From an uncultured bacterium (GTDB lineage Bacteria > Oederibacteriota > PGYV01 > CAWJRG01), in assembly GCA_963845185.1 (NCBI GenBank), contig CAWJRG010000005.1:96001-160000 (forward strand): a DNA stretch of 64,000 bases, written 5' to 3'. The translations under genes and the position numbers were made by a program. Below the pieces are notes generated by a model. The model ran no database searches. It was not told the DNA's origin and saw nothing but the letters and a program-made list of their open reading frames with translations. Shown piece after piece: positions 1 through 64,000 of this stretch. Within the stretch, counting starts at the first letter, position 1, and every line of letters starts with the position of its first letter.

Positions 1-3000
1 TGTATTCGTATGCCCGTATGGGTCAGTTGTTGTTTCCTTTATGTAATACACTCCATTTGCTACATCCTGGCCTGCGCTGTTAGTGCCGTCCCACGTGAAG
101 TCCGCATATCCGCCTTTTGCCTGGTTAGGCGTCTCTATATCAGGCATCCTTATTATCAGTGACGTGCCTGATCCAGGCAACACCAGCCCTGTCTGGCTGC
201 CGTTCAGCAATAATTGCATATTCTGTGCCTCTTGCGAAGTAGTTGTATTTGCTACCACTTTCACCAGTTCTCCCGCCTCGTTATACACGCTTATGTTCAT
301 CGCATAAGGGAAAGGTTGCGACGTCCCTGTAATCGTCGCCGTTGCTGTGGTTGTCAGCGTATTTGTTATCGAAGCTGTAATCGTGTTTGTTTCTGTGGAT
401 GTCATCGAATAAGTTATCGACGCCGTCGCCGTTTTAGTCGTCGTGGATGTTGTCGTAAGCGTATTAGTATGTGTAGCGGTTATCGTAATAGTTATCGTAA
501 AAGTGTAAGTACAAGTTTTTGTGAGGGTGACGCTGCACGTAGGACTTGCTGTTTGCGTAACTGTTGACGTATTTGCAGGCGTATTTGTATATGTTGAAGT
601 AGATGTGTATGTTAGTGTTGCAGTCAGCGTATTAGTATGTGTGTTTGTGGAAGTTGCAGTTATTGTATATGTGCTTGTTAGCGTCTGCGTGTACGTAGCC
701 GTATCTGTATTTGTATATGTGTATGTTGGCGAAGCCGTGTAAGTCGGCGTTATAGTCGGCGTATTCGTAAATGTAGGCAGTGTTGTTAATGTATTTGTCA
801 TTGTCGCTGTATACGTATAAGTGTATGTCACTGTCTGCGTGTAAGTGTATGTCGGCGATAGCGTATTTGTGTATGTCGGTGTTGACGTTGAAGTTGGCGT
901 CTGCGTATTTGTCAGCGTTACTGTATATGTCGGCGTCTGCGTATTTGTCGCTGTTGACGTATACGTATAAGTGTATGTCACTGTCTGCGTGTAAGTACAT
1001 GTCGGCGACAGCGTATCTGTGTATGTAGTCGTTGCTGTTGGTGTAGAAGTCTGCGTATTTGTCAGCGTTACTGTATATGTCGGTGTCTGTGTGTTTGTGG
1101 ATGTCGAAGTTTGCGTGAATGTATAAGTATCCGTCTGCGTATATGTATATGTCAGTGTTAGCGTGCCTGTGCATGTCGGCGTTGCCGTCGGCGTAGAAGT
1201 CTGTGTGCATGTCAGAGTTACTGAATAAGTCGGTGTCTGCGTTTTTGTCGCTGTCGGCGTATAAGTATATGTATAGGTGTCAGTCTGCGTGTATGTTGGC
1301 GTCACTGAAGGCGTATTTGTACTTGTAGCTGTCGGTGTATAAGTATATGTATATGTGTAGGTTGGGGTATTTGTATAAGTGTATGTTGGCGTAGGCGTAT
1401 TTGTAAATGTCGGTGACGGCGTGTTTGTGGGAGTAACCGTGTATGTTGGCGTTACTGTAGGTGTATCTGTAACAGTGGAACCTGGCGGCGGCGGCGTATT
1501 TGTTGGTGACACGCATAACACGTTGAATACAACAGGATTGGAAAATTCCGGTACTATACTCGACGCACCTATACCGCCTACATTTGTAAAACTCTGGCCG
1601 CAAGCTGATGTAGATGCCCACCATGTATATGAACCGCTCTGATCGCTTATATTGCCCAGGCTCCATGTCACCATCTGTGGTGACCCTCCGACGCCTGTGG
1701 CAACCGGGTTGGAGTTTATATACGTCAATCCCGCGGGTATCGTGTCATACAAAACCGCACTTGCCGCAACCCTCGGTATTAATACAGTAAAATTATTATA
1801 TGAATCCTGTACATTGCCGGTGGTACTTGACTGCTGTCCAACTCCAGGCCTCCAGTCAGTATATGTTGCGCCTGCACCGCAGTTAAAGCCAGTGATAGCC
1901 GCGCCTGTATCTGTCCATGTAACCTGGTAAGCTGATGGCTCAGGTTGTCCAATCTGCCATATCTTTGAATTAAACACATAATTATTGCCGTTTTGCGTCA
2001 TCCATGTCTTTGTCCTGTACCATGTGTTACCGGTTATTGTAACTGCATCTGACGCACCGCCATACGTGCAACCAGACCCCGCGCATTTCTGTATGGCCAT
2101 ATACCCGCCTGCGGGATTGGTGTCTATTGATAAAAGAAGGCTATAGGCTTCGGCATTATTGCCTGCCTGTCCGTTGCTCCTCAAAATCACCAGGCCGTCT
2201 GCTCCGGGATATGTCCCGGGGCTTATAAAAACATCCGCCTCAACTATGCCTGTGCATATCTGCACGTTCTCTGTATTTCCAGAAGGGTCATTCAGCAAAA
2301 GCGCTGGATATGAGTTTGCCTGGCCTGCTCCGGTTAATATCCTGTCTCCTGTACTGCATGGGTCTGAAATTGTCCATGTGCCATAATCGGTATTATACGG
2401 CAAATATTCCCATCCTGACGGCGCTGCCGCCGGGTAGGTGTAAGTATTCAGTGCTGTATCGTCAAACGCCCTGTAGTCCTTAAGCTGGTCTCCGTTTATC
2501 TGGTAATTAAGATAATATGTTATGGTGACAGAAGCTCCCGGTTGTTTCATGAATGTGCTCACGCTCTCCAGTTTTTGCACTGATATTGCTGCCTCGCCCA
2601 CTGTCAGCGTTGCCGAAGAACTGCCGTTATTTCCTCCGATTGTGCTGGTTGCCGTATTTGACACCATCATTCCCGATGCCATCGCCGTAGTCATGCTCAT
2701 CAATATCCATACTGTGCCTGTCTTTGTGTAGATTGAACTTGGGAATGTCCATGTTACCGTGCCTGACATGGTACCTGCTGCAGGTGCATTCACGCTTCCT
2801 CCTGATATTGAACTCGGCCCGACAGACACAAGTGCAAGGTTTCCTCCGCCCGGCAGGCTGTCTGTTATTGTAAACGGCCCTCCATTCCCGTATGTGTAAT
2901 CAATTGAAAATAGAACCAGGTCCCCGACATACTGCAGCACGCCTTCTACCCTTTTATTCAATGTGTATGAATTGGTCAACGGCACCGGCATTGTCCAGCT

Positions 3001-3564
3001 TACAGCTCTCGCGTTGCAAGAGCTGCTCGTCAAGTCAGCCCAGTCTTGAGACTGTAAACCTGCGCTTTTTGTACCAACAAGCAGGTAAAGTGTCGTCGAG
3101 CCGCATTCTGTCCCCATGTCCGCAGCATTCGGCATTGTAAGGTTAAATGAGAATGCCTGCGGATAGCCATCGTTGCTGCCGGTACATGTACTGCAGCTTA
3201 ATATTGGCGTTGGACTTATATTCGGCGGCTGCCACCCCATATCATTGCTGGGACCATTCGGACTTGTGCTGTGAACGTCAATGCCTAAGTTGCTTACTAA
3301 AAATATCTGGCCTCCCGAATTGGCAGGCTGAAATGTATTGCTTGTGCTCACTGCAATATCAAGGTCGTTCTCCGAGTTATAAGCATCATGGCATATCTGC
3401 AAATTAACCACAAATTGTTGTCCCCAAGTTGGATTTTGAGGAGTAATACTTAATGAGGTTATTGAAGGATTGGCTGCATAAGCAGTATTACTGGCTATTA
3501 ATAGTATAAATAGTATTATAACTTTGGGAATGTTTATCCGTTTAAAGTGTTTTTGCAGATTCAT
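1..3564 (-). CDS. Very large secreted/surface protein (>1188 aa, runs off the window start): signal peptide, beta-rich DUF11-like domains, long Thr/Pro-rich linker, FlgD-Ig-like domain
   Basis: Absent from the ORF track, consistent with no stop inside the window. ATG at 3564 after AAGGGG RBS gives MNLQKHFKRINIPKVIILFILLIASNTAYAANPSITS. Spot-checked lines stay in frame through the TPTYT/TQT repeats (~330-1500) to VYNEAGELVK...WDGTNSAGQDVANGVYYIK. Confidence 0.9.
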   Translation of the reverse strand, partial: MNLQKHFKRINIPKVIILFILLIASNTAYAANPSITSLSITPQNPTWGQQFVVNLQICHDAYNSENDLDIAVSTSNTFQPANSGGQIFLVSNLGIDVHSTSPNGPSNDMGWQPPNISPTPILSCSTCTGSNDGYPQAFSFNLTMPNAADMGTECGSTTLYLLVGTKSAGLQSQDWADLTSSSCNARAVSWTMPVPLTNSYTLNKRVEGVLQYVGDLVLFSIDYTYGNGGPFTITDSLPGGGNLALVSVGPSSISGGSVNAPAAGTMSGTVTWTFPSSIYTKTGTVWILMSMTTAMASGMMVSNTATSTIGGNNGSSSATLTVGEAAISVQKLESVSTFMKQPGASVTITYYLNYQINGDQLKDYRAFDDTALNTYTYPAAAPSGWEYLPYNTDYGTWTISDPCSTGDRILTGAGQANSYPALLLNDPSGNTENVQICTGIVEADVFISPGTYPGADGLVILRSNGQAGNNAEAYSLLLSIDTNPAGGYMAIQKCAGSGCTYGGASDAVTITGNTWYRTKTWMTQNGNNYVFNSKIWQIGQPEPSAYQVTWTDTGAAITGFNCGAGATYTDWRPGVGQQSSTTGNVQDSYNNFTVLIPRVAASAVLYDTIPAGLTYINSNPVATGVGGSPQMVTWSLGNISDQSGSYTWWASTSACGQSFTNVGGIGASSIVPEFSNPVVFNVLCVSPTNTPPPPGSTVTDTPTVTPTYTVTPTNTPSPTFTNTPTPTYTYTNTPTYTYTYTYTPTATSTNTPSVTPTYTQTDTYTYTYTPTATKTQTPTYSVTLTCTQTSTPTATPTCTGTLTLTYTYTQTDTYTFTQTSTSTNTQTPTYTVTLTNTQTSTPTATTTYTDTLSPTCTYTQTVTYTYTYTSTATNTQTPTYTVTLTNTQTPTSTSTPTYTNTLSPTYTYTQTVTYTYTYTATMTNTLTTLPTFTNTPTITPTYTASPTYTYTNTDTATYTQTLTSTYTITATSTNTHTNTLTATLTYTSTSTYTNTPANTSTVTQTASPTCSVTLTKTCTYTFTITITITATHTNTLTTTSTTTKTATASITYSMTSTETNTITASITNTLTTTATATITGTSQPFPYAMNISVYNEAGELVKVVANTTTSQEAQNMQLLLNGSQTGLVLPGSGTSLIIRMPDIETPNQAKGGYADFTWDGTNSAGQDVANGVYYIKETTTDPYGHTNT
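330..1500 (-). repeat. Low-complexity Thr-X repeat region, including a ~150-bp tandem duplication (809-1100)
   Basis: Alternating Thr codons (TPTYTVTLTNTQT). GTATACGTATAAGTGTATGTCACTGTCTGCGTGTAAGT occurs at 809 and 959. Confidence 0.85.
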
Positions 3565-3652
3565 TTCAACTTGCCCCTTATATCATTTATATAAACTTAA
3601 AACTTTCTATTTAATCGTTTTTTAGTAGACAAAAAGCGTTTAAGTTAAATTT

Positions 3653-3681
3653 ATTGTATCGTATTCCGAAATTTTTGTCAA
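3653..3681 (-). promoter_or_regulatory. sigma70-type promoter of the Thr-rich surface protein gene
   Basis: TTGACA-N17-TACAAT on minus strand, ~90 nt upstream of ATG. Confidence 0.65.
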
Positions 3682-3756
3682 CTAATAAGATTAATTTTGT
3701 TGTTTTTTATATTCGCACTATTCATTTAAAATATAAAATTATATAGGATATGCCTT

Positions 3757-5799
3757 CTATTGCATCACAGATTGTTTTTTATCAATTATTGTTTTCAATT
3801 GCATTGCATTTATGTTATTGCTGTTAAATTTAATAGCATTATCAACATATTCAGTTGCTTTTGACGTTTCGCCCCTGTTTAAGTAAATAGCTGCAAGATA
3901 TGAATAGGCATAAGATGCTTTAGGGTTTAATTCAAGTGCTTCGTTCCAGTATTTTTCCGCATTTTGCGTATTGCCCAAATTGTAATAACACGATCCTATA
4001 TTTATTAGTGTCTGGTCCGAGGGTAGAAAAAGGTAGCTTCTTTTATAAAGTTTTATTGCGGTATCATAATGGCCGGCCCTGTTTAATTTATCCGCAACTG
4101 TAATAAAACTCCATGCATAATGTTTTACAGCCAACAGGTTCGTGAAATCGTCATAATTTATTTTATCGCCTATTATGCCTCTGTAGGAATATAAATCAAA
4201 AAAAATATTATTTGTAAGAATTTGTTTATTGCCTCCTGTCAATACTCTGTTAACAATGCCAACTGGTACAAAAGGAAGCTTCTGCCATTCCGCCGTAAAT
4301 GCGTTAGAATAATATATTCCTTTTTCGGAATTTGACATCATTGTTTTGTACAAATAATCAGTTCCGCTATTTTCCATTTCCGGCAATATTATTGCGTCAT
4401 GGTAATCATTTTTCAGTTGTTTCCTGTACCAATCATACTCGAGTAAGCGCGTGTTAATAAAAACAAAATCCTTTTTATTAACAAAAGATTCGTAAAGTGC
4501 GGAACTCATATTGAGATCGCCTTCTGTGAAAAAAAGCGACTTTTCAGGCAGGGTTTTTATAATATTTTCAGCATAATCATACCCAATGAAATACCTTGAG
4601 TAATCGGTTGCGTTAAATGCAGGCAAAATAATAGCTGTTGATATTGCTAAATATATATTTCTTTTTGTTCTTTGATCAATTTTTTTCAAAAAATTTATAA
4701 TAAAAGAGATGCCCGATGAAATGAATATAGAAATAAAAATATAAGACGATGTAAAATAAGGTTTTATTACCCATTCTATGCCGGGCTTGGGTGTAGAAAT
4801 TGAAATTATGCCTACCACAATAAATATATACGCAATGCTTATTGTTATTGCTTCTGTCTTAAATTGCTTTATTAAAAAATACGTTCCGGGTATTAAAAAC
4901 AATACAACATAAAAAGGGTACTCGTTCGTCAATAGATTTTTTATATAAAACCATAAAAGATGGAATGTATCAGTTATAGAATGCGCGCTTTCTGCATACC
5001 TGTATTGCTCCCTACTAATCAGCCAGAATAAATCCCTGATTGTCTTTATTTCTCCCCATGCAAAAACCGGTATGTTTTGACTTCTGATAAATGCAAATAA
5101 ATATACGGATGCACCAAGCAGAAAAAAAATTCCGCCAATAAGCAAGAATGCCGTTTTGAAATATTTTCGGTTAAAAATTAAATAATATAATACTGCTGGA
5201 AAAATTACAGCCATGCTTTGCCAGTGATTTCCCATTGATAATCCGTAAACAAAAGAAAATAAGTAAAAATATTTGATATGCTTTTTTAAATTAAATAATG
5301 ATAAAAAAATTATAATTGTAAAAAATGCGTTAATTGTATAAATGCTTCCCTTTGCCGACAAGGACTGTAAAAACGGCGTTGTGCAGAATAAATACAGCGC
5401 CGCCGATATAAAAGCAAAAAAATTATTCCCATATTTCGTATTTTTGTTTATAACAAAATATCTATTTACAAATATAAAAACCAGCAGGGCTGTTATTATA
5501 TTAAAAACCAATGCGGTTAGATTGCTTCTGTACATGATGTTGCCGGCTGGAATTAACGTGAATATCTTGCCGATAAGAGTATTCAGAGGGTATCCAGGCG
5601 GGTGCTGAATGCCGAGGGTATAAAAAGCCGTGGTGGTTTCCGGACTGTCATCGGAATTAAAAGTTGGCGCTATTTTTAAAATCCCGAATTGCCAAACTGC
5701 AATAAACGCGGTCAAGATAATCAAAAGCATCCTGATTTTGGTTGGTTTATTGAAAAAATGAAAAATCTGCATTTGATTGTTCTTAATTTGCTTAAGCAA
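3757..5799 (-). CDS. DUF2723 / TMEM260-like GT-C glycosyltransferase with C-terminal TPRs
   Basis: Motif DDSPE...TLGIQHPPGYPL; many TM helices; GLSMGNH; TPR repeats at C-terminus. Confidence 0.8.
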   Translation of the reverse strand: MLKQIKNNQMQIFHFFNKPTKIRMLLIILTAFIAVWQFGILKIAPTFNSDDSPETTTAFYTLGIQHPPGYPLNTLIGKIFTLIPAGNIMYRSNLTALVFNIITALLVFIFVNRYFVINKNTKYGNNFFAFISAALYLFCTTPFLQSLSAKGSIYTINAFFTIIIFLSLFNLKKHIKYFYLFSFVYGLSMGNHWQSMAVIFPAVLYYLIFNRKYFKTAFLLIGGIFFLLGASVYLFAFIRSQNIPVFAWGEIKTIRDLFWLISREQYRYAESAHSITDTFHLLWFYIKNLLTNEYPFYVVLFLIPGTYFLIKQFKTEAITISIAYIFIVVGIISISTPKPGIEWVIKPYFTSSYIFISIFISSGISFIINFLKKIDQRTKRNIYLAISTAIILPAFNATDYSRYFIGYDYAENIIKTLPEKSLFFTEGDLNMSSALYESFVNKKDFVFINTRLLEYDWYRKQLKNDYHDAIILPEMENSGTDYLYKTMMSNSEKGIYYSNAFTAEWQKLPFVPVGIVNRVLTGGNKQILTNNIFFDLYSYRGIIGDKINYDDFTNLLAVKHYAWSFITVADKLNRAGHYDTAIKLYKRSYLFLPSDQTLINIGSCYYNLGNTQNAEKYWNEALELNPKASYAYSYLAAIYLNRGETSKATEYVDNAIKFNSNNINAMQLKTIIDKKQSVMQ

Positions 5800-5804
5800 A
5801 ATTA

Positions 5805-7490
5805 TTACTTCTTAATCACTATGTTTCTTTCCAGCGTATAATTTTGCCGGCTGTTTTTTACGACCATCCTCAGTATATATAATCCGCTTCCGGCAATGAA
5901 ACCATTGTCTGTTTTGCCGTCCCATACCACTGTATTACCGCCTGCCAGGCTTCCGTCTGAGCCCTTATTTATTTCCTTTTTCCACAGTACTCCGCCGTAT
6001 ACGTTATAAACCCAAAATCTCACATCACTGTCATAGTCAAGGTAATAATTTATCGCCGTGGTTTCCCTTCCTGCCGCAAACGGGTTTGGCTGGTTTATAA
6101 ATTTATGGCTGTTTGGCGTTGATACGGAACATATAAGCTGAACAGTTTCTGTAACCGGCATGCCGTGCGGCTGGGCTGAAATCACAGTCCTTGTGTTAGC
6201 GTCCGGCGCTGTGAAGACGATGCCTGCGTTACCGTAATAATCTGTTGTTGCTGTCCTGGTACTAATGCTGCCCTCACCACTTATTATTGCGAAATCCACT
6301 GCTGTATTTGATACCGGATTTAAGTAAGCATCCTCGATAAAAGCCGTCAGGTTTGCCGTATTGCCTTTTCCCAATGTATAATTATCCGCGGTAAAGCTGC
6401 AAACAACAGGACTGCTGCTGTAAATATGCATCAAGTTTGACGGCGACACTGCCGTTATTGAGATGGAATTGTTGCAGCAGTAATAACTAGGAACTATTTC
6501 CAGATTTGGCACGCCCCAAACCGTATCCCTCTTATTATAACTTACCATTGTCATGCCCGCGCCATTCGTAATTGAAAGAGTATTATTGGGCGCAGATATG
6601 GGTACGGTCATGTTAGGGTTCGTGCTCTGAAAATATATTGTTGCAGTCCATGTGAAGCTGTTTATCGGAGGCCCGCCTTGTGAATGTGACATTGTGACTG
6701 TCACAGGGAAAGGTACCCCCGCAATTGCCGCTATCGGTACGCTTGCCGATATATAATATTGCGTCAAAGTGTTGAACCAAACTTGTTGAGAAAAGAAAAT
6801 AGTCGGGTTATTGAAATCATTGCAATACAATTGCTGGTAGGCTGCCTCGTCCGGGCTGGGAGTTACTGTTAAACCAAAATAACCCATGTCTCCTGTTGAA
6901 CTCAGGTCAATGGTCACTGGTGTAACCGAATAGGCACAAGTTTTTACTGTAAGCATTACTGTCGGCAAATTCGTCGTGATCATATTGTAATAAGCATCCG
7001 TAGCTATAACTGTCACATTAAAAGGTATTGTAGTTGTCTGGTTGGCGGGAGAACCAGTGTACCCGGAAACTGTGCCCGGCGCATATACCATTCCATCGGT
7101 TAAGAGCAATAATTTTGAGTAAGTCCCCGGCATCACGTTAACGTTCGCAGTACTTGTAACGCCCAATGAGTAGTCGGTTGCGGTCAGGGTTACAAGATTT
7201 CCAGCGCCTGTTAAATAAACCGTTCCGTTCCAAAAACCTGCGGAGAAATTAGGCGTCACATTTGTGCTGGTTGCCGAGATACCTACGTAGCCAACCGATG
7301 CGGTTAAAGTTACGTTTCCCGAGTAGCCTGTCATCACGGAATTATTTGTATCATAAGCGGTAATCGCCAAGGTCATTGGTTGGCCTGCCGTACCACTGGA
7401 AATAGACAACATAAAATACCCTAAACTATCGGCATAAACCGCGCTAGCCGTGATAAACAACAATGTTATGAATAAAAACATTTTTTTCAT
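5805..7490 (-). CDS. Secreted Ig-like-domain protein with C-terminal FlgD-Ig/T9SS-CTD-like domain
   Basis: Signal peptide ending AVYA; Ig-like segments; C-terminal PNPF...YN..G...WDGK..NG...SGLYILR. Confidence 0.75.
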   Translation of the reverse strand: MKKMFLFITLLFITASAVYADSLGYFMLSISSGTAGQPMTLAITAYDTNNSVMTGYSGNVTLTASVGYVGISATSTNVTPNFSAGFWNGTVYLTGAGNLVTLTATDYSLGVTSTANVNVMPGTYSKLLLLTDGMVYAPGTVSGYTGSPANQTTTIPFNVTVIATDAYYNMITTNLPTVMLTVKTCAYSVTPVTIDLSSTGDMGYFGLTVTPSPDEAAYQQLYCNDFNNPTIFFSQQVWFNTLTQYYISASVPIAAIAGVPFPVTVTMSHSQGGPPINSFTWTATIYFQSTNPNMTVPISAPNNTLSITNGAGMTMVSYNKRDTVWGVPNLEIVPSYYCCNNSISITAVSPSNLMHIYSSSPVVCSFTADNYTLGKGNTANLTAFIEDAYLNPVSNTAVDFAIISGEGSISTRTATTDYYGNAGIVFTAPDANTRTVISAQPHGMPVTETVQLICSVSTPNSHKFINQPNPFAAGRETTAINYYLDYDSDVRFWVYNVYGGVLWKKEINKGSDGSLAGGNTVVWDGKTDNGFIAGSGLYILRMVVKNSRQNYTLERNIVIKK

Positions 7491-7519
7491 TTTTTATCTC
7501 CTTGAATTTCGAAAAACCT

Positions 7520-9436
7520 TCAACTTATTTTCATGTATTCTTCTATTGTAGTCGTTCCTTCAATAAGCTTGTCAAATGCTGTTTCTTTTAAGGACTTAAA
7601 CCCGTTTTTCTTGTTTTCTTCCCTTATTTTTTTTGTAGCTTCCTTATTTATAAGCATTTCCTTTATTTTTTCGTTTATCGCTATCATTTCAAACACGGCT
7701 GTCCTGCCTTTATAGCCGGTATTTGTGCAATTTGAACAGCCCTTTCCTTTATAAAACACAGGTTTTTTATTGGAAAAGCCTTCTGCCTGCAGAACATTTA
7801 TTATATCGCCAGATGGTTCGTAAGGCGCTTTGCAGTTTTTATCTATCTTCCTCAAAAGCCTCTGCCCCAGCACGACAAGAGTATTTGAAAGAACCACATA
7901 AGGTTCCAGGCCCAGGCTTATTATAGTCTGCAAAGCTTGAAACGGATCCGCGGCCCTTACTTTTGAGATCACAAGGTGGCCACCTGCTATTGCTTCAAAA
8001 ACCGCTTCTGCTGTTTCCTTATTCGCTATATCGCCAACTGCTATTACATCGCAGTCCTGCTCCGCAAGGTAAGTAACGGCCTGTCCATAACTTTTCCTGT
8101 TTACTTTTGTCTGGTTTACGCCCTGCAACACGTAATTTGAAGAAGCGTCCTCAACCGTAAAAATATTTATATGCGCCGTGTTAATTTCCGAAAGTGAAGA
8201 ATAAAATGTGGTTGTCTTGCCGCTGTTTGTCGGCCCGGCAATGAGGATAAGCCCGCTCGGCATTTTTAAATATTTCCTGAAAGCATTCAACAGGGTTTCT
8301 TCCATACCTGCCTCATTAAGTGGCATTATTGTATTTTCAGCCCTTAAAATCCTTAAAAGAATTTTTTCCCCGAAGATGGTCGGGAAAGTGTAAACTCCCA
8401 TACTTATTTCCTTGCCCGCAAGCCTCATCTTCAGCTTGCTTTCTTGCGGCAATGTCCTTTCAGCAACGTTCATCTGTGCAAGTTCTTTTATCTTGTTTAA
8501 TATCCCGTTGTATAATGTTTTTGGTGCGGTCTCTACTTCATACAGAGTGCCGTCAATCCTCCTCCTTACCCTGCACTTTTCGGCAAAAGGCTCAATATGC
8601 ACGTCAGTAGCATTTGCGTCATAGGCATCCGAAAGCAGGCTCATTAAAAATGAATTAACCGGCGTGTCCTGGGATATGGCTGCCTGCGCGAATTGTGTCT
8701 CAGGCAGCTTGTATTCCTGCGCCGGTTTTGAAGGTTTTTCACTTATGAATTCCGGTTCCTGTTTCTGCTGAGCCGGTGTTGGTTTTCCCGGTTCGGGTGC
8801 CTTTGACACAGGTTGTTGTGCTGCATGCTCAGGTTTATCCTGCTTCGGCACCAAGTCTTCGGCGTAAACTCCGCGCGTAATTTTTATTTCCTGCGGTGTT
8901 TCCTTGTGCCTGCCGGATAATCCCTGCGTAGGCGTGGACATAATATCCTCAAGCTCGTCTGTTTTTGCCTTGGCGATTTCGCCTGTATCTTCTTCCTTAA
9001 ACCCAAAGTATTTGTCGACCAGCTTTTTAATATCCTCGCTGGGCGCCAGCCTTGAGTCTATGTCGCACCTTGTCGTTGCCTTCATGTCGTCAATCACAAG
9101 AAAATTCATAGGATCTGACATGGCCACAGTTATTGTCTTGCCCTGCTTATTAATCGGTATCAATTTTTCGTTGCGCATGACGGATTCCGGCATTAGTTTT
9201 AAAACATCCTTTTTTATTTCTTGAATTTCTTCGAGGTTTACATAAGGAACCCCCATCTGGTACCCTAAAAAAGTCCAGAGTATTTCTTTTGAAATATACC
9301 CCATCTTCATAAGAATCTGCCCGATTTTCTCTCCGGTTTTTCTTTGCTCTTCAAGGGCGTCTTTTAGTTGTTCCCTGGTAATTATGCCTTCTTCAAGAAG
9401 CATTTCACCTATAAGCATATTGCGCGGTCCTGCCAT
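7520..9436 (-). CDS. MshEN-domain PilB/GspE-family ATPase with degenerate catalytic motifs
   Basis: N-terminal LIGEMLLEEGIITREQLKDALEEQ/KIGQIL; ATDVHIEP, RRRIDG; Walker A GPTNSGKTT; altered Walker B DCDVIAVGDI and His box GGHLVISKVRA; GYKGRTAVFE. Confidence 0.85.
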   Translation of the reverse strand: MAGPRNMLIGEMLLEEGIITREQLKDALEEQRKTGEKIGQILMKMGYISKEILWTFLGYQMGVPYVNLEEIQEIKKDVLKLMPESVMRNEKLIPINKQGKTITVAMSDPMNFLVIDDMKATTRCDIDSRLAPSEDIKKLVDKYFGFKEEDTGEIAKAKTDELEDIMSTPTQGLSGRHKETPQEIKITRGVYAEDLVPKQDKPEHAAQQPVSKAPEPGKPTPAQQKQEPEFISEKPSKPAQEYKLPETQFAQAAISQDTPVNSFLMSLLSDAYDANATDVHIEPFAEKCRVRRRIDGTLYEVETAPKTLYNGILNKIKELAQMNVAERTLPQESKLKMRLAGKEISMGVYTFPTIFGEKILLRILRAENTIMPLNEAGMEETLLNAFRKYLKMPSGLILIAGPTNSGKTTTFYSSLSEINTAHINIFTVEDASSNYVLQGVNQTKVNRKSYGQAVTYLAEQDCDVIAVGDIANKETAEAVFEAIAGGHLVISKVRAADPFQALQTIISLGLEPYVVLSNTLVVLGQRLLRKIDKNCKAPYEPSGDIINVLQAEGFSNKKPVFYKGKGCSNCTNTGYKGRTAVFEMIAINEKIKEMLINKEATKKIREENKKNGFKSLKETAFDKLIEGTTTIEEYMKIS

Positions 9437-9439
9437 ATT

Positions 9440-11158
9440 TTATTCCCCTTTTTTCTTGAATATATCGAAAATCGACTTCTTTTTCGAATCAGGCGGCGTG
9501 CCGCCTACTTCTCCATCAGGCGCTTCAGGCCTTGCCTCTGCCTGCTTGTATTCCTGTCCAGCATACGCCTTAGTAGTCCTGTCCTCCCGGACAATCTTTT
9601 TTTCAAACTCCGTACCCATATGCTCTTTCATTTCATCGACTTCAGAAGACGACAGGCCGCTGTCAGGCGTAATCTTTATTACCTGTTCCTTGCCGGTCAT
9701 CTGGTCTTTGGCAGAAACTTTTATTATACCATTTGCGTCTACGTCAAACATAACTTCTATTTTCGGCTCACCTTTACTAGCCTGCGGTATACCGACCAAG
9801 TCAAAAGTCCCTATTAATTTATTGTCTACTGCCATTGGCTTTTCGCCCTGATAAACTTCAATCCTCACAAACGACTGATTATCTTTTGTCGTGGTATATA
9901 TTTCGCTCTTTCTTATCGGAATTGTGGAATTTTTCTCGATTATCTTGGAAAATATGCCCCCCTCGGTTTTTATGCCGAGTGAAAAAGGAGTAACATCAAG
10001 AAGTAAAATGTCCCTGATATCGCCTTTTAATACCGACGCCTGGTGTGCGGCACCTGCTGCTACAGCCTCGTCCGGGTTTGCACCGAGGTACGGCTCTTTT
10101 TTAAATATTCTTTTTACAGTATCCCTTACAAAAGGCATTTTTGTCTGGCCACCTACAAGCACAACTTCATCTATATCCGAAGGCTTGAAACCCGCATCGG
10201 AAAGGGCCCTGTCGCATGGTATCGCTGTGCTCTCTGACAAATCGCGTGTTATTTCCTCAAGTTTTTCTCTTGTAAGTATTGTCTTTAAATGTTTCGGGCC
10301 TTCTTTTGAAACCGCGATAAACGGCAGGGTTATCTCAACTGAGTCAAGGGTTGACAAATTTATTTTCGCTTTTTCTGCTGCGTCTTTCAACCTCTGAAGC
10401 GCGACCCTGTCTGTCCTTAAATCCACATTCTCAGCTTTGTAAAATTCCGACACAAGCCAGTCAATCACTCTCTGGTCGAAATCATCGCCGCCTAGGTGTG
10501 TATCGCCGTTTGTGGATATTACCTGGAATATCCCCTGCCCAAGCTCAAGTACAGAAACATCGAAAGTGCCTCCTCCAAGGTCGTATATGACTATTCTCAT
10601 CCTTGTCTTGCTGTCAAAGCCGCTGGCTAAAGCCGCAGCAGTCGGCTCGTTGATTATCCTCACGACTTCCATGCCCGATATCCTGCCGGCATCTTTTGTC
10701 GCCTGCCGCTGCGAGTCGTTAAAATACGCCGGAACCGTGATTACGGCTTTTTCTATGGCTTCGCCGAGATACATTTCTGAGTCCTTTTTTAGTTTCATAA
10801 GTATCATTGCGGATATTTCAGGCGGGGAATATGTCCTGCCCATGATCTCAATTTTCACGTCGCCGTTTGATGCCGGCGTTAATTTATAAGGTATTAATTT
10901 AATGTCTTTTTCCACAACTTTATCCGTCATTTTCCTGCCCATGAATCTTTTTATAGAAAAAACCGTGTTTTCTGGGTTCATTATCTGCTGCCTTTTTGCT
11001 GCGTTACCCACAAGTATTGTCCCTTCTTTTGTAAAAGCGACAACAGACGGTGTAGTCCTGAACTTTTCGTCGTTTAAGACTATCTGCGTCTTTCCATCCT
11101 CTATGACTCCTACGCAGGAATTTGTCGTTCCTAAGTCAATTCCTATAATTTTCGGCAC
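9440..11158 (-). CDS. dnaK: Hsp70/DnaK paralogue lacking most of the C-terminal helical lid (572 aa)
   Basis: [35 protein letters not shown], linker DILLLDVTP; homology ends after LSSSEVDEM. Confidence 0.9.
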
Positions 11159-11170
11159 TTGGATTCTCCC

Positions 11171-11746
11171 TTATTGCCCGTCAATCTTTTTTGCCTTATC
11201 TATTTCCCTAATAAGCTCCTGCAGTTTTGCCGTTGTTCTCTCATAAGCCGGGTTTTCCTGATCTAGTCTTACGGTTTCGTTAAAAGTCCTTACGGCATCT
11301 GCAAGTTTGTTTGTAGCAACATAAATAACGCCCATGTTAAACATTGCCTCAGCCGTTTTAAAAGCATCAAAAGACTGTTGGAATTTTAAAAGTGCTTTGC
11401 CTTTTTCCCTTTCAAATGCTTCCACCCCTTCGTTGAAATATATCATCGCGTCCTCGTATCTTTTTTTATCTCCACCCTGAAAAATTCCAAATTTATATTC
11501 CTTTGTCTTTTCCTTTAACGGATAAAATATTAAAAAATTATAAATCTTCCTTTTTATCGGGTCGGATAGGATTCTGTGCGCTTCCACTGCCTCGGAGGTT
11601 TTCACATGTGCCCACTCCGCTTTGTCCGGATTATGGTCCGGATGGTACTCATAAAGCTTATCTCTGAAAGCGCGCTCGATTTCCTCATCGGTTGCTGCTG
11701 GATTAACATCCAGGAGTTCGTAGTAATTTTGCTTTTTTTCTGGCAT
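11171..11746 (-). CDS. J-domain (DnaJ-like) protein with C-terminal TPR
   Basis: NYYELLDV...YHPDHNP (HPD intact); TPR AEAMFNMGVIY. Confidence 0.85.
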   Translation of the reverse strand: MPEKKQNYYELLDVNPAATDEEIERAFRDKLYEYHPDHNPDKAEWAHVKTSEAVEAHRILSDPIKRKIYNFLIFYPLKEKTKEYKFGIFQGGDKKRYEDAMIYFNEGVEAFEREKGKALLKFQQSFDAFKTAEAMFNMGVIYVATNKLADAVRTFNETVRLDQENPAYERTTAKLQELIREIDKAKKIDGQ

Positions 11747-11757
11747 TATCGTAACCT

Positions 11758-13209
11758 CTAAAACTTCGTTCCTGTAAGTTTAAAAATATCAAGGTTGGTG
11801 CCGTCGCTTAAAACAACCGAGTCTATTCTGTCGTATTTTGCGAGCGTATCAGTTAAGGCCACCACCTCTTTTGTAGTAAAAATATCCGTCGTATATTTCT
11901 TTTTTTCGCCATATTTCGAGGCAAAACCCAAATAATCAATTATAGCATTATACTTTTCAACGGACAATTTATCAATAAAATTTTTGGCGATGTTTCCTGC
12001 TGATATTATAAAGTTTATCTTGAAGTCCTCCACGGTATACCCTAAAGTCAGCTTGCTTTTTACCATGTTCACAAGCTCCTTCCTTATTTCTACTGTAGAT
12101 ATCAGTGCGCGCTTCGCATCGTCTGTATGCTGAAAAGGGTATCCGAATGAAATCAATACAAACCTGTCCGTAACTTTAAAAATTGCTCCCTGGTAATTTA
12201 TTGCAACCGCTGTAACTTTTTCTATAAATTTTTTTAAAATATCTTTTAATTCTTCGCTTATCAGTTCAAAGGTAAAATTCGACAGGGCCAATGTATCGAT
12301 AAAAACAAAAATTGCCCTGTTTTCATCTCCTGTTGAGGCCGGATAATAATCCTTGGCTATTTTGTCGGTCATTTCCTGGTAAGTGAGCATCTCATATGCC
12401 TTTTTCATGCTGTCTATCTCTTTTAACCCTTCCGCGACTGTGTCAAAAGCGTCCTTTATCCTGACTTTTTCCTTGAGTTCCACTATCATTCTGTTGAAAT
12501 CATCTGCAAGCACCCCGACTTCATCGTTGCTTTTTACGTTAACCGACACGTCAAGGTTGCCTTCCGCGACTTTTCTCATACCCGCCGCGATTATATTGAA
12601 CGCCTTTGTGATTATATCAGCCAGCGTCCACGCCCCGCCTAATCCGAAAAGCAGCAACAAAACTGTAAGGCCTATCATTGTAAATATAGTCATATGCAGC
12701 TTCTTTAAATAATCCTTCTTTGAAAACTTAATAATAACTGAAAACTGCTGCTCTCCTTTCATCTCAATCTTCTCAGTTTCTTTTGCGGTATAGTCTATTT
12801 TGTTGTTTACGAGGGTCTTGATAAACTCATCTCTATCCTCGTTTATTTTAATTTCCGGAAAGTCGCTCTTTAAAAGCGCTGTATTTATCGCCTTAGCTTT
12901 TATGGAACCTGTGGGGTCCATTATCGCGATGAGAAGTATGTTTTTATCCAGGTTTGTCATTATATTCATAACCTTGTCGTAAATAGCCCAGTTTACATTC
13001 TTTTCTTGCAATGGATTCACACCAATGCGCACAGCGCTTATTGTATTAACGATTTGGAGTATGCTTTTTTTCATGTCGTTTCTCTGGATTGAAACATTCA
13101 GAGTTAGCGAATAATAAAAGGTTACCCCCATTGTAATAATAATCAAAACAAATATAAGTATTGCTATTTTATATCTTAAGCTGAATTTTACTTTTCGAAG
13201 GGTTGCCAT
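11758..13209 (-). CDS. Membrane sensor: 2 TM + HAMP + degenerate class III nucleotide cyclase-like domain
   Basis: HAMP (VAEGNLDVSVNVKSNDEVGVLADDFNRM); cyclase-like IFVFID...YQGAIFK...ISFGYP..HTDDAKRA. Confidence 0.7.
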   Translation of the reverse strand: MATLRKVKFSLRYKIAILIFVLIIITMGVTFYYSLTLNVSIQRNDMKKSILQIVNTISAVRIGVNPLQEKNVNWAIYDKVMNIMTNLDKNILLIAIMDPTGSIKAKAINTALLKSDFPEIKINEDRDEFIKTLVNNKIDYTAKETEKIEMKGEQQFSVIIKFSKKDYLKKLHMTIFTMIGLTVLLLLFGLGGAWTLADIITKAFNIIAAGMRKVAEGNLDVSVNVKSNDEVGVLADDFNRMIVELKEKVRIKDAFDTVAEGLKEIDSMKKAYEMLTYQEMTDKIAKDYYPASTGDENRAIFVFIDTLALSNFTFELISEELKDILKKFIEKVTAVAINYQGAIFKVTDRFVLISFGYPFQHTDDAKRALISTVEIRKELVNMVKSKLTLGYTVEDFKINFIISAGNIAKNFIDKLSVEKYNAIIDYLGFASKYGEKKKYTTDIFTTKEVVALTDTLAKYDRIDSVVLSDGTNLDIFKLTGTKF

Positions 13210-13228
13210 AAGATAACTTGTTTTCTCC

Positions 13229-14629
13229 TTATTTCGCCACGGATTCCATCGCGTTTACGGATGAAACCGCGTCAGCGTAATATATTACGCCGTTTTCTGC
13301 AATGCAGGACGATTTGATGTCTGCCTCAAAAAGCTGAGACCACTTTTTATCCCCTGTTTTGATGTCTATGGCAAAAATCTCTTTGCCTCCTGCACCGTAC
13401 AGTACATCGTTTACAAGTAAAGGTGCAGTCATTACCTTGCCTGCTATTTCCGCTTTCCAGATCAGCTTGCCGCTTTTCGCGCTCAGAGCATATAGATTTT
13501 TATCATTACTTCCCATGTATAAAACGCCGTCCTTTATCACAGGCGCTGACGACAACCATCCTTTGGTTTCAAAAACCCATTGCAATGCGCCTGTCATCGA
13601 ATCAAGGCAATATATTTTTTTATCATCGGCGCCAAAATAAAGTTTCCCTTCTGCTTCAGCTGCCGTTGAGAATACAGGGCCTTCTGCCTGGTACTTCCAT
13701 GCCGGCTTGCCGCTTTCCACGTCAAGTGCATAAAGTATTCTATCGGCTGAACCAATATAAACAAGGCCGTTTGCTATAGTAGGTGAGCCGGCTACAGGAC
13801 CTCCTGTTTTGAATACCCATGCCTGCTCTCCCGTCCTTCTGTCAAAAGCATAAACATTCGAGTCCATGCACCCTATGTATACTACATTTGAGAAAACAGC
13901 AGGCGAAGAAGCATTAATCGCCGCTGGCAGGTCTTTTTTCCATAAAATCTTTCCTTTTGTGTCAACCGCGAAAAATGTCCCGAGTTCATTGCCGAAATAA
14001 AGTATTTTTCCGTAAAGCGCCGCGGTTGAAGATACTGTACCGCCAACCGAGATTTTCCACACTTGTTGTCCCGTGACTTTGTCGATGGCGTAAAAATTAT
14101 TGTCTTTTGAACCGATGTAAATATTCTTATCATCCATTATAGGTGATGCCGAAAAACCCATGCCTGTTTTGAATTTCCATTTAAAATCAAGCGGCGGCAG
14201 AATGTTCAATCCGTTATAAAAATCGTGTGTAGGAAGGCTCCTAAACATCTCCCATACATACGCGCCTTTTTCTCTTTTTTCGCTTGTAAGCTGCTTTGAA
14301 GCGCTGACCACCGCAACTTTTTGTTGCTCTATCTCCTGTTTTAATTTTGTAATCTCGGTCTTGTTTGCTTTGCCTGTCTTTTTTGTGCTAAGTTCTCCTT
14401 GTAATTCGGCAAGCTTGTCGCGCTGCTCCTTTACCTGTTTCTGCAGACCTTCGAGTTGGTTTAATTCCTCTTCGCCCGAAACATTAAGGTCTATTTTTAT
14501 TTCCTCCTCGGACTTTTCATTACCGCATCCGCCCAAGCAGCCGTTAAACAAAACCATTATGAATATACCTATCGCCCCAAAGCATACTATTCTCTTCATA
14601 AATGTAATGCCCCTTTCGATTTTTTTCAT
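13229..14629 (-). CDS. Lipoprotein with coiled coil and PQQ-type (BamB-like) beta-propeller repeats
   Basis: Lipobox-like FNGC/LGGC; repeated SSP...YIGS.D..YA.D..TG...W units; alternative start 14599 has an RBS. Confidence 0.85.
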   Translation of the reverse strand: MKKIERGITFMKRIVCFGAIGIFIMVLFNGCLGGCGNEKSEEEIKIDLNVSGEEELNQLEGLQKQVKEQRDKLAELQGELSTKKTGKANKTEITKLKQEIEQQKVAVVSASKQLTSEKREKGAYVWEMFRSLPTHDFYNGLNILPPLDFKWKFKTGMGFSASPIMDDKNIYIGSKDNNFYAIDKVTGQQVWKISVGGTVSSTAALYGKILYFGNELGTFFAVDTKGKILWKKDLPAAINASSPAVFSNVVYIGCMDSNVYAFDRRTGEQAWVFKTGGPVAGSPTIANGLVYIGSADRILYALDVESGKPAWKYQAEGPVFSTAAEAEGKLYFGADDKKIYCLDSMTGALQWVFETKGWLSSAPVIKDGVLYMGSNDKNLYALSAKSGKLIWKAEIAGKVMTAPLLVNDVLYGAGGKEIFAIDIKTGDKKWSQLFEADIKSSCIAENGVIYYADAVSSVNAMESVAK

Positions 14630-14671
14630 TTATTTGTAAGTAAAAACACCATTTTCTTAATCTATACTTTT

Positions 14672-14700
14672 ATATTATCAAAAAACAGGGGGTGTGTCAA
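14672..14700 (-). promoter_or_regulatory. sigma70-type promoter heading the PQQ-to-DUF2723 gene run
   Basis: TTGACA-N17-TAATAT. Confidence 0.6.
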
Positions 14701-14864
14701 TTAGTTTAAAGCTTGGAGTTTCCCGGAAATTTTATATTGATTATTCCAGGAATTCATTAGTTTCCTCAGATGTTTCAAGCTAAAAACAAAATCGTTTTTA
14801 ACTCGATAAAATAGGCAAACCCTGCCTTTTACTTAAAAAATCATGTCTATCCCTCGGCTTTCAA

Positions 14865-15230
14865 TTATTCGCCTATTATCTCTGTTATAACCTTTCTGTC
14901 CTGGTTGTTAAGCGTTATAAATTCAATGCCAAAATTATTTTTACTTGCATCGGTATCGAGCCACTTTATCTCGGCAAAAGTCGTAACCGGCTTCTCGTTG
15001 CCTTCCACAAATATTTCAACCCTGATAATGTCTCCTTGTTTTGCCTTCATTTCCCCTTCTATCCGTGCTCCGCCAAGGCTGATATTTTCAGTTCCACCCT
15101 GTTTTTTTGCTACTATTCCCTTTATTTTCTCAAGGTCGTCTTCCTGCCCCAATACCTTGTATTTGACTTTATATTTCTTGTCTACTCTAATGTGCTGCCT
15201 TTTTTCTATATAAAGCCTGCCTTCGTCCAT
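14865..15230 (-). CDS. Stand-alone PilZ-domain (c-di-GMP-binding) protein
   Basis: EKRQHIR (RxxxR) and NISLGG. Confidence 0.85.
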   Translation of the reverse strand: MDEGRLYIEKRQHIRVDKKYKVKYKVLGQEDDLEKIKGIVAKKQGGTENISLGGARIEGEMKAKQGDIIRVEIFVEGNEKPVTTFAEIKWLDTDASKNNFGIEFITLNNQDRKVITEIIGE

Positions 15231-15407
15231 TTCGCACCCCTGTTCCTTTTGAACCTATTTGTTCAAAGTATTTAATTTCTCCTCAATTCCCTTAAAACTT
15301 TTTCTCTATTCTTAACGTCTTTTAATTCATTATCTGCCTTTTCAATTATACTTTCAAGGATATTTTTTATCTATAAATATGCATAGCTCAATGGCCTGTA
15401 AAATATT

Positions 15408-16217
15408 TTACTTAACTCTTTTCAATTTCGGGTTAAAATAATCCCGCAGCCCCTCGCCCAGCAGATTATAGGAAAAAACCGCTATAAAAATAGCCATGCC
15501 TGGGAAAGCTGTCAACCACCATGCGGTCTCAATATAATCTTTTCCTGAAGTCAGGATATTCCCCCAGCTTGGCACAGGCGGCTGCACGCCTAGTCCAAGG
15601 AACGACAACCCTGATTCTATTAGTATCGCGCCCGATATCCCGAAAGTCATGTAAACGAAAACAGGCGCGAGTGCATTAGGTATAATATGCCTGAATATTA
15701 TAGTACTTTCTTTCAAGCCGATTATTTTTGCTGCGTCTACATAGGCCATATTTTTTATGCTTAAAACTTCAGCCCTTATTATCCTGGCTATGTCTGTCCA
15801 TGAAGTCAGACCTATTACTATCATAATATTTATAAGTGACGGCCCTAGGAATACAATTAACATAAGTATTAAAAAAAGCGTAGGTATAGTTAATACAATG
15901 TCCACAATTCTCATTATAATGTTGTCAATGATTCCGCCGTAAAATCCGGATATTGCGCCTATTGTAATCCCTATGATTGCCGCGATAAACACGGCTATTA
16001 TGCCGACGCTGATTGATATCCTTGTACCGTATATCATCCTCGAAAAAACATCCCTGCCAAACTCATCCGTGCCGAAAATATGCTTAAAAGATGGTTGCTG
16101 CAGGCGCTCGCTTATATTTTGCGCCTTATAATCGTAGGTCGTAAAAAGGGGCGCAAATATTGCCAGTGCAATCAAAAGAACTGCGGCTATCATTCCTGTT
16201 AACATCATCTTGTTCAC
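15408..16217 (-). CDS. oppC: Peptide/nickel ABC transporter permease (OppC/DppC family)
   Basis: HIFGTDEFGRDVFSR; LSFLGLGVQPPVPSWG. Confidence 0.9.
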   Translation of the reverse strand: MNKMMLTGMIAAVLLIALAIFAPLFTTYDYKAQNISERLQQPSFKHIFGTDEFGRDVFSRMIYGTRISISVGIIAVFIAAIIGITIGAISGFYGGIIDNIIMRIVDIVLTIPTLFLILMLIVFLGPSLINIMIVIGLTSWTDIARIIRAEVLSIKNMAYVDAAKIIGLKESTIIFRHIIPNALAPVFVYMTFGISGAILIESGLSFLGLGVQPPVPSWGNILTSGKDYIETAWWLTAFPGMAIFIAVFSYNLLGEGLRDYFNPKLKRVK

Positions 16218-16275
16218 ATCGAACTCCGTTTGGCCCTGCAGGCTTTTAATTTATTTATTTTTCTGAACCCCGGCA

Positions 16276-17247
16276 TCATTTATAACGTATCCTCGGGTCT
16301 ACAACCGCGTATGTTATATCAGCGACAAGGTTGCCTAGCAATGTCAAAAATGCCGCAATTGTGGCAACTCCCATAATTACTGGATAATCAAAAGTTATTG
16401 CCGATTCATAAGCCAGCCTTCCCATACCCGGCCATGAAAATATTGTTTCAAATATAAAACTGCCTCCTATCAGTCCCGGCAAAGACAGCCCAAGCAAAGT
16501 TATTACCGGTAGCAGGCTGTTTTTCAATGCGCTCTTATAAATAATTGTTTTTTCAGGCATGCCCTTAGCGTAAGCCGCCCTTATATAATATTGCGACAGC
16601 ACCTCCAGCATGCTTGATTTTACATATCTTGAAATGTAAGCAAGACTGCCAAAAGCCGTAATAAAAACAGGAAGTATCAGATGCCATATTATATCAAGTA
16701 ATTTCTCAGGTACGCTCATGGTGTCAAAATTCATGGAAACAATGCCGGCTATAGGCAGAATTTTAAGTTGTACCCCAAATATGAGCATAAGCAAAAGAGC
16801 TAGCCAAAAAGCAGGCACAGAATACCCTATAAAAGTAAATACTGTAATAGTTTTATCAAAAGTGCCGTTACTTCTTAAGGCCGAAGTTATGCCTATGACT
16901 ATGCCGGGAATAAAAATCAGGACAAGAGCGCATAAATTTAACAGTAAGGTCGCTGGCAGGCGCTCTAAAATTTTATCCATTACAGGCCGGTTATCAATGA
17001 AAGAAACGCCGAAATCAAACCTGACAAACCTGGAAAACCATTCAATATACTGAATTGGTATTGGCTTATCAAGGCCGTAAAGGATTTTAAGGCGTGCTAT
17101 TGAGTCTGGGGAAACTTTTGTATTCATCTGCATATTGGCCACGGTAAATCCGCCGGGCGTCAGGTGAATGATGACGAAAGTAATTATTGTTATGCCGATT
17201 AAAACAGGTACGATAAGAAGCAGTCTTTTTAAAATGTATTTTTTCAT
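16276..17247 (-). CDS. oppB: Peptide/nickel ABC transporter permease (OppB/DppB family)
   Basis: YGLDKPIPIQY; DFGVS; ETIFSWPGMG; DPRIR. Confidence 0.9.
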   Translation of the reverse strand: MKKYILKRLLLIVPVLIGITIITFVIIHLTPGGFTVANMQMNTKVSPDSIARLKILYGLDKPIPIQYIEWFSRFVRFDFGVSFIDNRPVMDKILERLPATLLLNLCALVLIFIPGIVIGITSALRSNGTFDKTITVFTFIGYSVPAFWLALLLMLIFGVQLKILPIAGIVSMNFDTMSVPEKLLDIIWHLILPVFITAFGSLAYISRYVKSSMLEVLSQYYIRAAYAKGMPEKTIIYKSALKNSLLPVITLLGLSLPGLIGGSFIFETIFSWPGMGRLAYESAITFDYPVIMGVATIAAFLTLLGNLVADITYAVVDPRIRYK

Positions 17248-17281
17248 TTATAAGGGTGTTTTTTTAAATCTAAAATTATAA

Positions 17282-18166
17282 TTACCCTTTCAGGCCGCTT
17301 GTAGCAACTCCCTCTATGAAGTATCTCTGCCCAAAGAAAAATACGATAAGTATGGGCAGCAGTACTATTGTGGACGCTGCCATCATGGAACTGTAGTTTG
17401 AGCCGTACATAGTTGTAAATGTCTGAAGCCCGAGTGCAAGGGTATATTTTGAGGAGCTGTTAATGTATATTAAAGGGTTCATAAAATCGTTCCAGTTGTA
17501 AACAAAGCTGAATATCGCTACCGTAGCGAGCGCGGGTTTTACAAGAGGCAGAAGTATTATGTAAAATATCTGGAAAAAATTGCAGCCGTCTATTTTTGCC
17601 GCGTCGTCAAGCTCATAAGGTATGGTCATGAAAAACTGGCGTACAAGGAATATATTAAACGCTCCACCGCCGAAGAACGTTGGCACTAAAAGCGGCTTAA
17701 AACTGTCGAGCCATCCCAGCCATTTAAAAAGGATAAACGTCGGTATCATGGTGACCTGTGCGGGAACCATCATGGTGCTTATCATGACTAGGAATAAAAT
17801 GTCCCTGCCTGGGAACCTAAACCTGGCAAACCCATATGCGACTAGCGTCGAACTCGAAAGCACGCCTATTATGGCAACAACGGTTATAAAAATCGTATTT
17901 AAAGAATAAGTGGTAAATGTTTCGCTGAGCCCTTCCGGGGCCCATGCTTTGGCATAGTTTTCCCAGTGTGGCGGAATAGGCAGGTTAATAAGAAATACAT
18001 CGGTATTTGTCTTTAGCGACGCTACAATCATCCATATGAGCGGGACCAGGAACACAATAGCTCCTATACACGCTATTATGAATAAAAAAGTGCCTGTTAT
18101 CATTTCCTGCCTTTTTTTGCTTGCCCAGAAACTCTGACCTTTTGCCGCTGTTGTTTCCATATACAC
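17282..18166 (-). CDS. Carbohydrate ABC transporter permease (MalG-type)
   Basis: EAA loop ELDDAAKIDG; WNDFMNPLI. Confidence 0.9.
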   Translation of the reverse strand: MYMETTAAKGQSFWASKKRQEMITGTFLFIIACIGAIVFLVPLIWMIVASLKTNTDVFLINLPIPPHWENYAKAWAPEGLSETFTTYSLNTIFITVVAIIGVLSSSTLVAYGFARFRFPGRDILFLVMISTMMVPAQVTMIPTFILFKWLGWLDSFKPLLVPTFFGGGAFNIFLVRQFFMTIPYELDDAAKIDGCNFFQIFYIILLPLVKPALATVAIFSFVYNWNDFMNPLIYINSSSKYTLALGLQTFTTMYGSNYSSMMAASTIVLLPILIVFFFGQRYFIEGVATSGLKG

Positions 18167-18232
18167 ATATCCTCCGCTATTAGCTTTTTATTGTTTTCAA
18201 CTTTAAAATCCTAAATCTAAATTCTAAAAATA

Positions 18233-19156
18233 TTACTTTTTAAGCTCTCCTTCGTAATATACCCATCCTCCAGCCAGTCTGAATTGCCCCAAAGTGAAAG
18301 CAAGAATAATAATAAAAAGAATCAGCGACAGTGCTGCTGCATATCCCATTTTATGAAATTTAAAAGCTACCTGATATAAGTAAAGGACGTAAAATAATGT
18401 TGAATCCGCCGGGCTCCCCTGTCCTCCGGTCATTACGTATGCCTGCGTAAATACCTGGAAAGACCCAACAATGCTCATTATCAGGTTAAAAAATATGACA
18501 GGCGTAAGCATGGGTATTGTAATGAACTTAAACTTGTCCCACATGCCGGCGCCGTCTATTTCAGCCGCTTCATAAAGCTGTCTTGGTATCCCCTGCAATC
18601 CCGCAAGATATATAATCATACTGCCGCCCACTCCCCACAGGCTCATTACTATAAAAGCCGGTTTTGACCAGAATTCGCTTGAAAGCCATTTGGGGCCCTG
18701 TATACCGAAGAAAGCAAGCGCTGAATTTATAAGCCCAAAATCAGGGTTAAAAATCATCATCCATATTATGGATGACGCCACGCCTGCGGTAACCGATGGT
18801 AAATAATAAATCGTCCTTAGTCCCCTCACTGTTTTCCATTTCTGGTTCATCAAAAGCGCAACCATAACCGAGCCAATTATTCCGAGCGGCACGGAAAATA
18901 CCGTGAAATAAATTGTATTCCACAGGCTGTGAAAAAACCTGTGGTCTATTGTAAACATATCCACGAAATTTTTAAGGCCTACGAATTTTGCCGGCGAGAT
19001 TAAATCCCAGTCAAAAAACGCAAGCACAAAAGACGCTATTATCGGCCCGCCCACGAAAAAAATCATACCCAATATCCACGGGGTAATGAACGTATAGCCC
19101 CATAGGGCCTCGTGGGTAGATATCTTCATCCTTGCTTTACGCACTTTGTCTGCCAT
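18233..19156 (-). CDS. Carbohydrate ABC transporter permease (MalF-type)
   Basis: LAGLQGIPRQLYEAAEIDGAG. Confidence 0.9.
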   Translation of the reverse strand: MADKVRKARMKISTHEALWGYTFITPWILGMIFFVGGPIIASFVLAFFDWDLISPAKFVGLKNFVDMFTIDHRFFHSLWNTIYFTVFSVPLGIIGSVMVALLMNQKWKTVRGLRTIYYLPSVTAGVASSIIWMMIFNPDFGLINSALAFFGIQGPKWLSSEFWSKPAFIVMSLWGVGGSMIIYLAGLQGIPRQLYEAAEIDGAGMWDKFKFITIPMLTPVIFFNLIMSIVGSFQVFTQAYVMTGGQGSPADSTLFYVLYLYQVAFKFHKMGYAAALSLILFIIILAFTLGQFRLAGGWVYYEGELKK

Positions 19157-19181
19157 TTTTTCCTCCGCAGTCTTATCTTAT

Positions 19182-20468
19182 TTATTTCTTGAAATACTGT
19201 TCGTTTATGTTTGGTACCATTTCTTTTATTACTTTTTCGGCTGTTTCCTTGCCGTTCCATATTTTATCGTAGCTTGGAGCGATCGTGCCAACGTTTATTT
19301 CCTCCCACTCAGACATCAACGGCACGAATACCACGTATTTTACTCCCGCCAAAACTATATCCTTATGTTTTGGGGGCTGGTTATCCAGAAAATATTTTGA
19401 TTTCGCTACGTCCATCATTGCCGGCTGGGCAAGGCCTGTCTGTGCAAGCTTTTCTTGACCTTCTTTTCCCGCGAGGTATGTTATGAGCTTCCATGCCGCT
19501 TTTTTATTCCTTGATTGCTTTGTAACAGCATAGCCTGAACCGCCTGTTGGGAAAGCTCTTTTTCCTTTCGGCCCTTTTGGAAACATGACCACATCCCATT
19601 TAAAATTCTTGATTTCCCTGAACGTAGGCGTCTTCCATATACCTGAAAAAAACATCGCTACTTTTCCAGAGGTAAACATATCTGCCGTACCCATTCCGCC
19701 CATGGAAGTCAACTGCGACGGAGATGGGCATACGTTGTATTTATTTGCCAAGTCTGCCCTGAATTGCACAGCTTCAATGGTTTCCCTCGAATCAAGCACA
19801 CATTTTGTTGGCTTTTTTACATTATCAACCATTGCACCACCGTTAGAATACATAAACGCTTCCCATATCGGCCAGTCATCCACAAATCCAAACTGTGTTA
19901 CCCTGCCGTTCGCATCCTTTTTGGTAAGTTTCTTAGCTATCTTTAAGAATCCATTCCAGTCCCAATCATCCTTTGGATATTTGACGCCTGCCTTATCGAA
20001 CATTTTTTTGTTGTAATACATAACACATATGGGCGCTATATCCCTAGGCAGGACATACAATTTACCGTCAATGGTAAACCTGTCTATAATCTCGGGATAA
20101 AAATCTTTCATTTTTAACTCTGTATCCTGTGCTATATAAGGTGCTAGGTCTTCAAGTACTCCTTTTTCGGCAAATGTCTTGAAGTTGTTTACTTCAACAA
20201 AAAGCACGTCAGGTGCGCTCCCGCCAGCCATCTGGGTTAATACCTTCTCCATGTAAGGAGGCCCACTCGGTGCTCTTTCAGCGCTCACAGTAATACCCGT
20301 GTCTTTTTCGAATTTCTCAACCATTTCGGTGATTATTTTTATTTCCTGTACGTCTCCCCAGTACATAAGCCTTAATTTTTTGGGTGCCACGTTTGAGCAT
20401 CCGTTAAACATGATGATTGAAGCAATTATTCCTGCAACTGCCAAAAAAATTACCAAAAACTTTTTCAT
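19182..20468 (-). CDS. Carbohydrate ABC substrate-binding lipoprotein
   Basis: Lipobox FNGC; APDV; DGKLYVLP; YYNKKMFDKAGV; family 1 SBP. Confidence 0.9.
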   Translation of the reverse strand: MKKFLVIFLAVAGIIASIIMFNGCSNVAPKKLRLMYWGDVQEIKIITEMVEKFEKDTGITVSAERAPSGPPYMEKVLTQMAGGSAPDVLFVEVNNFKTFAEKGVLEDLAPYIAQDTELKMKDFYPEIIDRFTIDGKLYVLPRDIAPICVMYYNKKMFDKAGVKYPKDDWDWNGFLKIAKKLTKKDANGRVTQFGFVDDWPIWEAFMYSNGGAMVDNVKKPTKCVLDSRETIEAVQFRADLANKYNVCPSPSQLTSMGGMGTADMFTSGKVAMFFSGIWKTPTFREIKNFKWDVVMFPKGPKGKRAFPTGGSGYAVTKQSRNKKAAWKLITYLAGKEGQEKLAQTGLAQPAMMDVAKSKYFLDNQPPKHKDIVLAGVKYVVFVPLMSEWEEINVGTIAPSYDKIWNGKETAEKVIKEMVPNINEQYFKK

Positions 20469-20620
20469 ATTAAACCTCCTGGCATGATAAAATTTGAAAA
20501 CAAAATTATTTTACTATTTTATTAATAAAAGTCAATAATTATTTCCTGTTTTTAGTTTCTGGCTTTAATTCTTTAATTTCTTCTTTTACTAAAAAAACTG
20601 GAAACCAAAGAAAAAAATCA

Positions 20621-21913
20621 TTATTTATTAAAATACGCCCTATTAATATCTGGGCAAACCGCTTTTAAAGCCTTTTCCGCCGGCTCGCTTCCGTTCCACA
20701 CCCTGTCAAGGGCAGGCGCGATAAACCTTATATTTATTTCTTCCCACTCAGACATTAAAGGCGCGAATTTTATATAATTTACGCCTTCAAGCACTATCTT
20801 TTTATTTAACGGCTTTTCATTGTTTAAGAAGGCTTTTGATTCAGCAAGTTTGATAATTGCCGGCTGCAACAAACCTATATTTGCCAGATCTACCTGACCT
20901 TTTTCACCGGACAGCCTTTTCACCACTTGCCAGGCAGCTTCTTTGTTTTTACACTGGCTTGTTATTGCATAGCCTGAGCCTCCTGTCGTAAACGATCTTT
21001 TGCCTTTTGGCCCTTTGGGGAACATCACAACATCCCAGTCAAATTTTGTGATTTCCCTGAAAAATGGGGATTTCCATATGCCAGAATAAAACATAGCCAC
21101 TTTTTCAGCCATAAACATGGACGAAGTGTCATAACTTCCTTCAACAACCACCTGGGAAGGCTCCGGCATTACATGATATTTATTTATCATATCTGCCCTA
21201 AACTGTACAGCCTCTATATCTTCAGGTGAATCAATTACGCATTTTTTCGGATGCTTTACATCGTCTACAAGTGAGCCGCCGTTTGAATACGCCCATGATT
21301 CCCAAATCGGCCACTCGTCAAGAAATCCGAATTGTATTATCCTGCCTTTTGAATCTTTTTTTGTAAGTTTCTTTGCTGTCTCAAGAAATTCTTTCCATGT
21401 CCAGTTATTCTTTGGATAAGGCACATGTGCCTCGTCAAACATCCTCTTGTTATAATAAATTACGCAAATAGGAGCTATGTCCCTTGGTATCACGTATAAT
21501 TTCCCGTTAAGCGTGAACCTGTCAATAATCTGCGGGTAATAATCGTTTATATTAAAATCCTTGTTTTTATCCTTCTCTATGTAAGGTTTTAAGTCTATAA
21601 GCAGTCCTCTGTCAACAAATTCCTTGAAATTGCCAACTTCAACAAACAAAACATCAGGAGCATAGCCCGCCGCGGCCTGTGTAATTACTTTTTCCATATA
21701 AGGGTTACCGCTCGGTGCCCTTTCCTGCACCACTTCAATGCCTTTTTCTTTTTTGATATCTCCTATGATTTCATTAACAAGCTTGATTTCCGGTACGCCA
21801 CCCCAGTGCATCAAGCGTATTTTCCCAGCTTTTTTATCTTTTGCGCATGCAAAAGTCAGCAAAATGCATGTAAAAAGAGCCATTAAAATAAAAATCCATT
21901 TTGTTTTTTTCAT
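20621..21913 (-). CDS. Carbohydrate ABC substrate-binding lipoprotein (paralogue of the adjacent SBP)
   Basis: Lipobox TFAC; long blocks shared with 19182..20468. Confidence 0.9.
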   Translation of the reverse strand: MKKTKWIFILMALFTCILLTFACAKDKKAGKIRLMHWGGVPEIKLVNEIIGDIKKEKGIEVVQERAPSGNPYMEKVITQAAAGYAPDVLFVEVGNFKEFVDRGLLIDLKPYIEKDKNKDFNINDYYPQIIDRFTLNGKLYVIPRDIAPICVIYYNKRMFDEAHVPYPKNNWTWKEFLETAKKLTKKDSKGRIIQFGFLDEWPIWESWAYSNGGSLVDDVKHPKKCVIDSPEDIEAVQFRADMINKYHVMPEPSQVVVEGSYDTSSMFMAEKVAMFYSGIWKSPFFREITKFDWDVVMFPKGPKGKRSFTTGGSGYAITSQCKNKEAAWQVVKRLSGEKGQVDLANIGLLQPAIIKLAESKAFLNNEKPLNKKIVLEGVNYIKFAPLMSEWEEINIRFIAPALDRVWNGSEPAEKALKAVCPDINRAYFNK

Positions 21914-21943
21914 AATTTTCCTCCATTTATATTTATATAAAAT

Positions 21944-22993
21944 CTAACTCTTTACATTCTTTCCCGCAAGCTGCCCGCAGGCAGCAAGTATATCAGCGCC
22001 TTTTTCTTTGCGGATAAAGGACTTTACGCCTGCTGTTGTCAATACCTTTTGAAACGCAAAAACTTTTTCTTTATCCGGTTTTTCCATTTTCTTTAATTGT
22101 GACGTTCCACAAAACGTGCCTGCGTCATTATAAGGGATCAGGTTAATTTTATAATCAATGCCGTTCAGAAGTTTAACCAACTCCTGAGCATTGTGTGAAG
22201 AATCATTTAACCCTTTAAATAAAACATATTCGTAAGTTATTTGTTCCCCCGTTTTTTCGTTATAATACTTGCTTGCCTTTACAATCTCTACTATTGGATA
22301 TTTCTTGTTTAAAGGTATTAGTTTTGACCTTAATTCATTATCAAATGTTATCAAAGACACAGCCAAACCAAACTTATAATCATTGTCTGCAATTTCCTTT
22401 ATTACAGGCACAATGCCTGTCGAGGAAACAGTAATTCTAGTTTGGGAATAATTATATCCTTTTTTATCGGACAATATCAATATAGCTTTCTTGACATTTT
22501 CCCAGTTAAGAAGCGGCTCGCCCATTCCCATAAAAACAATACTGTCAATTTTACCCGCCTCTTTCTTTGCAATCATGAATTGGCTGATGATCTCCCCGCA
22601 TGTCAGGTCTCGTTTAAAACCTATTTGCCCGGTAGCGCAAAACACGCATCCGCATCCACAGCCCGCCTGGGATGAAATGCATAGCGACGTCCTTTCTTTA
22701 TCATACATTATCACGCTCTCGATTTTATTGCCATCCTCAAGACCAAACAAAAACTTTGTTGTTTTGTCGATTTTTGATATTTGTTTATCCAGTATTTTAA
22801 AAGCGCCCAGACAATATTTCTTTTTTAATTTTTCTTTAAACAGCTGCGGTAAATTTTTCATTTCATCAATACTGCTCACTTCTTTGCAGTACAGCCAATC
22901 AAAAATTTGGTCTGCGCGGAATATCTGTTCTTCCAGAATTTTAACTATATTTTTTAATTCATCTCTTGTAAAATCTCTCAAATCTTTGGTCAT
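21944..22993 (-). CDS. rlmN: Dual-specificity RNA methyltransferase RlmN (radical SAM)
   Basis: CISSQAGCGCGCVFCATG; MGMGEPL; DILAACGQL. Confidence 0.95.
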   Translation of the reverse strand: MTKDLRDFTRDELKNIVKILEEQIFRADQIFDWLYCKEVSSIDEMKNLPQLFKEKLKKKYCLGAFKILDKQISKIDKTTKFLFGLEDGNKIESVIMYDKERTSLCISSQAGCGCGCVFCATGQIGFKRDLTCGEIISQFMIAKKEAGKIDSIVFMGMGEPLLNWENVKKAILILSDKKGYNYSQTRITVSSTGIVPVIKEIADNDYKFGLAVSLITFDNELRSKLIPLNKKYPIVEIVKASKYYNEKTGEQITYEYVLFKGLNDSSHNAQELVKLLNGIDYKINLIPYNDAGTFCGTSQLKKMEKPDKEKVFAFQKVLTTAGVKSFIRKEKGADILAACGQLAGKNVKS

Positions 22994-23099
22994 TATTTTA
23001 TTACCTCATATTTAATGATTTACAAATCTTGGTGCTTGGCTATAATTATAACATAAAAAATTTTTATATGTCGTTTATGAAATATAAAAGGAGCAAACC

Positions 23100-24989
23100 T
23101 TGCAATTAGAAGACACCTATGATGTTATTGTAATTGGCGCCGGGCATGCAGGCGTCGAAGCTGCGCTTGCAGCTTCACGCATGGCTGCAAAAACCGCGCT
23201 TTTTACAATAAACACCGATAAAATCGCCGAGATGTCATGCAACCCTGCAATAGGCGGGCTTGCAAAGGGCCAACTTGTTCGGGAAATCGACGCCTTGGGC
23301 GGTGAAATGGCAAAAGCAGCAGATAAGACCTGTATTCAGTTCAAGTTATTAAATTCAAAAAAAGGCCCTGCTGTCAGGGCTTTACGCGCTCAGGCTGATA
23401 AAAAAGAATATCGGCTTTATATGAAAAGAACTTGTGAAAACCAAAAAAACCTTTCTTTGATACAGGCAATGGTTGAGTCAATAACTACTGACGACAAAGG
23501 AATAACGGGCATTATTACAAGCAATAATAAAATTTTCAGGGCAAAAGCAGTGATAGTAACGACAGGCACTTTTCTAAACGGCCTTATCCATATCGGGCTC
23601 GAATCATCTCCCGGCGGCAGACGTGATGACCCTCCAAGCATCAAACTATCTGAATCCCTGCACGCACTTGGCCTTTCTCTTGGCCGGTTAAAAACGGGTA
23701 CAAACCCAAGGGTTGACAAAAAATCACTCGATTTTTCAAAGTTCATCCCACAGCCAGGTGATAAAGATCCTATTCCTTTTTCATTTTCAACAGACAAGCT
23801 TGTCCTAGACCAGGTGCTCTGCCACTTGGTCAATACAAACGAAAAAACAAACAAGGTTATCGAGGACAATCTCGACCGCTCCCCCTTGTACAGCAAAACA
23901 AAAAGAAAAATTGTCGGCATAGGCCCGAGATACTGCCCTTCCATAGAAGACAAAGTAGTCAAATTTCCTGAAAAAAAATCACACCAGGTATTTATCGAGC
24001 CCGAAGAAAGATATTCGGATGAATTATATTTAAACGGACTTTCTACGTCTCTGCCTCTTGATGCGCAGTATGCCTACCTAAAAACAATTACGGGTTTTGA
24101 AAACGTTGTGATTCTTAAAGCTGGTTACGGTATTGAATACGACTTCGTTCCTCCCACCCAAATAAATAGTTCTCTTGAAGTTAAGATAATCCCGCGCTTG
24201 TTCCTGGCTGGCCAGATTAACGGCACGTCAGGTTACGAAGAAGCTGCAGCACAGGGGCTTGTTGCGGGAATAAATGCCGTGCTCGTAATACAGGAATCAC
24301 CGCCTTTTATTCTAAACAGATCAGAAAGCTATATTGGGGTCATGATTGACGACCTTGTCACAAAAGGCATTGAAGAACCCTATCGCCTGTTTTCTTCAAG
24401 GGCAGAATTCAGGCTGGTATTAAGAAACGACAACGCCGATATTCGTCTCATGGATTACGGCAGAAAATTCGGTTTAATTGACGACAAAACTTATGATAGG
24501 TTCATGTTTAAAAAACATTTCTATGAAAATGAATACAGACTACTTGAAAAAACATACCTAAGACCCGGACCCGAAACAGAGCATATATTCAAGCAACTTA
24601 ATTCACCCCCGCCTGAAGAAGCAGTAACTCTATTGCATATATTGAAAAGGCCGGAAATAAATTACGAAGATTTAAAAAATTTTATTGATATCCCTGACAA
24701 TGTACCGAAGGATTGTGTTGAATATTTACAAACTCAGATAAAATATGAAGGTTATATTAAAAAAGACCTTGAAAAAATCGAACAGTTTAAAAAGCTAGAA
24801 AAAAAGGTAATCCCTGAAGGTATTGATTATATAAAATACAAAGGATTATCAGCGGAAGCTAGGCAAAAACTCTCAAAATTAAAACCAAAAACCCTAGGCC
24901 AGGCTACAAGGATTCAAGGTGTAACGCCTGCAGATATAAATGTATTATTGGTATTGATTAAAAAAGATAATAAAGAGACTGGCCTTTAA
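23100..24989 (+). CDS. mnmG: tRNA uridine-5-carboxymethylaminomethyl modification enzyme MnmG/GidA
   Basis: GAGHAGVEAA, SCNPAIGG, GPRYCPSIEDK, AGQINGTSGYEEAAAQG; TTG start after AAGGAG. Confidence 0.97.
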   Translation: MQLEDTYDVIVIGAGHAGVEAALAASRMAAKTALFTINTDKIAEMSCNPAIGGLAKGQLVREIDALGGEMAKAADKTCIQFKLLNSKKGPAVRALRAQADKKEYRLYMKRTCENQKNLSLIQAMVESITTDDKGITGIITSNNKIFRAKAVIVTTGTFLNGLIHIGLESSPGGRRDDPPSIKLSESLHALGLSLGRLKTGTNPRVDKKSLDFSKFIPQPGDKDPIPFSFSTDKLVLDQVLCHLVNTNEKTNKVIEDNLDRSPLYSKTKRKIVGIGPRYCPSIEDKVVKFPEKKSHQVFIEPEERYSDELYLNGLSTSLPLDAQYAYLKTITGFENVVILKAGYGIEYDFVPPTQINSSLEVKIIPRLFLAGQINGTSGYEEAAAQGLVAGINAVLVIQESPPFILNRSESYIGVMIDDLVTKGIEEPYRLFSSRAEFRLVLRNDNADIRLMDYGRKFGLIDDKTYDRFMFKKHFYENEYRLLEKTYLRPGPETEHIFKQLNSPPPEEAVTLLHILKRPEINYEDLKNFIDIPDNVPKDCVEYLQTQIKYEGYIKKDLEKIEQFKKLEKKVIPEGIDYIKYKGLSAEARQKLSKLKPKTLGQATRIQGVTPADINVLLVLIKKDNKETGL

Positions 24990-25013
24990 TCAACTAAAAT
25001 CTGCTGTATTTTC

Positions 25014-25433
25014 TCATTCGCCAAGTATTTGCAATATCAGTGTCCTATTGCGCGGATGCGTGTCAAAATCAATAAAAATTATCTGCTGCCATGTACCAAG
25101 GGTAAGCTTGCCGTCATTTACAGGAATTGTTATTGATGGCCCTATTAACGATGCCCTTACATGTGATGCACCATTTGCATCACCCCACGTTGCGTTATGT
25201 TCATAATGCGCCTTATAAGGAGCAATTTTTTCAAGCACAGCCGGAAAATCCTTTATCAATCCAGATTCATATTCTACGGTTGTCATCCCACCTGTAGAGC
25301 CCGGCACAAAAACCGTAACTATACCGTTTTTAACGGCATTCTTTTCAATTGCCGACTGTACCTCGTTGGTAATATTTATTATGTCTGTATAACCTTTGGT
25401 GCTGCATGTTATATTTTCTGTTTTGATTTTCAT
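25014..25433 (-). CDS. yjbQ: YjbQ/UPF0047 family protein
   Basis: NGASHVRASLIG; LGTWQQIIFIDFD. Confidence 0.9.
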   Translation of the reverse strand: MKIKTENITCSTKGYTDIINITNEVQSAIEKNAVKNGIVTVFVPGSTGGMTTVEYESGLIKDFPAVLEKIAPYKAHYEHNATWGDANGASHVRASLIGPSITIPVNDGKLTLGTWQQIIFIDFDTHPRNRTLILQILGE

Positions 25434-25508
25434 ATTTCACCTCAATATTCTTTAAGATTTAAAACCTTAAATTATAAGCCAAAGTTAATAATCCGTGAAA
25501 TTTCTGAT

Positions 25509-25573
25509 ATTCTAAAAGATATATATTCGCTTGTCAACAATGGTGTTGACACTAATTAATGCTATGCTATAAT
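25509..25573. promoter_or_regulatory. Back-to-back divergent sigma70 promoters (tRNA operon on +, yjbQ on -)
   Basis: + strand TTGACA(25546)-N16-TATAAT with TGn extension; - strand TTGACA-N17-TAGAAT. Confidence 0.75.
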
Positions 25574-25594
25574 ACCCCACTGTTAAACGTGGAC

Positions 25595-25684
25595 GCCGGG
25601 GTGGCGAAATGGCAGACGCAGCGGACTTAAAATCCGCGGGACCTTACCCGTCCATGTCGGTTTCGAGTCCGACCCTCGGCACCA
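25595..25684 (+). tRNA. tRNA-Leu (anticodon TAA)
   Basis: GCCGGGG/CCTCGGC acceptor stem plus ACCA; anticodon arm GCGGA-CTTAAAA-TCCGC; long variable arm; T-loop has one extra T. Confidence 0.93.
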
Positions 25685-25766
25685 GCAGATCCGAGGATTG
25701 GCATAAAATCCCTAATAGAAAACATAACAGGTAATAATTTTCATATTTTAATTTACCATAAAACGC

Positions 25767-25841
<75 letters not shown>

Positions 25842-25844
25842 AAC

Positions 25845-25882
25845 AAAAAAGCCAGACAAATTTTTAATTGCCTGGCTTTTTT
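25845..25882. terminator. Bidirectional intrinsic terminator
   Basis: AAAAAAGCCAG...CTGGCTTTTTT between the convergent tRNA and ftsB-like gene. Confidence 0.7.
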
Positions 25883-25921
25883 GTTTTCTGGACTTATATA
25901 TTCAATCTTACAACACTAAAT

Positions 25922-26242
25922 CTATTTGTCCTTGTCCTCAGATATTATATAAACTGTTTCTCCATCTTTCACGAGTCCCAGCTGTTCGCGCGCGACTTTT
26001 TCAATATATTCTTCATCACCGTAAATCTTTTGAATGCGCTCTTCTATTTTTTTATTATTTTCTTTCATTGCCTCGTTTTCTTCCTTCAATCTGTCTCTGT
26101 AAGCTTTCATGCTTGCAAAACTTATAATACTTTTAATAAAAAATGCTGCCAAAATAACAGTAAATATTACAATAAATATATTTTTACCGTTCTTTAAAGA
26201 TATCCTTTTTGAACGCCATCTTCTGATCATCTTTGGTCCCAC
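25922..26242 (-). CDS. ftsB: Septum formation initiator family protein (FtsB/DivIC)
   Basis: Single TM, coiled coil, YIEKVAREQLGLVKDGE. Confidence 0.85.
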   Translation of the reverse strand: MGPKMIRRWRSKRISLKNGKNIFIVIFTVILAAFFIKSIISFASMKAYRDRLKEENEAMKENNKKIEERIQKIYGDEEYIEKVAREQLGLVKDGETVYIISEDKDK

Positions 26243-26994
26243 GGTTTAAATATGCTTATCAAATCTCTCTGCTCCCACATTTCTTTTAATGACGGCATTA
26301 TATTATGTTTTTCATAAATAAGCATAGCACAATTTATTTGTAAAAATAAAATAAAACAATAACTTAGAAGCGGCAAACCAAAAATCGGGAGAAGCGCTAC
26401 CAATGCTACTCCTTTTATATTAAAAGTAAAAAAATAAATAAATCCATTGAGATAAGCTATTAATATAACTGCCGTTATCGTTGAAAAAGGTGCGCCGATT
26501 ATCATGAGTAAAGCTTTTTTATAGGATATGAACAGCCTTCTTTTATCATCAAGCACCATTATAGGAATAATATATAGTTGCATAAGCAGGAACATCAAAA
26601 TTACCCAAAGTCCTATACCACCGATGATAATACCGAAGCCTTTTATATTTTTATAAAATTCAACAGCTTGGAATACTATAATTGTAACTATAAGGTTTAG
26701 CGTAAATATAACCGCTCCTTTTAAAGCGTAGTATTTTAAACCGGTTAAAACATCCCTGAATATTTGACTTTCTTCCCTTTTTATCAGCTTTACAAAATAA
26801 AACATATAGGCAGGCGAAAGAATATGCCATATAAAAAGCATTATGCCGGCCGAGAAATACATATTTGTTTTTATTTTATAGCTTATGAGAAAAACCACTA
26901 ATAAGAAAACGAACAAGATAAAATTAAGGAACATGCCTTTGAAAAGATTGTCGTAGAATACCCAGAAAGCCCTTTTTAATGCCCTGATTATCAT
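26227..26994 (-). CDS. Integral membrane protein (YesL/DUF624-like)
   Basis: Multiple TM helices; weak family resemblance. Confidence 0.5.
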   Translation of the reverse strand: MIIRALKRAFWVFYDNLFKGMFLNFILFVFLLVVFLISYKIKTNMYFSAGIMLFIWHILSPAYMFYFVKLIKREESQIFRDVLTGLKYYALKGAVIFTLNLIVTIIVFQAVEFYKNIKGFGIIIGGIGLWVILMFLLMQLYIIPIMVLDDKRRLFISYKKALLMIIGAPFSTITAVILIAYLNGFIYFFTFNIKGVALVALLPIFGLPLLSYCFILFLQINCAMLIYEKHNIMPSLKEMWEQRDLISIFKPWDQR

Positions 26995-27001
26995 TTTTCC
27001 A

Positions 27002-27361
27002 TCAGGATAACATTTTTTCCAGTTCAGGAATAATTTTTTTTAATTCAAGCCTACCCCTGCCAAGATTCCCGTCAAGGCTTAATGCAAGGTTTACAAAATA
27101 ATTGTCCCCTACCATCATCATTATCATTGTAGCAACTTCGGTGGATATTAAAACTTCGTTTGTTTTACCTAAGCCAAAACTTTCAGAAGCCTTTTTTGAA
27201 TTTTTTATAATTGTAGAATACTCCGCACCCGCTGCCGTAATATCAAATGAAGATTTGACGGAAAACTGGTCAATAGCTATACCATCAATCCCGATTACTC
27301 CTGCTCCTATTGCTCCGTCAACATTATTTACAACTTTTTGCAAAACGCCTTTAAAATCCAT
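27002..27361 (-). CDS. Roadblock/LC7 domain protein (MglB/MglC-like)
   Basis: VDGAIGAGVIGIDGIAI...GNLGRGRLELKK. Confidence 0.8.
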   Translation of the reverse strand: MDFKGVLQKVVNNVDGAIGAGVIGIDGIAIDQFSVKSSFDITAAGAEYSTIIKNSKKASESFGLGKTNEVLISTEVATMIMMMVGDNYFVNLALSLDGNLGRGRLELKKIIPELEKMLS

Positions 27362-27385
27362 TTATTAATTAGCCTCCTAGCTTAA

Positions 27386-28681
27386 TTATGCCGCAACCTT
27401 TTTTATCTTTTCAATAACGTCCTTTAATATAAGTCTCATTTTGCCAACATTAATATTCTCATCTCCAAGCATAAAAAGTACTCCTGCCCATATCTCGTTA
27501 AAAAGCAACTGTCCTTTTTGGGAAGCAATTACAACTTGATTGAGTTTCCCTTGTTTTGTATCCCTTACCATCTGTTCAGTTTTTTCAACAATTGTAGATA
27601 TTACCTGGCTCGCTTCATCTATATTTATGCTTTTAGGAAGCATATTTGCGACTAAAGATCCGTCCCTTGATATTAGCAGGCTACCTGTTAATCCGTCAAC
27701 ATTCTGGAGCTCTTTTAAAATTGCTTCTATATCTTTAACTTTCGCCGGTGCAAGCGAAATCTTTTTACTCGTTTCTGTCTTACTTGCTGCAGGTTTGATT
27801 TCCTTTTTTTCTTCCTTTTTTTCTTCTCTCTTTGGCTCCTGTTTTGTTTCCTTCTTCTTTTCCTCGGCTATTTCTACATCTTCATCTTCTACTGCATGCT
27901 TCATCACATCAAGTATATCTTCTGCTGTTATTTTATCCGAAACCGGTGCTTCACTGTTTTTTGCCGCTGCTGTTGCACCTTTGTCCCTTTCTTTTTCTTT
28001 ATACAGCTTTTTTTCTTGAAGGCTGTATACCTCACGAAGCCTTTGCTGCACAATAAGATTTTCGGAATCTCCATCTAAAATTTCTTTATATATTTCAACA
28101 GCTTTATCAAACTCCTCTTTTTTTGTATATAATTCCGCCGCTTTAAGACTTTTTGTTATGTCAATTTTAGGCTTTACGTCTTTAAGTGGCTCTTTTTTCG
28201 TTTCCGGCTTTTTTTCTTCTGCCTTTTTCGGCTGTGGTTGTGGATTCTGAACAACCTCCGGTTCCTGTTTAAAAGCAAGTGCTTCCTTTAATTTTTCCTG
28301 TGTATCAATGTCCTCCGGATTAAGCGACAGCACTCTCTGAAACTGATCTATGGCCTCGGCATACATTTTTTTTTTGAGATAAATATTGCCCAGCATAGAA
28401 TGAACCATTATATTATCAACATCTACTGCTTCAACTTTTTTCAGTTCTTCGCTTGCCTCATTCAACATATCTTTTTCAAGGTAAATCCTTCCTAAAACAA
28501 CCCTTGCAGAAGTATATGTCGGATGCTTTTCCAGGCCTTTTGTACAAACTTCAATTGCGTCATCAAGCATACCGCTTTTACGGTATGCGTCTGCTAGAGG
28601 CACGAAAATCAGCGATTCGGGGTTTTGAGATAATTTTTTCTTGAGTTCCTCTATTTCTGCCGTAACGGCATCACCTGCCAT
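27386..28681 (-). CDS. TPR protein with C-terminal roadblock/LC7 domain
   Basis: N-terminal TPRs (FVPLADAYRKSG), Lys/Glu-rich linker, VDGLTGSLLISRDGS...NVGKMRL; ATG 28681 after GGAGG. Confidence 0.8.
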   Translation of the reverse strand: MAGDAVTAEIEELKKKLSQNPESLIFVPLADAYRKSGMLDDAIEVCTKGLEKHPTYTSARVVLGRIYLEKDMLNEASEELKKVEAVDVDNIMVHSMLGNIYLKKKMYAEAIDQFQRVLSLNPEDIDTQEKLKEALAFKQEPEVVQNPQPQPKKAEEKKPETKKEPLKDVKPKIDITKSLKAAELYTKKEEFDKAVEIYKEILDGDSENLIVQQRLREVYSLQEKKLYKEKERDKGATAAAKNSEAPVSDKITAEDILDVMKHAVEDEDVEIAEEKKKETKQEPKREEKKEEKKEIKPAASKTETSKKISLAPAKVKDIEAILKELQNVDGLTGSLLISRDGSLVANMLPKSINIDEASQVISTIVEKTEQMVRDTKQGKLNQVVIASQKGQLLFNEIWAGVLFMLGDENINVGKMRLILKDVIEKIKKVAA

Positions 28682-28708
28682 ACAAAAAATCCTCCCCGTC
28701 AATCTCGG

Positions 28709-29797
28709 TTAATAAAATTGCCTCTGTAATACTTTATTTACTGACACAATTTTTATATTTTGTATAAAATTAACACACCCTATTTTCTTTGTCAAGATAA
28801 ATCTTATTTTGTCGTTTATAACCTTTTTATCACTAAATAATCTTTTTAAAATACTGGATTTTTTTATTTTTCTTAAAGGTTTAATTAAATTAAATGAATT
28901 AAACATTTGTATTTGCTCATAAAGAGTATTTTTGCTGCAAAAACCAATATCATAAGCAATATTTGCTGCAATTATCATGCCTATAGTTATGGCCTCACCG
29001 TGCTTATAATACTTATATCCGCCTGCCGCTTCTATCGCATGACCCACGGTATGCCCGTAATTCAATATTTCCCTGTAACCTTTCTTTTCTTTTTCATCTT
29101 TAGCAACAATTTTTGCCTTATTTTGTGCTGATCTTTTTACTATATAAAGCAGTTTTTTCTCATCTCTACCCATAATTTTATTTCTATTGTTTTTTAAATA
29201 ATCAAAAAATTTACTGTCCATTATTATGCCGTACTTTATTACCTCGGCTAACCCATTTTTCAACTCTTTCTCGGGCAGCGTCCTCAAAACCTCTATATCA
29301 ATAAGGATAAATACCGGTTGATAAAAAGCCCCGACAAGGTTTTTCCCGTATTTCAGGTCAAATCCGGTTTTACCGCCAATAGAGCTGTCAGCCTGGGCAA
29401 TTAATGAAGTAGGCACATGTACAAGGTTAATACCCCGCATATAAGTGGCAGCAACAAACCCTGCTATATCGCCCGTTACTCCTCCGCCAAGGCTTATTAT
29501 AGTTGACCATCTATCAAGCCTGGCATTCGCGCACGCATTGTAAATCTTATTTACCGTATCGATATTCTTATATTTTTCCCCATCTGGCATAAGGTACCTG
29601 GAATATTTAAAACCCTGCGCTTTCAAGCTAGTTTCAAGCGCACGTCCGTAATATTTGTATACTTTGCTGTTGCTTATCACAAAAACTTTATTCCCTTTTA
29701 CCTCAGGCCTTAGCAACGCCCCTATTTTTGAAATTATACCTAACCCGATATAAATATTATGAAACCTGCTTGGGGTTTTTACTTTGATAATATCCAA
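28709..29797 (-). CDS. aroB: 3-dehydroquinate synthase
   Basis: LGGGVTGDIAGFVAATYMRG; DSSIGGKTG; LNYGHTVGHAIE. Confidence 0.95.
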   Translation of the reverse strand: MDIIKVKTPSRFHNIYIGLGIISKIGALLRPEVKGNKVFVISNSKVYKYYGRALETSLKAQGFKYSRYLMPDGEKYKNIDTVNKIYNACANARLDRWSTIISLGGGVTGDIAGFVAATYMRGINLVHVPTSLIAQADSSIGGKTGFDLKYGKNLVGAFYQPVFILIDIEVLRTLPEKELKNGLAEVIKYGIIMDSKFFDYLKNNRNKIMGRDEKKLLYIVKRSAQNKAKIVAKDEKEKKGYREILNYGHTVGHAIEAAGGYKYYKHGEAITIGMIIAANIAYDIGFCSKNTLYEQIQMFNSFNLIKPLRKIKKSSILKRLFSDKKVINDKIRFILTKKIGCVNFIQNIKIVSVNKVLQRQFY

Positions 29798-30312
29798 TCT
29801 TTTCTCCTTTTCAATTTCTTTAAAATCTTGTTTGTTACTTTATATACGTTTCCCTTATCTGTTGTTATTATAATATCCGCAGATTTTTGATAAGTACCTA
29901 CGCGGCTGTTAAAAAGCATTCTTGTTTTTTCTATGTCCTTTTCGTTAAAAAGCGGCCTATTTCTGCAGCCGCTTAACCTTTTTACAACCGTATTAAAATT
30001 TGCTTTAAGATATATTATTATACCGTTTTTATTAAGTTTTTTTATATTCCCCGGCCTTTTTATTATGCCTCCGCCTGTTGATATTATGCTTGTTTTTTTT
30101 CTTATTATTTCTTCTGCCACGCTGCTTTCAATTATCCTAAAATATTTTTCCCCGTATTTTTCGAATATGTTTTTTATTTTCATACCTGCTTTTTTTTCAA
30201 CAACAGAGTCCGTCTCGTAAAATTTAAGTTTTAGTTTTTTTGCCAACAGCCTTCCTACTGATGTTTTACCGCTGCCCATAAAGCCTATTAAAACTATATT
30301 GCTTTTTTTCAT
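29779..30312 (-). CDS. aroK: Shikimate kinase
   Basis: LIGFMGSGKTSVG; GEKYFR; ISTGGG; RPL. Confidence 0.95.
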   Translation of the reverse strand: MKKSNIVLIGFMGSGKTSVGRLLAKKLKLKFYETDSVVEKKAGMKIKNIFEKYGEKYFRIIESSVAEEIIRKKTSIISTGGGIIKRPGNIKKLNKNGIIIYLKANFNTVVKRLSGCRNRPLFNEKDIEKTRMLFNSRVGTYQKSADIIITTDKGNVYKVTNKILKKLKRRKDWILSK

Positions 30313-30321
30313 AATAATAAT

Positions 30322-31501
30322 TTAATATTTTTTAATGTATTTTAAATAATTGTTATAATTTGTCTTCATTTCGGATATTTCATCGGATCCGAATTTTTCC
30401 TGGAATGCTTTTAATAATTCCAAAGTCACAACTGCCTTTGCTATTATTGACGCGGCTGGGACGGCGCATGTATCCAAGCGTTCATAAGTTGTTTTGATTT
30501 TCTTTTTTGTCCTAACATTGACTGACATCATGCCTTTTTTGAGGGTTGATATAGGTTTTACTGCGGCTTTTACTACAAGAGGCTCTCCGTTTGTCATGCC
30601 GCCTTCGATTCCGCCGGCATTATTCGTGTTCCTGAAAAAGCCTTTTGACCTGTCATAATATATTTCGTCATGCACCTCGCTGCCATATTGTTCGGCATAA
30701 AAAAATCCTGCTCCGAACTCGACTCCTTTAAAGGCTTGTATGCTTATCAAGGCTTTTGCTATGTTTCCGTCAAGCTTTTTATCCCACTGTGTATAATCTC
30801 CTATACCCGGCGGTAGCTTTTGAAGTAACAACTTTTACCACTCCGCCAAGGCTGTCTCCGTATTTCATGGCCCTGTCTATTTTTTTAATTATTATTGCCG
30901 CTTTTTTTCTATCGGGATATCTCAAGCCGGCTTTTATTCTTTTTTCAGTTTCGTCAATTTTGATTTTTATTTTATCCAAAGGTAAATCTTCATCTAATAC
31001 CGTTTTAACCCCACCTATATCAATAACATAACCCAATACTTCTATATTAAATTCTTTTAGTATTTTAGCCGCTATGGCGCCTGCTACTACCCTGGCCACA
31101 GTCTCCCTTGCGCTCGCCCTTTCAAGTATATTTCTGAAATCATGTTGGTGGTATTTAATGCCGCCGGCCAAATCAGCGTGCCCCGGCCTTGGAACATTAA
31201 ATTCTTTTATTTCCTTTGAAAGTGGTAATATGCTTAATATATCTTTCCAGTTGTCATAATCAATATTTTTTACGGCTACGGTTACAGGCGCGCCTATGGT
31301 TTTCCCGAAACGAACCCCTGACATTATTTCAGCCCTGTCTTTTTCTACCTTCTGCCGGCCTCCCCTTCCGTAACCTTTTTGCCTTTCACCTAAAATATTA
31401 TTTATATCTTTTTCTGATAATTTTATATTTGCAGGCAGTCCGTCAATAATAACAAAAACGCCTTTACCATGGGATTCTCCAGCGGTTAGATACCTTATCA
31501 T
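30322..31501 (-). pseudogene. aroC: Chorismate synthase split by a +1 frameshift at ~30818-30821 (pseudogene or sequencing error)
   Basis: TAGESHG, RPGHAD, ERASARET in one frame; PPGIG, NNAGGIEGGMTNG, KPISTL in the next. Removing one A from TCAAAAGCTA joins them. Confidence 0.85.
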
Positions 31502-31539
31502 TTCAGGCTTTCCTTTTTGATATATATGATTTGGAAATA

Positions 31540-33951
31540 TTATTCTTCGTCATTAATCGAAGGCGTTAAAAACACAATTAACTCTGACTTTATAGTTTCA
31601 TGACTGGTTGACCTGAATAAGGCTCCTACTAATGGCAGGTCTGCCAGCAAAGGTACTTTGTTTTCTATAGTCGTTACTTTATCCGTTATCAAACCGCCTA
31701 GCACAACAGTATCGTTGCTTTTTACTCTTACATAAGTAGTTGCCGACTGCGTGTTTAAATCCGGCGGCGCTCCTGATGAAGAAGGTGTTAAAATTCTGGT
31801 CACCATTACTCCAACTCTTAATTCAATATTATCGCCAGTATCAGAAATATGAGGGATTACTTGAAGAGTTATCGGCAAAAGTATTGGTAAATATTGGGTC
31901 GTAACAACCGGCGCACCCGTCTGACTTGTAACAACTGATTGCTGACTAAAATAGGTCGTTTCCGACGTCGAGATTGTAGCCGGTTTATTTGATGCAACTG
32001 TCACTTTTGGCGCTGACAAAAGATTCGCTTCGTTGTTTGTCTGTAATGCCTGTAAAGATGCCTGTATATTAAACCCGTTCATAATTGTTCCAAAAGTAAG
32101 AGTTCCCGTTGGGTTTATTACCGGTGCGTTTACCAAACCCTGTATAAAAGGTTCAGTGCCTTGGGATGTAATATTAGCATTGCCTTGTGTTGTATTTTGA
32201 GATGTAATATTACCAGCACTACCTCCTTGAGGCCCCCATGAAACCCCAAGCTGTTTTAGCGCGTCCAAATCTACTTCATAAATTTTTGACTCTATTGTAA
32301 CCTGCGGCACTCTCACGTCAAGCTGTTCCACAACTTTTTGCACTTTTTTGAGAACTCTCACGTTATCTGTAACTATTAAACTTGAAGTTCTTCTGTCAAT
32401 ATCCAGTTTCCCATCTGCACTTAATAAATCGGTAAGTGTCTGTTTGATTTCCTGCTCAAAGTCTGTTTCGTATGAATCCCCCATTACTTGTTGTAACCTT
32501 ATATTCTTCAGTTTGAATATTTTTGTCTTTATTCCTCCCCCTTCATCGGTATTCCCTTCGCCACCTGCATCAATGCTTGCAATCATTTCCATTACTTTTG
32601 AGACATCATCCGGCGTCCCGACAATCATTAATCTATCCTGTCCCGCGCCGGTATCTACTTTTGCCGTCGCATTAAGGAGAGGGTCATTAGTCATCCGCAC
32701 ATTAAGCAAATTATAAAGGTCAGCCGCTTTCATGCTTCTGGAATAATAAAACTTTGTAATCTGTGGCATAAGCGCTTTTTCAGCCTTCAACTCGGCGACC
32801 GTGCCTACTTTAACAATACCGTTCCTGACATCATAGTAAAAATTCAGCGGAACCAAAATATCACGCAACACTGTTATAACAGGCTGGTCTTCTTCTTTAA
32901 TTGTCACGCCCGTTGCAACACCGGCCACACTTGGAGATGTAGAAAATTCAAAACCTGTTTGCGCCGCTATCAGCCTTAATACCGCAGGCAAAGAAGCATT
33001 TTGAACGTTTATTGAAATCTTTTGGTATAAATCCAGTTCCTTTTTAGCCTTTTTACCAGTAAGCATTGGGTGGTCGATATTTATAACTATCTGATTTTGG
33101 TCACGTGTCACTGTATACGGTGTGTTGGTATTTAAATTCAGGTTTATATCGGCTGTTTTATCATTCGGATTTTCTTTTAAAGAAACATTATTCACCGAAC
33201 CTTTATTTACGTTAATTTTATTTTCTTTCCATATGGAAACAGCTTCTATCACATTAAGCTTAATCAGATTATTAGCCGAATCCTTCATTACCCTGTACTT
33301 CACTGGTCCGTCGGTTGTTATTATAACCCTTGTTGTCTTATCCAGGTCTTTTGCGGCAATATCCACAATCCTGTATATTATCCTTCCTATTTTGTGCGTA
33401 GGTGCTGCAGGCTCAGCTTGCTTTACGCCTGCTCCTTTCATAATATCTATGATAATTTTATTGCCGTCGGTATTTACCTGCCATTTTTGTTTGGCGTTCA
33501 TATCTATGACAACCCACGCTGTCGCGTTGTGCGGCGCTGTCCTTATTTTTTCAATATTGCCTTTTTTAACTTCGATTGTACCTGCTTTAACATCACATCC
33601 CGGAAGCTGCAAAAGTATTCTTATATTAGGTGGCGGGGCAAGTTCCGATATATTATATTTTACTTTTTCGGAAGTGACGACAAGTACTTTAATCTTATCC
33701 TTTAATTCCGTCGCCAGTATTTTATCTATGGTTATCTTTCCTTTTTCAGCGGAAACCGTAGCGGCGGCAGGTGTGGGAGCGGGTTTTTCTGCCTTTTCTA
33801 CCGTACCGTTTTCAAGTGTTTTTTCATTATTTTGTTTTTCAACAGGAGCAACACTGATAAAATCTTCATCCTGGGAATATAAAAACGGAATAAGAAAAAA
33901 CCCTGCGAATATTGTCAAAAGCGCAACAGTTTTTCTTTTAGGTATTTTCAT
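31540..33951 (-). CDS. pilQ: Type IV pilus secretin PilQ (AMIN domains + secretin)
   Basis: DRRTSSLIVTD; LDVRVPQVTIESKIYE; KVPLLADLPLVGALFR; follows pilMNOP. Confidence 0.9.
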   Translation of the reverse strand: MKIPKRKTVALLTIFAGFFLIPFLYSQDEDFISVAPVEKQNNEKTLENGTVEKAEKPAPTPAAATVSAEKGKITIDKILATELKDKIKVLVVTSEKVKYNISELAPPPNIRILLQLPGCDVKAGTIEVKKGNIEKIRTAPHNATAWVVIDMNAKQKWQVNTDGNKIIIDIMKGAGVKQAEPAAPTHKIGRIIYRIVDIAAKDLDKTTRVIITTDGPVKYRVMKDSANNLIKLNVIEAVSIWKENKINVNKGSVNNVSLKENPNDKTADINLNLNTNTPYTVTRDQNQIVINIDHPMLTGKKAKKELDLYQKISINVQNASLPAVLRLIAAQTGFEFSTSPSVAGVATGVTIKEEDQPVITVLRDILVPLNFYYDVRNGIVKVGTVAELKAEKALMPQITKFYYSRSMKAADLYNLLNVRMTNDPLLNATAKVDTGAGQDRLMIVGTPDDVSKVMEMIASIDAGGEGNTDEGGGIKTKIFKLKNIRLQQVMGDSYETDFEQEIKQTLTDLLSADGKLDIDRRTSSLIVTDNVRVLKKVQKVVEQLDVRVPQVTIESKIYEVDLDALKQLGVSWGPQGGSAGNITSQNTTQGNANITSQGTEPFIQGLVNAPVINPTGTLTFGTIMNGFNIQASLQALQTNNEANLLSAPKVTVASNKPATISTSETTYFSQQSVVTSQTGAPVVTTQYLPILLPITLQVIPHISDTGDNIELRVGVMVTRILTPSSSGAPPDLNTQSATTYVRVKSNDTVVLGGLITDKVTTIENKVPLLADLPLVGALFRSTSHETIKSELIVFLTPSINDEE

Positions 33952-34427
33952 TTTGCCTCCTGCTCTTGTTCCTTGTCCGTGTCTTGTAATTTAAACAGTA
34001 TCTCTTTGTCCCCCTGAATCAGTAACACTTCCTTGTCGCTTTTAATATCGCCTTTGACATCGGGGACAATATTGTTATTTTCCTCATAAAATTCGCCGTC
34101 TTTTAAAATGTATCCAAAACTATTTCCGCTTTTATTACCAAACAATGCACTCCTTCTGCCTTCGCTTTCCATTATACCATAAAGCTTAAGGGCTGATATA
34201 TCAAGGATCTTCAGCTGCGGGAAAACCTGCTGGTTTGCCCTTGATATAAAAGGATCTCTATTTCCCTTGTTTTCAAATACATAAAGCGGTTTTATAACAA
34301 TATCATTTTCATTTGTCGATACAGGTACATTACCAGTATCCGATGCCATAATTTGGCACGTAAAAAAAAGTATTGCTACGGTAACTATTTTTTCTATTAT
34401 ATATCTTTTAAAGCTTTTTTTCAACAT
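33948..34427 (-). CDS. pilP: PilP-like pilus assembly protein
   Basis: RDPF motif, LKLYGIM; position between pilO and pilQ. Confidence 0.7.
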   Translation of the reverse strand: MLKKSFKRYIIEKIVTVAILFFTCQIMASDTGNVPVSTNENDIVIKPLYVFENKGNRDPFISRANQQVFPQLKILDISALKLYGIMESEGRRSALFGNKSGNSFGYILKDGEFYEENNNIVPDVKGDIKSDKEVLLIQGDKEILFKLQDTDKEQEQEAK

Positions 34428-34437
34428 AAAAAACCCT

Positions 34438-35010
34438 CTAATCCTTGGATGAATATATCATTATTGCCATTAATACCCTTATCTGGCCTGCTCCACCAGC
34501 CGAACTGCCTTCGATAGAGATATTCGTAGGAACGGTCATCCTCTCTATATATCCTAACCCTGTTAAAAAATTGCCGAGATCGATGTAATTTGTTAAAAAA
34601 GAAACGCTTATCGAATATTCCTTATAATCACCTTTGTCCTTTTCTGATCCGGTTGGCACAAAATCTATCATTTTGATATTATTTTCAGCCCCGACTTTTG
34701 TTATCTCGGTTATTGTATCTCCTATGCTTATAGTTTTTGGCAGCCGTTTGTTAATAAAATCAAATTTTTTATTTATATCGGCGGCTTTTTGTAGAAATTC
34801 AGGATACTTCATAACCATTTCTTTTGCATCCTTTAATTCTTTTTGTTTTTGTTCAAGAATCGCGGCTTTCTCTTTTGCCTGTTTCAGAAGCGGGCTGTAA
34901 ATATAATTCCAGTAAGCATAACCTACGGCAATAGTAATCAAACCGGCAACAATAAGTGTTTGCTGCTGCTTGGGCGTAAGTTTTAAATTTAATTTAAAAT
35001 TCATTGCCAT
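34438..35010 (-). CDS. pilO: Type IV pilus assembly protein PilO
   Basis: TM, coiled coil, RLP, YIDLGNFL...IER; synteny. Confidence 0.85.
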   Translation of the reverse strand: MAMNFKLNLKLTPKQQQTLIVAGLITIAVGYAYWNYIYSPLLKQAKEKAAILEQKQKELKDAKEMVMKYPEFLQKAADINKKFDFINKRLPKTISIGDTITEITKVGAENNIKMIDFVPTGSEKDKGDYKEYSISVSFLTNYIDLGNFLTGLGYIERMTVPTNISIEGSSAGGAGQIRVLMAIMIYSSKD

Positions 35011-35025
35011 TAAATAAAATCTCCC

Positions 35026-35580
35026 TTAATTTGTCTTATAAAACACGCTTACCTCAAAAGCTAATCCTGTGCTCTGATTGTTTGTGTCTCTCATCGATCC
35101 AGTAGTAACTTCCGTCAGGTATTGGCTCTGTTCCAGTTTTTTGATGAATTCACCGATAATTACCTCGGATAAGGCATTCCCCACCATGCTTATTGTAAAT
35201 CCATTTTCTTTTTCCCTTACATACCTTATGGCGGTAAGCCACATATCCGGCAATACCAGCATGCTTATCCTGTCAAGTAATTCCGGCCATATTGCCTGTT
35301 TTATTAAAAGTCTGTCAATTATTGATTTCTTTTTATTATAACTTTCCTCAAGGGCATTAAATTTTTTTACTTCTTCTATTTTATCCTTTAATGAGTCGGA
35401 CTCGGCCTGAACTTTTGCTATTTCCGCATCTATCCTTGTGATTTTTTGCTGCTCATTAAAAACAAGCAGGATAAGCACGGCTGCAATCAATATCGCAACC
35501 CCTATCATATATGTATATGCCATTTTAACAGTCTTTTCTTTCTTTACTTTGTCAGGAAGTAGATTTATTTCCAGTGCCAT
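35026..35580 (-). CDS. pilN: Type IV pilus assembly protein PilN
   Basis: N-terminal INLLP motif. Confidence 0.9.
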   Translation of the reverse strand: MALEINLLPDKVKKEKTVKMAYTYMIGVAILIAAVLILLVFNEQQKITRIDAEIAKVQAESDSLKDKIEEVKKFNALEESYNKKKSIIDRLLIKQAIWPELLDRISMLVLPDMWLTAIRYVREKENGFTISMVGNALSEVIIGEFIKKLEQSQYLTEVTTGSMRDTNNQSTGLAFEVSVFYKTN

Positions 35581-36707
35581 TATTTTTCACCTTTTCTTAA
35601 CGCCAGTCCTAATGCCACGTTGAAATGCACTGCGTTTGCCCTTAAATAATCAAGATCAAAGCTTTTTGCGTTTATATTAATATTTTTAAAAGGATAGTTT
35701 ATCTCAACAGGGATTCCAAGCCTTTCGGATAAAAATCTGTCTATATTTTTTATTTTTGAGCTCCCCCCTGAAAGCAGTATCTTTTGAACCGGTTTTCTTT
35801 TTACGGTGCTTTCATAATAATCAAATGACCTTTTAATATCATTTAATAGTTTGTTTAAAACTGGCGTAATAGCCTCAAAAATCCTGGACGATTTGTCATC
35901 CGCCGCCGAATGCATTGTTGTAAGCAGCATTTCCTCGCTTTCCACCATTATTACGGCATTCTGTCTTTTCAATTCCTCAGACTGTGCGAAACTTAAATTA
36001 AACTCCCTTTGAATTTCTTTTGTAAAATTATTACCGCCTATATTTACATCCCTTGTCAAATGTGGTATTCCTTTTTCAACAATAGTTATCGTTGTGAGTT
36101 TAGCTCCCATGTTTATGAGGGCTACGGTTTCGGTTTTAGCCCCACCCTCGGTTTCACTGTCTGTGTTTAAAACATATGCGTTGCATAAAGCAAATGAGTC
36201 AACATCAATGACGACCGGCGAAACCCCGGCATCTTTAAATATTCCTAATTGCTGGTTCATTGTCTCATTTTTTACCGCCACCAACAGGACCTCCATTTTC
36301 TTCTGGTTTTCCTCTTCGATTTCCTCAAGTACCTGATAATCAAAAACAACCTGGTCCATGCTCAGTGGTATATACTGCTCGGCATCATATGGTATCATCT
36401 TCTTTAATTCATCATCGGTCATGTAAGGGACTTTAATGTATCTGATAATAGCCGAATCCCCCGGTATGGAAGTTATTATTTTTGAAGCCCCTATGCTTTT
36501 TTGTTTCAGGATTTTTTTTATGGAATTTACATAAAGAGAATGCCTGGCCTCGGGTTCTATTTCGTCTACAGAATCTGCTGCAATACTGATAATTTCGGCG
36601 CCTATAAGCTCATAGCCATCTTTAAGTTTTTTTAATTTTATGGCTTTAATCGTGGAACTGCCTACATCCAATCCTACTATTCCTTTTGAAAAAAGTTCAA
36701 GCGCCAT
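35580..36707 (-). CDS. pilM: Type IV pilus assembly protein PilM
   Basis: VGLDVGSSTIK; EQYIP; LSGGSS; ALGLALR. Confidence 0.93.
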   Translation of the reverse strand: MALELFSKGIVGLDVGSSTIKAIKLKKLKDGYELIGAEIISIAADSVDEIEPEARHSLYVNSIKKILKQKSIGASKIITSIPGDSAIIRYIKVPYMTDDELKKMIPYDAEQYIPLSMDQVVFDYQVLEEIEEENQKKMEVLLVAVKNETMNQQLGIFKDAGVSPVVIDVDSFALCNAYVLNTDSETEGGAKTETVALINMGAKLTTITIVEKGIPHLTRDVNIGGNNFTKEIQREFNLSFAQSEELKRQNAVIMVESEEMLLTTMHSAADDKSSRIFEAITPVLNKLLNDIKRSFDYYESTVKRKPVQKILLSGGSSKIKNIDRFLSERLGIPVEINYPFKNININAKSFDLDYLRANAVHFNVALGLALRKGEK

Positions 36708-36720
36708 GGCATCTCCCCGT

Positions 36721-37446
36721 TTAAGTTAATAATCCCTTTATCAGAACTGTAATAAAAATAAAAGGTACAAAAGCAATTTCATTTTTTCTCTTGTATATTT
36801 TAAAAACGCGTAAAATTACGGAAATAAACCCGCCCAAAATACAGGAATAAAATATTATTGCCACAATATCCTTCGGTCCCATACACAAGCCCAGCGCCAT
36901 TAGCAGTTTTACATCTCCTTCGCCAAAATTTTCATTACTAAAAAAATTCATAAAATATGATAAAAGCCCTGCTGTAATAGCTCCTACAATTCCATCAAAA
37001 ATAGTTACAAATCCCTTTATTTCTATAATATTAAAGAACACACCTGTCATAAGCAAAAAAACAATTATTTCATCCGGAACTATTTTTTTACTTAAGTCAA
37101 TAGCTGTTAAAATTATTAAATATCCTGTTATTATTATATAAAAAAAATAGATTTTTTCAAGTCCAAATTTAAGGAAAAAAATAATAAATAAAATTCCAGT
37201 AATAGCCTCAATAATCGGGTAAAAAATCGGGATTTTCTTGTGGCAATGCCTGCATTTTCCGCCTAAAAAAAAATAACTTAATATTGGTACATTATCATGC
37301 CATTTTATTGGTTTTTTACATTTTGGGCAATAGGAGGCAGGTAAAAAAATAGACTTATTCTTTGGTATACGAAAAATGCATACATTTAAAAAACTTCCAA
37401 TTATTAAACCATATATTAGAATAATTATTAACTCAATTATAAAGAT
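36721..37446 (-). CDS. pilD: Prepilin peptidase PilD (A24), ~241 aa, apparent non-canonical ATC start
   Basis: Frame open upstream of the tracked 111-aa ORF: GSFLNVCIFRIP, SYCPKC, WHDNVPILSY..LGGKCRHC, AIDL, GEGDVKL; AGGAGG 6 nt before ATC. Confidence 0.9.
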   Translation of the reverse strand: MFIIELIIILIYGLIIGSFLNVCIFRIPKNKSIFLPASYCPKCKKPIKWHDNVPILSYFFLGGKCRHCHKKIPIFYPIIEAITGILFIIFFLKFGLEKIYFFYIIITGYLIILTAIDLSKKIVPDEIIVFLLMTGVFFNIIEIKGFVTIFDGIVGAITAGLLSYFMNFFSNENFGEGDVKLLMALGLCMGPKDIVAIIFYSCILGGFISVILRVFKIYKRKNEIAFVPFIFITVLIKGLLT

Positions 37447-37508
37447 TTTCTACCTCCTTGATATTATTTAATCCTCAATAGGTATTTTATCGATTTTTCA
37501 AAAAATTA

Positions 37509-37979
37509 TTAATACCCATACAATGTATAAGGATTTCCACCTGAATCTGTTTGCGCGTTATTTACAAACACATCGCCGGTTTGCTGATTATACATCCAGC
37601 CGTCGCCGGTGGTTGTGGTTGGCCCCTCGGTGCTGGCCGCCACAGCTTCAGTCGCAACTGTATTTACCGTTCCTGCAAGTGCATATCCGCTCAAAAATAT
37701 GCTAACGGGATGTGTAACCTTTACAGCCGGTAACACTGTCATGTAATTCTGGAAAAGTACATCAGTTAGGCAAGTCGGCCAATTGCCTTGCTGATTTCCA
37801 TAATAAATGGAAATTGCCGATCTTATTGAGCCAATATTGCCTTTCGTGGCTCCTTCCCTTGCCTTTTCCATCATCTGGTTGAATTTTGTCATGACAACAG
37901 CCGCAAGTATGCCAATGATAGCAACAACAATCATCAGCTCTATCAGGGTAAATCCTCTTTTTGCTTTAAAAATTTTCAT
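37509..37979 (-). CDS. Type IV pilin, second tandem copy
   Basis: MKIFKAKRG|FTLIELMIVVAIIGILAAV; near-duplicate of the upstream pilin. Confidence 0.9.
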   Translation of the reverse strand: MKIFKAKRGFTLIELMIVVAIIGILAAVVMTKFNQMMEKAREGATKGNIGSIRSAISIYYGNQQGNWPTCLTDVLFQNYMTVLPAVKVTHPVSIFLSGYALAGTVNTVATEAVAASTEGPTTTTGDGWMYNQQTGDVFVNNAQTDSGGNPYTLYGY

Positions 37980-38118
37980 ATACCCCAAATTTTTACCAAG
38001 TCTCAATTTCATATTATCACTTAAGCTTTATTGCAATTCGGTTAATTAATCCTTAAAACTAAAACATATTATTCTTTTAAGGCTGAATTTTTTAATTTTC
38101 TGAAATTTGTGCATCGGC

Positions 38119-38166
38119 ATTTTAAACAGCCTTCGGGGAATTTCCCCGAAGGCTGTTTAAAAAAAA
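38119..38166 (-). terminator. Strong intrinsic terminator between the two pilins
   Basis: TTTTAAACAGCCTTCGGGGAA-T-TTCCCCGAAGGCTGTTTAAAA perfect long stem. Confidence 0.85.
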
Positions 38167-38640
38167 TCATTGATAACCATACTGCGTATAATAGAATCCG
38201 CCTGAATCTGTTTGCGCGTTGTTTACAAATACATTGCCTGTGTTCAGATTATACTTCCAACCGTCACCAGTGAGTGTGGTTGGCCCCTCGGTGGTGGCTG
38301 CCACAGCTTCAGTAGCAACTGTATTACACGTCCCTGAAAGCGTATTCTGACTCGAAAACATGTTTAAAGGATGTGTAACCTTTACAGCCGGTAACGTTGT
38401 CATGTAATTCTGGAAAAGTACATCAGTTAGACAAGTCGGCCAATTGCCCTGCTGATCGCCATAATATATGGAAATTGCTGACTTTATTGAGCCAATGTTG
38501 CCTTTTGTGGCTCCTTCCCTTGCCTTTTCCATCATCTGCGCGAATTTTGGTATTGCCACTGCCGCTAGTATGCCGATGATAGCAACAACAATCATCAGCT
38601 CTATTAGTGTAAATCCTCTTTTTGCTTTAAAAATTTTCAT
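38167..38640 (-). CDS. pilA: Major type IV pilin
   Basis: G|FTLIELMIVVAIIGILAAVAIPKF; strong RBS AAAGGAGGTG; own consensus promoter and terminator. Confidence 0.9.
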   Translation of the reverse strand: MKIFKAKRGFTLIELMIVVAIIGILAAVAIPKFAQMMEKAREGATKGNIGSIKSAISIYYGDQQGNWPTCLTDVLFQNYMTTLPAVKVTHPLNMFSSQNTLSGTCNTVATEAVAATTEGPTTLTGDGWKYNLNTGNVFVNNAQTDSGGFYYTQYGYQ

Positions 38641-38685
38641 ACTCTCACCTCCTTTCATACTTTTTTAATTTCATTTTCTAATAAC

Positions 38686-38714
38686 ATTATATACTATTTT
38701 AGTATTTTTGTCAA
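38686..38714 (-). promoter_or_regulatory. Consensus sigma70 promoter of the major pilin
   Basis: TTGACA-N17-TATAAT exact. Confidence 0.8.
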
Positions 38715-38740
38715 GTATTTTTGTATTTTTTCTGCCAACT

Positions 38741-39943
38741 TCAGCTAACCAATGTACCAAGCATAAACATTGGTAAATACATTCCTATAACAACTGCCCC
38801 TATAACAACTCCAAGCACTGACATTATCAATGGCTCCATCATTGCCATAATTGCATCTACTGCTACATCAACTTCAGCATCATAAAAATCAGACATTTTC
38901 AAAAGCATGTCATCAAGTTTGCCTGTTTCTTCTCCCACTGAAACCATCTGTATGACCATTGTAGGAAACAGCTTTGTACTTTTTAACGGTTCCGTTAGAT
39001 TCTGCCCCTCTCTCACCGCACTGCGTGTATCAAGAAGAGCTTTTTCAATAACCCTGTTGCCCGATGAAAGCGCAACTGTCTCAAGCGCGTCAAGTATCTG
39101 CACGCCGCTTTTAAGCAAGGTTCCCAAAGTCCTTGCAAACCTGGCTACGGTCTGTTTTTTAATTAAGGTCCCGAAGATTGGCAACATCAACATATATTTA
39201 TCAATTACAAAACCGCCTCTCTTTGTCCTTTTTGTTATGTTAAATAAAAAAATAACGCCGACTATGGCAACAACTTGAAAAAGAACGTATTTCTGTTCAA
39301 ATTCACTTGTATCAACAAGAAACTGTGTCAAAGCCGGTAACTTATGGCCGAAACCTTCAAATACAGTTTTAAACGTCGGTATGACTTTCACCATCAGCAA
39401 TATGACAATTGACAGGGCGATTACGATAATAGTAATAGGATATGTCATGGCTCCTTTGACTTTGTTTTTCAAAGCTTCTGCTTTTTCCAGGTAAGTGGAA
39501 AGCCTGTCAAGTATCTGGTCCAGTGCCCCGGACAGTTCGCCTGCTTTTATCATATTGCAGTAAAGCGGACTGAAAACCGATGGAAATTTTGACATGGAAT
39601 CCGAAAGATTTGCCCCGCTTCCTATATCATCCCTGACTTTTATAAGGACTTTTTTGAATACTTTGTTTTCTATTTGTTCGACAAGAATATTAAGCGCCTG
39701 CAATACAGGAAGTCCCGCCGCGATCATTGTCGAGAATTGCCTAGAAAATATAGAAACTTCGGAGGTTTTAACCTGCGGGCCGGTTTGAAATATGTATTTA
39801 AAACCGCCCTGCTTTGTTGACGAAACCAAAGAAAGCTTCTGCGATTTTAATTTACTCGCAAGACCTTCCTCATTGTCGGCATCAATTGTCCCGTCTATCA
39901 CTCTTCCGTCAGGAGTCCTGGCTTTATAAGAAAACGTCGCCAT
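38741..39943 (-). CDS. pilC: Type IV pilus platform protein PilC
   Basis: FSRQFSTMIAAGLP; AGELSGALD; AMTYP; GEETGKLDDML; MEP. Confidence 0.95.
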   Translation of the reverse strand: MATFSYKARTPDGRVIDGTIDADNEEGLASKLKSQKLSLVSSTKQGGFKYIFQTGPQVKTSEVSIFSRQFSTMIAAGLPVLQALNILVEQIENKVFKKVLIKVRDDIGSGANLSDSMSKFPSVFSPLYCNMIKAGELSGALDQILDRLSTYLEKAEALKNKVKGAMTYPITIIVIALSIVILLMVKVIPTFKTVFEGFGHKLPALTQFLVDTSEFEQKYVLFQVVAIVGVIFLFNITKRTKRGGFVIDKYMLMLPIFGTLIKKQTVARFARTLGTLLKSGVQILDALETVALSSGNRVIEKALLDTRSAVREGQNLTEPLKSTKLFPTMVIQMVSVGEETGKLDDMLLKMSDFYDAEVDVAVDAIMAMMEPLIMSVLGVVIGAVVIGMYLPMFMLGTLVS

Positions 39944-40012
39944 TTTTGATTTCTCCGCAATTATATTTGATGCTACATTCTGTCTTTCTAATTAACATTA
40001 ATCAACTAAAAT

Positions 40013-41083
40013 TTAACCCGAACCTGATGTCTGCAATATTCTTTGCAAATCTTTGGGGTCGGTTGTTCTTGAAAATATTTCATTGTATGTTACAAGTTGT
40101 TTTTGATAAAGATCGGCCAGCGACTGATTCATTGTTTTCATGCCGATATCAGTGCCGGTCTGCATTATCGAATATATCTGATGGACTTTTTCTTCCCTTA
40201 TTAAATTCCTTACAGCTGAGTTCGACATCAATACCTCCACGGCTATGACTCTGCCTGCAGAATATGCTTTTGGCAGCAATTGCTGGGCAAGGACAGACTG
40301 CAGTACAAATGATATCTGCGCCCTTGTCTGCTGTTGCTGATGTGCCGGAAAAACGTCTATTATCCTGTTTATTGCCTGCACCGCATCCGGCGTATGCAGT
40401 GTGGCAAAAACAAGGTGCCCCGTTTCCGCTATTGTCAATGCGGCAGAAATTGTTTCCAGGTCCCTCATTTCACCCACAAGTATTACGTCCGGGTCTTCCC
40501 TTAATACATATTTTAAAGCTTCAGCAAAAGTTTTTGTATCGGTTCCGACCTCCCTCTGGTTCACGATGCAATTTTTATGCGAATGGATGTATTCAATAGG
40601 GTCTTCTATGGTTATTATATGCCCTGAAGTATGCGAATTAATCCAGTCAATCATTGCGGCGAGCGTTGTTGATTTTCCTGAGCCGGTAGGACCGGTTACA
40701 AGTATAAGCCCTTTGGGAATTTTTACTATGTCATTGACTACCTGCGGTAATCCCAGCTCGTCAAAACTTAAAATATGCATGGGTATGTTGCGCAAAGCGG
40801 CTGCCACTGCGCCTCTCTGTTTGAACACATTCATCCTGACTCTTCCTATGCCTTCCACTCCAAATGAAATATCAAGCTCATTTTCTCTTTCAAATTTTTC
40901 TTTTTGCTCGTCGGTAAGAATACTGTAAATTATTTGCTGGCACTCATCCGGCCTTAGTTTTTCGAATTCTGTAGGTGCTATTTCTCCGTCTATTCTGAGC
41001 ATCGGTGGTGCACCCACGGTCAGATGCAAATCTGAGGCGCCTTTTTCAAACATTATGCGTAATAATGTATCTATATTAACCAT
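40013..41083 (-). CDS. pilT: Type IV pilus retraction ATPase PilT
   Basis: GPTGSGKST; EDPIE; DPDVILVGEMRD; TGHLVFATLH; AVRNLIRE. Confidence 0.95.
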   Translation of the reverse strand: MVNIDTLLRIMFEKGASDLHLTVGAPPMLRIDGEIAPTEFEKLRPDECQQIIYSILTDEQKEKFERENELDISFGVEGIGRVRMNVFKQRGAVAAALRNIPMHILSFDELGLPQVVNDIVKIPKGLILVTGPTGSGKSTTLAAMIDWINSHTSGHIITIEDPIEYIHSHKNCIVNQREVGTDTKTFAEALKYVLREDPDVILVGEMRDLETISAALTIAETGHLVFATLHTPDAVQAINRIIDVFPAHQQQQTRAQISFVLQSVLAQQLLPKAYSAGRVIAVEVLMSNSAVRNLIREEKVHQIYSIMQTGTDIGMKTMNQSLADLYQKQLVTYNEIFSRTTDPKDLQRILQTSGSG

Positions 41084-41419
41084 AACAACCTCCTGTTTAT
41101 TCTTAAAACAGCAATATAATCTAATCTTTTATAATTATATTCAATATTTTTAGTATTGTCAATCCGTTTTCTTACAAAAAATTGACAAAACAATCATAAC
41201 TATTTCTGCATATATTCCGCAGAATAAAAAATATAATTGTCGGCTGGACATTTGACACTTAAAAACATTTAATACACATATGTAATAATGTGCTTAACGA
41301 ACTATCCAATAACTGCTAAATCTAATGCTTTCCAATTATATTTTAAACCCTTATATTTATATTTCTTGAGCCCTACATAACCTGTATCAGCTGCCGCGGC
41401 GGCTGCCGGATAAAAAAAA

Positions 41420-41776
41420 TTATGTTTCGTTATTAATTATATTTTCGATGATTTTTTTGTCTGCATCCTGCAAGGCAAGAAATTCAAGCCCAAATTGAGT
41501 CGCGCCTTTTTCTCTTATTACCCACTTTACTTCGGCAAATGCCACAACAGGCATGGTTTTCTCAGGTATGGTAAATTCCACCCTTACTACATCGCCTACG
41601 TCTCCGTCGAGTGTGCCTTCCAGCTTTATTCCGCCGATGCTTATATCATGGCTGCTGCCTTCTTTTCTTATGGCTTCGATGTTATTCTCTTTGGGCATTA
41701 TTTTATACCTGACATTGAAATTTTTTTGGACTCTTTTGTATCTTCTTTTTTCTATAAACATTTTGCCTTCAGCCAT
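41420..41776 (-). CDS. Stand-alone PilZ-domain protein
   Basis: EKRRYKR and DISIGG; paralogue of 14865..15230. Confidence 0.85.
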   Translation of the reverse strand: MAEGKMFIEKRRYKRVQKNFNVRYKIMPKENNIEAIRKEGSSHDISIGGIKLEGTLDGDVGDVVRVEFTIPEKTMPVVAFAEVKWVIREKGATQFGLEFLALQDADKKIIENIINNET

Positions 41777-41951
41777 TTAGTCCTCCTGTTTTAATTGCAG
41801 ATTTCACGCTAAACTTGCTTTCGCAAAATATTGCTACTAACAAACTGCTTAAAGCTTATAAATTATCTGTGTTTTAACAATTATAGCACATTGCAGTGCT
41901 CGCGCAATAGTATTTTCCCTGATAATCAAGTCTTAAAACCATAAAAACTGC

Positions 41952-43379
41952 TTATCCTTTAACTACTGCCAGTGGTTTTAACCTGGCTACTCTTCGGGCA
42001 AGGCCCGCCGCCTCGACAATATTTGTTATATCTTCAACGTCTTTATAGGCAAAAGGCGCTTCCTCGGACAAAAGCTTTTTACTCCTTACCTTGACTGTAA
42101 TTCCCTGTTTTGATAATTCGTCAAGTATATCCCTGCCTTTTCCCTGTTTTAAAGCTGCGTGCCTGCTGAGCAGCCTTCCTGCTCCGTGGGCGCAAGAATA
42201 AAAAGTATCTTTTGCCTCTTTATCCCCTATCAATATGAACGACGCCCTGCCCATGTCTCCCGGCACCAAAACTGGCTGGCCAGTTTCTTTTATATCTTTG
42301 CCGAGCATTTTATGGCCCTGGGGCAAAGCCCTTGTGGCGCCTTTCCTGTGCACGCACAGCAATTTTATATTCCCGTCAATTTCATGCTCTTCCATCTTCG
42401 CGATATTGTGGGACACGTCGTAAATAAGCTTCATTCCCAATTTCCGGGCGGTTGATTTAAATACCTGCTCAAAAGCGCCTCGTATTTTATCCGTTATTAC
42501 CTCCCTGTTTGCCCATGCAAAATTTGCCGCCCCGCTCATGGCGTTAAAATAACCTCTGCCTTCGCTTGATTTTAACGGCGCGCATACAAGCTGAGGGTCC
42601 TTTATCGCAATACTGTATTTATTAACTGCATTCCTGAACTCGTGCAAATAATCATCGCACACCTGGTATCCCAGCCCGCGCGAGCCTGTATGGAACATTA
42701 TGACCACAGAATCCCTGTATATCCCGAATTTTTGCGCAATTTCAGGCATAAATATTTTATCAACTTTCTGCACTTCAAGAAAATGATTCCCCGCGCCTAA
42801 AGTACCCAGCTGGTCCTGCCCCCTTTCGTAAGCTCGTTCTGAAATTTCATCAGCCCCGCCGTGAAATTTCAATTGCCCCCTGTCTTCTGTCCTGTCCAAG
42901 TCCTCGGGCCAGCCGATTCCGTTCTCAAGCGGCCATTCAGCGCCGCGCTCCAGGACCTTCTTTACCTCGTTTTTTTTAAGTATTATTTCACCGCTTGAAC
43001 CCACTCCTGAAGGCACTGCCTTGAATAAAGCCACGGCAATATCGTCAATCTTATCCCTTATATCATCATATATTATATTGGTGCTTATCATCCTGACCCC
43101 GCAGTTAATGTCGTAGCCCACTCCGCCCGGAGAGATAATCCCGTCTTCATTGTCAAAAGCGGCGACACCGCCTATGGGAAAACCGTATCCCCAGTGTATA
43201 TCCGGCATTGCAAGCGAGTATTTTTGAATGCCGGGCAAAGACGCGACATTCTTTACCTGATTAAGCGGCTCTTCCCCCGTGTCTTTCAGTATTTTTTCAT
43301 TCGCGTAAATTATGCCCGGCACGTTCATGCCGCTTTCCTGTTCTATCAAATACTTAAAATCCGATAGTCTTTTCAGCAT
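41952..43379 (-). CDS. rtcB: RtcB-family RNA 2',3'-cyclic phosphate/5'-OH ligase
   Basis: MPDIHWGYGFPIGG, GYDINCG, GNHFLEVQ, HTGSRG, HRKGAT, HGAGR; start ATG 43379 (the tracked ORF extends into the tRNA). Confidence 0.95.
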   Translation of the reverse strand: MLKRLSDFKYLIEQESGMNVPGIIYANEKILKDTGEEPLNQVKNVASLPGIQKYSLAMPDIHWGYGFPIGGVAAFDNEDGIISPGGVGYDINCGVRMISTNIIYDDIRDKIDDIAVALFKAVPSGVGSSGEIILKKNEVKKVLERGAEWPLENGIGWPEDLDRTEDRGQLKFHGGADEISERAYERGQDQLGTLGAGNHFLEVQKVDKIFMPEIAQKFGIYRDSVVIMFHTGSRGLGYQVCDDYLHEFRNAVNKYSIAIKDPQLVCAPLKSSEGRGYFNAMSGAANFAWANREVITDKIRGAFEQVFKSTARKLGMKLIYDVSHNIAKMEEHEIDGNIKLLCVHRKGATRALPQGHKMLGKDIKETGQPVLVPGDMGRASFILIGDKEAKDTFYSCAHGAGRLLSRHAALKQGKGRDILDELSKQGITVKVRSKKLLSEEAPFAYKDVEDITNIVEAAGLARRVARLKPLAVVKG

Positions 43380-43396
43380 ATTTTCCCCTAAAAAAA

Positions 43397-43471
43397 TGGC
43401 GTCCCCAGGGAGAATTGAACTCCCGATACCGCCTTGAAAGGGCGATGTCTTAACCACTTGACCATGGGGAC
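43397..43471 (-). tRNA. tRNA-Glu (anticodon TTC)
   Basis: GTCCCCATGGTCAAGTGGTTAAGACATCGCCCTTTCAAGGCGGTATCGGGAGTTCAATTCTCCCTGGGGACGCCA. Confidence 0.95.
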
Positions 43472-43513
43472 GCATATGAATCTTAAACCTGATGAAACCG
43501 CTGTCAGTAAATA

Positions 43514-45010
43514 TTATACAACTTTATTTGCTTTTTGCAGCGCTATATTATAAATTTCCTCGTATTTTTCAGCCGATATTTCCCACGAAAAATTTTCCTT
43601 CATTCCGTTTAACTGCAGCCGTCTCCAAACAGTCTTGTTTTTATAAGTGTCCACGGCAATCCTTATTGCCTGCAGGAGCTGAAATGCGTTGTTCCCGGAA
43701 AACACAAAACCGTTGCCGTGCTTGGTCTTGAAATTAAACTGTTTCACTGTATCTGCCAGTCCCCCTGTTTCCCTTACTACCGGCACGGTGCCGTATTTCA
43801 GGCTTATGAGCTGGCCAAGGCCGCATGGCTCAAAGTGCGAAGGCATCAGGAACATGTCTGAAGCCCCGTATATATTATGCGCAAGCTTGTTATTAAATTC
43901 CGTCTTGACTATCAACTTCTCCGGGTATTTCCGTTTCAGGCTGTTAAACATATCTTCATACTTTTTCTCGCCCGTTCCGAGCACGATGAACTGCAGGTTC
44001 ATTTTCATCATCTCATCAATTATCGCCGCTATAAAATCAAGCCCTTTCTGGGTGTCAAGCCTTGATACAAGCCCTATCAAAGGGACATTTTCATAATAAC
44101 TCAGCCCGTTTGCCTCTATAATGGCTTTTTTTACTTCTGCCTTTTTATCCACAGTGTCAATATCGTAATTTACAGGCAAAAGCTTGTCAACGGCAGGGTT
44201 CCATATGGAGTAATCAATACCGTTTGTTATGCCGAAAATTTCATCTTTTCTCGTGTGCAGTACGCCGTCAAGCCCGAAACCGAATTCAGGAGTCTGGATT
44301 TCTTCCTTATACCGGTTGCTTACTGTATTTATAACATCGGAAAAAATTATTCCGCCTTTCATGAAACTCATTTTTCCGTAAAACTCCAGTCCTCCGATAT
44401 TAAACAGGCTCATGGGCAGCCCGGCATTGCTTATCTTTTCCGGGGCAAACGCGCCCTGATATTCGAGGTTGTGTATCGAATAAACCGTGGCTATGCCGCC
44501 GTACACATTTTTATCCCAAGCATAAATGGTTTTCAGGTAAACCGGCACCAGGCCTGTGTGCCAGTCATTGCAGTTGATAATGTCCGGCTTAAAGTCGATT
44601 ACCTTGAGCATTTCCACAATCGCCCTGGAAAAAAACATGAACCGCTCCGCATTGTCCCAGTAATCGCCGTGCTCCTTTGTCCTGTAAAGTTCGTCCCTGT
44701 TGAAAAATTCCGGGTTATCTATAAAGTACACAGGCACGTCGGTGTCGGGCAAAACGGATTCCATTATTTTTGCCTTATGATTAAAAAGGGCAATATCAAT
44801 GTTCACTTCTTTTCCGGTATCTTTTATCTTATAGGCCGAGTCGCTGATTTTCTTGTATTTCGGCAAAACAATCCTGACGTCATGCCCTGCATTGCGCAGC
44901 TCTTTCGGCAGCGCTCCTGCCACGTCTGCTAAACCGCCGGTTTTGGCAAAAGGCACGCATTCAGACGCGGCAATAAGAATTTTCAGCTTTTTTTGCTTAG
45001 GTTTTATCAA
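43514..45010 (-). CDS. glgA: Glycogen synthase
   Basis: KTGGLADV; NDWHTG; MPSHFEPCGLGQL; TGGLADTV. Confidence 0.95.
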   Translation of the reverse strand: MIKPKQKKLKILIAASECVPFAKTGGLADVAGALPKELRNAGHDVRIVLPKYKKISDSAYKIKDTGKEVNIDIALFNHKAKIMESVLPDTDVPVYFIDNPEFFNRDELYRTKEHGDYWDNAERFMFFSRAIVEMLKVIDFKPDIINCNDWHTGLVPVYLKTIYAWDKNVYGGIATVYSIHNLEYQGAFAPEKISNAGLPMSLFNIGGLEFYGKMSFMKGGIIFSDVINTVSNRYKEEIQTPEFGFGLDGVLHTRKDEIFGITNGIDYSIWNPAVDKLLPVNYDIDTVDKKAEVKKAIIEANGLSYYENVPLIGLVSRLDTQKGLDFIAAIIDEMMKMNLQFIVLGTGEKKYEDMFNSLKRKYPEKLIVKTEFNNKLAHNIYGASDMFLMPSHFEPCGLGQLISLKYGTVPVVRETGGLADTVKQFNFKTKHGNGFVFSGNNAFQLLQAIRIAVDTYKNKTVWRRLQLNGMKENFSWEISAEKYEEIYNIALQKANKVV

Positions 45011-45157
45011 GTTTTCTCCTGAACACGGAAATAAAGAATGCTTAAAAAATATCAGATAGAGGGTGTAAAGTCAAGGAGTTTTTAAATCCAGATTTGGAAA
45101 GTTCTATTTGCATTTTTCACTTACCCCATCCCCTGTCACTTAACCCTTACCACTTGA

Positions 45158-45985
45158 CTAGTAGTATCTCCTTACCATTTTCTTTATGGCGTCAACGGCA
45201 ATAGGCACAAATATATCCTCATTATCCGCCTTGTCTTTCTTTTCGCCCTTTATGAATTCCTGGCCTTCATATTCCAGTGCCAGGAACCCCCTGTAATTGT
45301 TCCTGCTCAGTATCTTGAAAATTTTATCCATGTCAAACTGCGCTATTTTGCCTGATTTTGATATTGTGTGCACTTTGACATGGCAGGATGCGGCGTATTC
45401 AACTGTCCGCTCTATGGCCGCGTACATATCCTTATCCTGGTAATTGCCTGTATCAATGTTTAACTTCACGTAAGGCGAGTTGACGTCTTTAAGCATCCTT
45501 AAGGTCGTGCCCGAATCAGGCAAAAAACCGCCGTTGTTGTGCGGTTCCACAGCCAGCGTAATCCCCTTTTTTGAAGCGTAATTGGCAGCTTCCTTCATTG
45601 ACTCTATCATTTTTCCCCACAGCGCTTCCTTCTTATCCTGCGGCGGCCAGCCGGCAAATACCCTCACTATATTTGTCCCGAGTATTTCTGCCGTATCTAC
45701 TGATTTTTTTACATAGTCCAGCTGTTTGCGCCTGTCGCTGTCTTTCTCCGCGCCAAAGTTGTTTCCCGGAGAAACTGCGGATATTATAAGTCCTTTGTCT
45801 GTGGCGTATTTCTTCAGTTTCAGCAAATGCTCTTTTTTGCTGCTTTTCAGGTGTTCCACTATGAATTCAATGGCGCCGATTTTTAGTTTATTGCTGTAAA
45901 TATCAATTAAAGCCATGTCGTCGTATTTCCCGAGTTCCACGGAAAAATGATAAGACCATGTTATAGCGCTGATTTTGTAGGACAT
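45158..45985 (-). CDS. Sugar-phosphate isomerase/epimerase (xylose-isomerase-like TIM barrel)
   Basis: LAVEPH, NIDTGN, CHVK, ALEYE metal ligands. Confidence 0.85.
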   Translation of the reverse strand: MSYKISAITWSYHFSVELGKYDDMALIDIYSNKLKIGAIEFIVEHLKSSKKEHLLKLKKYATDKGLIISAVSPGNNFGAEKDSDRRKQLDYVKKSVDTAEILGTNIVRVFAGWPPQDKKEALWGKMIESMKEAANYASKKGITLAVEPHNNGGFLPDSGTTLRMLKDVNSPYVKLNIDTGNYQDKDMYAAIERTVEYAASCHVKVHTISKSGKIAQFDMDKIFKILSRNNYRGFLALEYEGQEFIKGEKKDKADNEDIFVPIAVDAIKKMVRRYY

Positions 45986-46018
45986 CTTTGTTCTCCCGTT
46001 TAAAATGTTGTATGTGCC

Positions 46019-46096
46019 AAAACCCCCTATTATCCCCCTTTATTAAAGGGGGATGTAAATCGTTCCCCCTTAACAAGGGGGAATCGAAGAGGGTTT
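46019..46096. repeat. CCCCCTT/AAGGGGG double-hairpin intergenic repeat
   Basis: TCCCCCTTTATTAAAGGGGGA and TTCCCCCTTAACAAGGGGGAA; inverted copy at 49203-49238. Confidence 0.7.
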
Positions 46097-46163
46097 GCCC
46101 ATCCTATGACATTGCTTGCGTTGCTAAACATTAAATAGGTTTAACAAAAAATATTACTATTAT

Positions 46164-47183
46164 TTACACCCTTACTTTAACGAACTTTTTCGTCCTTTCC
46201 GATTCCAGAGCCGCCAATATTACAGCCATTGACTTCATTCCCTCAACGCCGTCAATCAAAGGCTTTTTCTTATTTATAACGCATGATAAAAAGTATTCAC
46301 ACGGGCTTGTATGCCTGCTTTTTTTCGGTATTGCAGGCTTAATTATTTTCGGTTTCGCGTACGGATTCCCGGGGTTTGAAACGCTTATTATCACCCTGTC
46401 TTTTGCCTGCTGGACCATTGCCTTGCCCTTTGTGCCGTATAAAAACACAACAACTTCATAAGGCTTCGTAGTCCACGAGGCCTCAAATACGCCCAGCGTT
46501 TTGTCTTTAAATTTAATTGTAGCCACTATATTGTCTTCCACAGGCACTTTCTTGTCGAGTATGCCTGTCTGGCCGGAAACTTCAATTATGTCCTTGCCTG
46601 TCACAAACCTGATAAGGTCGAGTATATGTATTCCGACATCCACTGACACGCCGCCGCCGGATTTTTGTTTCTGGAAAAACCACGGCGAGTCAGTGCTCCA
46701 GTATTCCGGCCCCGCGTGGCCCAGTTTTCCCCTGACGTTTAATATTTTTCCTATCGTGCCTCTGTCTATGTAATCCTTTAAAACTTCATGTGCAGGGTCG
46801 AACCTGTGGGATTGCTCGACCATAAGCGTTACTTTGTTATTCCTGCATGCCTTTATCATTGCCTTCATGTCCTTTACCGATATGGACATCGGCTTTTCAA
46901 CCAGCACGTGCTTTTTGTTTTTGGCCGCGTATATGGTCATGGGTGCGTGCAGATAATTCGGCGTGCATACCGAAACAGCGTCAATGCCAGCCTCTTTTAT
47001 CATTTTTTTATAATCGGTATATACTTTCGGTACCTTGAACATTCCTGCAAGCCTTGTTGCTTTTTTCTTTATTATGTCGCATATTGCCACAACTTCAGCT
47101 TTGTTTGAAGCCGTATATTGAGGCAGGTGCGTCCTTTCCGCTATTTTACCTGCGCCTATTATTCCTATGCGTACTTTTTTCAT
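46164..47183 (-). CDS. Gfo/Idh/MocA oxidoreductase
   Basis: GIIGAGKIA; CTPNYLH; HVLVEKP; DVGIHILD. Confidence 0.92.
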   Translation of the reverse strand: MKKVRIGIIGAGKIAERTHLPQYTASNKAEVVAICDIIKKKATRLAGMFKVPKVYTDYKKMIKEAGIDAVSVCTPNYLHAPMTIYAAKNKKHVLVEKPMSISVKDMKAMIKACRNNKVTLMVEQSHRFDPAHEVLKDYIDRGTIGKILNVRGKLGHAGPEYWSTDSPWFFQKQKSGGGVSVDVGIHILDLIRFVTGKDIIEVSGQTGILDKKVPVEDNIVATIKFKDKTLGVFEASWTTKPYEVVVFLYGTKGKAMVQQAKDRVIISVSNPGNPYAKPKIIKPAIPKKSRHTSPCEYFLSCVINKKKPLIDGVEGMKSMAVILAALESERTKKFVKVRV

Positions 47184-47373
47184 TTAATTCCTCCTTGATA
47201 TCGTTTGTTTTGCCAAGCCGTCAACAGGCGCAGGCAAAACATTACGAGATCAAGCACCCGTTCCAGTGCTGGTCTTATCAGCACAAGCGGTGCCATGATA
47301 TTTTGATCTTTTATAACAGTCAGCAAACCGTTTGAAACTATTCTACTTCTTGTCAGGGAGTATTCGGGATTCT

Positions 47374-47409
47374 AAAAAAACAGGGGCAGGAAATAAATCC
47401 CGCCCCTGT
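47374..47409 (-). terminator. Intrinsic terminator
   Basis: ACAGGGGCGGG...CCTGCCCCTGTTTTTTT on minus strand. Confidence 0.75.
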
Positions 47410-47421
47410 ATAATTCAAAAA

Positions 47422-48123
47422 TTATTGGACAACAATATTATCAACGAAAATAACATCACTATTGCCCGATGTAGGAAGGGCAGGCCCTCCGTTTTGCAGT
47501 AATTCAAATCCATACGCTTGCACCGTGGCAGCGTCTGTATATGCTGCACCTGACGCCGGTATAGCATACGTAAAAGTGTTCCATTTAAATCCAATGGCTG
47601 TACTCAGTAATACCGGATTGCTGTAATATGTGGTAGGACCGGTTCCACCTGTAAAATAAATTTCAAACTCATAACCCGTTGCTGTCGCCGTCAAAGAAGC
47701 CGGTATCCACACAGGCACGCTAATTGACTTGCCTTGAAAATTCGGCAGGGGCGTGACCGTCTCGCTTTTTGCGAAAGAGCATATTGCGCTTCCTCCGGCA
47801 TTACTGAAGCTAAATGGTAATTCGACCATTAATATGCCCACCGGTACTATAAGGTGACTGCCATCGACATTGTTCTGTGCATTCACAATATTTCCGCCAT
47901 TATCGAAGCCTCCACCATTCCAGCCTGAAGTGACACTCCACCCGCCCATTGTGTTGTCTTCAAAACCAGTTACCTCTAATGGCACGGGCGTGTTTGTGGG
48001 AGTTAATGAAGGAATTACCGTGGCAGTCGCTGCTGTAGGTGACTTGGCCTTAGTGCATGACACCAGGGATAACAAATTTAAAGCCGTGATAACGCAAATT
48101 GCAATTACTAAAAATTTTTTCAT
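47422..48123 (-). CDS. Lipoprotein with Thr-rich linker and CBM-like beta-sandwich
   Basis: LVSC lipobox; GFED...W; GKSISVPVWIP; IFVDNI. Confidence 0.65.
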   Translation of the reverse strand: MKKFLVIAICVITALNLLSLVSCTKAKSPTAATATVIPSLTPTNTPVPLEVTGFEDNTMGGWSVTSGWNGGGFDNGGNIVNAQNNVDGSHLIVPVGILMVELPFSFSNAGGSAICSFAKSETVTPLPNFQGKSISVPVWIPASLTATATGYEFEIYFTGGTGPTTYYSNPVLLSTAIGFKWNTFTYAIPASGAAYTDAATVQAYGFELLQNGGPALPTSGNSDVIFVDNIVVQ

Positions 48124-48172
48124 GCTTTTCGCCTCCTTTTTCCTTTATTTTTGAATTTTTTCTTACCTATAA

Positions 48173-48201
48173 ATAATATCAACGAAACCGTTTTTAGTCA
48201 A
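48173..48201 (-). promoter_or_regulatory. sigma70-type promoter (near-duplicate at 49069-49097)
   Basis: TTGACT-AAAAACGGTTTCGTTGA-TATTAT. Confidence 0.6.
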
Positions 48202-48235
48202 GATGAAAAAATCTGGATTCATGTGTTGTTTTATC

Positions 48236-48264
48236 GTAAAGACGACCCGTTGGATCGTCTCTAC
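48236..48264. repeat. GTAG-type REP-like palindrome
   Basis: GTAAAGACGACCCGTTGGATCGTCTCTAC; near-identical copy with flanks at 50716. Confidence 0.75.
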
Positions 48265-48294
48265 ATTTTAAAATGATTTAATTATTATACAAAT

Positions 48295-48328
48295 AAAAAA
48301 GGGGCGGTTGTTACACCGTCCCTTTTTT
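48295..48328 (-). terminator. Intrinsic terminator
   Basis: AAAAAAGGGGCGGT...ACCGTCCCTTTTTT. Confidence 0.75.
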
Positions 48329-48344
48329 GTTGAGCTTAAAACAA

Positions 48345-48986
48345 TTACCAGTTTATGTTGTCAAATAAAATTGTTACTCCTGAAATATCTGGCGAACCAG
48401 CTCCTTCTCCTACCTGGATACCTATCTGTTTGATTGCGGTAATATTTGCACTTCCTCCGCAACCACCTGTTGTAACAGCCATGCTATATTGCTGCCACCC
48501 AGCTGCTGTTATATTGTTCCAGCAGTAATTACCTGCGTACGTAGTGTCTTGAACAAAAATTTGAACTCCATAAGGATTCGTTGTGTTTACCAGTGATGCC
48601 GGACAATTTATCCACACCGATATGGTTTTTCCTGTAAAATCCGTTCCTGCAGTAAGAACATCCTGGATCAGGCCGTTCGCGTTTCCAGCGGCAGCAAAAG
48701 TACCGGTAACCTGCAAGCAACCAGTGCCTCCAGAAGCATCCACAGATGTGTTATTCCAAACTTCACCGGAAAAACCACCTGTAGCAGGCCACGAAGTTAA
48801 GTCAGCTGCTGTCGTGAAACAAAACAGCGAATTACACACAATTGTCGTTGCTGTAGCTGTTGGAGCCACTACAACTGCCGTGTTTGTCGCTGACGGTCCC
48901 GTAGCGCTCTTTTTCTTGCTGCATGCCACCGATAATAAAGATAGAGCTAAAATAATACAAAGTATTGAAATTAAAGTTTTTTTCAT
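48345..48986 (-). CDS. Lipoprotein with Thr-rich linker and CBM-like beta-sandwich (related to the adjacent gene)
   Basis: ATG 48986 after AGGAGG; SVAC lipobox; DFTGKTISVWINCPASL; LFDNINW. Confidence 0.65.
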   Translation of the reverse strand: MKKTLISILCIILALSLLSVACSKKKSATGPSATNTAVVVAPTATATTIVCNSLFCFTTAADLTSWPATGGFSGEVWNNTSVDASGGTGCLQVTGTFAAAGNANGLIQDVLTAGTDFTGKTISVWINCPASLVNTTNPYGVQIFVQDTTYAGNYCWNNITAAGWQQYSMAVTTGGCGGSANITAIKQIGIQVGEGAGSPDISGVTILFDNINW

Positions 48987-49068
48987 TGTTTCACCTCCTT
49001 CCCGTATTGGATTTTTAAATTTCAAATTTGAAAAAGCTTATAGTTGTTTTTAATTTTAAAGCATTACA

Positions 49069-49097
49069 ATAATATCAGTGAAACCGTATTTAGTCAA
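49069..49097 (-). promoter_or_regulatory. sigma70-type promoter (near-duplicate of 48173-48201)
   Basis: TTGACT-AAATACGGTTTCACTGA-TATTAT. Confidence 0.6.
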
Positions 49098-49202
49098 GAC
49101 AAAAAATTTATACACAGGGGGAAGTTAAACCCCATCTGGTTTGGGTAGAAAAGGCTTTGAAGTATCATTATGACTTCTACCCGTTAATGGGAAGAATTTT
49201 AA

Positions 49203-49238
49203 ATTCCCCTTTAATAAAAGGGGATGATAGGAGGTTTT
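49203..49238. repeat. Inverted copy of the 46019-46054 repeat
   Basis: 32/36 identical by manual alignment. Confidence 0.7.
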
Positions 49239-49255
49239 TATGGTAGCTAATAGAG

Positions 49256-50549
49256 CTACAGATAATACACTGGCGCAAATAAAATTGTTGTTTTACCCCG
49301 TTTTTCAATGCCCCAATAATTTTTCGTTAAGATAACCCCTCTTTCTGGGTTGAATGCCTCTATATAATTACCAAAACTTCTTGTTATATCATGGTGCGAA
49401 AATGGAGAAAACTTGACTTCCACCGGTACTTCTTTGCCTTTGATTTTAATAAGAAAATCAACCTCAGAACCGGCTTTTGTCCTCCAAAAATTTACAGGGT
49501 TTAATCCTCCCGAAAGTTCTTTAAGCCTTATTAAAACCGTATTTTCCGCCAGTGCCCCGGCATCGGTTCTCTTGTCCGGCAGCCGCATATCTTCTATTAA
49601 CGAATTCCTGAAGCCGTTATCAGTGAAATATATTTTGGGATTCTTGGAAAGTTCCTTCATTTTATTGACAAAAAACGGTTTTACCTCCTGGATAACGAAG
49701 GTTTCTTCGAGTATATTGAGATTTTTCTTGAGATTGCGGTAATTCAACCCTGACAAAGCCGCAATATTATTGTAGTTGATGATACCGCTCGACTGGGCTG
49801 CCAGGCGCACGGCAAGCGACAAAATTTCGTCCTCTGTAACCATTTCCAGGAAGCCTTTTATGTCTTTTAAGATATAATTTGTTTGGATGTCGGCCAGTAT
49901 TTTTTCTCTGGCCCGGGCCGGCCAGCGTGACAGCCGGGTACCCTCCCCATACCGCATAATCATTAAAATGTTTTATCATATCGTCAAAATAAGCGTCATT
50001 GCCGCCGGCAAATCCCGTTGCTTTACCGTCAAAAATAAAGCCGCGTATATCCCCTGATTTTTTTGAATATATTTTTTCCATTCGAATGTCTTTAGCCCTC
50101 AGGTATTCTCCAAAACTAAAAGGATAAAGATAGAATGTAAGTATCCTGCCGACCATGTACTTCCCTATCTGTGCCCTTATATCAAGCGATGACGACCCCG
50201 TGATAAATATTTTTACGTTTTGAACTGTATCGTAAACAAGTTTTAATTTTTGTCCGCCGTCTTTTGCGTATTGGAATTCGTCTATAAGGAAATAAGTCCT
50301 GCTGTTATCCCCGAGCATAAAAGATGAGATAAAACCAGCCGGGTCAAAAGTAAATTGTTTTAATAATTTCCTGTCTTCAAAAGTTATGTTTACAATATTT
50401 TTCCTGTTTATTCCCTGTCCGGAAATAAGATACTCGGTCAGGAGCTTAAAAAGCACGGTCTTCCCTGCCTGTCTCGGTCCTACAACGGCAATATATTCAT
50501 TCCTGTCCAAAAAACCTTTTATTTGTTCCAAAATATCTCTTTTTATCAT
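49256..50549 (-). pseudogene. AAA_14 + DUF4143 ATPase split by a +1 frameshift near 49900-49905
   Basis: GPRQAGKT, IDEFQ, ITGSS, GGYP in one frame; KIYFTDNG, GALAEN, EVDF, PVEVK in the next. Removing one A from the A6 run gives QRKILADI. Confidence 0.8.
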
Positions 50550-50715
50550 GTAATTTTAACCTCACTATTATTGCAAATGCTGCAATAATAGTGATACCAA
50601 AAATGCATCAAATTGTCAAGAAAAAATCATTAACATGATGGATATATTAGGACCATAGATAGGATTCCAAACTCCTCTGCCTCCCGGATTGTAATTTGTT
50701 ATTTAATATTTTATC

Positions 50716-50744
50716 GTAGAGACGACCCGCCGGGTCGTCTCTAC
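50716..50744. repeat. GTAG-type REP-like palindrome
   Basis: GTAGAGACGACCCG-C-CGGGTCGTCTCTAC perfect stem. Confidence 0.8.
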
Positions 50745-50757
50745 ATTCAGCATTGAT

Positions 50758-52491
50758 TTATTTTCTTATTTTTATTGCTTTTTGGGGGCACAGCACAACG
50801 CACATTGCGCAGCCAGTACACAGGCCCGCGTTTATAGTATGAGCTCCCTTTTCCTTTTCAATTGCCGGACATCCAAGCTCCATGCACTTTCCGCATTCAT
50901 CACATATTTGCCTGTCAATGTAGAAAACCTGCTGTTTTCTTTTGTCTATCAGCACGCACTCCCGCCGCGCGATTATCACTTTTGGCCCTGTTTTTCCTAT
51001 AAAATCCTTTATTACGTTCTCGGTTAACTTTAAATTATATGGGTCTATCACTGCCACTTGTTTCACGCCGAGCGCAATCACGAGCTTTTCCATGTCAATA
51101 TTGGTTGTTTCAACGCCTTGTAACGTCGGCCCCGCGCCCGGATGCGGCTGTGTGCCTGTCATTGCAGTTGTCCTGTTATCCAGTATTATGACCAGCGTGT
51201 TTCCTTTATTGTAAACAAGATTCACTATGCCTGTTATGCCGGAATGGATGAAAGTTGAGTCCCCTATGACTGCCGCAACCTTATCATAAGGCTCGCCTGC
51301 TTTTTCAATGCCAAAAGCATGGTTTATGGCCGCGCCCATGTCAATGCATGTATTCATGGCTGATAAAGGCGGCAACGCACCCAAAGTGTAGCACCCTATG
51401 TCTCCGGTTACAATTACGCCCAGTTTTGACAGCGCGTAAAAAACTCCCCTATGCGGGCAGCCCGGGCACAATACCGGCGGCCTGGAAGGGATGTTTGTCT
51501 CTTCAATATCCTTGATTTTGTGCTTTGGCTTAAAAGCCTCGCTGACTATATCAGGGTTGAGCTCGCCAAACACCGGGATAATATCCTTGCCCCGTACTTT
51601 AATTCCTGCGGCTTTTAACTGATCCTCTATAAAAGGCTCGAGTTCCTCCACCACATATAATTTTTTTACTTTTTTGGCGAATTTTTTTATCCTGCCAATA
51701 GCCAGCGGGTTTAAAAGGCCGAGTTTGAATATTGATTTATCCGGAAATATCTCCTTTACATACTGGTATGCTATTCCTGAAGTTATGATTCCCATGTCCT
51801 TTGACCCTGGTTCTATTGTGTTAAGCGCGGCCTTTTCCGCGAATCCGGCAAGCAAAGCCTGTTTTTTTAAAAGCTCCTGCCTCCTTTTCCTCGCGTTCAT
51901 GGGCATCATTACGTATTTTTCCCACGGTATGTCCAGCGGCTTTTTTATTTTGGCAGGCGTACATTCGCTTTCAACCTCAACCACGCTTTTTGAATGCGCA
52001 GTCCTTGTTGTAATCCCGAAAAGCACAGGCAGGCCGAATTTCTCGCTGATGTCAAATGCCTGGATAATGAAATCCTTTGCTTCCTGCGAAGAGGCAGGCT
52101 CTATCATCGGCACGCCGGCGAACCTGCCCAGCACCCTGTTGTCCTGCTCGTTCTGCGAGCTGTGCATGTCCGGGTCGTCTGCAGACACCACGACAAGGCC
52201 CGCGTTAATACCTGTGTATGCCAGCGTCATAAAAGCGTCAAGCGCCACGTTAAGGCCCACGTGCTTCATTGTGACAAGCGCCCTGGCTCCCGCGAGCGAA
52301 ACGCCTGTCGCGGCCTCGAGCGCAACCTTCTCATTGGTGGACCATTCAGCGTAAACACCGGGGTATTTTACGAAATTCTCGAGTATCTCTGTGGACGGCG
52401 TGCCCGGATAACCCATGCCGCAGGAAACTCCTGCCTCGTATGCGCCCCTGGCTATAGCCTCATTGCCTGACATTAAAAGCCTTTCTTTCAC
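50758..52491 (-). CDS. iorA: Indolepyruvate:ferredoxin oxidoreductase alpha subunit
   Basis: GNEAIARGA, GYPGTPSTEI, HSSQNEQD, RPPVLCPGCPHR, GDIGCYTLG, C-terminal ferredoxin Cys motifs. Confidence 0.95.
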   Translation of the reverse strand: MKERLLMSGNEAIARGAYEAGVSCGMGYPGTPSTEILENFVKYPGVYAEWSTNEKVALEAATGVSLAGARALVTMKHVGLNVALDAFMTLAYTGINAGLVVVSADDPDMHSSQNEQDNRVLGRFAGVPMIEPASSQEAKDFIIQAFDISEKFGLPVLFGITTRTAHSKSVVEVESECTPAKIKKPLDIPWEKYVMMPMNARKRRQELLKKQALLAGFAEKAALNTIEPGSKDMGIITSGIAYQYVKEIFPDKSIFKLGLLNPLAIGRIKKFAKKVKKLYVVEELEPFIEDQLKAAGIKVRGKDIIPVFGELNPDIVSEAFKPKHKIKDIEETNIPSRPPVLCPGCPHRGVFYALSKLGVIVTGDIGCYTLGALPPLSAMNTCIDMGAAINHAFGIEKAGEPYDKVAAVIGDSTFIHSGITGIVNLVYNKGNTLVIILDNRTTAMTGTQPHPGAGPTLQGVETTNIDMEKLVIALGVKQVAVIDPYNLKLTENVIKDFIGKTGPKVIIARRECVLIDKRKQQVFYIDRQICDECGKCMELGCPAIEKEKGAHTINAGLCTGCAMCVVLCPQKAIKIRK

Positions 52492-52541
52492 GCAAACACC
52501 TCAAAGCAAATCCATTTTGCATTTGCTAAATAGAAAATAAA

Positions 52542-52569
52542 GTAGAAACACGCCATGGCGTGTCTCTAC
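52542..52569. repeat. GTAG-type REP-like palindrome
   Basis: GTAGAAACACGCCATGGCGTGTCTCTAC. Confidence 0.75.
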
Positions 52570-52597
52570 AATTAAATTTGTATACGACAATTTTAAT

Positions 52598-53029
52598 TTA
52601 TATCTTATATACTTCCTCTGCCTTTAAAATCTTCACGTTTTTTTTCGTCAATACCTTTATTGCCTCGTCCGTGTTCTCGACCCTGAACACAAGCACGGCA
52701 TTTTCATTGTTCTTTTCCACAAAAGCGTACATATACTCTATGTTTATGCCTGAATCCTTGAACGTATTCAACACCTTGTTCAGGCCGCCCGGCTTGTCCT
52801 CGACCTCGACCGCTATTATGTCGGTTGTCTTTACGACCATAGAAGCTTTTTTCAGGGCCTTTATCGCCTTTTCCGGCTCGTCCACTATGATGCGCAATAC
52901 CCCGAACTCGGCCGTGTCGGCAAGCGACAGTGCCCTTATGTTGATTTTTTCCTTTGCCAGCACTTCTATTGCGTCTGCCAGCCTGCCTTTTTTGTTTTCA
53001 AGAAACACCGAAAGCTGCGCTACTTTCAT
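52598..53029 (-). CDS. ACT-domain (amino-acid-binding) protein
   Basis: QLSVFLENKKGRL; DKPGGL; INIEYMYAF. Confidence 0.9.
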   Translation of the reverse strand: MKVAQLSVFLENKKGRLADAIEVLAKEKINIRALSLADTAEFGVLRIIVDEPEKAIKALKKASMVVKTTDIIAVEVEDKPGGLNKVLNTFKDSGINIEYMYAFVEKNNENAVLVFRVENTDEAIKVLTKKNVKILKAEEVYKI

Positions 53030-53100
53030 GCCAATCACCTCTTATAATGTTTAGTTTTCGCCTTTCAATTTAAAATCTGAAATCTGAATTTTGAAATTAA

Positions 53101-54402
53101 TTATATTACCCTTTTGTCTATTACCCTCTTTGCCTTTCCTTCACTTCTTGCTATTGTCTTCGGCTCCACGAGCGTCACCTTTACGTTTATGCCGAGCACG
53201 CTGTAGATTTCATGCGCTATTTTCTTTTCGAGCTGTTCCAGCGCCTTGATTTCGTCTGAAAATATTTCCTCGTTCACCTCGACCTGCACTTCCAGCTCGT
53301 CGAGCCCGTGCTCCGGCCTTGTCACGATTATCTGGTAATGCGGCTCGACCTGCTCTATTTTCATGATAACCATTTCGATTTCCGACGGGAAAACGTTTAC
53401 TCCTCTTATTATGAGCATGTCGTCTGTCCTGCCGCTTAACCGCTCTATCTTCTTAAATACCCTGCCGCATTCGCAGGCTACCGGGATTATCCGTGTTATG
53501 TCCTTTGTCCTGTACCTTAAAAGCGGTATTGCCTCTTTTGTGACGGTCGTTATTACAAGCTCTCCTTTTTGCCCGTCAGGCAGCGCCTTTCCCGTCTTCG
53601 GGTCAATGATCTCCGGAATGAAGTGGTCCTCGAACACGTGAAGCCCGTGCTTTTGCATGCACTCTGCCGCCACTCCCGGCCCTATTATTTCGCTCATGCC
53701 GTATATGTCCAGGGCGTCTATGCCCCATGCTTTTTCAATTTCGTTCCTCATGGTTTCTGACCACGGCTCTGCCCCGAAAATTCCGGCCTTTAATTTTATA
53801 AGCTTGCGGTCGGCCTTTTCTTCCATTAATGTTTCCGCCAGGCTCAGAGCATACGACGGCGTGCACGCCAGTATGGTCGCGCCGAAATCCTGCATTATTT
53901 TTATCTGCCTTTTTGAGTTGCCTCCCGAGACAGGTATTACCGTGGCTCCGATTTTCTCAGTGCCGTAATGTATGCCGAGGCCTCCTGTAAAAAGCCCGTA
54001 GCCATAGGCGTTGTGCACTATGTCCTCTGCCGTGCCTCCCGCCATTGATATTGTCCGTGCCATTACCTCGGACCATATGTCCAGGTCGTGCCTCGTGTAG
54101 CCCACGACTGTCATTTTGCCAGTGGTCCCTGAAGACGCGTGGATACGTATCACGTCTTTCATCGGCACGGCAAAAAGCCCGTACGGGTAGTTGTCGCGCA
54201 AATCGTCTTTAGCCGTGAACGGCAGTTTGGCAAGGTCTTCAATGCCTTTTATGTCCGCGGGCTTTACTCCTGCCGCGTCAAGCTTCATTTTGTAAAAAGG
54301 CACCCTTTCATAAACATATTTAACTATGTTTTTCAGCCTTTCGTTCTGGAGTTTTGTCAGTTCTTCCCTGCTAATTCCTTCTTCCCTGGAGTAAAACGTC
54401 AT
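53101..54402 (-). CDS. paaK: Phenylacetate-CoA ligase
   Basis: [50 protein letters not shown]. Confidence 0.93.
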
Positions 54403-54970
54403 TTTTCACCAGCTCCTTTCCTTTGTTAAAAGCCTGCAAGTTTTTTTCAGTATTTCTGTTTACATGCCTGCCGAAAGCCTCTCCGAACTCAATGCCGGAA
54501 AAGCCCGTAAAATAAGATAAAGCGCCTATCATGATGCTGTTTAAAACCCTCGGGTCGCCTGTTTTAGCGGCCTCCTCCACGCCGTTGATGTAATAAACCC
54601 TGTTTTGCTTTAATTCTTTTTTGACATCCGGGTATACCTGACCTGTATAATGCATGGATACAGGGGTTATTTTTTGCGTGTTGACTATGAGGGTTGTTTC
54701 CTTGCTCGTATATCCGCGCCAGCGCAGGGCTTCCATCTGCTCCATGGCAACTATCAAACCGACTGAATCTTTCGGCGGCAGCGGCGAATATACTTTTTCG
54801 CCCGCCCTGATAAAGCTGTGCACCACCCCGCCGCGCTGCGACATGCCGTGAATTTCGGATTTTTTCACGTCAAGCCCCCGGCTTAAAAAAATTTCGGCTA
54901 TGATATCCGAGGCGCTTACTATTCCCTGCCCTCCGACGCCTGCAAGGAGGATATTAATGCTATTTTTCAT
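54371..54970 (-). CDS. iorB: Indolepyruvate:ferredoxin oxidoreductase beta subunit
   Basis: [24 protein letters not shown]. Confidence 0.93.
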
Positions 54971-55095
54971 TTAGTCTCCGTTATTGCAATTTGGGCTTTA
55001 TATAATGATTTTCTGGTGGAAGATGGTATGTGGTATGTGGTGCGTAATACGTGAATACAACATCTTTTTGCACTTACCACATATCATTGAATTTA

Positions 55096-56001
55096 TTATT
55101 TAAACTTAAAACTCATCTGGATTTTTAATGTGTTGTCAAGCTGTTCAAACAGGTACGCCACGTCGAAATCCGTCGAAAATTCCTTGTTCCTGCCGAACTG
55201 AAAATGCCCTATCCCTATGCCGGTCATGTATTGCTTGGTTGACGCCACGTCAAGGGTCTGCGTGTACCCAACCCGCAAATCAATATATGTAAAAATATTT
55301 TTCTCCACCCCGATGTGCAGCATGTCAAGGTCGGTAATGTCAGATGATATAAGGAAAAACGGTATCCTGTAAGAAACTCCAAAGTCTGATGTCAGGGGCA
55401 CGCCCTCCTCGTAATCAGTGAACTGCGTATTCCATCTTACGTCTGAAAACGCGTTCTTTATCATGGCTCCCACCTGCACCTGCTCGTTTACGTGCCATAA
55501 CAATCCAAGGTCAAATCCTGCCCCGAAAGCGTTGCCCTGCATCCTGTCCGGCCCGCCTGTGGTGTCGCTTCCGAAACCTGCGGCCTGCAGTTTCAAATTC
55601 ACGCCTATATACATGTTCTTGACTACCCTTAGCAGCCAGTCGAGTTTTTCATCGTATGACAGGATAAAAGTTTTTTCATCTTCAAGGGCATCCCCCGACA
55701 CTATAAGGCCAAACCCCGCGGCCCTCTGGCCTTCAAAATTATATATGCCCGCTATGTAGTTATACGGCACAAGGCTCTTTACGTTGCCGTACATGAAGGC
55801 AACGTCGTTGTATTTTGAGGTTGCCATTCCGGCCGGGTTGTAAAATACGGAGTTCGCGTCATCGGCCACGGCAACAAACGCGTCGCCCAAAGCCGACGGC
55901 CTGGCTCCGCCGCCTATGTCCACAAAAGCAGACGGTTGCAGCCCAAATACACTGCCACATAACGCAAGGATTATTATCGTTAATACTGTTATTCTTTTCA
56001 T
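55096..56001 (-). CDS. PorV/PorQ-like outer-membrane beta-barrel protein
   Basis: Signal peptide; GARPSALGDAFVAVADDANSVFYNPAG motif; amphipathic strands; aromatic-ended C-terminus. Confidence 0.75.
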   Translation of the reverse strand: MKRITVLTIIILALCGSVFGLQPSAFVDIGGGARPSALGDAFVAVADDANSVFYNPAGMATSKYNDVAFMYGNVKSLVPYNYIAGIYNFEGQRAAGFGLIVSGDALEDEKTFILSYDEKLDWLLRVVKNMYIGVNLKLQAAGFGSDTTGGPDRMQGNAFGAGFDLGLLWHVNEQVQVGAMIKNAFSDVRWNTQFTDYEEGVPLTSDFGVSYRIPFFLISSDITDLDMLHIGVEKNIFTYIDLRVGYTQTLDVASTKQYMTGIGIGHFQFGRNKEFSTDFDVAYLFEQLDNTLKIQMSFKFK

Positions 56002-56063
56002 TGCAAACCTCCGTTTATATAATTTAAAATCTTAATTGAAAATTGACAATTTTTAATTAATAA

Positions 56064-59000
56064 TTATTTAATAAGCACTATTGAATAAAGAGCCTGTTTA
56101 GTCCCTGAAGCGTCTTCTATTTGAAGCTGCAGTATATACCTTCCGTTGACGCCGACTTTTCCATCCTTGTCTTTTCCGTCCCAGGTCAGCGTATTTATGA
56201 CGCCCGCCCCACGCTGCTGCCTGTCAACAAGCGTCCTTATAAGCTTGCCGGCCATGTTATATATTTTAATGGTTGTTATTATGCTGCTGCCTTCCTTGGA
56301 TTCAAGCACATAATTTATCGTGAGCCCTCCCCTGTATGGAGAAAACGGGTTTGGAAGCATTGTAACGTTTGCAAAGCCAAGCGGCTGCAGCGGAATAATC
56401 ACGGCGTACTGGCAGAGGCTGCCTATGCCTGATGTGATTTCATTGTTTGAAGTGCTGCTTCCTGTAACAGTCTGCCATTTAAGGTTTACCGTGTCCCAAG
56501 CGCCTATCTGCGCCGAGCTGGTATCATAACCGGAAGGCAAAGGCAGGGTCATTGTCACGGGGTTGGTGAACTTAAACCCGTTTGTCAGGTCATAAATATC
56601 TCCTATAACCATGCCGTTCTTTGTCATGGTCCTCTGGCTCGACGGCACTACTTTATTCAGCGTAATCCTGTCTATTGTGTTTGACGGGTCAGCGCAGCCT
56701 GCCGGAAGCACAAGCGAGAATCCCTGGTAATCACGCACGGTTTTGTCTGCAGCAGGCCACGACGGCGTGAGTTTCTGCCATACCAGCGCGGTCGTGCCGC
56801 TCGATTGCCCGAGCGCTGTAGCTATCACAGTCACCTGTCCGATATAATCAACCGTCGGCAAATAAACCCCTGTAGCATCTATTGTTCCGGCGGCTGACGG
56901 AGTCACGCTCCAGGCAAAAGTTACAGGTACCACGGCTCCGCTTCCGTCAACGTAAGTAGCTGAGAATTTATATGGCCCGGTAAGGTTTTCGTTGTAAATT
57001 ATGTCCGACGCCCCGGACGGCGCAGAGATTGTAATACCCCCGCCCTGCGGCTGTGCCATTGTAAAATTTGCCGTGGCCGCCCCTAAAGGAGTTACATCTG
57101 CATACGCCTGGGCCGGTGAAGACACAAAGTTATTTTTCATCGCTGTAACCACATAATTTCCCTCGTCTGCAGTTAATGAATATGTCCCGCCTGCCGCAGT
57201 TGTCGCGGTATACGCAGGGTAAGTCACGGACTGCGCGTATATGCTTATGGTTACACCGGATAGCGGGTTGCCGCTGCTTGTCACCATGCCTGATATGGTT
57301 CCCTGCTGCGCAGCAGTAACAGCTGTCATTACAAATCCCAGCGAATTAGGCGCGGTTGTTGTGGTATTAATAAGCTGATAACCAAAGGCTGTAAGGTTAA
57401 TATTATAGCCGCCTGCAGGTATTCCAGTTATAGTTACTCCTCCATTTGCGTCTGTTACAGCAGAAGCCGTATATCCAGTGGTTGTTGCGTCATTACCCTC
57501 AATATTAATGTTCGCTCCATGGAGTAAGGTCGAAGCAGTTCCGCTTACCAGGACATATAAAGAGGCACTTGTACTTGTTGTATTTGGGTAAAGTGTAAAA
57601 TTAACATTTGAAATTTGCTGCCCTCCTGCAATGGGGCTGAAAGTTACTCCCTGCGGGCCGCCTGTACCGCCGGTCATATACCCTTGTTTCACTGCATTAA
57701 CGACAAAATACCCCGGGCCTACGCTCAAAGAGTAATTGCCGTAAGCGTCTGTGTACGCGTTTATTGCACTACCCGACACAGACACTGCGCTCACAAGTAC
57801 GCCCTGCATTGCTGTGCTGCTGCTGTCCGTGACCTTTCCTGATATTCTGGTTTGCCGCAAGCTGCATGGTGAAATTTATTGTGCCCTGCGAGCCCCCTGC
57901 CAATGTCACGCTGGAAGACCCTGGCGATACAAAGCCCAGATCTGCTACGCTTGCAATCCATGTCCCGTCAGGCAATTTTAAAGTATAATATCCGTTGATA
58001 TCCGTCCAAACCGAATATGAATTTCCAGGATTCCCGCTTTGATATACCGTTACCTGCGCGCCGTATATGCCGTTGCCGGACGGGTTTGTCACGTTGCCTG
58101 AAAGAATATTCGGATTTTTTACAAGAATCATAGGCGCTGCCAGTGCGCTCAATGTATTGCCGAACGCTATATTTGCCGTTGTCGTGGCTGACGTATAACC
58201 GGAATCTGCCGCCTGTATATTCCACGCCCCTGAGCCGCTTAAATAAAGCACAAAAGACCCGTCGTTTGCCGTGTTTGCATGGAAAGGCGTCCCGCCGCCC
58301 TGCGACGCTGTCACTTGCGCGCCCTGCACAGGCTGGCTGGGCAAAGAATTGTCAAATACATACCCTGTCAGCGTATATGCGCATGGCGTAAGGTAAACAA
58401 TGCCAAGGTCTATAACGTTTCCTGGCACAATGGTTATCAGCCCTGAAAAAGTGTCGGGCTCATAGCCCTGTTTTGAAATAGTGCACTGATAATTGCCCGG
58501 GGGCAAATCGTATGAAATAAATCCTGAATTGTCTGTTATCATTGGGTAAATATCGACATTCCCGCTTCCCGTAAGCGCCTGCAGGCTCACTACTGCCTCA
58601 GGCACGGTAGTTAATGCGTTTGGCAGGGTATTTATGGTTTCAACAGTCAATTCCACGCTGGTCACGGTTATATCGTAATAAAAACCCTGTGCCAGGCTTT
58701 TTGCGCCCCTTCCCTGAGAATCCACTGCAATCACGTACCACGAGTACCACCTGTCGTTAAGCCCAATATCCGAAGGAATGGTTGTATAGCTGACAGATGA
58801 CGGCACTGTGACTTCCCATCTCGGCACCCTGCTTAATCCCCCAACTTCCTGGGAATCTGTCTCATTGCTTGACAAATATACCTGGTATTTGTTGGCGTTC
58901 GGGACTGTATCCCAGCTTAAATTGATGGACGGCTGGGTCGCGGCCGAGACTGTCACCCCGTCCATAGGCGATGTCAGGACAGGCGCGGGGCATGAAGCAG

Positions 59001-59745
59001 TAAGGTTTGCGCCGTTTACCGTGAACTGGGAAGCGCCTGCAAAGGCGCCTGATATAAGCGAAGGCGAGTCTGTATAATTATTTAATATATCCCATGAATA
59101 AGTGACTCCCTGGATTAAAGGTGGCGGCTGCATTTGATTATTTGGATTATAATAGCCTGAAGGGTCTGCAGTCGGGTAATTTATGTCTGTCTGGTTCGTG
59201 GTAACAAGCCAGATAGGGTCAGCAGTAATTGTAACATAGCTGCCGCTGTTGCCCGAAGTTGGGGCCTGTATGGATATAGGCACATCTGAAAGCAAGAGCG
59301 TATAAAACGGCACGCCGTTGCGGGCCTGCCACTGAAAATCCGGCGTCAGCGTGCTTATCTGCGAGCCGGTTGGCGGCTGTGTCATCACTGCCGCGACCGG
59401 GACCTCAACATAAAGCGAAAACTCGGATGAGTAGGCAGTAGTGCTATTTAGTGTTTCAGCAACTATGCAGTAATAAATGCCTCCTGTCATGCCGTATGTC
59501 GATGGCATGAACGAAACTTTGCCTGCTGCCGACTGGGGAATCGTTATGGTCGGGGACGTGAAAAGAGAATAAGATGTCCCGCAAATAAGCTCGCACTGGT
59601 TGGTTGGTTCGCCCTGCCATGTCACGGTTATTGTGTCCGATAATGCCTCGAGCGTCATCGGGAACGAGACAAGCTGCGGCTGCGCGTGGATAACCGCTGT
59701 TGCCGCGAGTATTGAAAAAACTGTTATTAAAAATATCTTTTTCAT
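56064..59745 (-). CDS. Large secreted protein (~1225 aa if joined): Fn3/Ig and carboxypeptidase-regulatory-like repeats, C-terminal FlgD-Ig/CTD-like domain; +1 frameshift at ~57845
   Basis: Two overlapping ORFs (59745-57769 and 57860-56064) join to QLAANQISGKVTD if one A is removed from CAGAATATCA; ends PNPFSP...IYNMAGKLIRTL...WDGKD...NGRYIL. Confidence 0.75.
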
Positions 59746-59772
59746 GTATTCACCTCAGTAAATAATTTTCAG

Positions 59773-59800
59773 GCAGGGACGTTTTGTAAAACATCCTTGC
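59773..59800. repeat. Degenerate REP-like palindrome
   Basis: GCAGGGACGTTTTGTAAAACATCCTTGC. Confidence 0.5.
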
Positions 59801-59812
59801 GATATAATATCA

Positions 59813-61225
59813 TTAAAAATTGAAAGTTATGGTTGATTTTAAGAACGGAGTAGGCACTCCCGCGAGCTCTATTTCCGTGTTTATATACCTGCCCATAGGT
59901 ATGTCAATGCCGGTGGATAACAGAGGCACGGGTATCCACTGGTGGCTTTCCTTGACGCCCGTAGGCTGCGTAGCATCTTTCATTATTGCCTGTTCCTCAG
60001 CGAGTATTACGCCGAATCCGAGCTGGAACTTTTCAAAATTAAATCCCAGCCTGACCGAATCAAGCATTCTCAAATACGCCTGGTAATCAGGGTACCTGAA
60101 TGTCATGGAGAAACCGTCGAAATAATGTATGTAATTGATATCGAGAGCCATTCCCGGCCTCCACGCGAAACTGAACCTGATGAATGAAGGCAGTTTCATT
60201 GTAAGCTGGCCGGATGTGTCAATGCTGTTCAGCTGGGTGGCGGTAAAATCCGCGAGGTTAATGGTTTTCGGCAGCCAGTGCCCCTGCGCGTCAATGGAGC
60301 CGTTATATTTTAACTCGGGTTCTATGGCTACATCGCCTCCGAGCTCGAGCAGCCCGTTTAAAAAATGATAAGCTGTCCCGAGCCGCAGTCCCCATGCCTC
60401 GGTATAAAGGTTTGCGGCAGCCTGCTGCGCGAGGGTGTTATGGCTGTCCGTGTTGAATTCCTGCGTAACACCGCAGATAGTGCCCATGGCGTCTATCTGC
60501 GCGTTGCCGTTGCCCTGCACTGTGGACTCAAAGTGCTCTACGACTGCTCCTACGCCCCATTCAGGCGTCACGCGCCTGCCCAGGCCTACGGATGTGACTA
60601 TGGTCCTTATGTCAAGGTTTAAAAGTGCGTTGACCTGCGCCCTCATGCTCATGTCGTAAAGCGGGTTCTGGTTATTGACTGCAACCAGGGCCTCTACCCC
60701 GCTTAAAAGCATGTTGAGCTCAAAGTCAAATTTTTCTTCCCTTGATACTGCTATGGAAATATTGCTCTTTGCAAACGGGTGCACCAGCTCAAAATCCATA
60801 ATACCCGATGCCTGTCCCGCGCTTTGATATTCCAGATTGGAATCCTGCTGTATTCCGCCGGGCGCAAGGTTGTTTTTCAACGCGCTGTTTTCCGCCTTGC
60901 TCACTGCGTCGTTAATCTGGTTGCCGTACGCGGTGGAAATAGGCAAAGCAGCCGGTATCAGGGACATTGACGCGTAAGGTGTGTCCTGGTACGCAAGGCA
61001 GGACGGGTTGTAAGAGGAAAAACTCGGATGGAAATCAAGCGTGGACATTGCCCCTGCCATGCGCAGCGCGTCGCCGCGCGAGCCGTAAAATGAATCAGTG
61101 TAAAACGAAAATTTCAGGTTTAAATATCCCCCGTAAAATTCCTGCAATAAAGTGCTGTTATCTGAAAAAACAAGGGAAGTTGAGAAAATCGATAAGATTA
61201 TGGACAGACAAAGTATTTTTTTCAT
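59813..61225 (-). CDS. Putative outer-membrane beta-barrel protein (FadL/PorV-like)
   Basis: Signal peptide; ALRMAGA...YNPSCLA; alternating strands; C-terminal ITFNF beta-signal. Confidence 0.6.
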   Translation of the reverse strand: MKKILCLSIILSIFSTSLVFSDNSTLLQEFYGGYLNLKFSFYTDSFYGSRGDALRMAGAMSTLDFHPSFSSYNPSCLAYQDTPYASMSLIPAALPISTAYGNQINDAVSKAENSALKNNLAPGGIQQDSNLEYQSAGQASGIMDFELVHPFAKSNISIAVSREEKFDFELNMLLSGVEALVAVNNQNPLYDMSMRAQVNALLNLDIRTIVTSVGLGRRVTPEWGVGAVVEHFESTVQGNGNAQIDAMGTICGVTQEFNTDSHNTLAQQAAANLYTEAWGLRLGTAYHFLNGLLELGGDVAIEPELKYNGSIDAQGHWLPKTINLADFTATQLNSIDTSGQLTMKLPSFIRFSFAWRPGMALDINYIHYFDGFSMTFRYPDYQAYLRMLDSVRLGFNFEKFQLGFGVILAEEQAIMKDATQPTGVKESHQWIPVPLLSTGIDIPMGRYINTEIELAGVPTPFLKSTITFNF

Positions 61226-61432
61226 AATACCTCCAAAAAATATTTTGTTTTTAACACTCTATGATAAATTATACCTTATATTTCTTTAATGTCAACGGGG
61301 ATTTATTGCCTTAGAACCGCCATATATAAATAGAAAAGGCTGTTTTCCCATGTCCTTTAAGTGCATCCACCCATTGGGTGAAAAGGAAAAACAGCCTTAA
61401 AAACAAACACGAATATATATTTCGCAAAAAAA

Positions 61433-61465
61433 TAAAAAAACCCCCAAACGAAGTTGAGGGTTTTT
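61433..61465 (-). terminator. Intrinsic terminator
   Basis: AAAAACCCTCAA...TTGGGGGTTTTTTT on minus strand. Confidence 0.65.
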
Positions 61466-61480
61466 ATTTATATTATATGT

Positions 61481-62140
61481 TTACTTAAACCATATATCGT
61501 CTACATAAAAATCACCCTTGCCGACAGCTCCATCTATCTGGAACCCGACTGTTGCTATGCCCGACGCGTCAAGCTGGTTGTTTCCGTTCTGGTTTCCCGA
61601 ATAAATATCCTTTGCGAAATCTTCCAGATCTATTACGTATTCAGCCCACTTGCCTGCACCTGTGAGGCTGTACGACCTCCAGTGCTCGCCGTCAGCGCCA
61701 TTTGCCGAAGCCTCGGCAAGCATCATTATGAACCCAGTGCCTTCCGGGCAGTTAACCCATGCGCTTACTGAGCTCCTGCCTGACGCGTCTATGTAGCCTC
61801 CGCCGTAAGGAGTGGATGATGCAAAACCGCAGCCCCAGTCAGAGTTTGTGCCTGAGTCGTATATTGCTTTTGCGCAGTATTTCCCGCTGTGCGGGTTTTG
61901 GTCTGTTATAATATATTTTACAGAAGCACCGCCTGCGGTATTGGCAAAACCGTAACCGCCTATGATAGCGCCTGTCTCAAAGTCGTCAAAAAGTATGGGC
62001 GGTTTTTTAGCCATTGGCTTTTTTTCCTCTATTTTTCCGCCTGTGAGCTTCGGATTCTTGAAAGTAATCAAACCCGCGCACGACATGAGCAAAAATATCG
62101 CGCCTAACGACAGAACAAACAAAACTATTGATTTTTTCAT
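61481..62140 (-). CDS. Lipoprotein with CBM11/CIA30-like carbohydrate-binding domain
   Basis: LMSC lipobox; LFDDFE; W.EYVIDLEDF; FYVDDIWF. Confidence 0.65.
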   Translation of the reverse strand: MKKSIVLFVLSLGAIFLLMSCAGLITFKNPKLTGGKIEEKKPMAKKPPILFDDFETGAIIGGYGFANTAGGASVKYIITDQNPHSGKYCAKAIYDSGTNSDWGCGFASSTPYGGGYIDASGRSSVSAWVNCPEGTGFIMMLAEASANGADGEHWRSYSLTGAGKWAEYVIDLEDFAKDIYSGNQNGNNQLDASGIATVGFQIDGAVGKGDFYVDDIWFK

Positions 62141-62257
62141 CTTTCTTCCTCCTGTGTTAATAATTTTCAATTCTCAATTACCAATTTTCAACAAAAACAC
62201 AACTTCTTTCCTTATTTTCAACATTTAACTTTCAACAATATCTAAATTATAAGTCCT

Positions 62258-62298
62258 TTAAAGAGAGGCCGTTACCGGCCCCTCTTTAACAAAAAAAA
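62258..62298 (-). terminator. Intrinsic terminator
   Basis: TTAAAGAGAGGCCG...CGGCCCCTCTTTAA. Confidence 0.65.
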
Positions 62299-62304
62299 GG
62301 TCAA

Positions 62305-63222
62305 TTACTTATACAAAATTATCTCATCAACCCATAAATCTACGTTAAATGGATAGGTACGGCCTATTGTCTGCCATTGTAACTGTTTCACATCGTATAT
62401 CCCGTGCTTTGGTACATCTGTACTGGGACCAAGCAATGCAATGTAATTACCCCATGCGCCCTGAGTCCCGAAATCCGTGAAAGGTATTGTATATTGCGTC
62501 CATGTTGAATTCGGAGGAAAGATGTTTGAAACCCATGGGTCATTGTATGCTGTGGTCGACGCACATGACGAGGCTGCTGCTGCGTCTGTGCATATGTTTC
62601 CGCTAACCGCATTTGACAGGCTGGCTACTCCGTCTCCGGTATTCGGTATTATCACGCTATACCCTTCCTGGCTGTCGGTAGGCCCGGTTTTTGCGTAAAA
62701 TTGAATACCTGTATATGGGGACCAATCCATTCCCTGGCATATTGACCCTGCCAAGGAACTTGTCTGGCAGGCCATGCCGATAAACCCGTAAGTATATCCA
62801 CCTTGAGCCGCGCCATTCACTGTACCTGTTATGCGCGCCGCATATCCGCAACCACCCGCGCCGGGATAGGACATCATAAATGGCCCTCCTCCCATTGAGC
62901 CTGCTACAGGCCATACAGTCGAGTTTCCAGCTCCATTTGGGGCTGGTGGAGTACCGGCAGCGCAGTCACAAATTGTGAACCAGTAACCGCCAAGCGCGTC
63001 CGAGTTGCTTCCTTGGTCGCAGTTATCTATCAGCAACCAAGTTCCAGGAACCGGCGTCTTTGCTGGGCTGCATGCTACAGGCCCTGTAGGAGTTGTTGGC
63101 GTTGCCGTAGAACCCGATTGTACCGGGTTTTGCGTCTTTTTGCAGGTGCAACCATTGACAACCAACGCTGCCAATGAAAATAATGCAAGAAGAATTATTA
63201 AATATTTTTTCATCTTATTCAC
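62305..63222 (-). CDS. Cys-rich lipoprotein with CBM11/CIA30-like domain
   Basis: VNGC lipobox; TATPTTP linker; LIDN.D...GGYWF; YTGIQFYAK; WTQYTIPFTDF; LWVDEI. Confidence 0.65.
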   Translation of the reverse strand: MNKMKKYLIILLALFSLAALVVNGCTCKKTQNPVQSGSTATPTTPTGPVACSPAKTPVPGTWLLIDNCDQGSNSDALGGYWFTICDCAAGTPPAPNGAGNSTVWPVAGSMGGGPFMMSYPGAGGCGYAARITGTVNGAAQGGYTYGFIGMACQTSSLAGSICQGMDWSPYTGIQFYAKTGPTDSQEGYSVIIPNTGDGVASLSNAVSGNICTDAAAASSCASTTAYNDPWVSNIFPPNSTWTQYTIPFTDFGTQGAWGNYIALLGPSTDVPKHGIYDVKQLQWQTIGRTYPFNVDLWVDEIILYK

Positions 63223-63274
63223 CTCCTTTCTCTAATAATTTAAAATTTCATATTTTCCAAGTCAAATACTGTAT

Positions 63275-64000
63275 TTACTTGCAAACTGCTTTCTTTACGG
63301 CTGCCTTGCCCCATCCTGCAGGGTTCTGCCAGCCGTCCTTATCGCCCGACCATGTCATCTGTATTTCCCTGTCTTTTGTCTTGCCTGAGCCGTTATCGTC
63401 AAATCCAATGTCAAAGCCTATTTCTTTTCCCTCGGACATGTCCCATCCGCTGAAGGCTGAAACCGGTATTGCGGCCTCCAGTATGTAACCGCCTGATTTC
63501 GGCTTAACCATGATCTTCGCTTCTATTGATTGATTCAGGTTAAAACAGTATGCTTCGGGTTTTGTCTTTGTCTTGCCTCCTGATACAAGGCCGGTGCTAA
63601 CGCCTATCTGGTAATCGGTCTCGAGATAGCTCTGCCTGTCCGGGTCGCTGTTGTTAAAACCGAGGAATACCTCTATATTGTCGCCGTTGTAAATATCCTT
63701 GCCTGTTTTATAGTTTTTGAGCGGCGAAGGCGTTTTTACGTCTGCAAGAACATACAGGTTTTTGTCGTCATAACCTATGTACATCTGCGCAGTCTGTTTT
63801 TTCCATTTTTCCTTGCCCACTGCCACCTGGTTGACGGTGTTAAGTTCTATCGGCTTAATTCCGCAGGCTTTCCATGCCGCCGTGTTGCAGTCCAGTGGCA
63901 TGGCTTTTGAAAGCAGCCATATCGTTGTCTCTGGTTTTTCGCCTTTTCCTGCTGCAAAAACAAAAATTGCCATAAATACAAGTAAAGTCGCTACTGCAAT
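63275..64000 (-). CDS. CBM9-like sugar-binding protein (start lies beyond the window end)
   Basis: YDDKNLYV.ADV; GDNIEVF; GYILEAAIP; IGFDIGFDD; frame open to 64000 with a hydrophobic signal-like stretch. Confidence 0.75.
   Translation of the reverse strand: MAVATLLVFMAIFVFAAGKGEKPETTIWLLSKAMPLDCNTAAWKACGIKPIELNTVNQVAVGKEKWKKQTAQMYIGYDDKNLYVLADVKTPSPLKNYKTGKDIYNGDNIEVFLGFNNSDPDRQSYLETDYQIGVSTGLVSGGKTKTKPEAYCFNLNQSIEAKIMVKPKSGGYILEAAIPVSAFSGWDMSEGKEIGFDIGFDDNGSGKTKDREIQMTWSGDKDGWQNPAGWGKAAVKKAVCK

Follow-up and report, generated by a model that had tools for sequence, protein, structure and literature searches.

The window, a stretch of 64,000 nt from an uncultured bacterium (GCA_963845185.1, contig CAWJRG010000005.1, positions 96,001 to 160,000; GTDB lineage Bacteria; Oederibacteriota; PGYV01; CAWJRG01), carries at 3757-14629 seven ORFs, all on the minus strand. 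They encode a propeller lipoprotein (13229..14629, 466 aa), a membrane sensor (11758..13209, 483 aa), a J-TPR protein (11171..11746, 191 aa), a lid-less Hsp70 paralog (9440..11158, 572 aa), an MshEN-PilB-like protein (7520..9436, 638 aa), an Ig-like secreted protein (5805..7490, 561 aa) and a glycosyltransferase-like membrane protein (3757..5799, 680 aa). The intergenic gaps computed from these coordinates were, in the same order, 19, 11, 12, 3, 29 and 5 nt. The sequence-only reading had described seven minus-strand genes with gaps of 3-29 nt, and the ORF coordinates agreed with it in all positions and gaps; the domain make-up that it gave for the seven proteins was reproduced by profile searches, with the matches of the Ig-like protein staying below cut-offs. 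It had also pointed to the absence of grpE and hrcA; indeed, neither was found within the cluster, and GrpE is encoded elsewhere in the genome.

All these genes had been placed behind one sigma70 promoter. A sigma-70-like sequence, TTGACA-17-TAATAT with TG (minus strand, 14672..14700), is present upstream of the propeller gene; it is a consensus match only, at 10 of 12 positions. A second promoter-like match (11/12), at 11975-11947, sits inside the sensor gene and precedes the J-TPR gene, and therefore a single promoter for all genes is not established. Promoter-like sites numbered 46 compared to 31.8 +/- 6.4 in shuffles.

The first five genes are inherited together, with respect to both order and presence or absence. 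We observed the order propeller, HAMP-cyclase-like sensor, J-TPR, Hsp70, PilB-like in all 13 loci fetched around PilB-like orthologs (10/10 from the window's own taxonomic order, 3/3 from another order) and, as far as the contigs reach, in 32/32 loci located via the sensor protein; the two sets overlap, 12 of the 32 being the same places as loci L017-L029. In the sensor-based loci the J-TPR gene always adjoined the sensor gene, while the PilB-like gene was seen in 27 of 32, the remaining five loci ending at contig edges. The propeller gene was the first of the five in every locus compared. The unit is shared by two lineages that diverge deeply within a single candidate phylum (records named Goldiibacteriota and FCPU426); between the two, the sensor proteins have no more than 27-29% identity. 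The flanks in the second lineage, lpxD-lpxC/fabZ-lpxA-lpxI-SMC and recJ-leuA, with SMC upstream of the unit and recJ after the PilB-like gene, have nothing in common with those in the window's order.

Across the phylum, 99 genomes were surveyed for co-occurrence. Strong sensor orthologs were present in 22 of 24 own-order genomes, in 4/4 genomes of family f15 and in 11/11 of family f18; family f21 had one weaker match (257 bits), and the 59 genomes belonging to ten further families had none. The Hsp70 paralog was distributed over the same families. Genome G020 (94% complete) had neither the sensor, nor the PilB-like gene, nor the Hsp70 paralog, and carried the canonical DnaK only. In families f11 and f17 the J-TPR/Hsp70 pair occurred alone, with neither the sensor nor the PilB-like gene; its role can therefore be independent of the other three genes.

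Of the operon proposed earlier, the five core genes stand as a real, conserved unit, while the Ig-like protein and the glycosyltransferase, both counted as components at the time, fall outside it. The Ig-like protein, then described as secreted cargo, is a neighbor in the window's order only: its gene follows the PilB-like gene in 10/10 own-order loci (32-42% identity) and in 0/3 loci of the other lineage, where recJ takes its place. Its matches to Big_1 (27.8 bits) and FlgD_ig (21.2 bits) are both under the cut-offs. Its FlgD_ig-like C-terminal domain is of a type with 110 matches in this genome; therefore, the adjacency of one such protein to the module says little. The glycosyltransferase-like protein (GT-C-type, TMEM260-like/DUF2723; PF11028 at 80.1 bits plus TPR repeats) had no tblastn match in the 13 + 32 related loci and is found at this place only in this genome, with a gene GC of 0.32-0.35 compared to about 0.42 around it.

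The propeller protein has a signal peptide, a lipobox Cys, a coiled-coil stretch and a BamB/PQQ-like beta-propeller, and is predicted to be extracytoplasmic. Profile searches gave 158.9 bits for PQQ_2 and 203 bits for Beta-prop_ACSF4, while the BamB model TIGR03300 scored 172.5, under its cut-off of 285.2. The Cys behind the signal peptide was present in the window protein as well as in 30/30 orthologs printed.

The sensor is composed of a TM segment, a small alpha/beta, sCache-like periplasmic domain, a second TM segment, a HAMP domain (41.8 bits in the Pfam search) and a degenerate class III cyclase-homology domain. There was no Pfam cyclase match at E 0.01; still, the family profile matched the cyclase structures 6fht and 2w01 (E 2.3e-13), and Foldseek with the AF2 model (pLDDT 77.2) retrieved CyaB 3r5g (TMt 0.71) and also Cya2 2w01, rank 1 being a WalK-YycH model. 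The next-best relatives of the sensor, two of them from this genome, belong to the sCache-HAMP class III adenylate cyclase receptors, which have the same succession of domains. However, Guanylate_cyc was above cut-off in 19/19 next-best library proteins examined, and the module sensor, compared to the genome's own true HAMP-cyclases, is without the second metal Asp and the Asn/Arg pair and has a HAMP-to-cyclase linker 17 residues longer. Judged by these residues, its cyclase domain cannot be a canonical cyclase. Residues 10-251 align to NCBIfam HK_WalK. As in WalK with YycH/YycI, a small periplasmic alpha/beta domain is combined with HAMP, and in both cases an accessory extracytoplasmic partner would be encoded beside the sensor. 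Unlike WalK, the sensor has no kinase domain, the likeness is confined to its N-terminal half, and its accessory neighbor, a beta-propeller lipoprotein, is unrelated to YycH/YycI.

The J-TPR protein belongs to the class C J-domain proteins and carries its TPR domain at the C-terminus (DnaJ 61.4 bits, TPR_2 27.1 bits). Its HPD motif was invariant in 32/32 orthologs, and the linker behind the J domain was conserved too. The Hsp70, made of an ATPase domain, a linker and a beta substrate-binding domain, matched PF00012 with 728 bits at profile positions 1-534 of 599 only. Aligned to the genome's own 650-aa DnaK, it has in place of the helical lid a disordered tail of ~50 residues that terminates in a conserved basic-hydrophobic motif; in the AF2 model we see one helix (504-528) and pLDDT <50 for 523-572. 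The ATPase residues, the J-contact positions R167/N170/T173 and the LLLDVTP linker were invariant; we assume for these residues, and for the HPD motif, the functional roles assigned from E. coli DnaK.

The genome also carries a canonical full-length DnaK (907 bits), encoded at one locus together with GroEL and DnaJ; a different locus has GrpE and a second DnaJ. Thus, the module Hsp70 is not the genome's only DnaK, and the earlier description of it as a dedicated Hsp70 was upheld, the canonical DnaK, DnaJ and GrpE being present besides. The module Hsp70s of both lineages grouped in a single clade (SH-aLRT 98), separate from the 19 canonical DnaKs. Going by its residues, the protein is a dedicated, catalytically intact and J-responsive paralog without a lid.

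The fifth protein combines an MshEN double motif, a conserved motif of acidic residues, a linker rich in Pro and Gln and an ATPase fold of the PilB/GspE type. It matched T2SSE with 282.8 bits, MshEN with 61.5 bits and the c-di-GMP motif model NF053729 with 66.1 bits (cut-off 38), while the PilB equivalog TIGR02538 scored 427.5, under the cut-off of 675.65. The two 24-residue MshEN motifs are separated by a 5-residue spacer, the same tandem arrangement as described for Vibrio cholerae MshE (PMC5013675). As in MshE/PilB-type c-di-GMP receptors, these motifs are N-terminal on a PilB/GspE-family protein. Unlike in those receptors, the ATPase domain is degenerate and, in the window's order, motif 1 has Leu and motif 2 has Lys in place of the first Arg; in the other lineage, Glu or Asp replaces the motif Gly at position 10. 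Because of these Arg and Gly substitutions, c-di-GMP binding is only putative.

Catalytic motifs were tallied over 28 orthologs, 15 from the window's order and 13 from the FCPU426-type lineage. In the former, the residue following the Walker A Lys was A (8/15), T (3/15), E (3/15) or D (1/15), so that the Mg-binding Ser/Thr was replaced in 12/15; Walker B had GD (14/15) or SD (1/15) in place of GE; the second His-box His was Arg, and the second Glu of the Asp box was replaced, in 15/15. In the FCPU426-type proteins GK[S/T] was kept in 11/13, GE in 9/13 and the second His in 11/13. The Walker A Lys was kept in 26/28 orthologs, and an arginine-rich RxRxRIDG stretch was invariant. Degenerate catalytic motifs had been claimed for two components and were seen in both, in the sensor and, within the window's order, in the PilB-like protein. 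The latter keeps the c-di-GMP-type MshEN motif and, in the window's order, has lost catalytic residues. Canonical PilB paralogs with intact motifs are encoded elsewhere in the genome (T2SSE 438 bits compared to 283 bits for the module protein).

The closest known system is, by analogy, the cyanobacterial DnaK1/TPR-DnaJ3/GrpE system. There, DnaK1, DnaJ3 (sll1384 type) and GrpE are placed at the type IV pilus motor in Nostoc punctiforme, Synechocystis and Synechococcus elongatus UTEX 3055, where they bind PilB and their genes adjoin pilBTC (PMC9239167, PMC13710413, PMC12288463). Both systems have a DnaK paralog distinct from the housekeeping one, a J partner with a TPR domain and genes near a pilB-family gene. 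In cyanobacteria, DnaK1 is described as binding PilB directly, with effects on motility and polysaccharide output. However, the module is one tight unit without grpE, pilT or pilC beside it, its Hsp70 is lid-less, its PilB-family member is an extra paralog whose catalytic motifs are degenerate within the window's order, and it has an added envelope sensor pair, the propeller lipoprotein and the HAMP pseudo-cyclase. No cyanobacterial names appeared among the best 120 J-TPR relatives listed, many of which are nameless.

A second precedent is Myxococcus xanthus StkA/SglK. StkA, with its 540 aa a short DnaK homolog like the module Hsp70, is reported to function in exopolysaccharide control at a step after type IV pili, between them and Dif; its gene adjoins stkB (SCP2-like) and stkC, with no J protein, PilB gene or sensor there (PMC4319316). 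Myxococcus PilB is described as a signal carrier and not a motor alone (PMC5544727, PMC8265645), which likens it to the PilB-like protein; still, it is a working motor, unlike the degenerate module protein. The combination had been proposed as undescribed. This holds for the coupling to an envelope sensor, which was not described before; the link from chaperone to pilus motor is known in cyanobacteria (PMC12288463, PMC13710413).

The explanation that we tentatively favor, at somewhat less than an even chance, is a conserved five-gene, membrane-associated signaling and chaperone module, a sensor-linked switch acting on a c-di-GMP-sensing PilB paralog. The propeller lipoprotein and the sCache-like domain of the sensor would read an envelope cue. 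The HAMP/pseudo-cyclase dimer, having no enzymatic output, would signal via protein contact; the J-TPR protein would activate the ATPase of the lid-less Hsp70 at the sensor site; and the Hsp70 might bind or remodel the PilB-like protein, which would serve as a c-di-GMP-sensing switch instead of a motor. The output, modeled on DnaK1/DnaJ3-PilB of cyanobacteria and StkA-PilB of Myxococcus, could be the regulation of type IV pili or else of the export of surface polymers or adhesins. Since most catalytic residues are kept in the FCPU426-type lineage, a non-catalytic switch may hold for the window's order only. The substitutions in the MshEN motifs and the J-TPR/Hsp70 pairs that occur alone in f11 and f17 also count against this explanation. 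So does the AF2 model, in which the tail of the Hsp70 has no defined position. A cluster of type IV pilus genes (pilQ-pilO-pilN-pilM, pilins, pilC and pilT at 31540-41776) lies 17 kb from the module in the window, but in four other genomes (G019, G004, G014, G034) the two are not close together.

That same cluster has no pilB beside it, which would suit a different and rather unlikely reading: the PilB-like protein would power assembly or secretion by a pilus-like or type II-like machine whose other genes are elsewhere, the J-TPR/Hsp70 pair would serve only to fold or assemble this ATPase, the sensor pair would time its activation, and the motif changes in the window's order would be tolerated. 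The residues kept in FCPU426-type orthologs, the Walker A Lys and the RxRxRIDG stretch are in line with it, as is the binding of a true PilB by cyanobacterial DnaK1 (PMC13710413). Conversely, the replacements in the window's order affect all 15 proteins at Walker B, the Asp box and the second His, and at Walker A they vary among A, E and D, a pattern that fits relaxed catalytic constraint. The intact PilB paralogs also speak against a working ATPase, and no pilC, pilM or pilin gene accompanied the module in any locus compared.

It is improbable that the cluster consists of two independent units side by side, propeller with HAMP pseudo-cyclase and chaperones with the PilB-like protein, with no signal flow between them. 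The pair found alone in f11 and f17 would be an older, separable unit, and the 11/12 promoter-like match precedes the J-TPR gene. Still, one gene order was kept across lineages with such divergent sensors and unshared flanks, the core gaps in the window are 3 to 19 nt, and presence and absence, including the joint absence in G020, coincided over the 99 genomes. Besides, a receptor with a dead cyclase as its only output domain needs a protein partner.

Client binding and release are fast in Hsp70s that lack a lid. This, the BamB-like propeller, the one to three large C-terminal-domain proteins always encoded directly downstream in own-order loci and the 110 genomic matches to that domain would fit envelope-stress or secretion quality control, in which the sensor responds to a damaged envelope or to export that is jammed, the membrane-proximal Hsp70/J pair holds or clears export substrates (in the window's order these might be the many large FlgD_ig-like C-terminal-domain proteins) and the PilB-like protein is a docking adaptor; we consider this quite improbable, as the downstream genes are missing from the other lineage, the PilB fold has no tie to general protein quality control, and the cluster has neither a heat-shock control element nor a stress regulator.

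Upstream of the module, a minus-strand gene at 14865..15230 encodes a PilZ-domain protein of 121 aa (46.4 bits in the profile search), with RxxxR and N-x-S-x-x-G motifs read from the translation. It was absent in the other lineage and present 0.15 to 4.1 kb upstream in those own-order loci that reach that far. A terminator-like hairpin, a consensus match only, lies 3' of the PilZ gene at 14827-14813, and this gene is probably transcribed separately from the module.

Seven minus-strand ORFs were found at the places claimed by the sequence-only reading. They code, in order, for a BamB/PQQ-like beta-propeller protein recognized by Pfam and NCBIfam (13229-14629, 466 aa), a membrane protein with HAMP as its sole Pfam match, referred to here as the sensor (11758-13209, 483 aa), a J domain and TPR protein, J-TPR (11171-11746, 191 aa), an Hsp70 paralogue (9440-11158, 572 aa), an MshEN-T2SSE or PilB-like protein (7520-9436, 638 aa), a secreted protein with weak Big_1 and FlgD_ig matches (5805-7490, 561 aa) and a TMEM260-like (DUF2723) membrane protein with TPRs, the supposed glycosyltransferase (3757-5799, 680 aa). 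The intergenic gaps derived from the ORF coordinates are 19, 11, 12, 3, 29 and 5 nt in the same order. All seven had been assigned to one unit. Five of them, from the propeller gene to the PilB-like gene, are indeed kept together in relatives, but the last two fall outside this core. The gene for the secreted Ig-like protein follows the module in 10/10 loci of the window's own order and in 0/3 distant loci. The glycosyltransferase gene had no counterpart in any other related locus examined, and its GC is low (0.32-0.35). A PilZ gene (14865-15230, minus strand), in whose translation RxxxR and NxSxxG can be read, is situated 235 nt upstream of the propeller gene; such a gene occurs 0.15-4.1 kb upstream of the module and is confined to the own order.

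The claim of a single sigma70 promoter was not confirmed. A promoter-like match is present at 14700-14672, but others were observed inside the cluster; a terminator-like hairpin follows the PilZ gene, and all of these sites are consensus matches only. The region's top promoter-like match (11947-11975, minus strand, TTGATA-17-TATAAT, 11/12) falls inside the sensor gene, towards its 3' end and some 200 nt before J-TPR begins; as an internal promoter it could serve the chaperone and PilB-like genes. Immediately upstream of PilZ (15408-21913) we observed four ABC-transporter permease genes, two of OppB/C type and two of BPD_transp_1 type, along with two solute-binding proteins; these ordinary genes were not found beside the module in the other loci. 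An anti-phage defence reading was rejected, since the PADLOC models produced 0 families for 8/8 proteins at E 0.001.

The names of homologues and public records place the window in Candidatus Goldiibacteriota (Goldbacteria), while distant relatives form a second set that goes under the label candidate division FCPU426. Relatives of the PilB-like protein with 59-64% identity, full-length or cut by a contig end, were found in 21/23 other genomes of the own order; the best matches in other orders had 36-42% identity. In stretches fetched around the PilB-like matches, the order propeller, sensor, J-TPR, Hsp70, PilB-like was conserved in all 13 loci (10/10 in the own order and 3/3 in another order). 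A scan with the sensor alignment, one genome per species, produced 80 loci, of which 32 had a sensor relative matching end to end or cut by the contig; 12 of these 32 coincide with the previously fetched PilB-like loci. All 32 come from this phylum, some being labelled otherwise, and all have the same gene order, with J-TPR present in 32/32 and the PilB-like gene in 27/32, the remaining five stopping at a contig edge. The FCPU426-type lineage has the five genes flanked by lpxD-lpxC/fabZ-lpxA-lpxI-SMC and recJ-leuA, and beyond the core five its loci share no gene with those of the own order.

The distribution of the sensor was determined with its profile among 99 genomes of the phylum, all genomes compared being metagenome-assembled. 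Strong orthologues were found in 22/24 genomes of the own order and in all genomes of two other families within the phylum, f15 (4/4) and f18 (11/11), with a weaker one (257 bits) in the single genome of family f21. Ten other families had none (0/59), showing only generic HAMP-cyclase matches to the C-terminal two thirds. The Hsp70 paralogue, with 63-79% identity and ORFs of roughly 540-595 aa, occurs in the same families as the sensor: in 20/23 other own-order genomes, 4/4 of f15 and 11/11 of f18. One related genome, G020 (94% complete), is without the sensor, the PilB-like gene and the Hsp70 paralogue, and its sole DnaK has 652 aa. In another, G059, the sensor orthologue is in two pieces in adjoining frames (contig C4, 78391-79820; profile positions 2-200 and 206-482), which may be a frameshift or a pseudogene. 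Beyond the phylum, the search was made with the sensor protein, using scan patterns within the HAMP domain and a representative library that carries no gene context.

The PilB-like protein scores 282.8 bits with T2SSE, above the Pfam cut-off, and stays below the cut-offs of both equivalogs, PilB (TIGR02538, 427.5 vs 675.65) and GspE (380.3 vs 630.25). Its motifs read GPTNSGKT, TVEDASS, GDIAN and SKVRAAD, those of the genome's own PilB being GPTGSGKT, AEDPVEYE, GEIRD and ATVHTND, with an HxxxxxxxH His box. Degenerate catalytic motifs had been claimed for this protein. We tallied them in 28 orthologues and found the claim to be right for the own order (15 sequences), but the FCPU426-type lineage (13 sequences) keeps more of them. 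In the own order the residue after the Walker A lysine is T in 3, A in 8, E in 3 and D in 1, the Asp box is without the Pro and the second Glu, Walker B reads GD in 14 and SD in 1, and the second His of the His box is Arg in 15/15. The FCPU426-type sequences have GK[S/T] in 11 and GR in 2, GE in 9/13, and the second His in 11/13. By these motif tallies, there is good support for a loss of catalysis in the own order, but such a loss is doubtful in the second lineage. The same tallies bear on an alternative in which the PilB-like protein still works as a motor and has the chaperone to itself: the second lineage speaks for it and the own order against it, and we consider it rather unlikely.

At the N-terminus of the PilB-like protein there are two MshEN motifs with a 5-residue spacer (NF053729, 66.1 bits vs a cut-off of 38). 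The spacing and all hydrophobic, Gly and Gln positions fit in the window protein, and motif 2 fits the relaxed pattern given in part of PMC5013675. Motif 1 of the own order begins with Leu rather than [RKPN], the first Arg being replaced, so that c-di-GMP binding is predicted only; in the other lineage a motif Gly is changed to Glu/Asp. According to the portion of PMC5013675 that deals with such changes, substitutions of charged residues, including Arg9, seemingly altered affinity no more than fivefold, while changes of hydrophobic residues lowered it more than tenfold. An acidic stretch after MshEN, D-K-Y-F-G-F-K-E-E-D-T-G-E, is conserved in both lineages and not in canonical PilB. Co-folding of the PilB-like protein (28-row alignment) with J-TPR (32-row), run without controls, scored 0.00 vs a mark of 0.32, an outcome that is neutral as to binding.

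The module Hsp70 is a clear family member (PF00012, 728 bits; NF001413, 805 bits vs a cut-off of 648) in which the ATPase residues are retained, as are the linker and beta substrate-binding domain. Residues D8, K70, E171, D193 and T198, which we take to be the Hsp70 catalytic residues, as well as LLLDVT, presumably the interdomain linker, are invariant in 30/30 sequences. The C-terminal helical lid is absent: the PF00012 match stops at position 534 of 599, and the AF2 model has one helix (504-528) followed by a low-complexity disordered tail. The protein is distinct from the genome's own DnaK (650 aa, 907 bits, profile positions 1-599). A separate canonical chaperone locus had been expected and was found, with full-length DnaK, GroEL and DnaJ at one locus and GrpE with a second DnaJ at another, both on contig 5; as had also been proposed, the module is not the usual heat-shock context, the grpE and housekeeping dnaJ genes being at other loci. 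In a quick IQ-TREE tree of 52 sequences (31 module, 19 canonical, 2 other) the module proteins from the two lineages group together in a single clade (SH-aLRT 98), and every canonical DnaK falls outside it.

The Hsp70 tail ends in a conserved motif, of 12 residues in the own order and reading KKK-G-L-F-G-L-F-G in the other lineage. This motif could be a peptide that binds Hsp70, a membrane anchor like that of MinD, which it may resemble, or a TPR ligand. In six own-order rows the 11-residue hydrophobic moment of the tail was 0.50-0.62, the top window of one of the six lying outside the motif; the other lineage had 0.27-0.37, and the 95th percentile for the Hsp70 protein is 0.57. As an indication of an amphipathic membrane helix these values are not decisive. 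The AF2 model left the tail undocked, with pLDDT of 26-33, and the predicted structure does not support a tethered pseudo-substrate. Neither the hydrophobic moment nor the AF2 fold decides among the three readings.

J-TPR consists of a J domain (DnaJ, 61.4 bits) and TPRs alone, without the Gly/Phe region, zinc finger or DnaJ_C of classes A and B; both full DnaJ proteins of the genome carry DnaJ_CXXCXGXG and DnaJ_C. H35-P36-D37 is invariant in 32/32 sequences and the linker is conserved. Two families that have no module, f11 and f17, still have a J-TPR gene with an Hsp70 paralogue immediately downstream; the surroundings are unrelated, and the tails there are without the motif. For example, locus L142 (7192-9607, an f11 genome) has J-TPR and a 602-aa Hsp70 with a lid in a prfB...gcpE context, and locus L143 (7850-10214, an f17 genome) has J-TPR and a 594-aa Hsp70 without a lid in an obg-proB-proA...nadD context; in f17 genomes generally the Hsp70 has 585-612 aa and 49-53% identity. 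Neither the sensor nor the PilB-like gene stands alongside these two pairs. Since the pair stands alone in f11 and f17, it is older than the full module, and the sensor pair and PilB-like gene either joined it or were lost from it elsewhere. The lone pairs fit a reading of the module as two independent units side by side; the fixed order of all five genes in both lineages speaks against it, and we hold this reading to be quite improbable.

Outside the phylum, the J-TPR search of five unrelated genomes had only J-domain matches to ordinary DnaJ-sized ORFs and is uninformative on the module's range. Small J-TPR clusters listed in the Atlas for Bacillota, Acidobacteriota and Lentisphaerota are leads only. 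The TPR part alone retrieved 4 proteins, and among the best 120 of the J-TPR relatives listed, in a search limited by shared words, none had a cyanobacterial name.

The propeller lipoprotein is, by its profile matches, BamB-like in fold only, because the propeller repeats and lipobox are present and the BamB equivalog TIGR03300 scores 172.5 bits, below the cut-off of 285.2. A role of the module in envelope or secretion quality control, which this fold and the chaperones would suit, is the least probable of the alternatives.

The sensor has no PF00211 match at E 0.01. Its C-terminal domain is nevertheless a cyclase homologue by profile match (6fht and 2w01, E 2.3e-13) and by Foldseek (TMt 0.64-0.76 to CyaB, Cya2 and Ma1120; 0.71 for CyaB). 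We aligned it with two genuine HAMP-cyclases encoded by this genome, which score 100 and 104 bits with Guanylate_cyc, assuming the usual roles of two metal-binding Asp and a transition-state Asn and Arg. The genome's own HAMP-cyclases lie at 777-779 kb of contig 10 and 31-33 kb of contig 11, and the cytoplasmic part of the sensor comprises residues 198-483 or so. The first metal Asp is retained (D305, invariant). Where the genome's own cyclases have the second one, in 'IGD', the sensor has T-[D/E]-[R/K/N/S]; the Asn position varies (G, N, A, S, D) and the Arg position is Lys. The degeneracy noticed earlier in this protein was thus borne out, with the second metal Asp and the Asn/Arg pair missing. 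In a profile search of 1.84 billion representatives, the sensor family was present at full length in just two clusters (741 and 632 bits) and otherwise as fragments. Further full-length matches score at most 243 bits. Of the next-best proteins, 19 were examined, and each is an ordinary HAMP-cyclase whose Guanylate_cyc match exceeds the cut-off; several have sCache_3. We therefore regard the sensor, as judged from these comparisons, as a lineage-restricted, degenerate offshoot of the sCache-HAMP-cyclase receptors.

The combination had been thought undescribed, which is true only in part. Cyanobacterial DnaK1, TPR-bearing DnaJ3 and GrpE bind PilB, adjoin pilBTC and affect motility and polysaccharide output, as reported in sections of PMC9239167, PMC13710413 and PMC12288463, so the association of a J-TPR protein and a DnaK paralogue with a PilB-family protein is already known there. 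Common to both systems are a TPR-bearing J protein and a non-housekeeping DnaK near a pilB-family gene. The cyanobacterial system differs in having grpE and pilT-pilC nearby, none of which is present in the related module loci, and a catalytically active PilB, in contrast to the degenerate motifs of the own order. In Myxococcus, part of PMC4319316 describes StkA, a 540-aa DnaK homologue acting between type IV pili and the Dif pathway. Literature searches by gene combination and by phylum names found no description of the module, and no passage dealing with pili, DnaK or c-di-GMP was found in the Goldbacteria paper (PMC7031533). Undescribed in the literature searched are the five genes as a fixed unit, an Hsp70 that has no lid and carries this tail motif, the absence of grpE, pilT and pilC alongside, the degenerate extra PilB paralogue, and the propeller with a pseudo-cyclase sensor.

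With these precedents, and with a dead-cyclase receptor, J-TPR, Hsp70 and a PilB paralogue in one unit, we lean towards reading the module as a sensor-linked version of the chaperone-to-PilB axis, with somewhat less than even confidence; the organisms are uncultured, and the flow of information among the five proteins is deduced from sequence. A sensor with a dead cyclase as its sole output domain would signal via contact, the J-TPR protein would be the adaptor, the intact Hsp70 appears to be the only clearly active ATPase of the module, and the PilB paralogue with its c-di-GMP-type domain would be the only plausible client or effector. A more specific form of this axis, a signal-gated Hsp70 machine in which chaperone-driven remodelling of non-catalytic PilB rings combines an envelope cue with c-di-GMP, is speculative and unlikely to be right as a whole. 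The receptor's cyclase domain, now a docking surface, would recruit the J-TPR adaptor, which would fire the lid-less, possibly membrane-tethered Hsp70; the latter would open or close rings of the PilB paralogue, whose MshEN domain would read c-di-GMP, and pili or surface polymers would be switched on or off without phosphorylation or nucleotide synthesis. If true, this would amount to a new kind of signal transduction in bacteria, with two pseudo-enzymes and a single chaperone as its components.

To account for how DnaK paralogues of cyanobacteria and myxobacteria act on the motor of type IV pili, the cited papers, in the passages concerned, propose an 'unidentified protein' or a 'working model'. 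The module gathers the likely players (sensor, J-TPR adaptor, Hsp70, PilB paralogue) in one transcription-sized unit, retained across a deep split. Its five defined proteins could be expressed and reconstituted in E. coli to learn what Hsp70 does to a PilB-family ring and how this is gated. The module would also illustrate clearly how a cyclase and a secretion ATPase can both drift to non-catalytic roles within one unit.

Elsewhere in the window there is a type IVa pilus cluster (31540-41776, minus strand). It comprises PilQ secretin, an unassigned 159-aa ORF, PilO, PilN, PilM and a short ORF of 111 aa that resembles a prepilin peptidase, as well as two pilins, PilC, a 356-aa ATPase similar to PilT and a further PilZ protein (41420-41776); no pilB gene adjoins it. 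A positional link between this cluster and the module was rejected: in tblastn, 15 window proteins (pilus genes and neighbours) had no match even at E 1e-3 in 8 x 20 kb beside the module in four other genomes (G019, G004, G014, G034), and the nearness is therefore not conserved.

The FlgD_ig-like C-terminal domain, seen in the window at 1-3564 and 5805-7490, has 110 matches in this genome at E 0.001 or better, in ORFs of up to 4197 aa; the genome therefore has a very large family of tail-bearing secreted proteins. A type IX secretion reading of the domain was discarded, as no PorU-type sortase is above the cut-off in the genome, where only the last ~100 profile positions match, at 51 places.

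Near the pilus cluster, an ORF at 27386-28702 combines N-terminal TPR repeats with a C-terminal Roadblock/LC7 domain (43.9 bits), a domain that occurs in MglB-type polarity regulators. Chorismate synthase is represented by two overlapping ORFs (30322-30831 and 30779-31501, profile positions 194-325 and 1-200), which suggests a frameshift, a sequencing error or a split gene.
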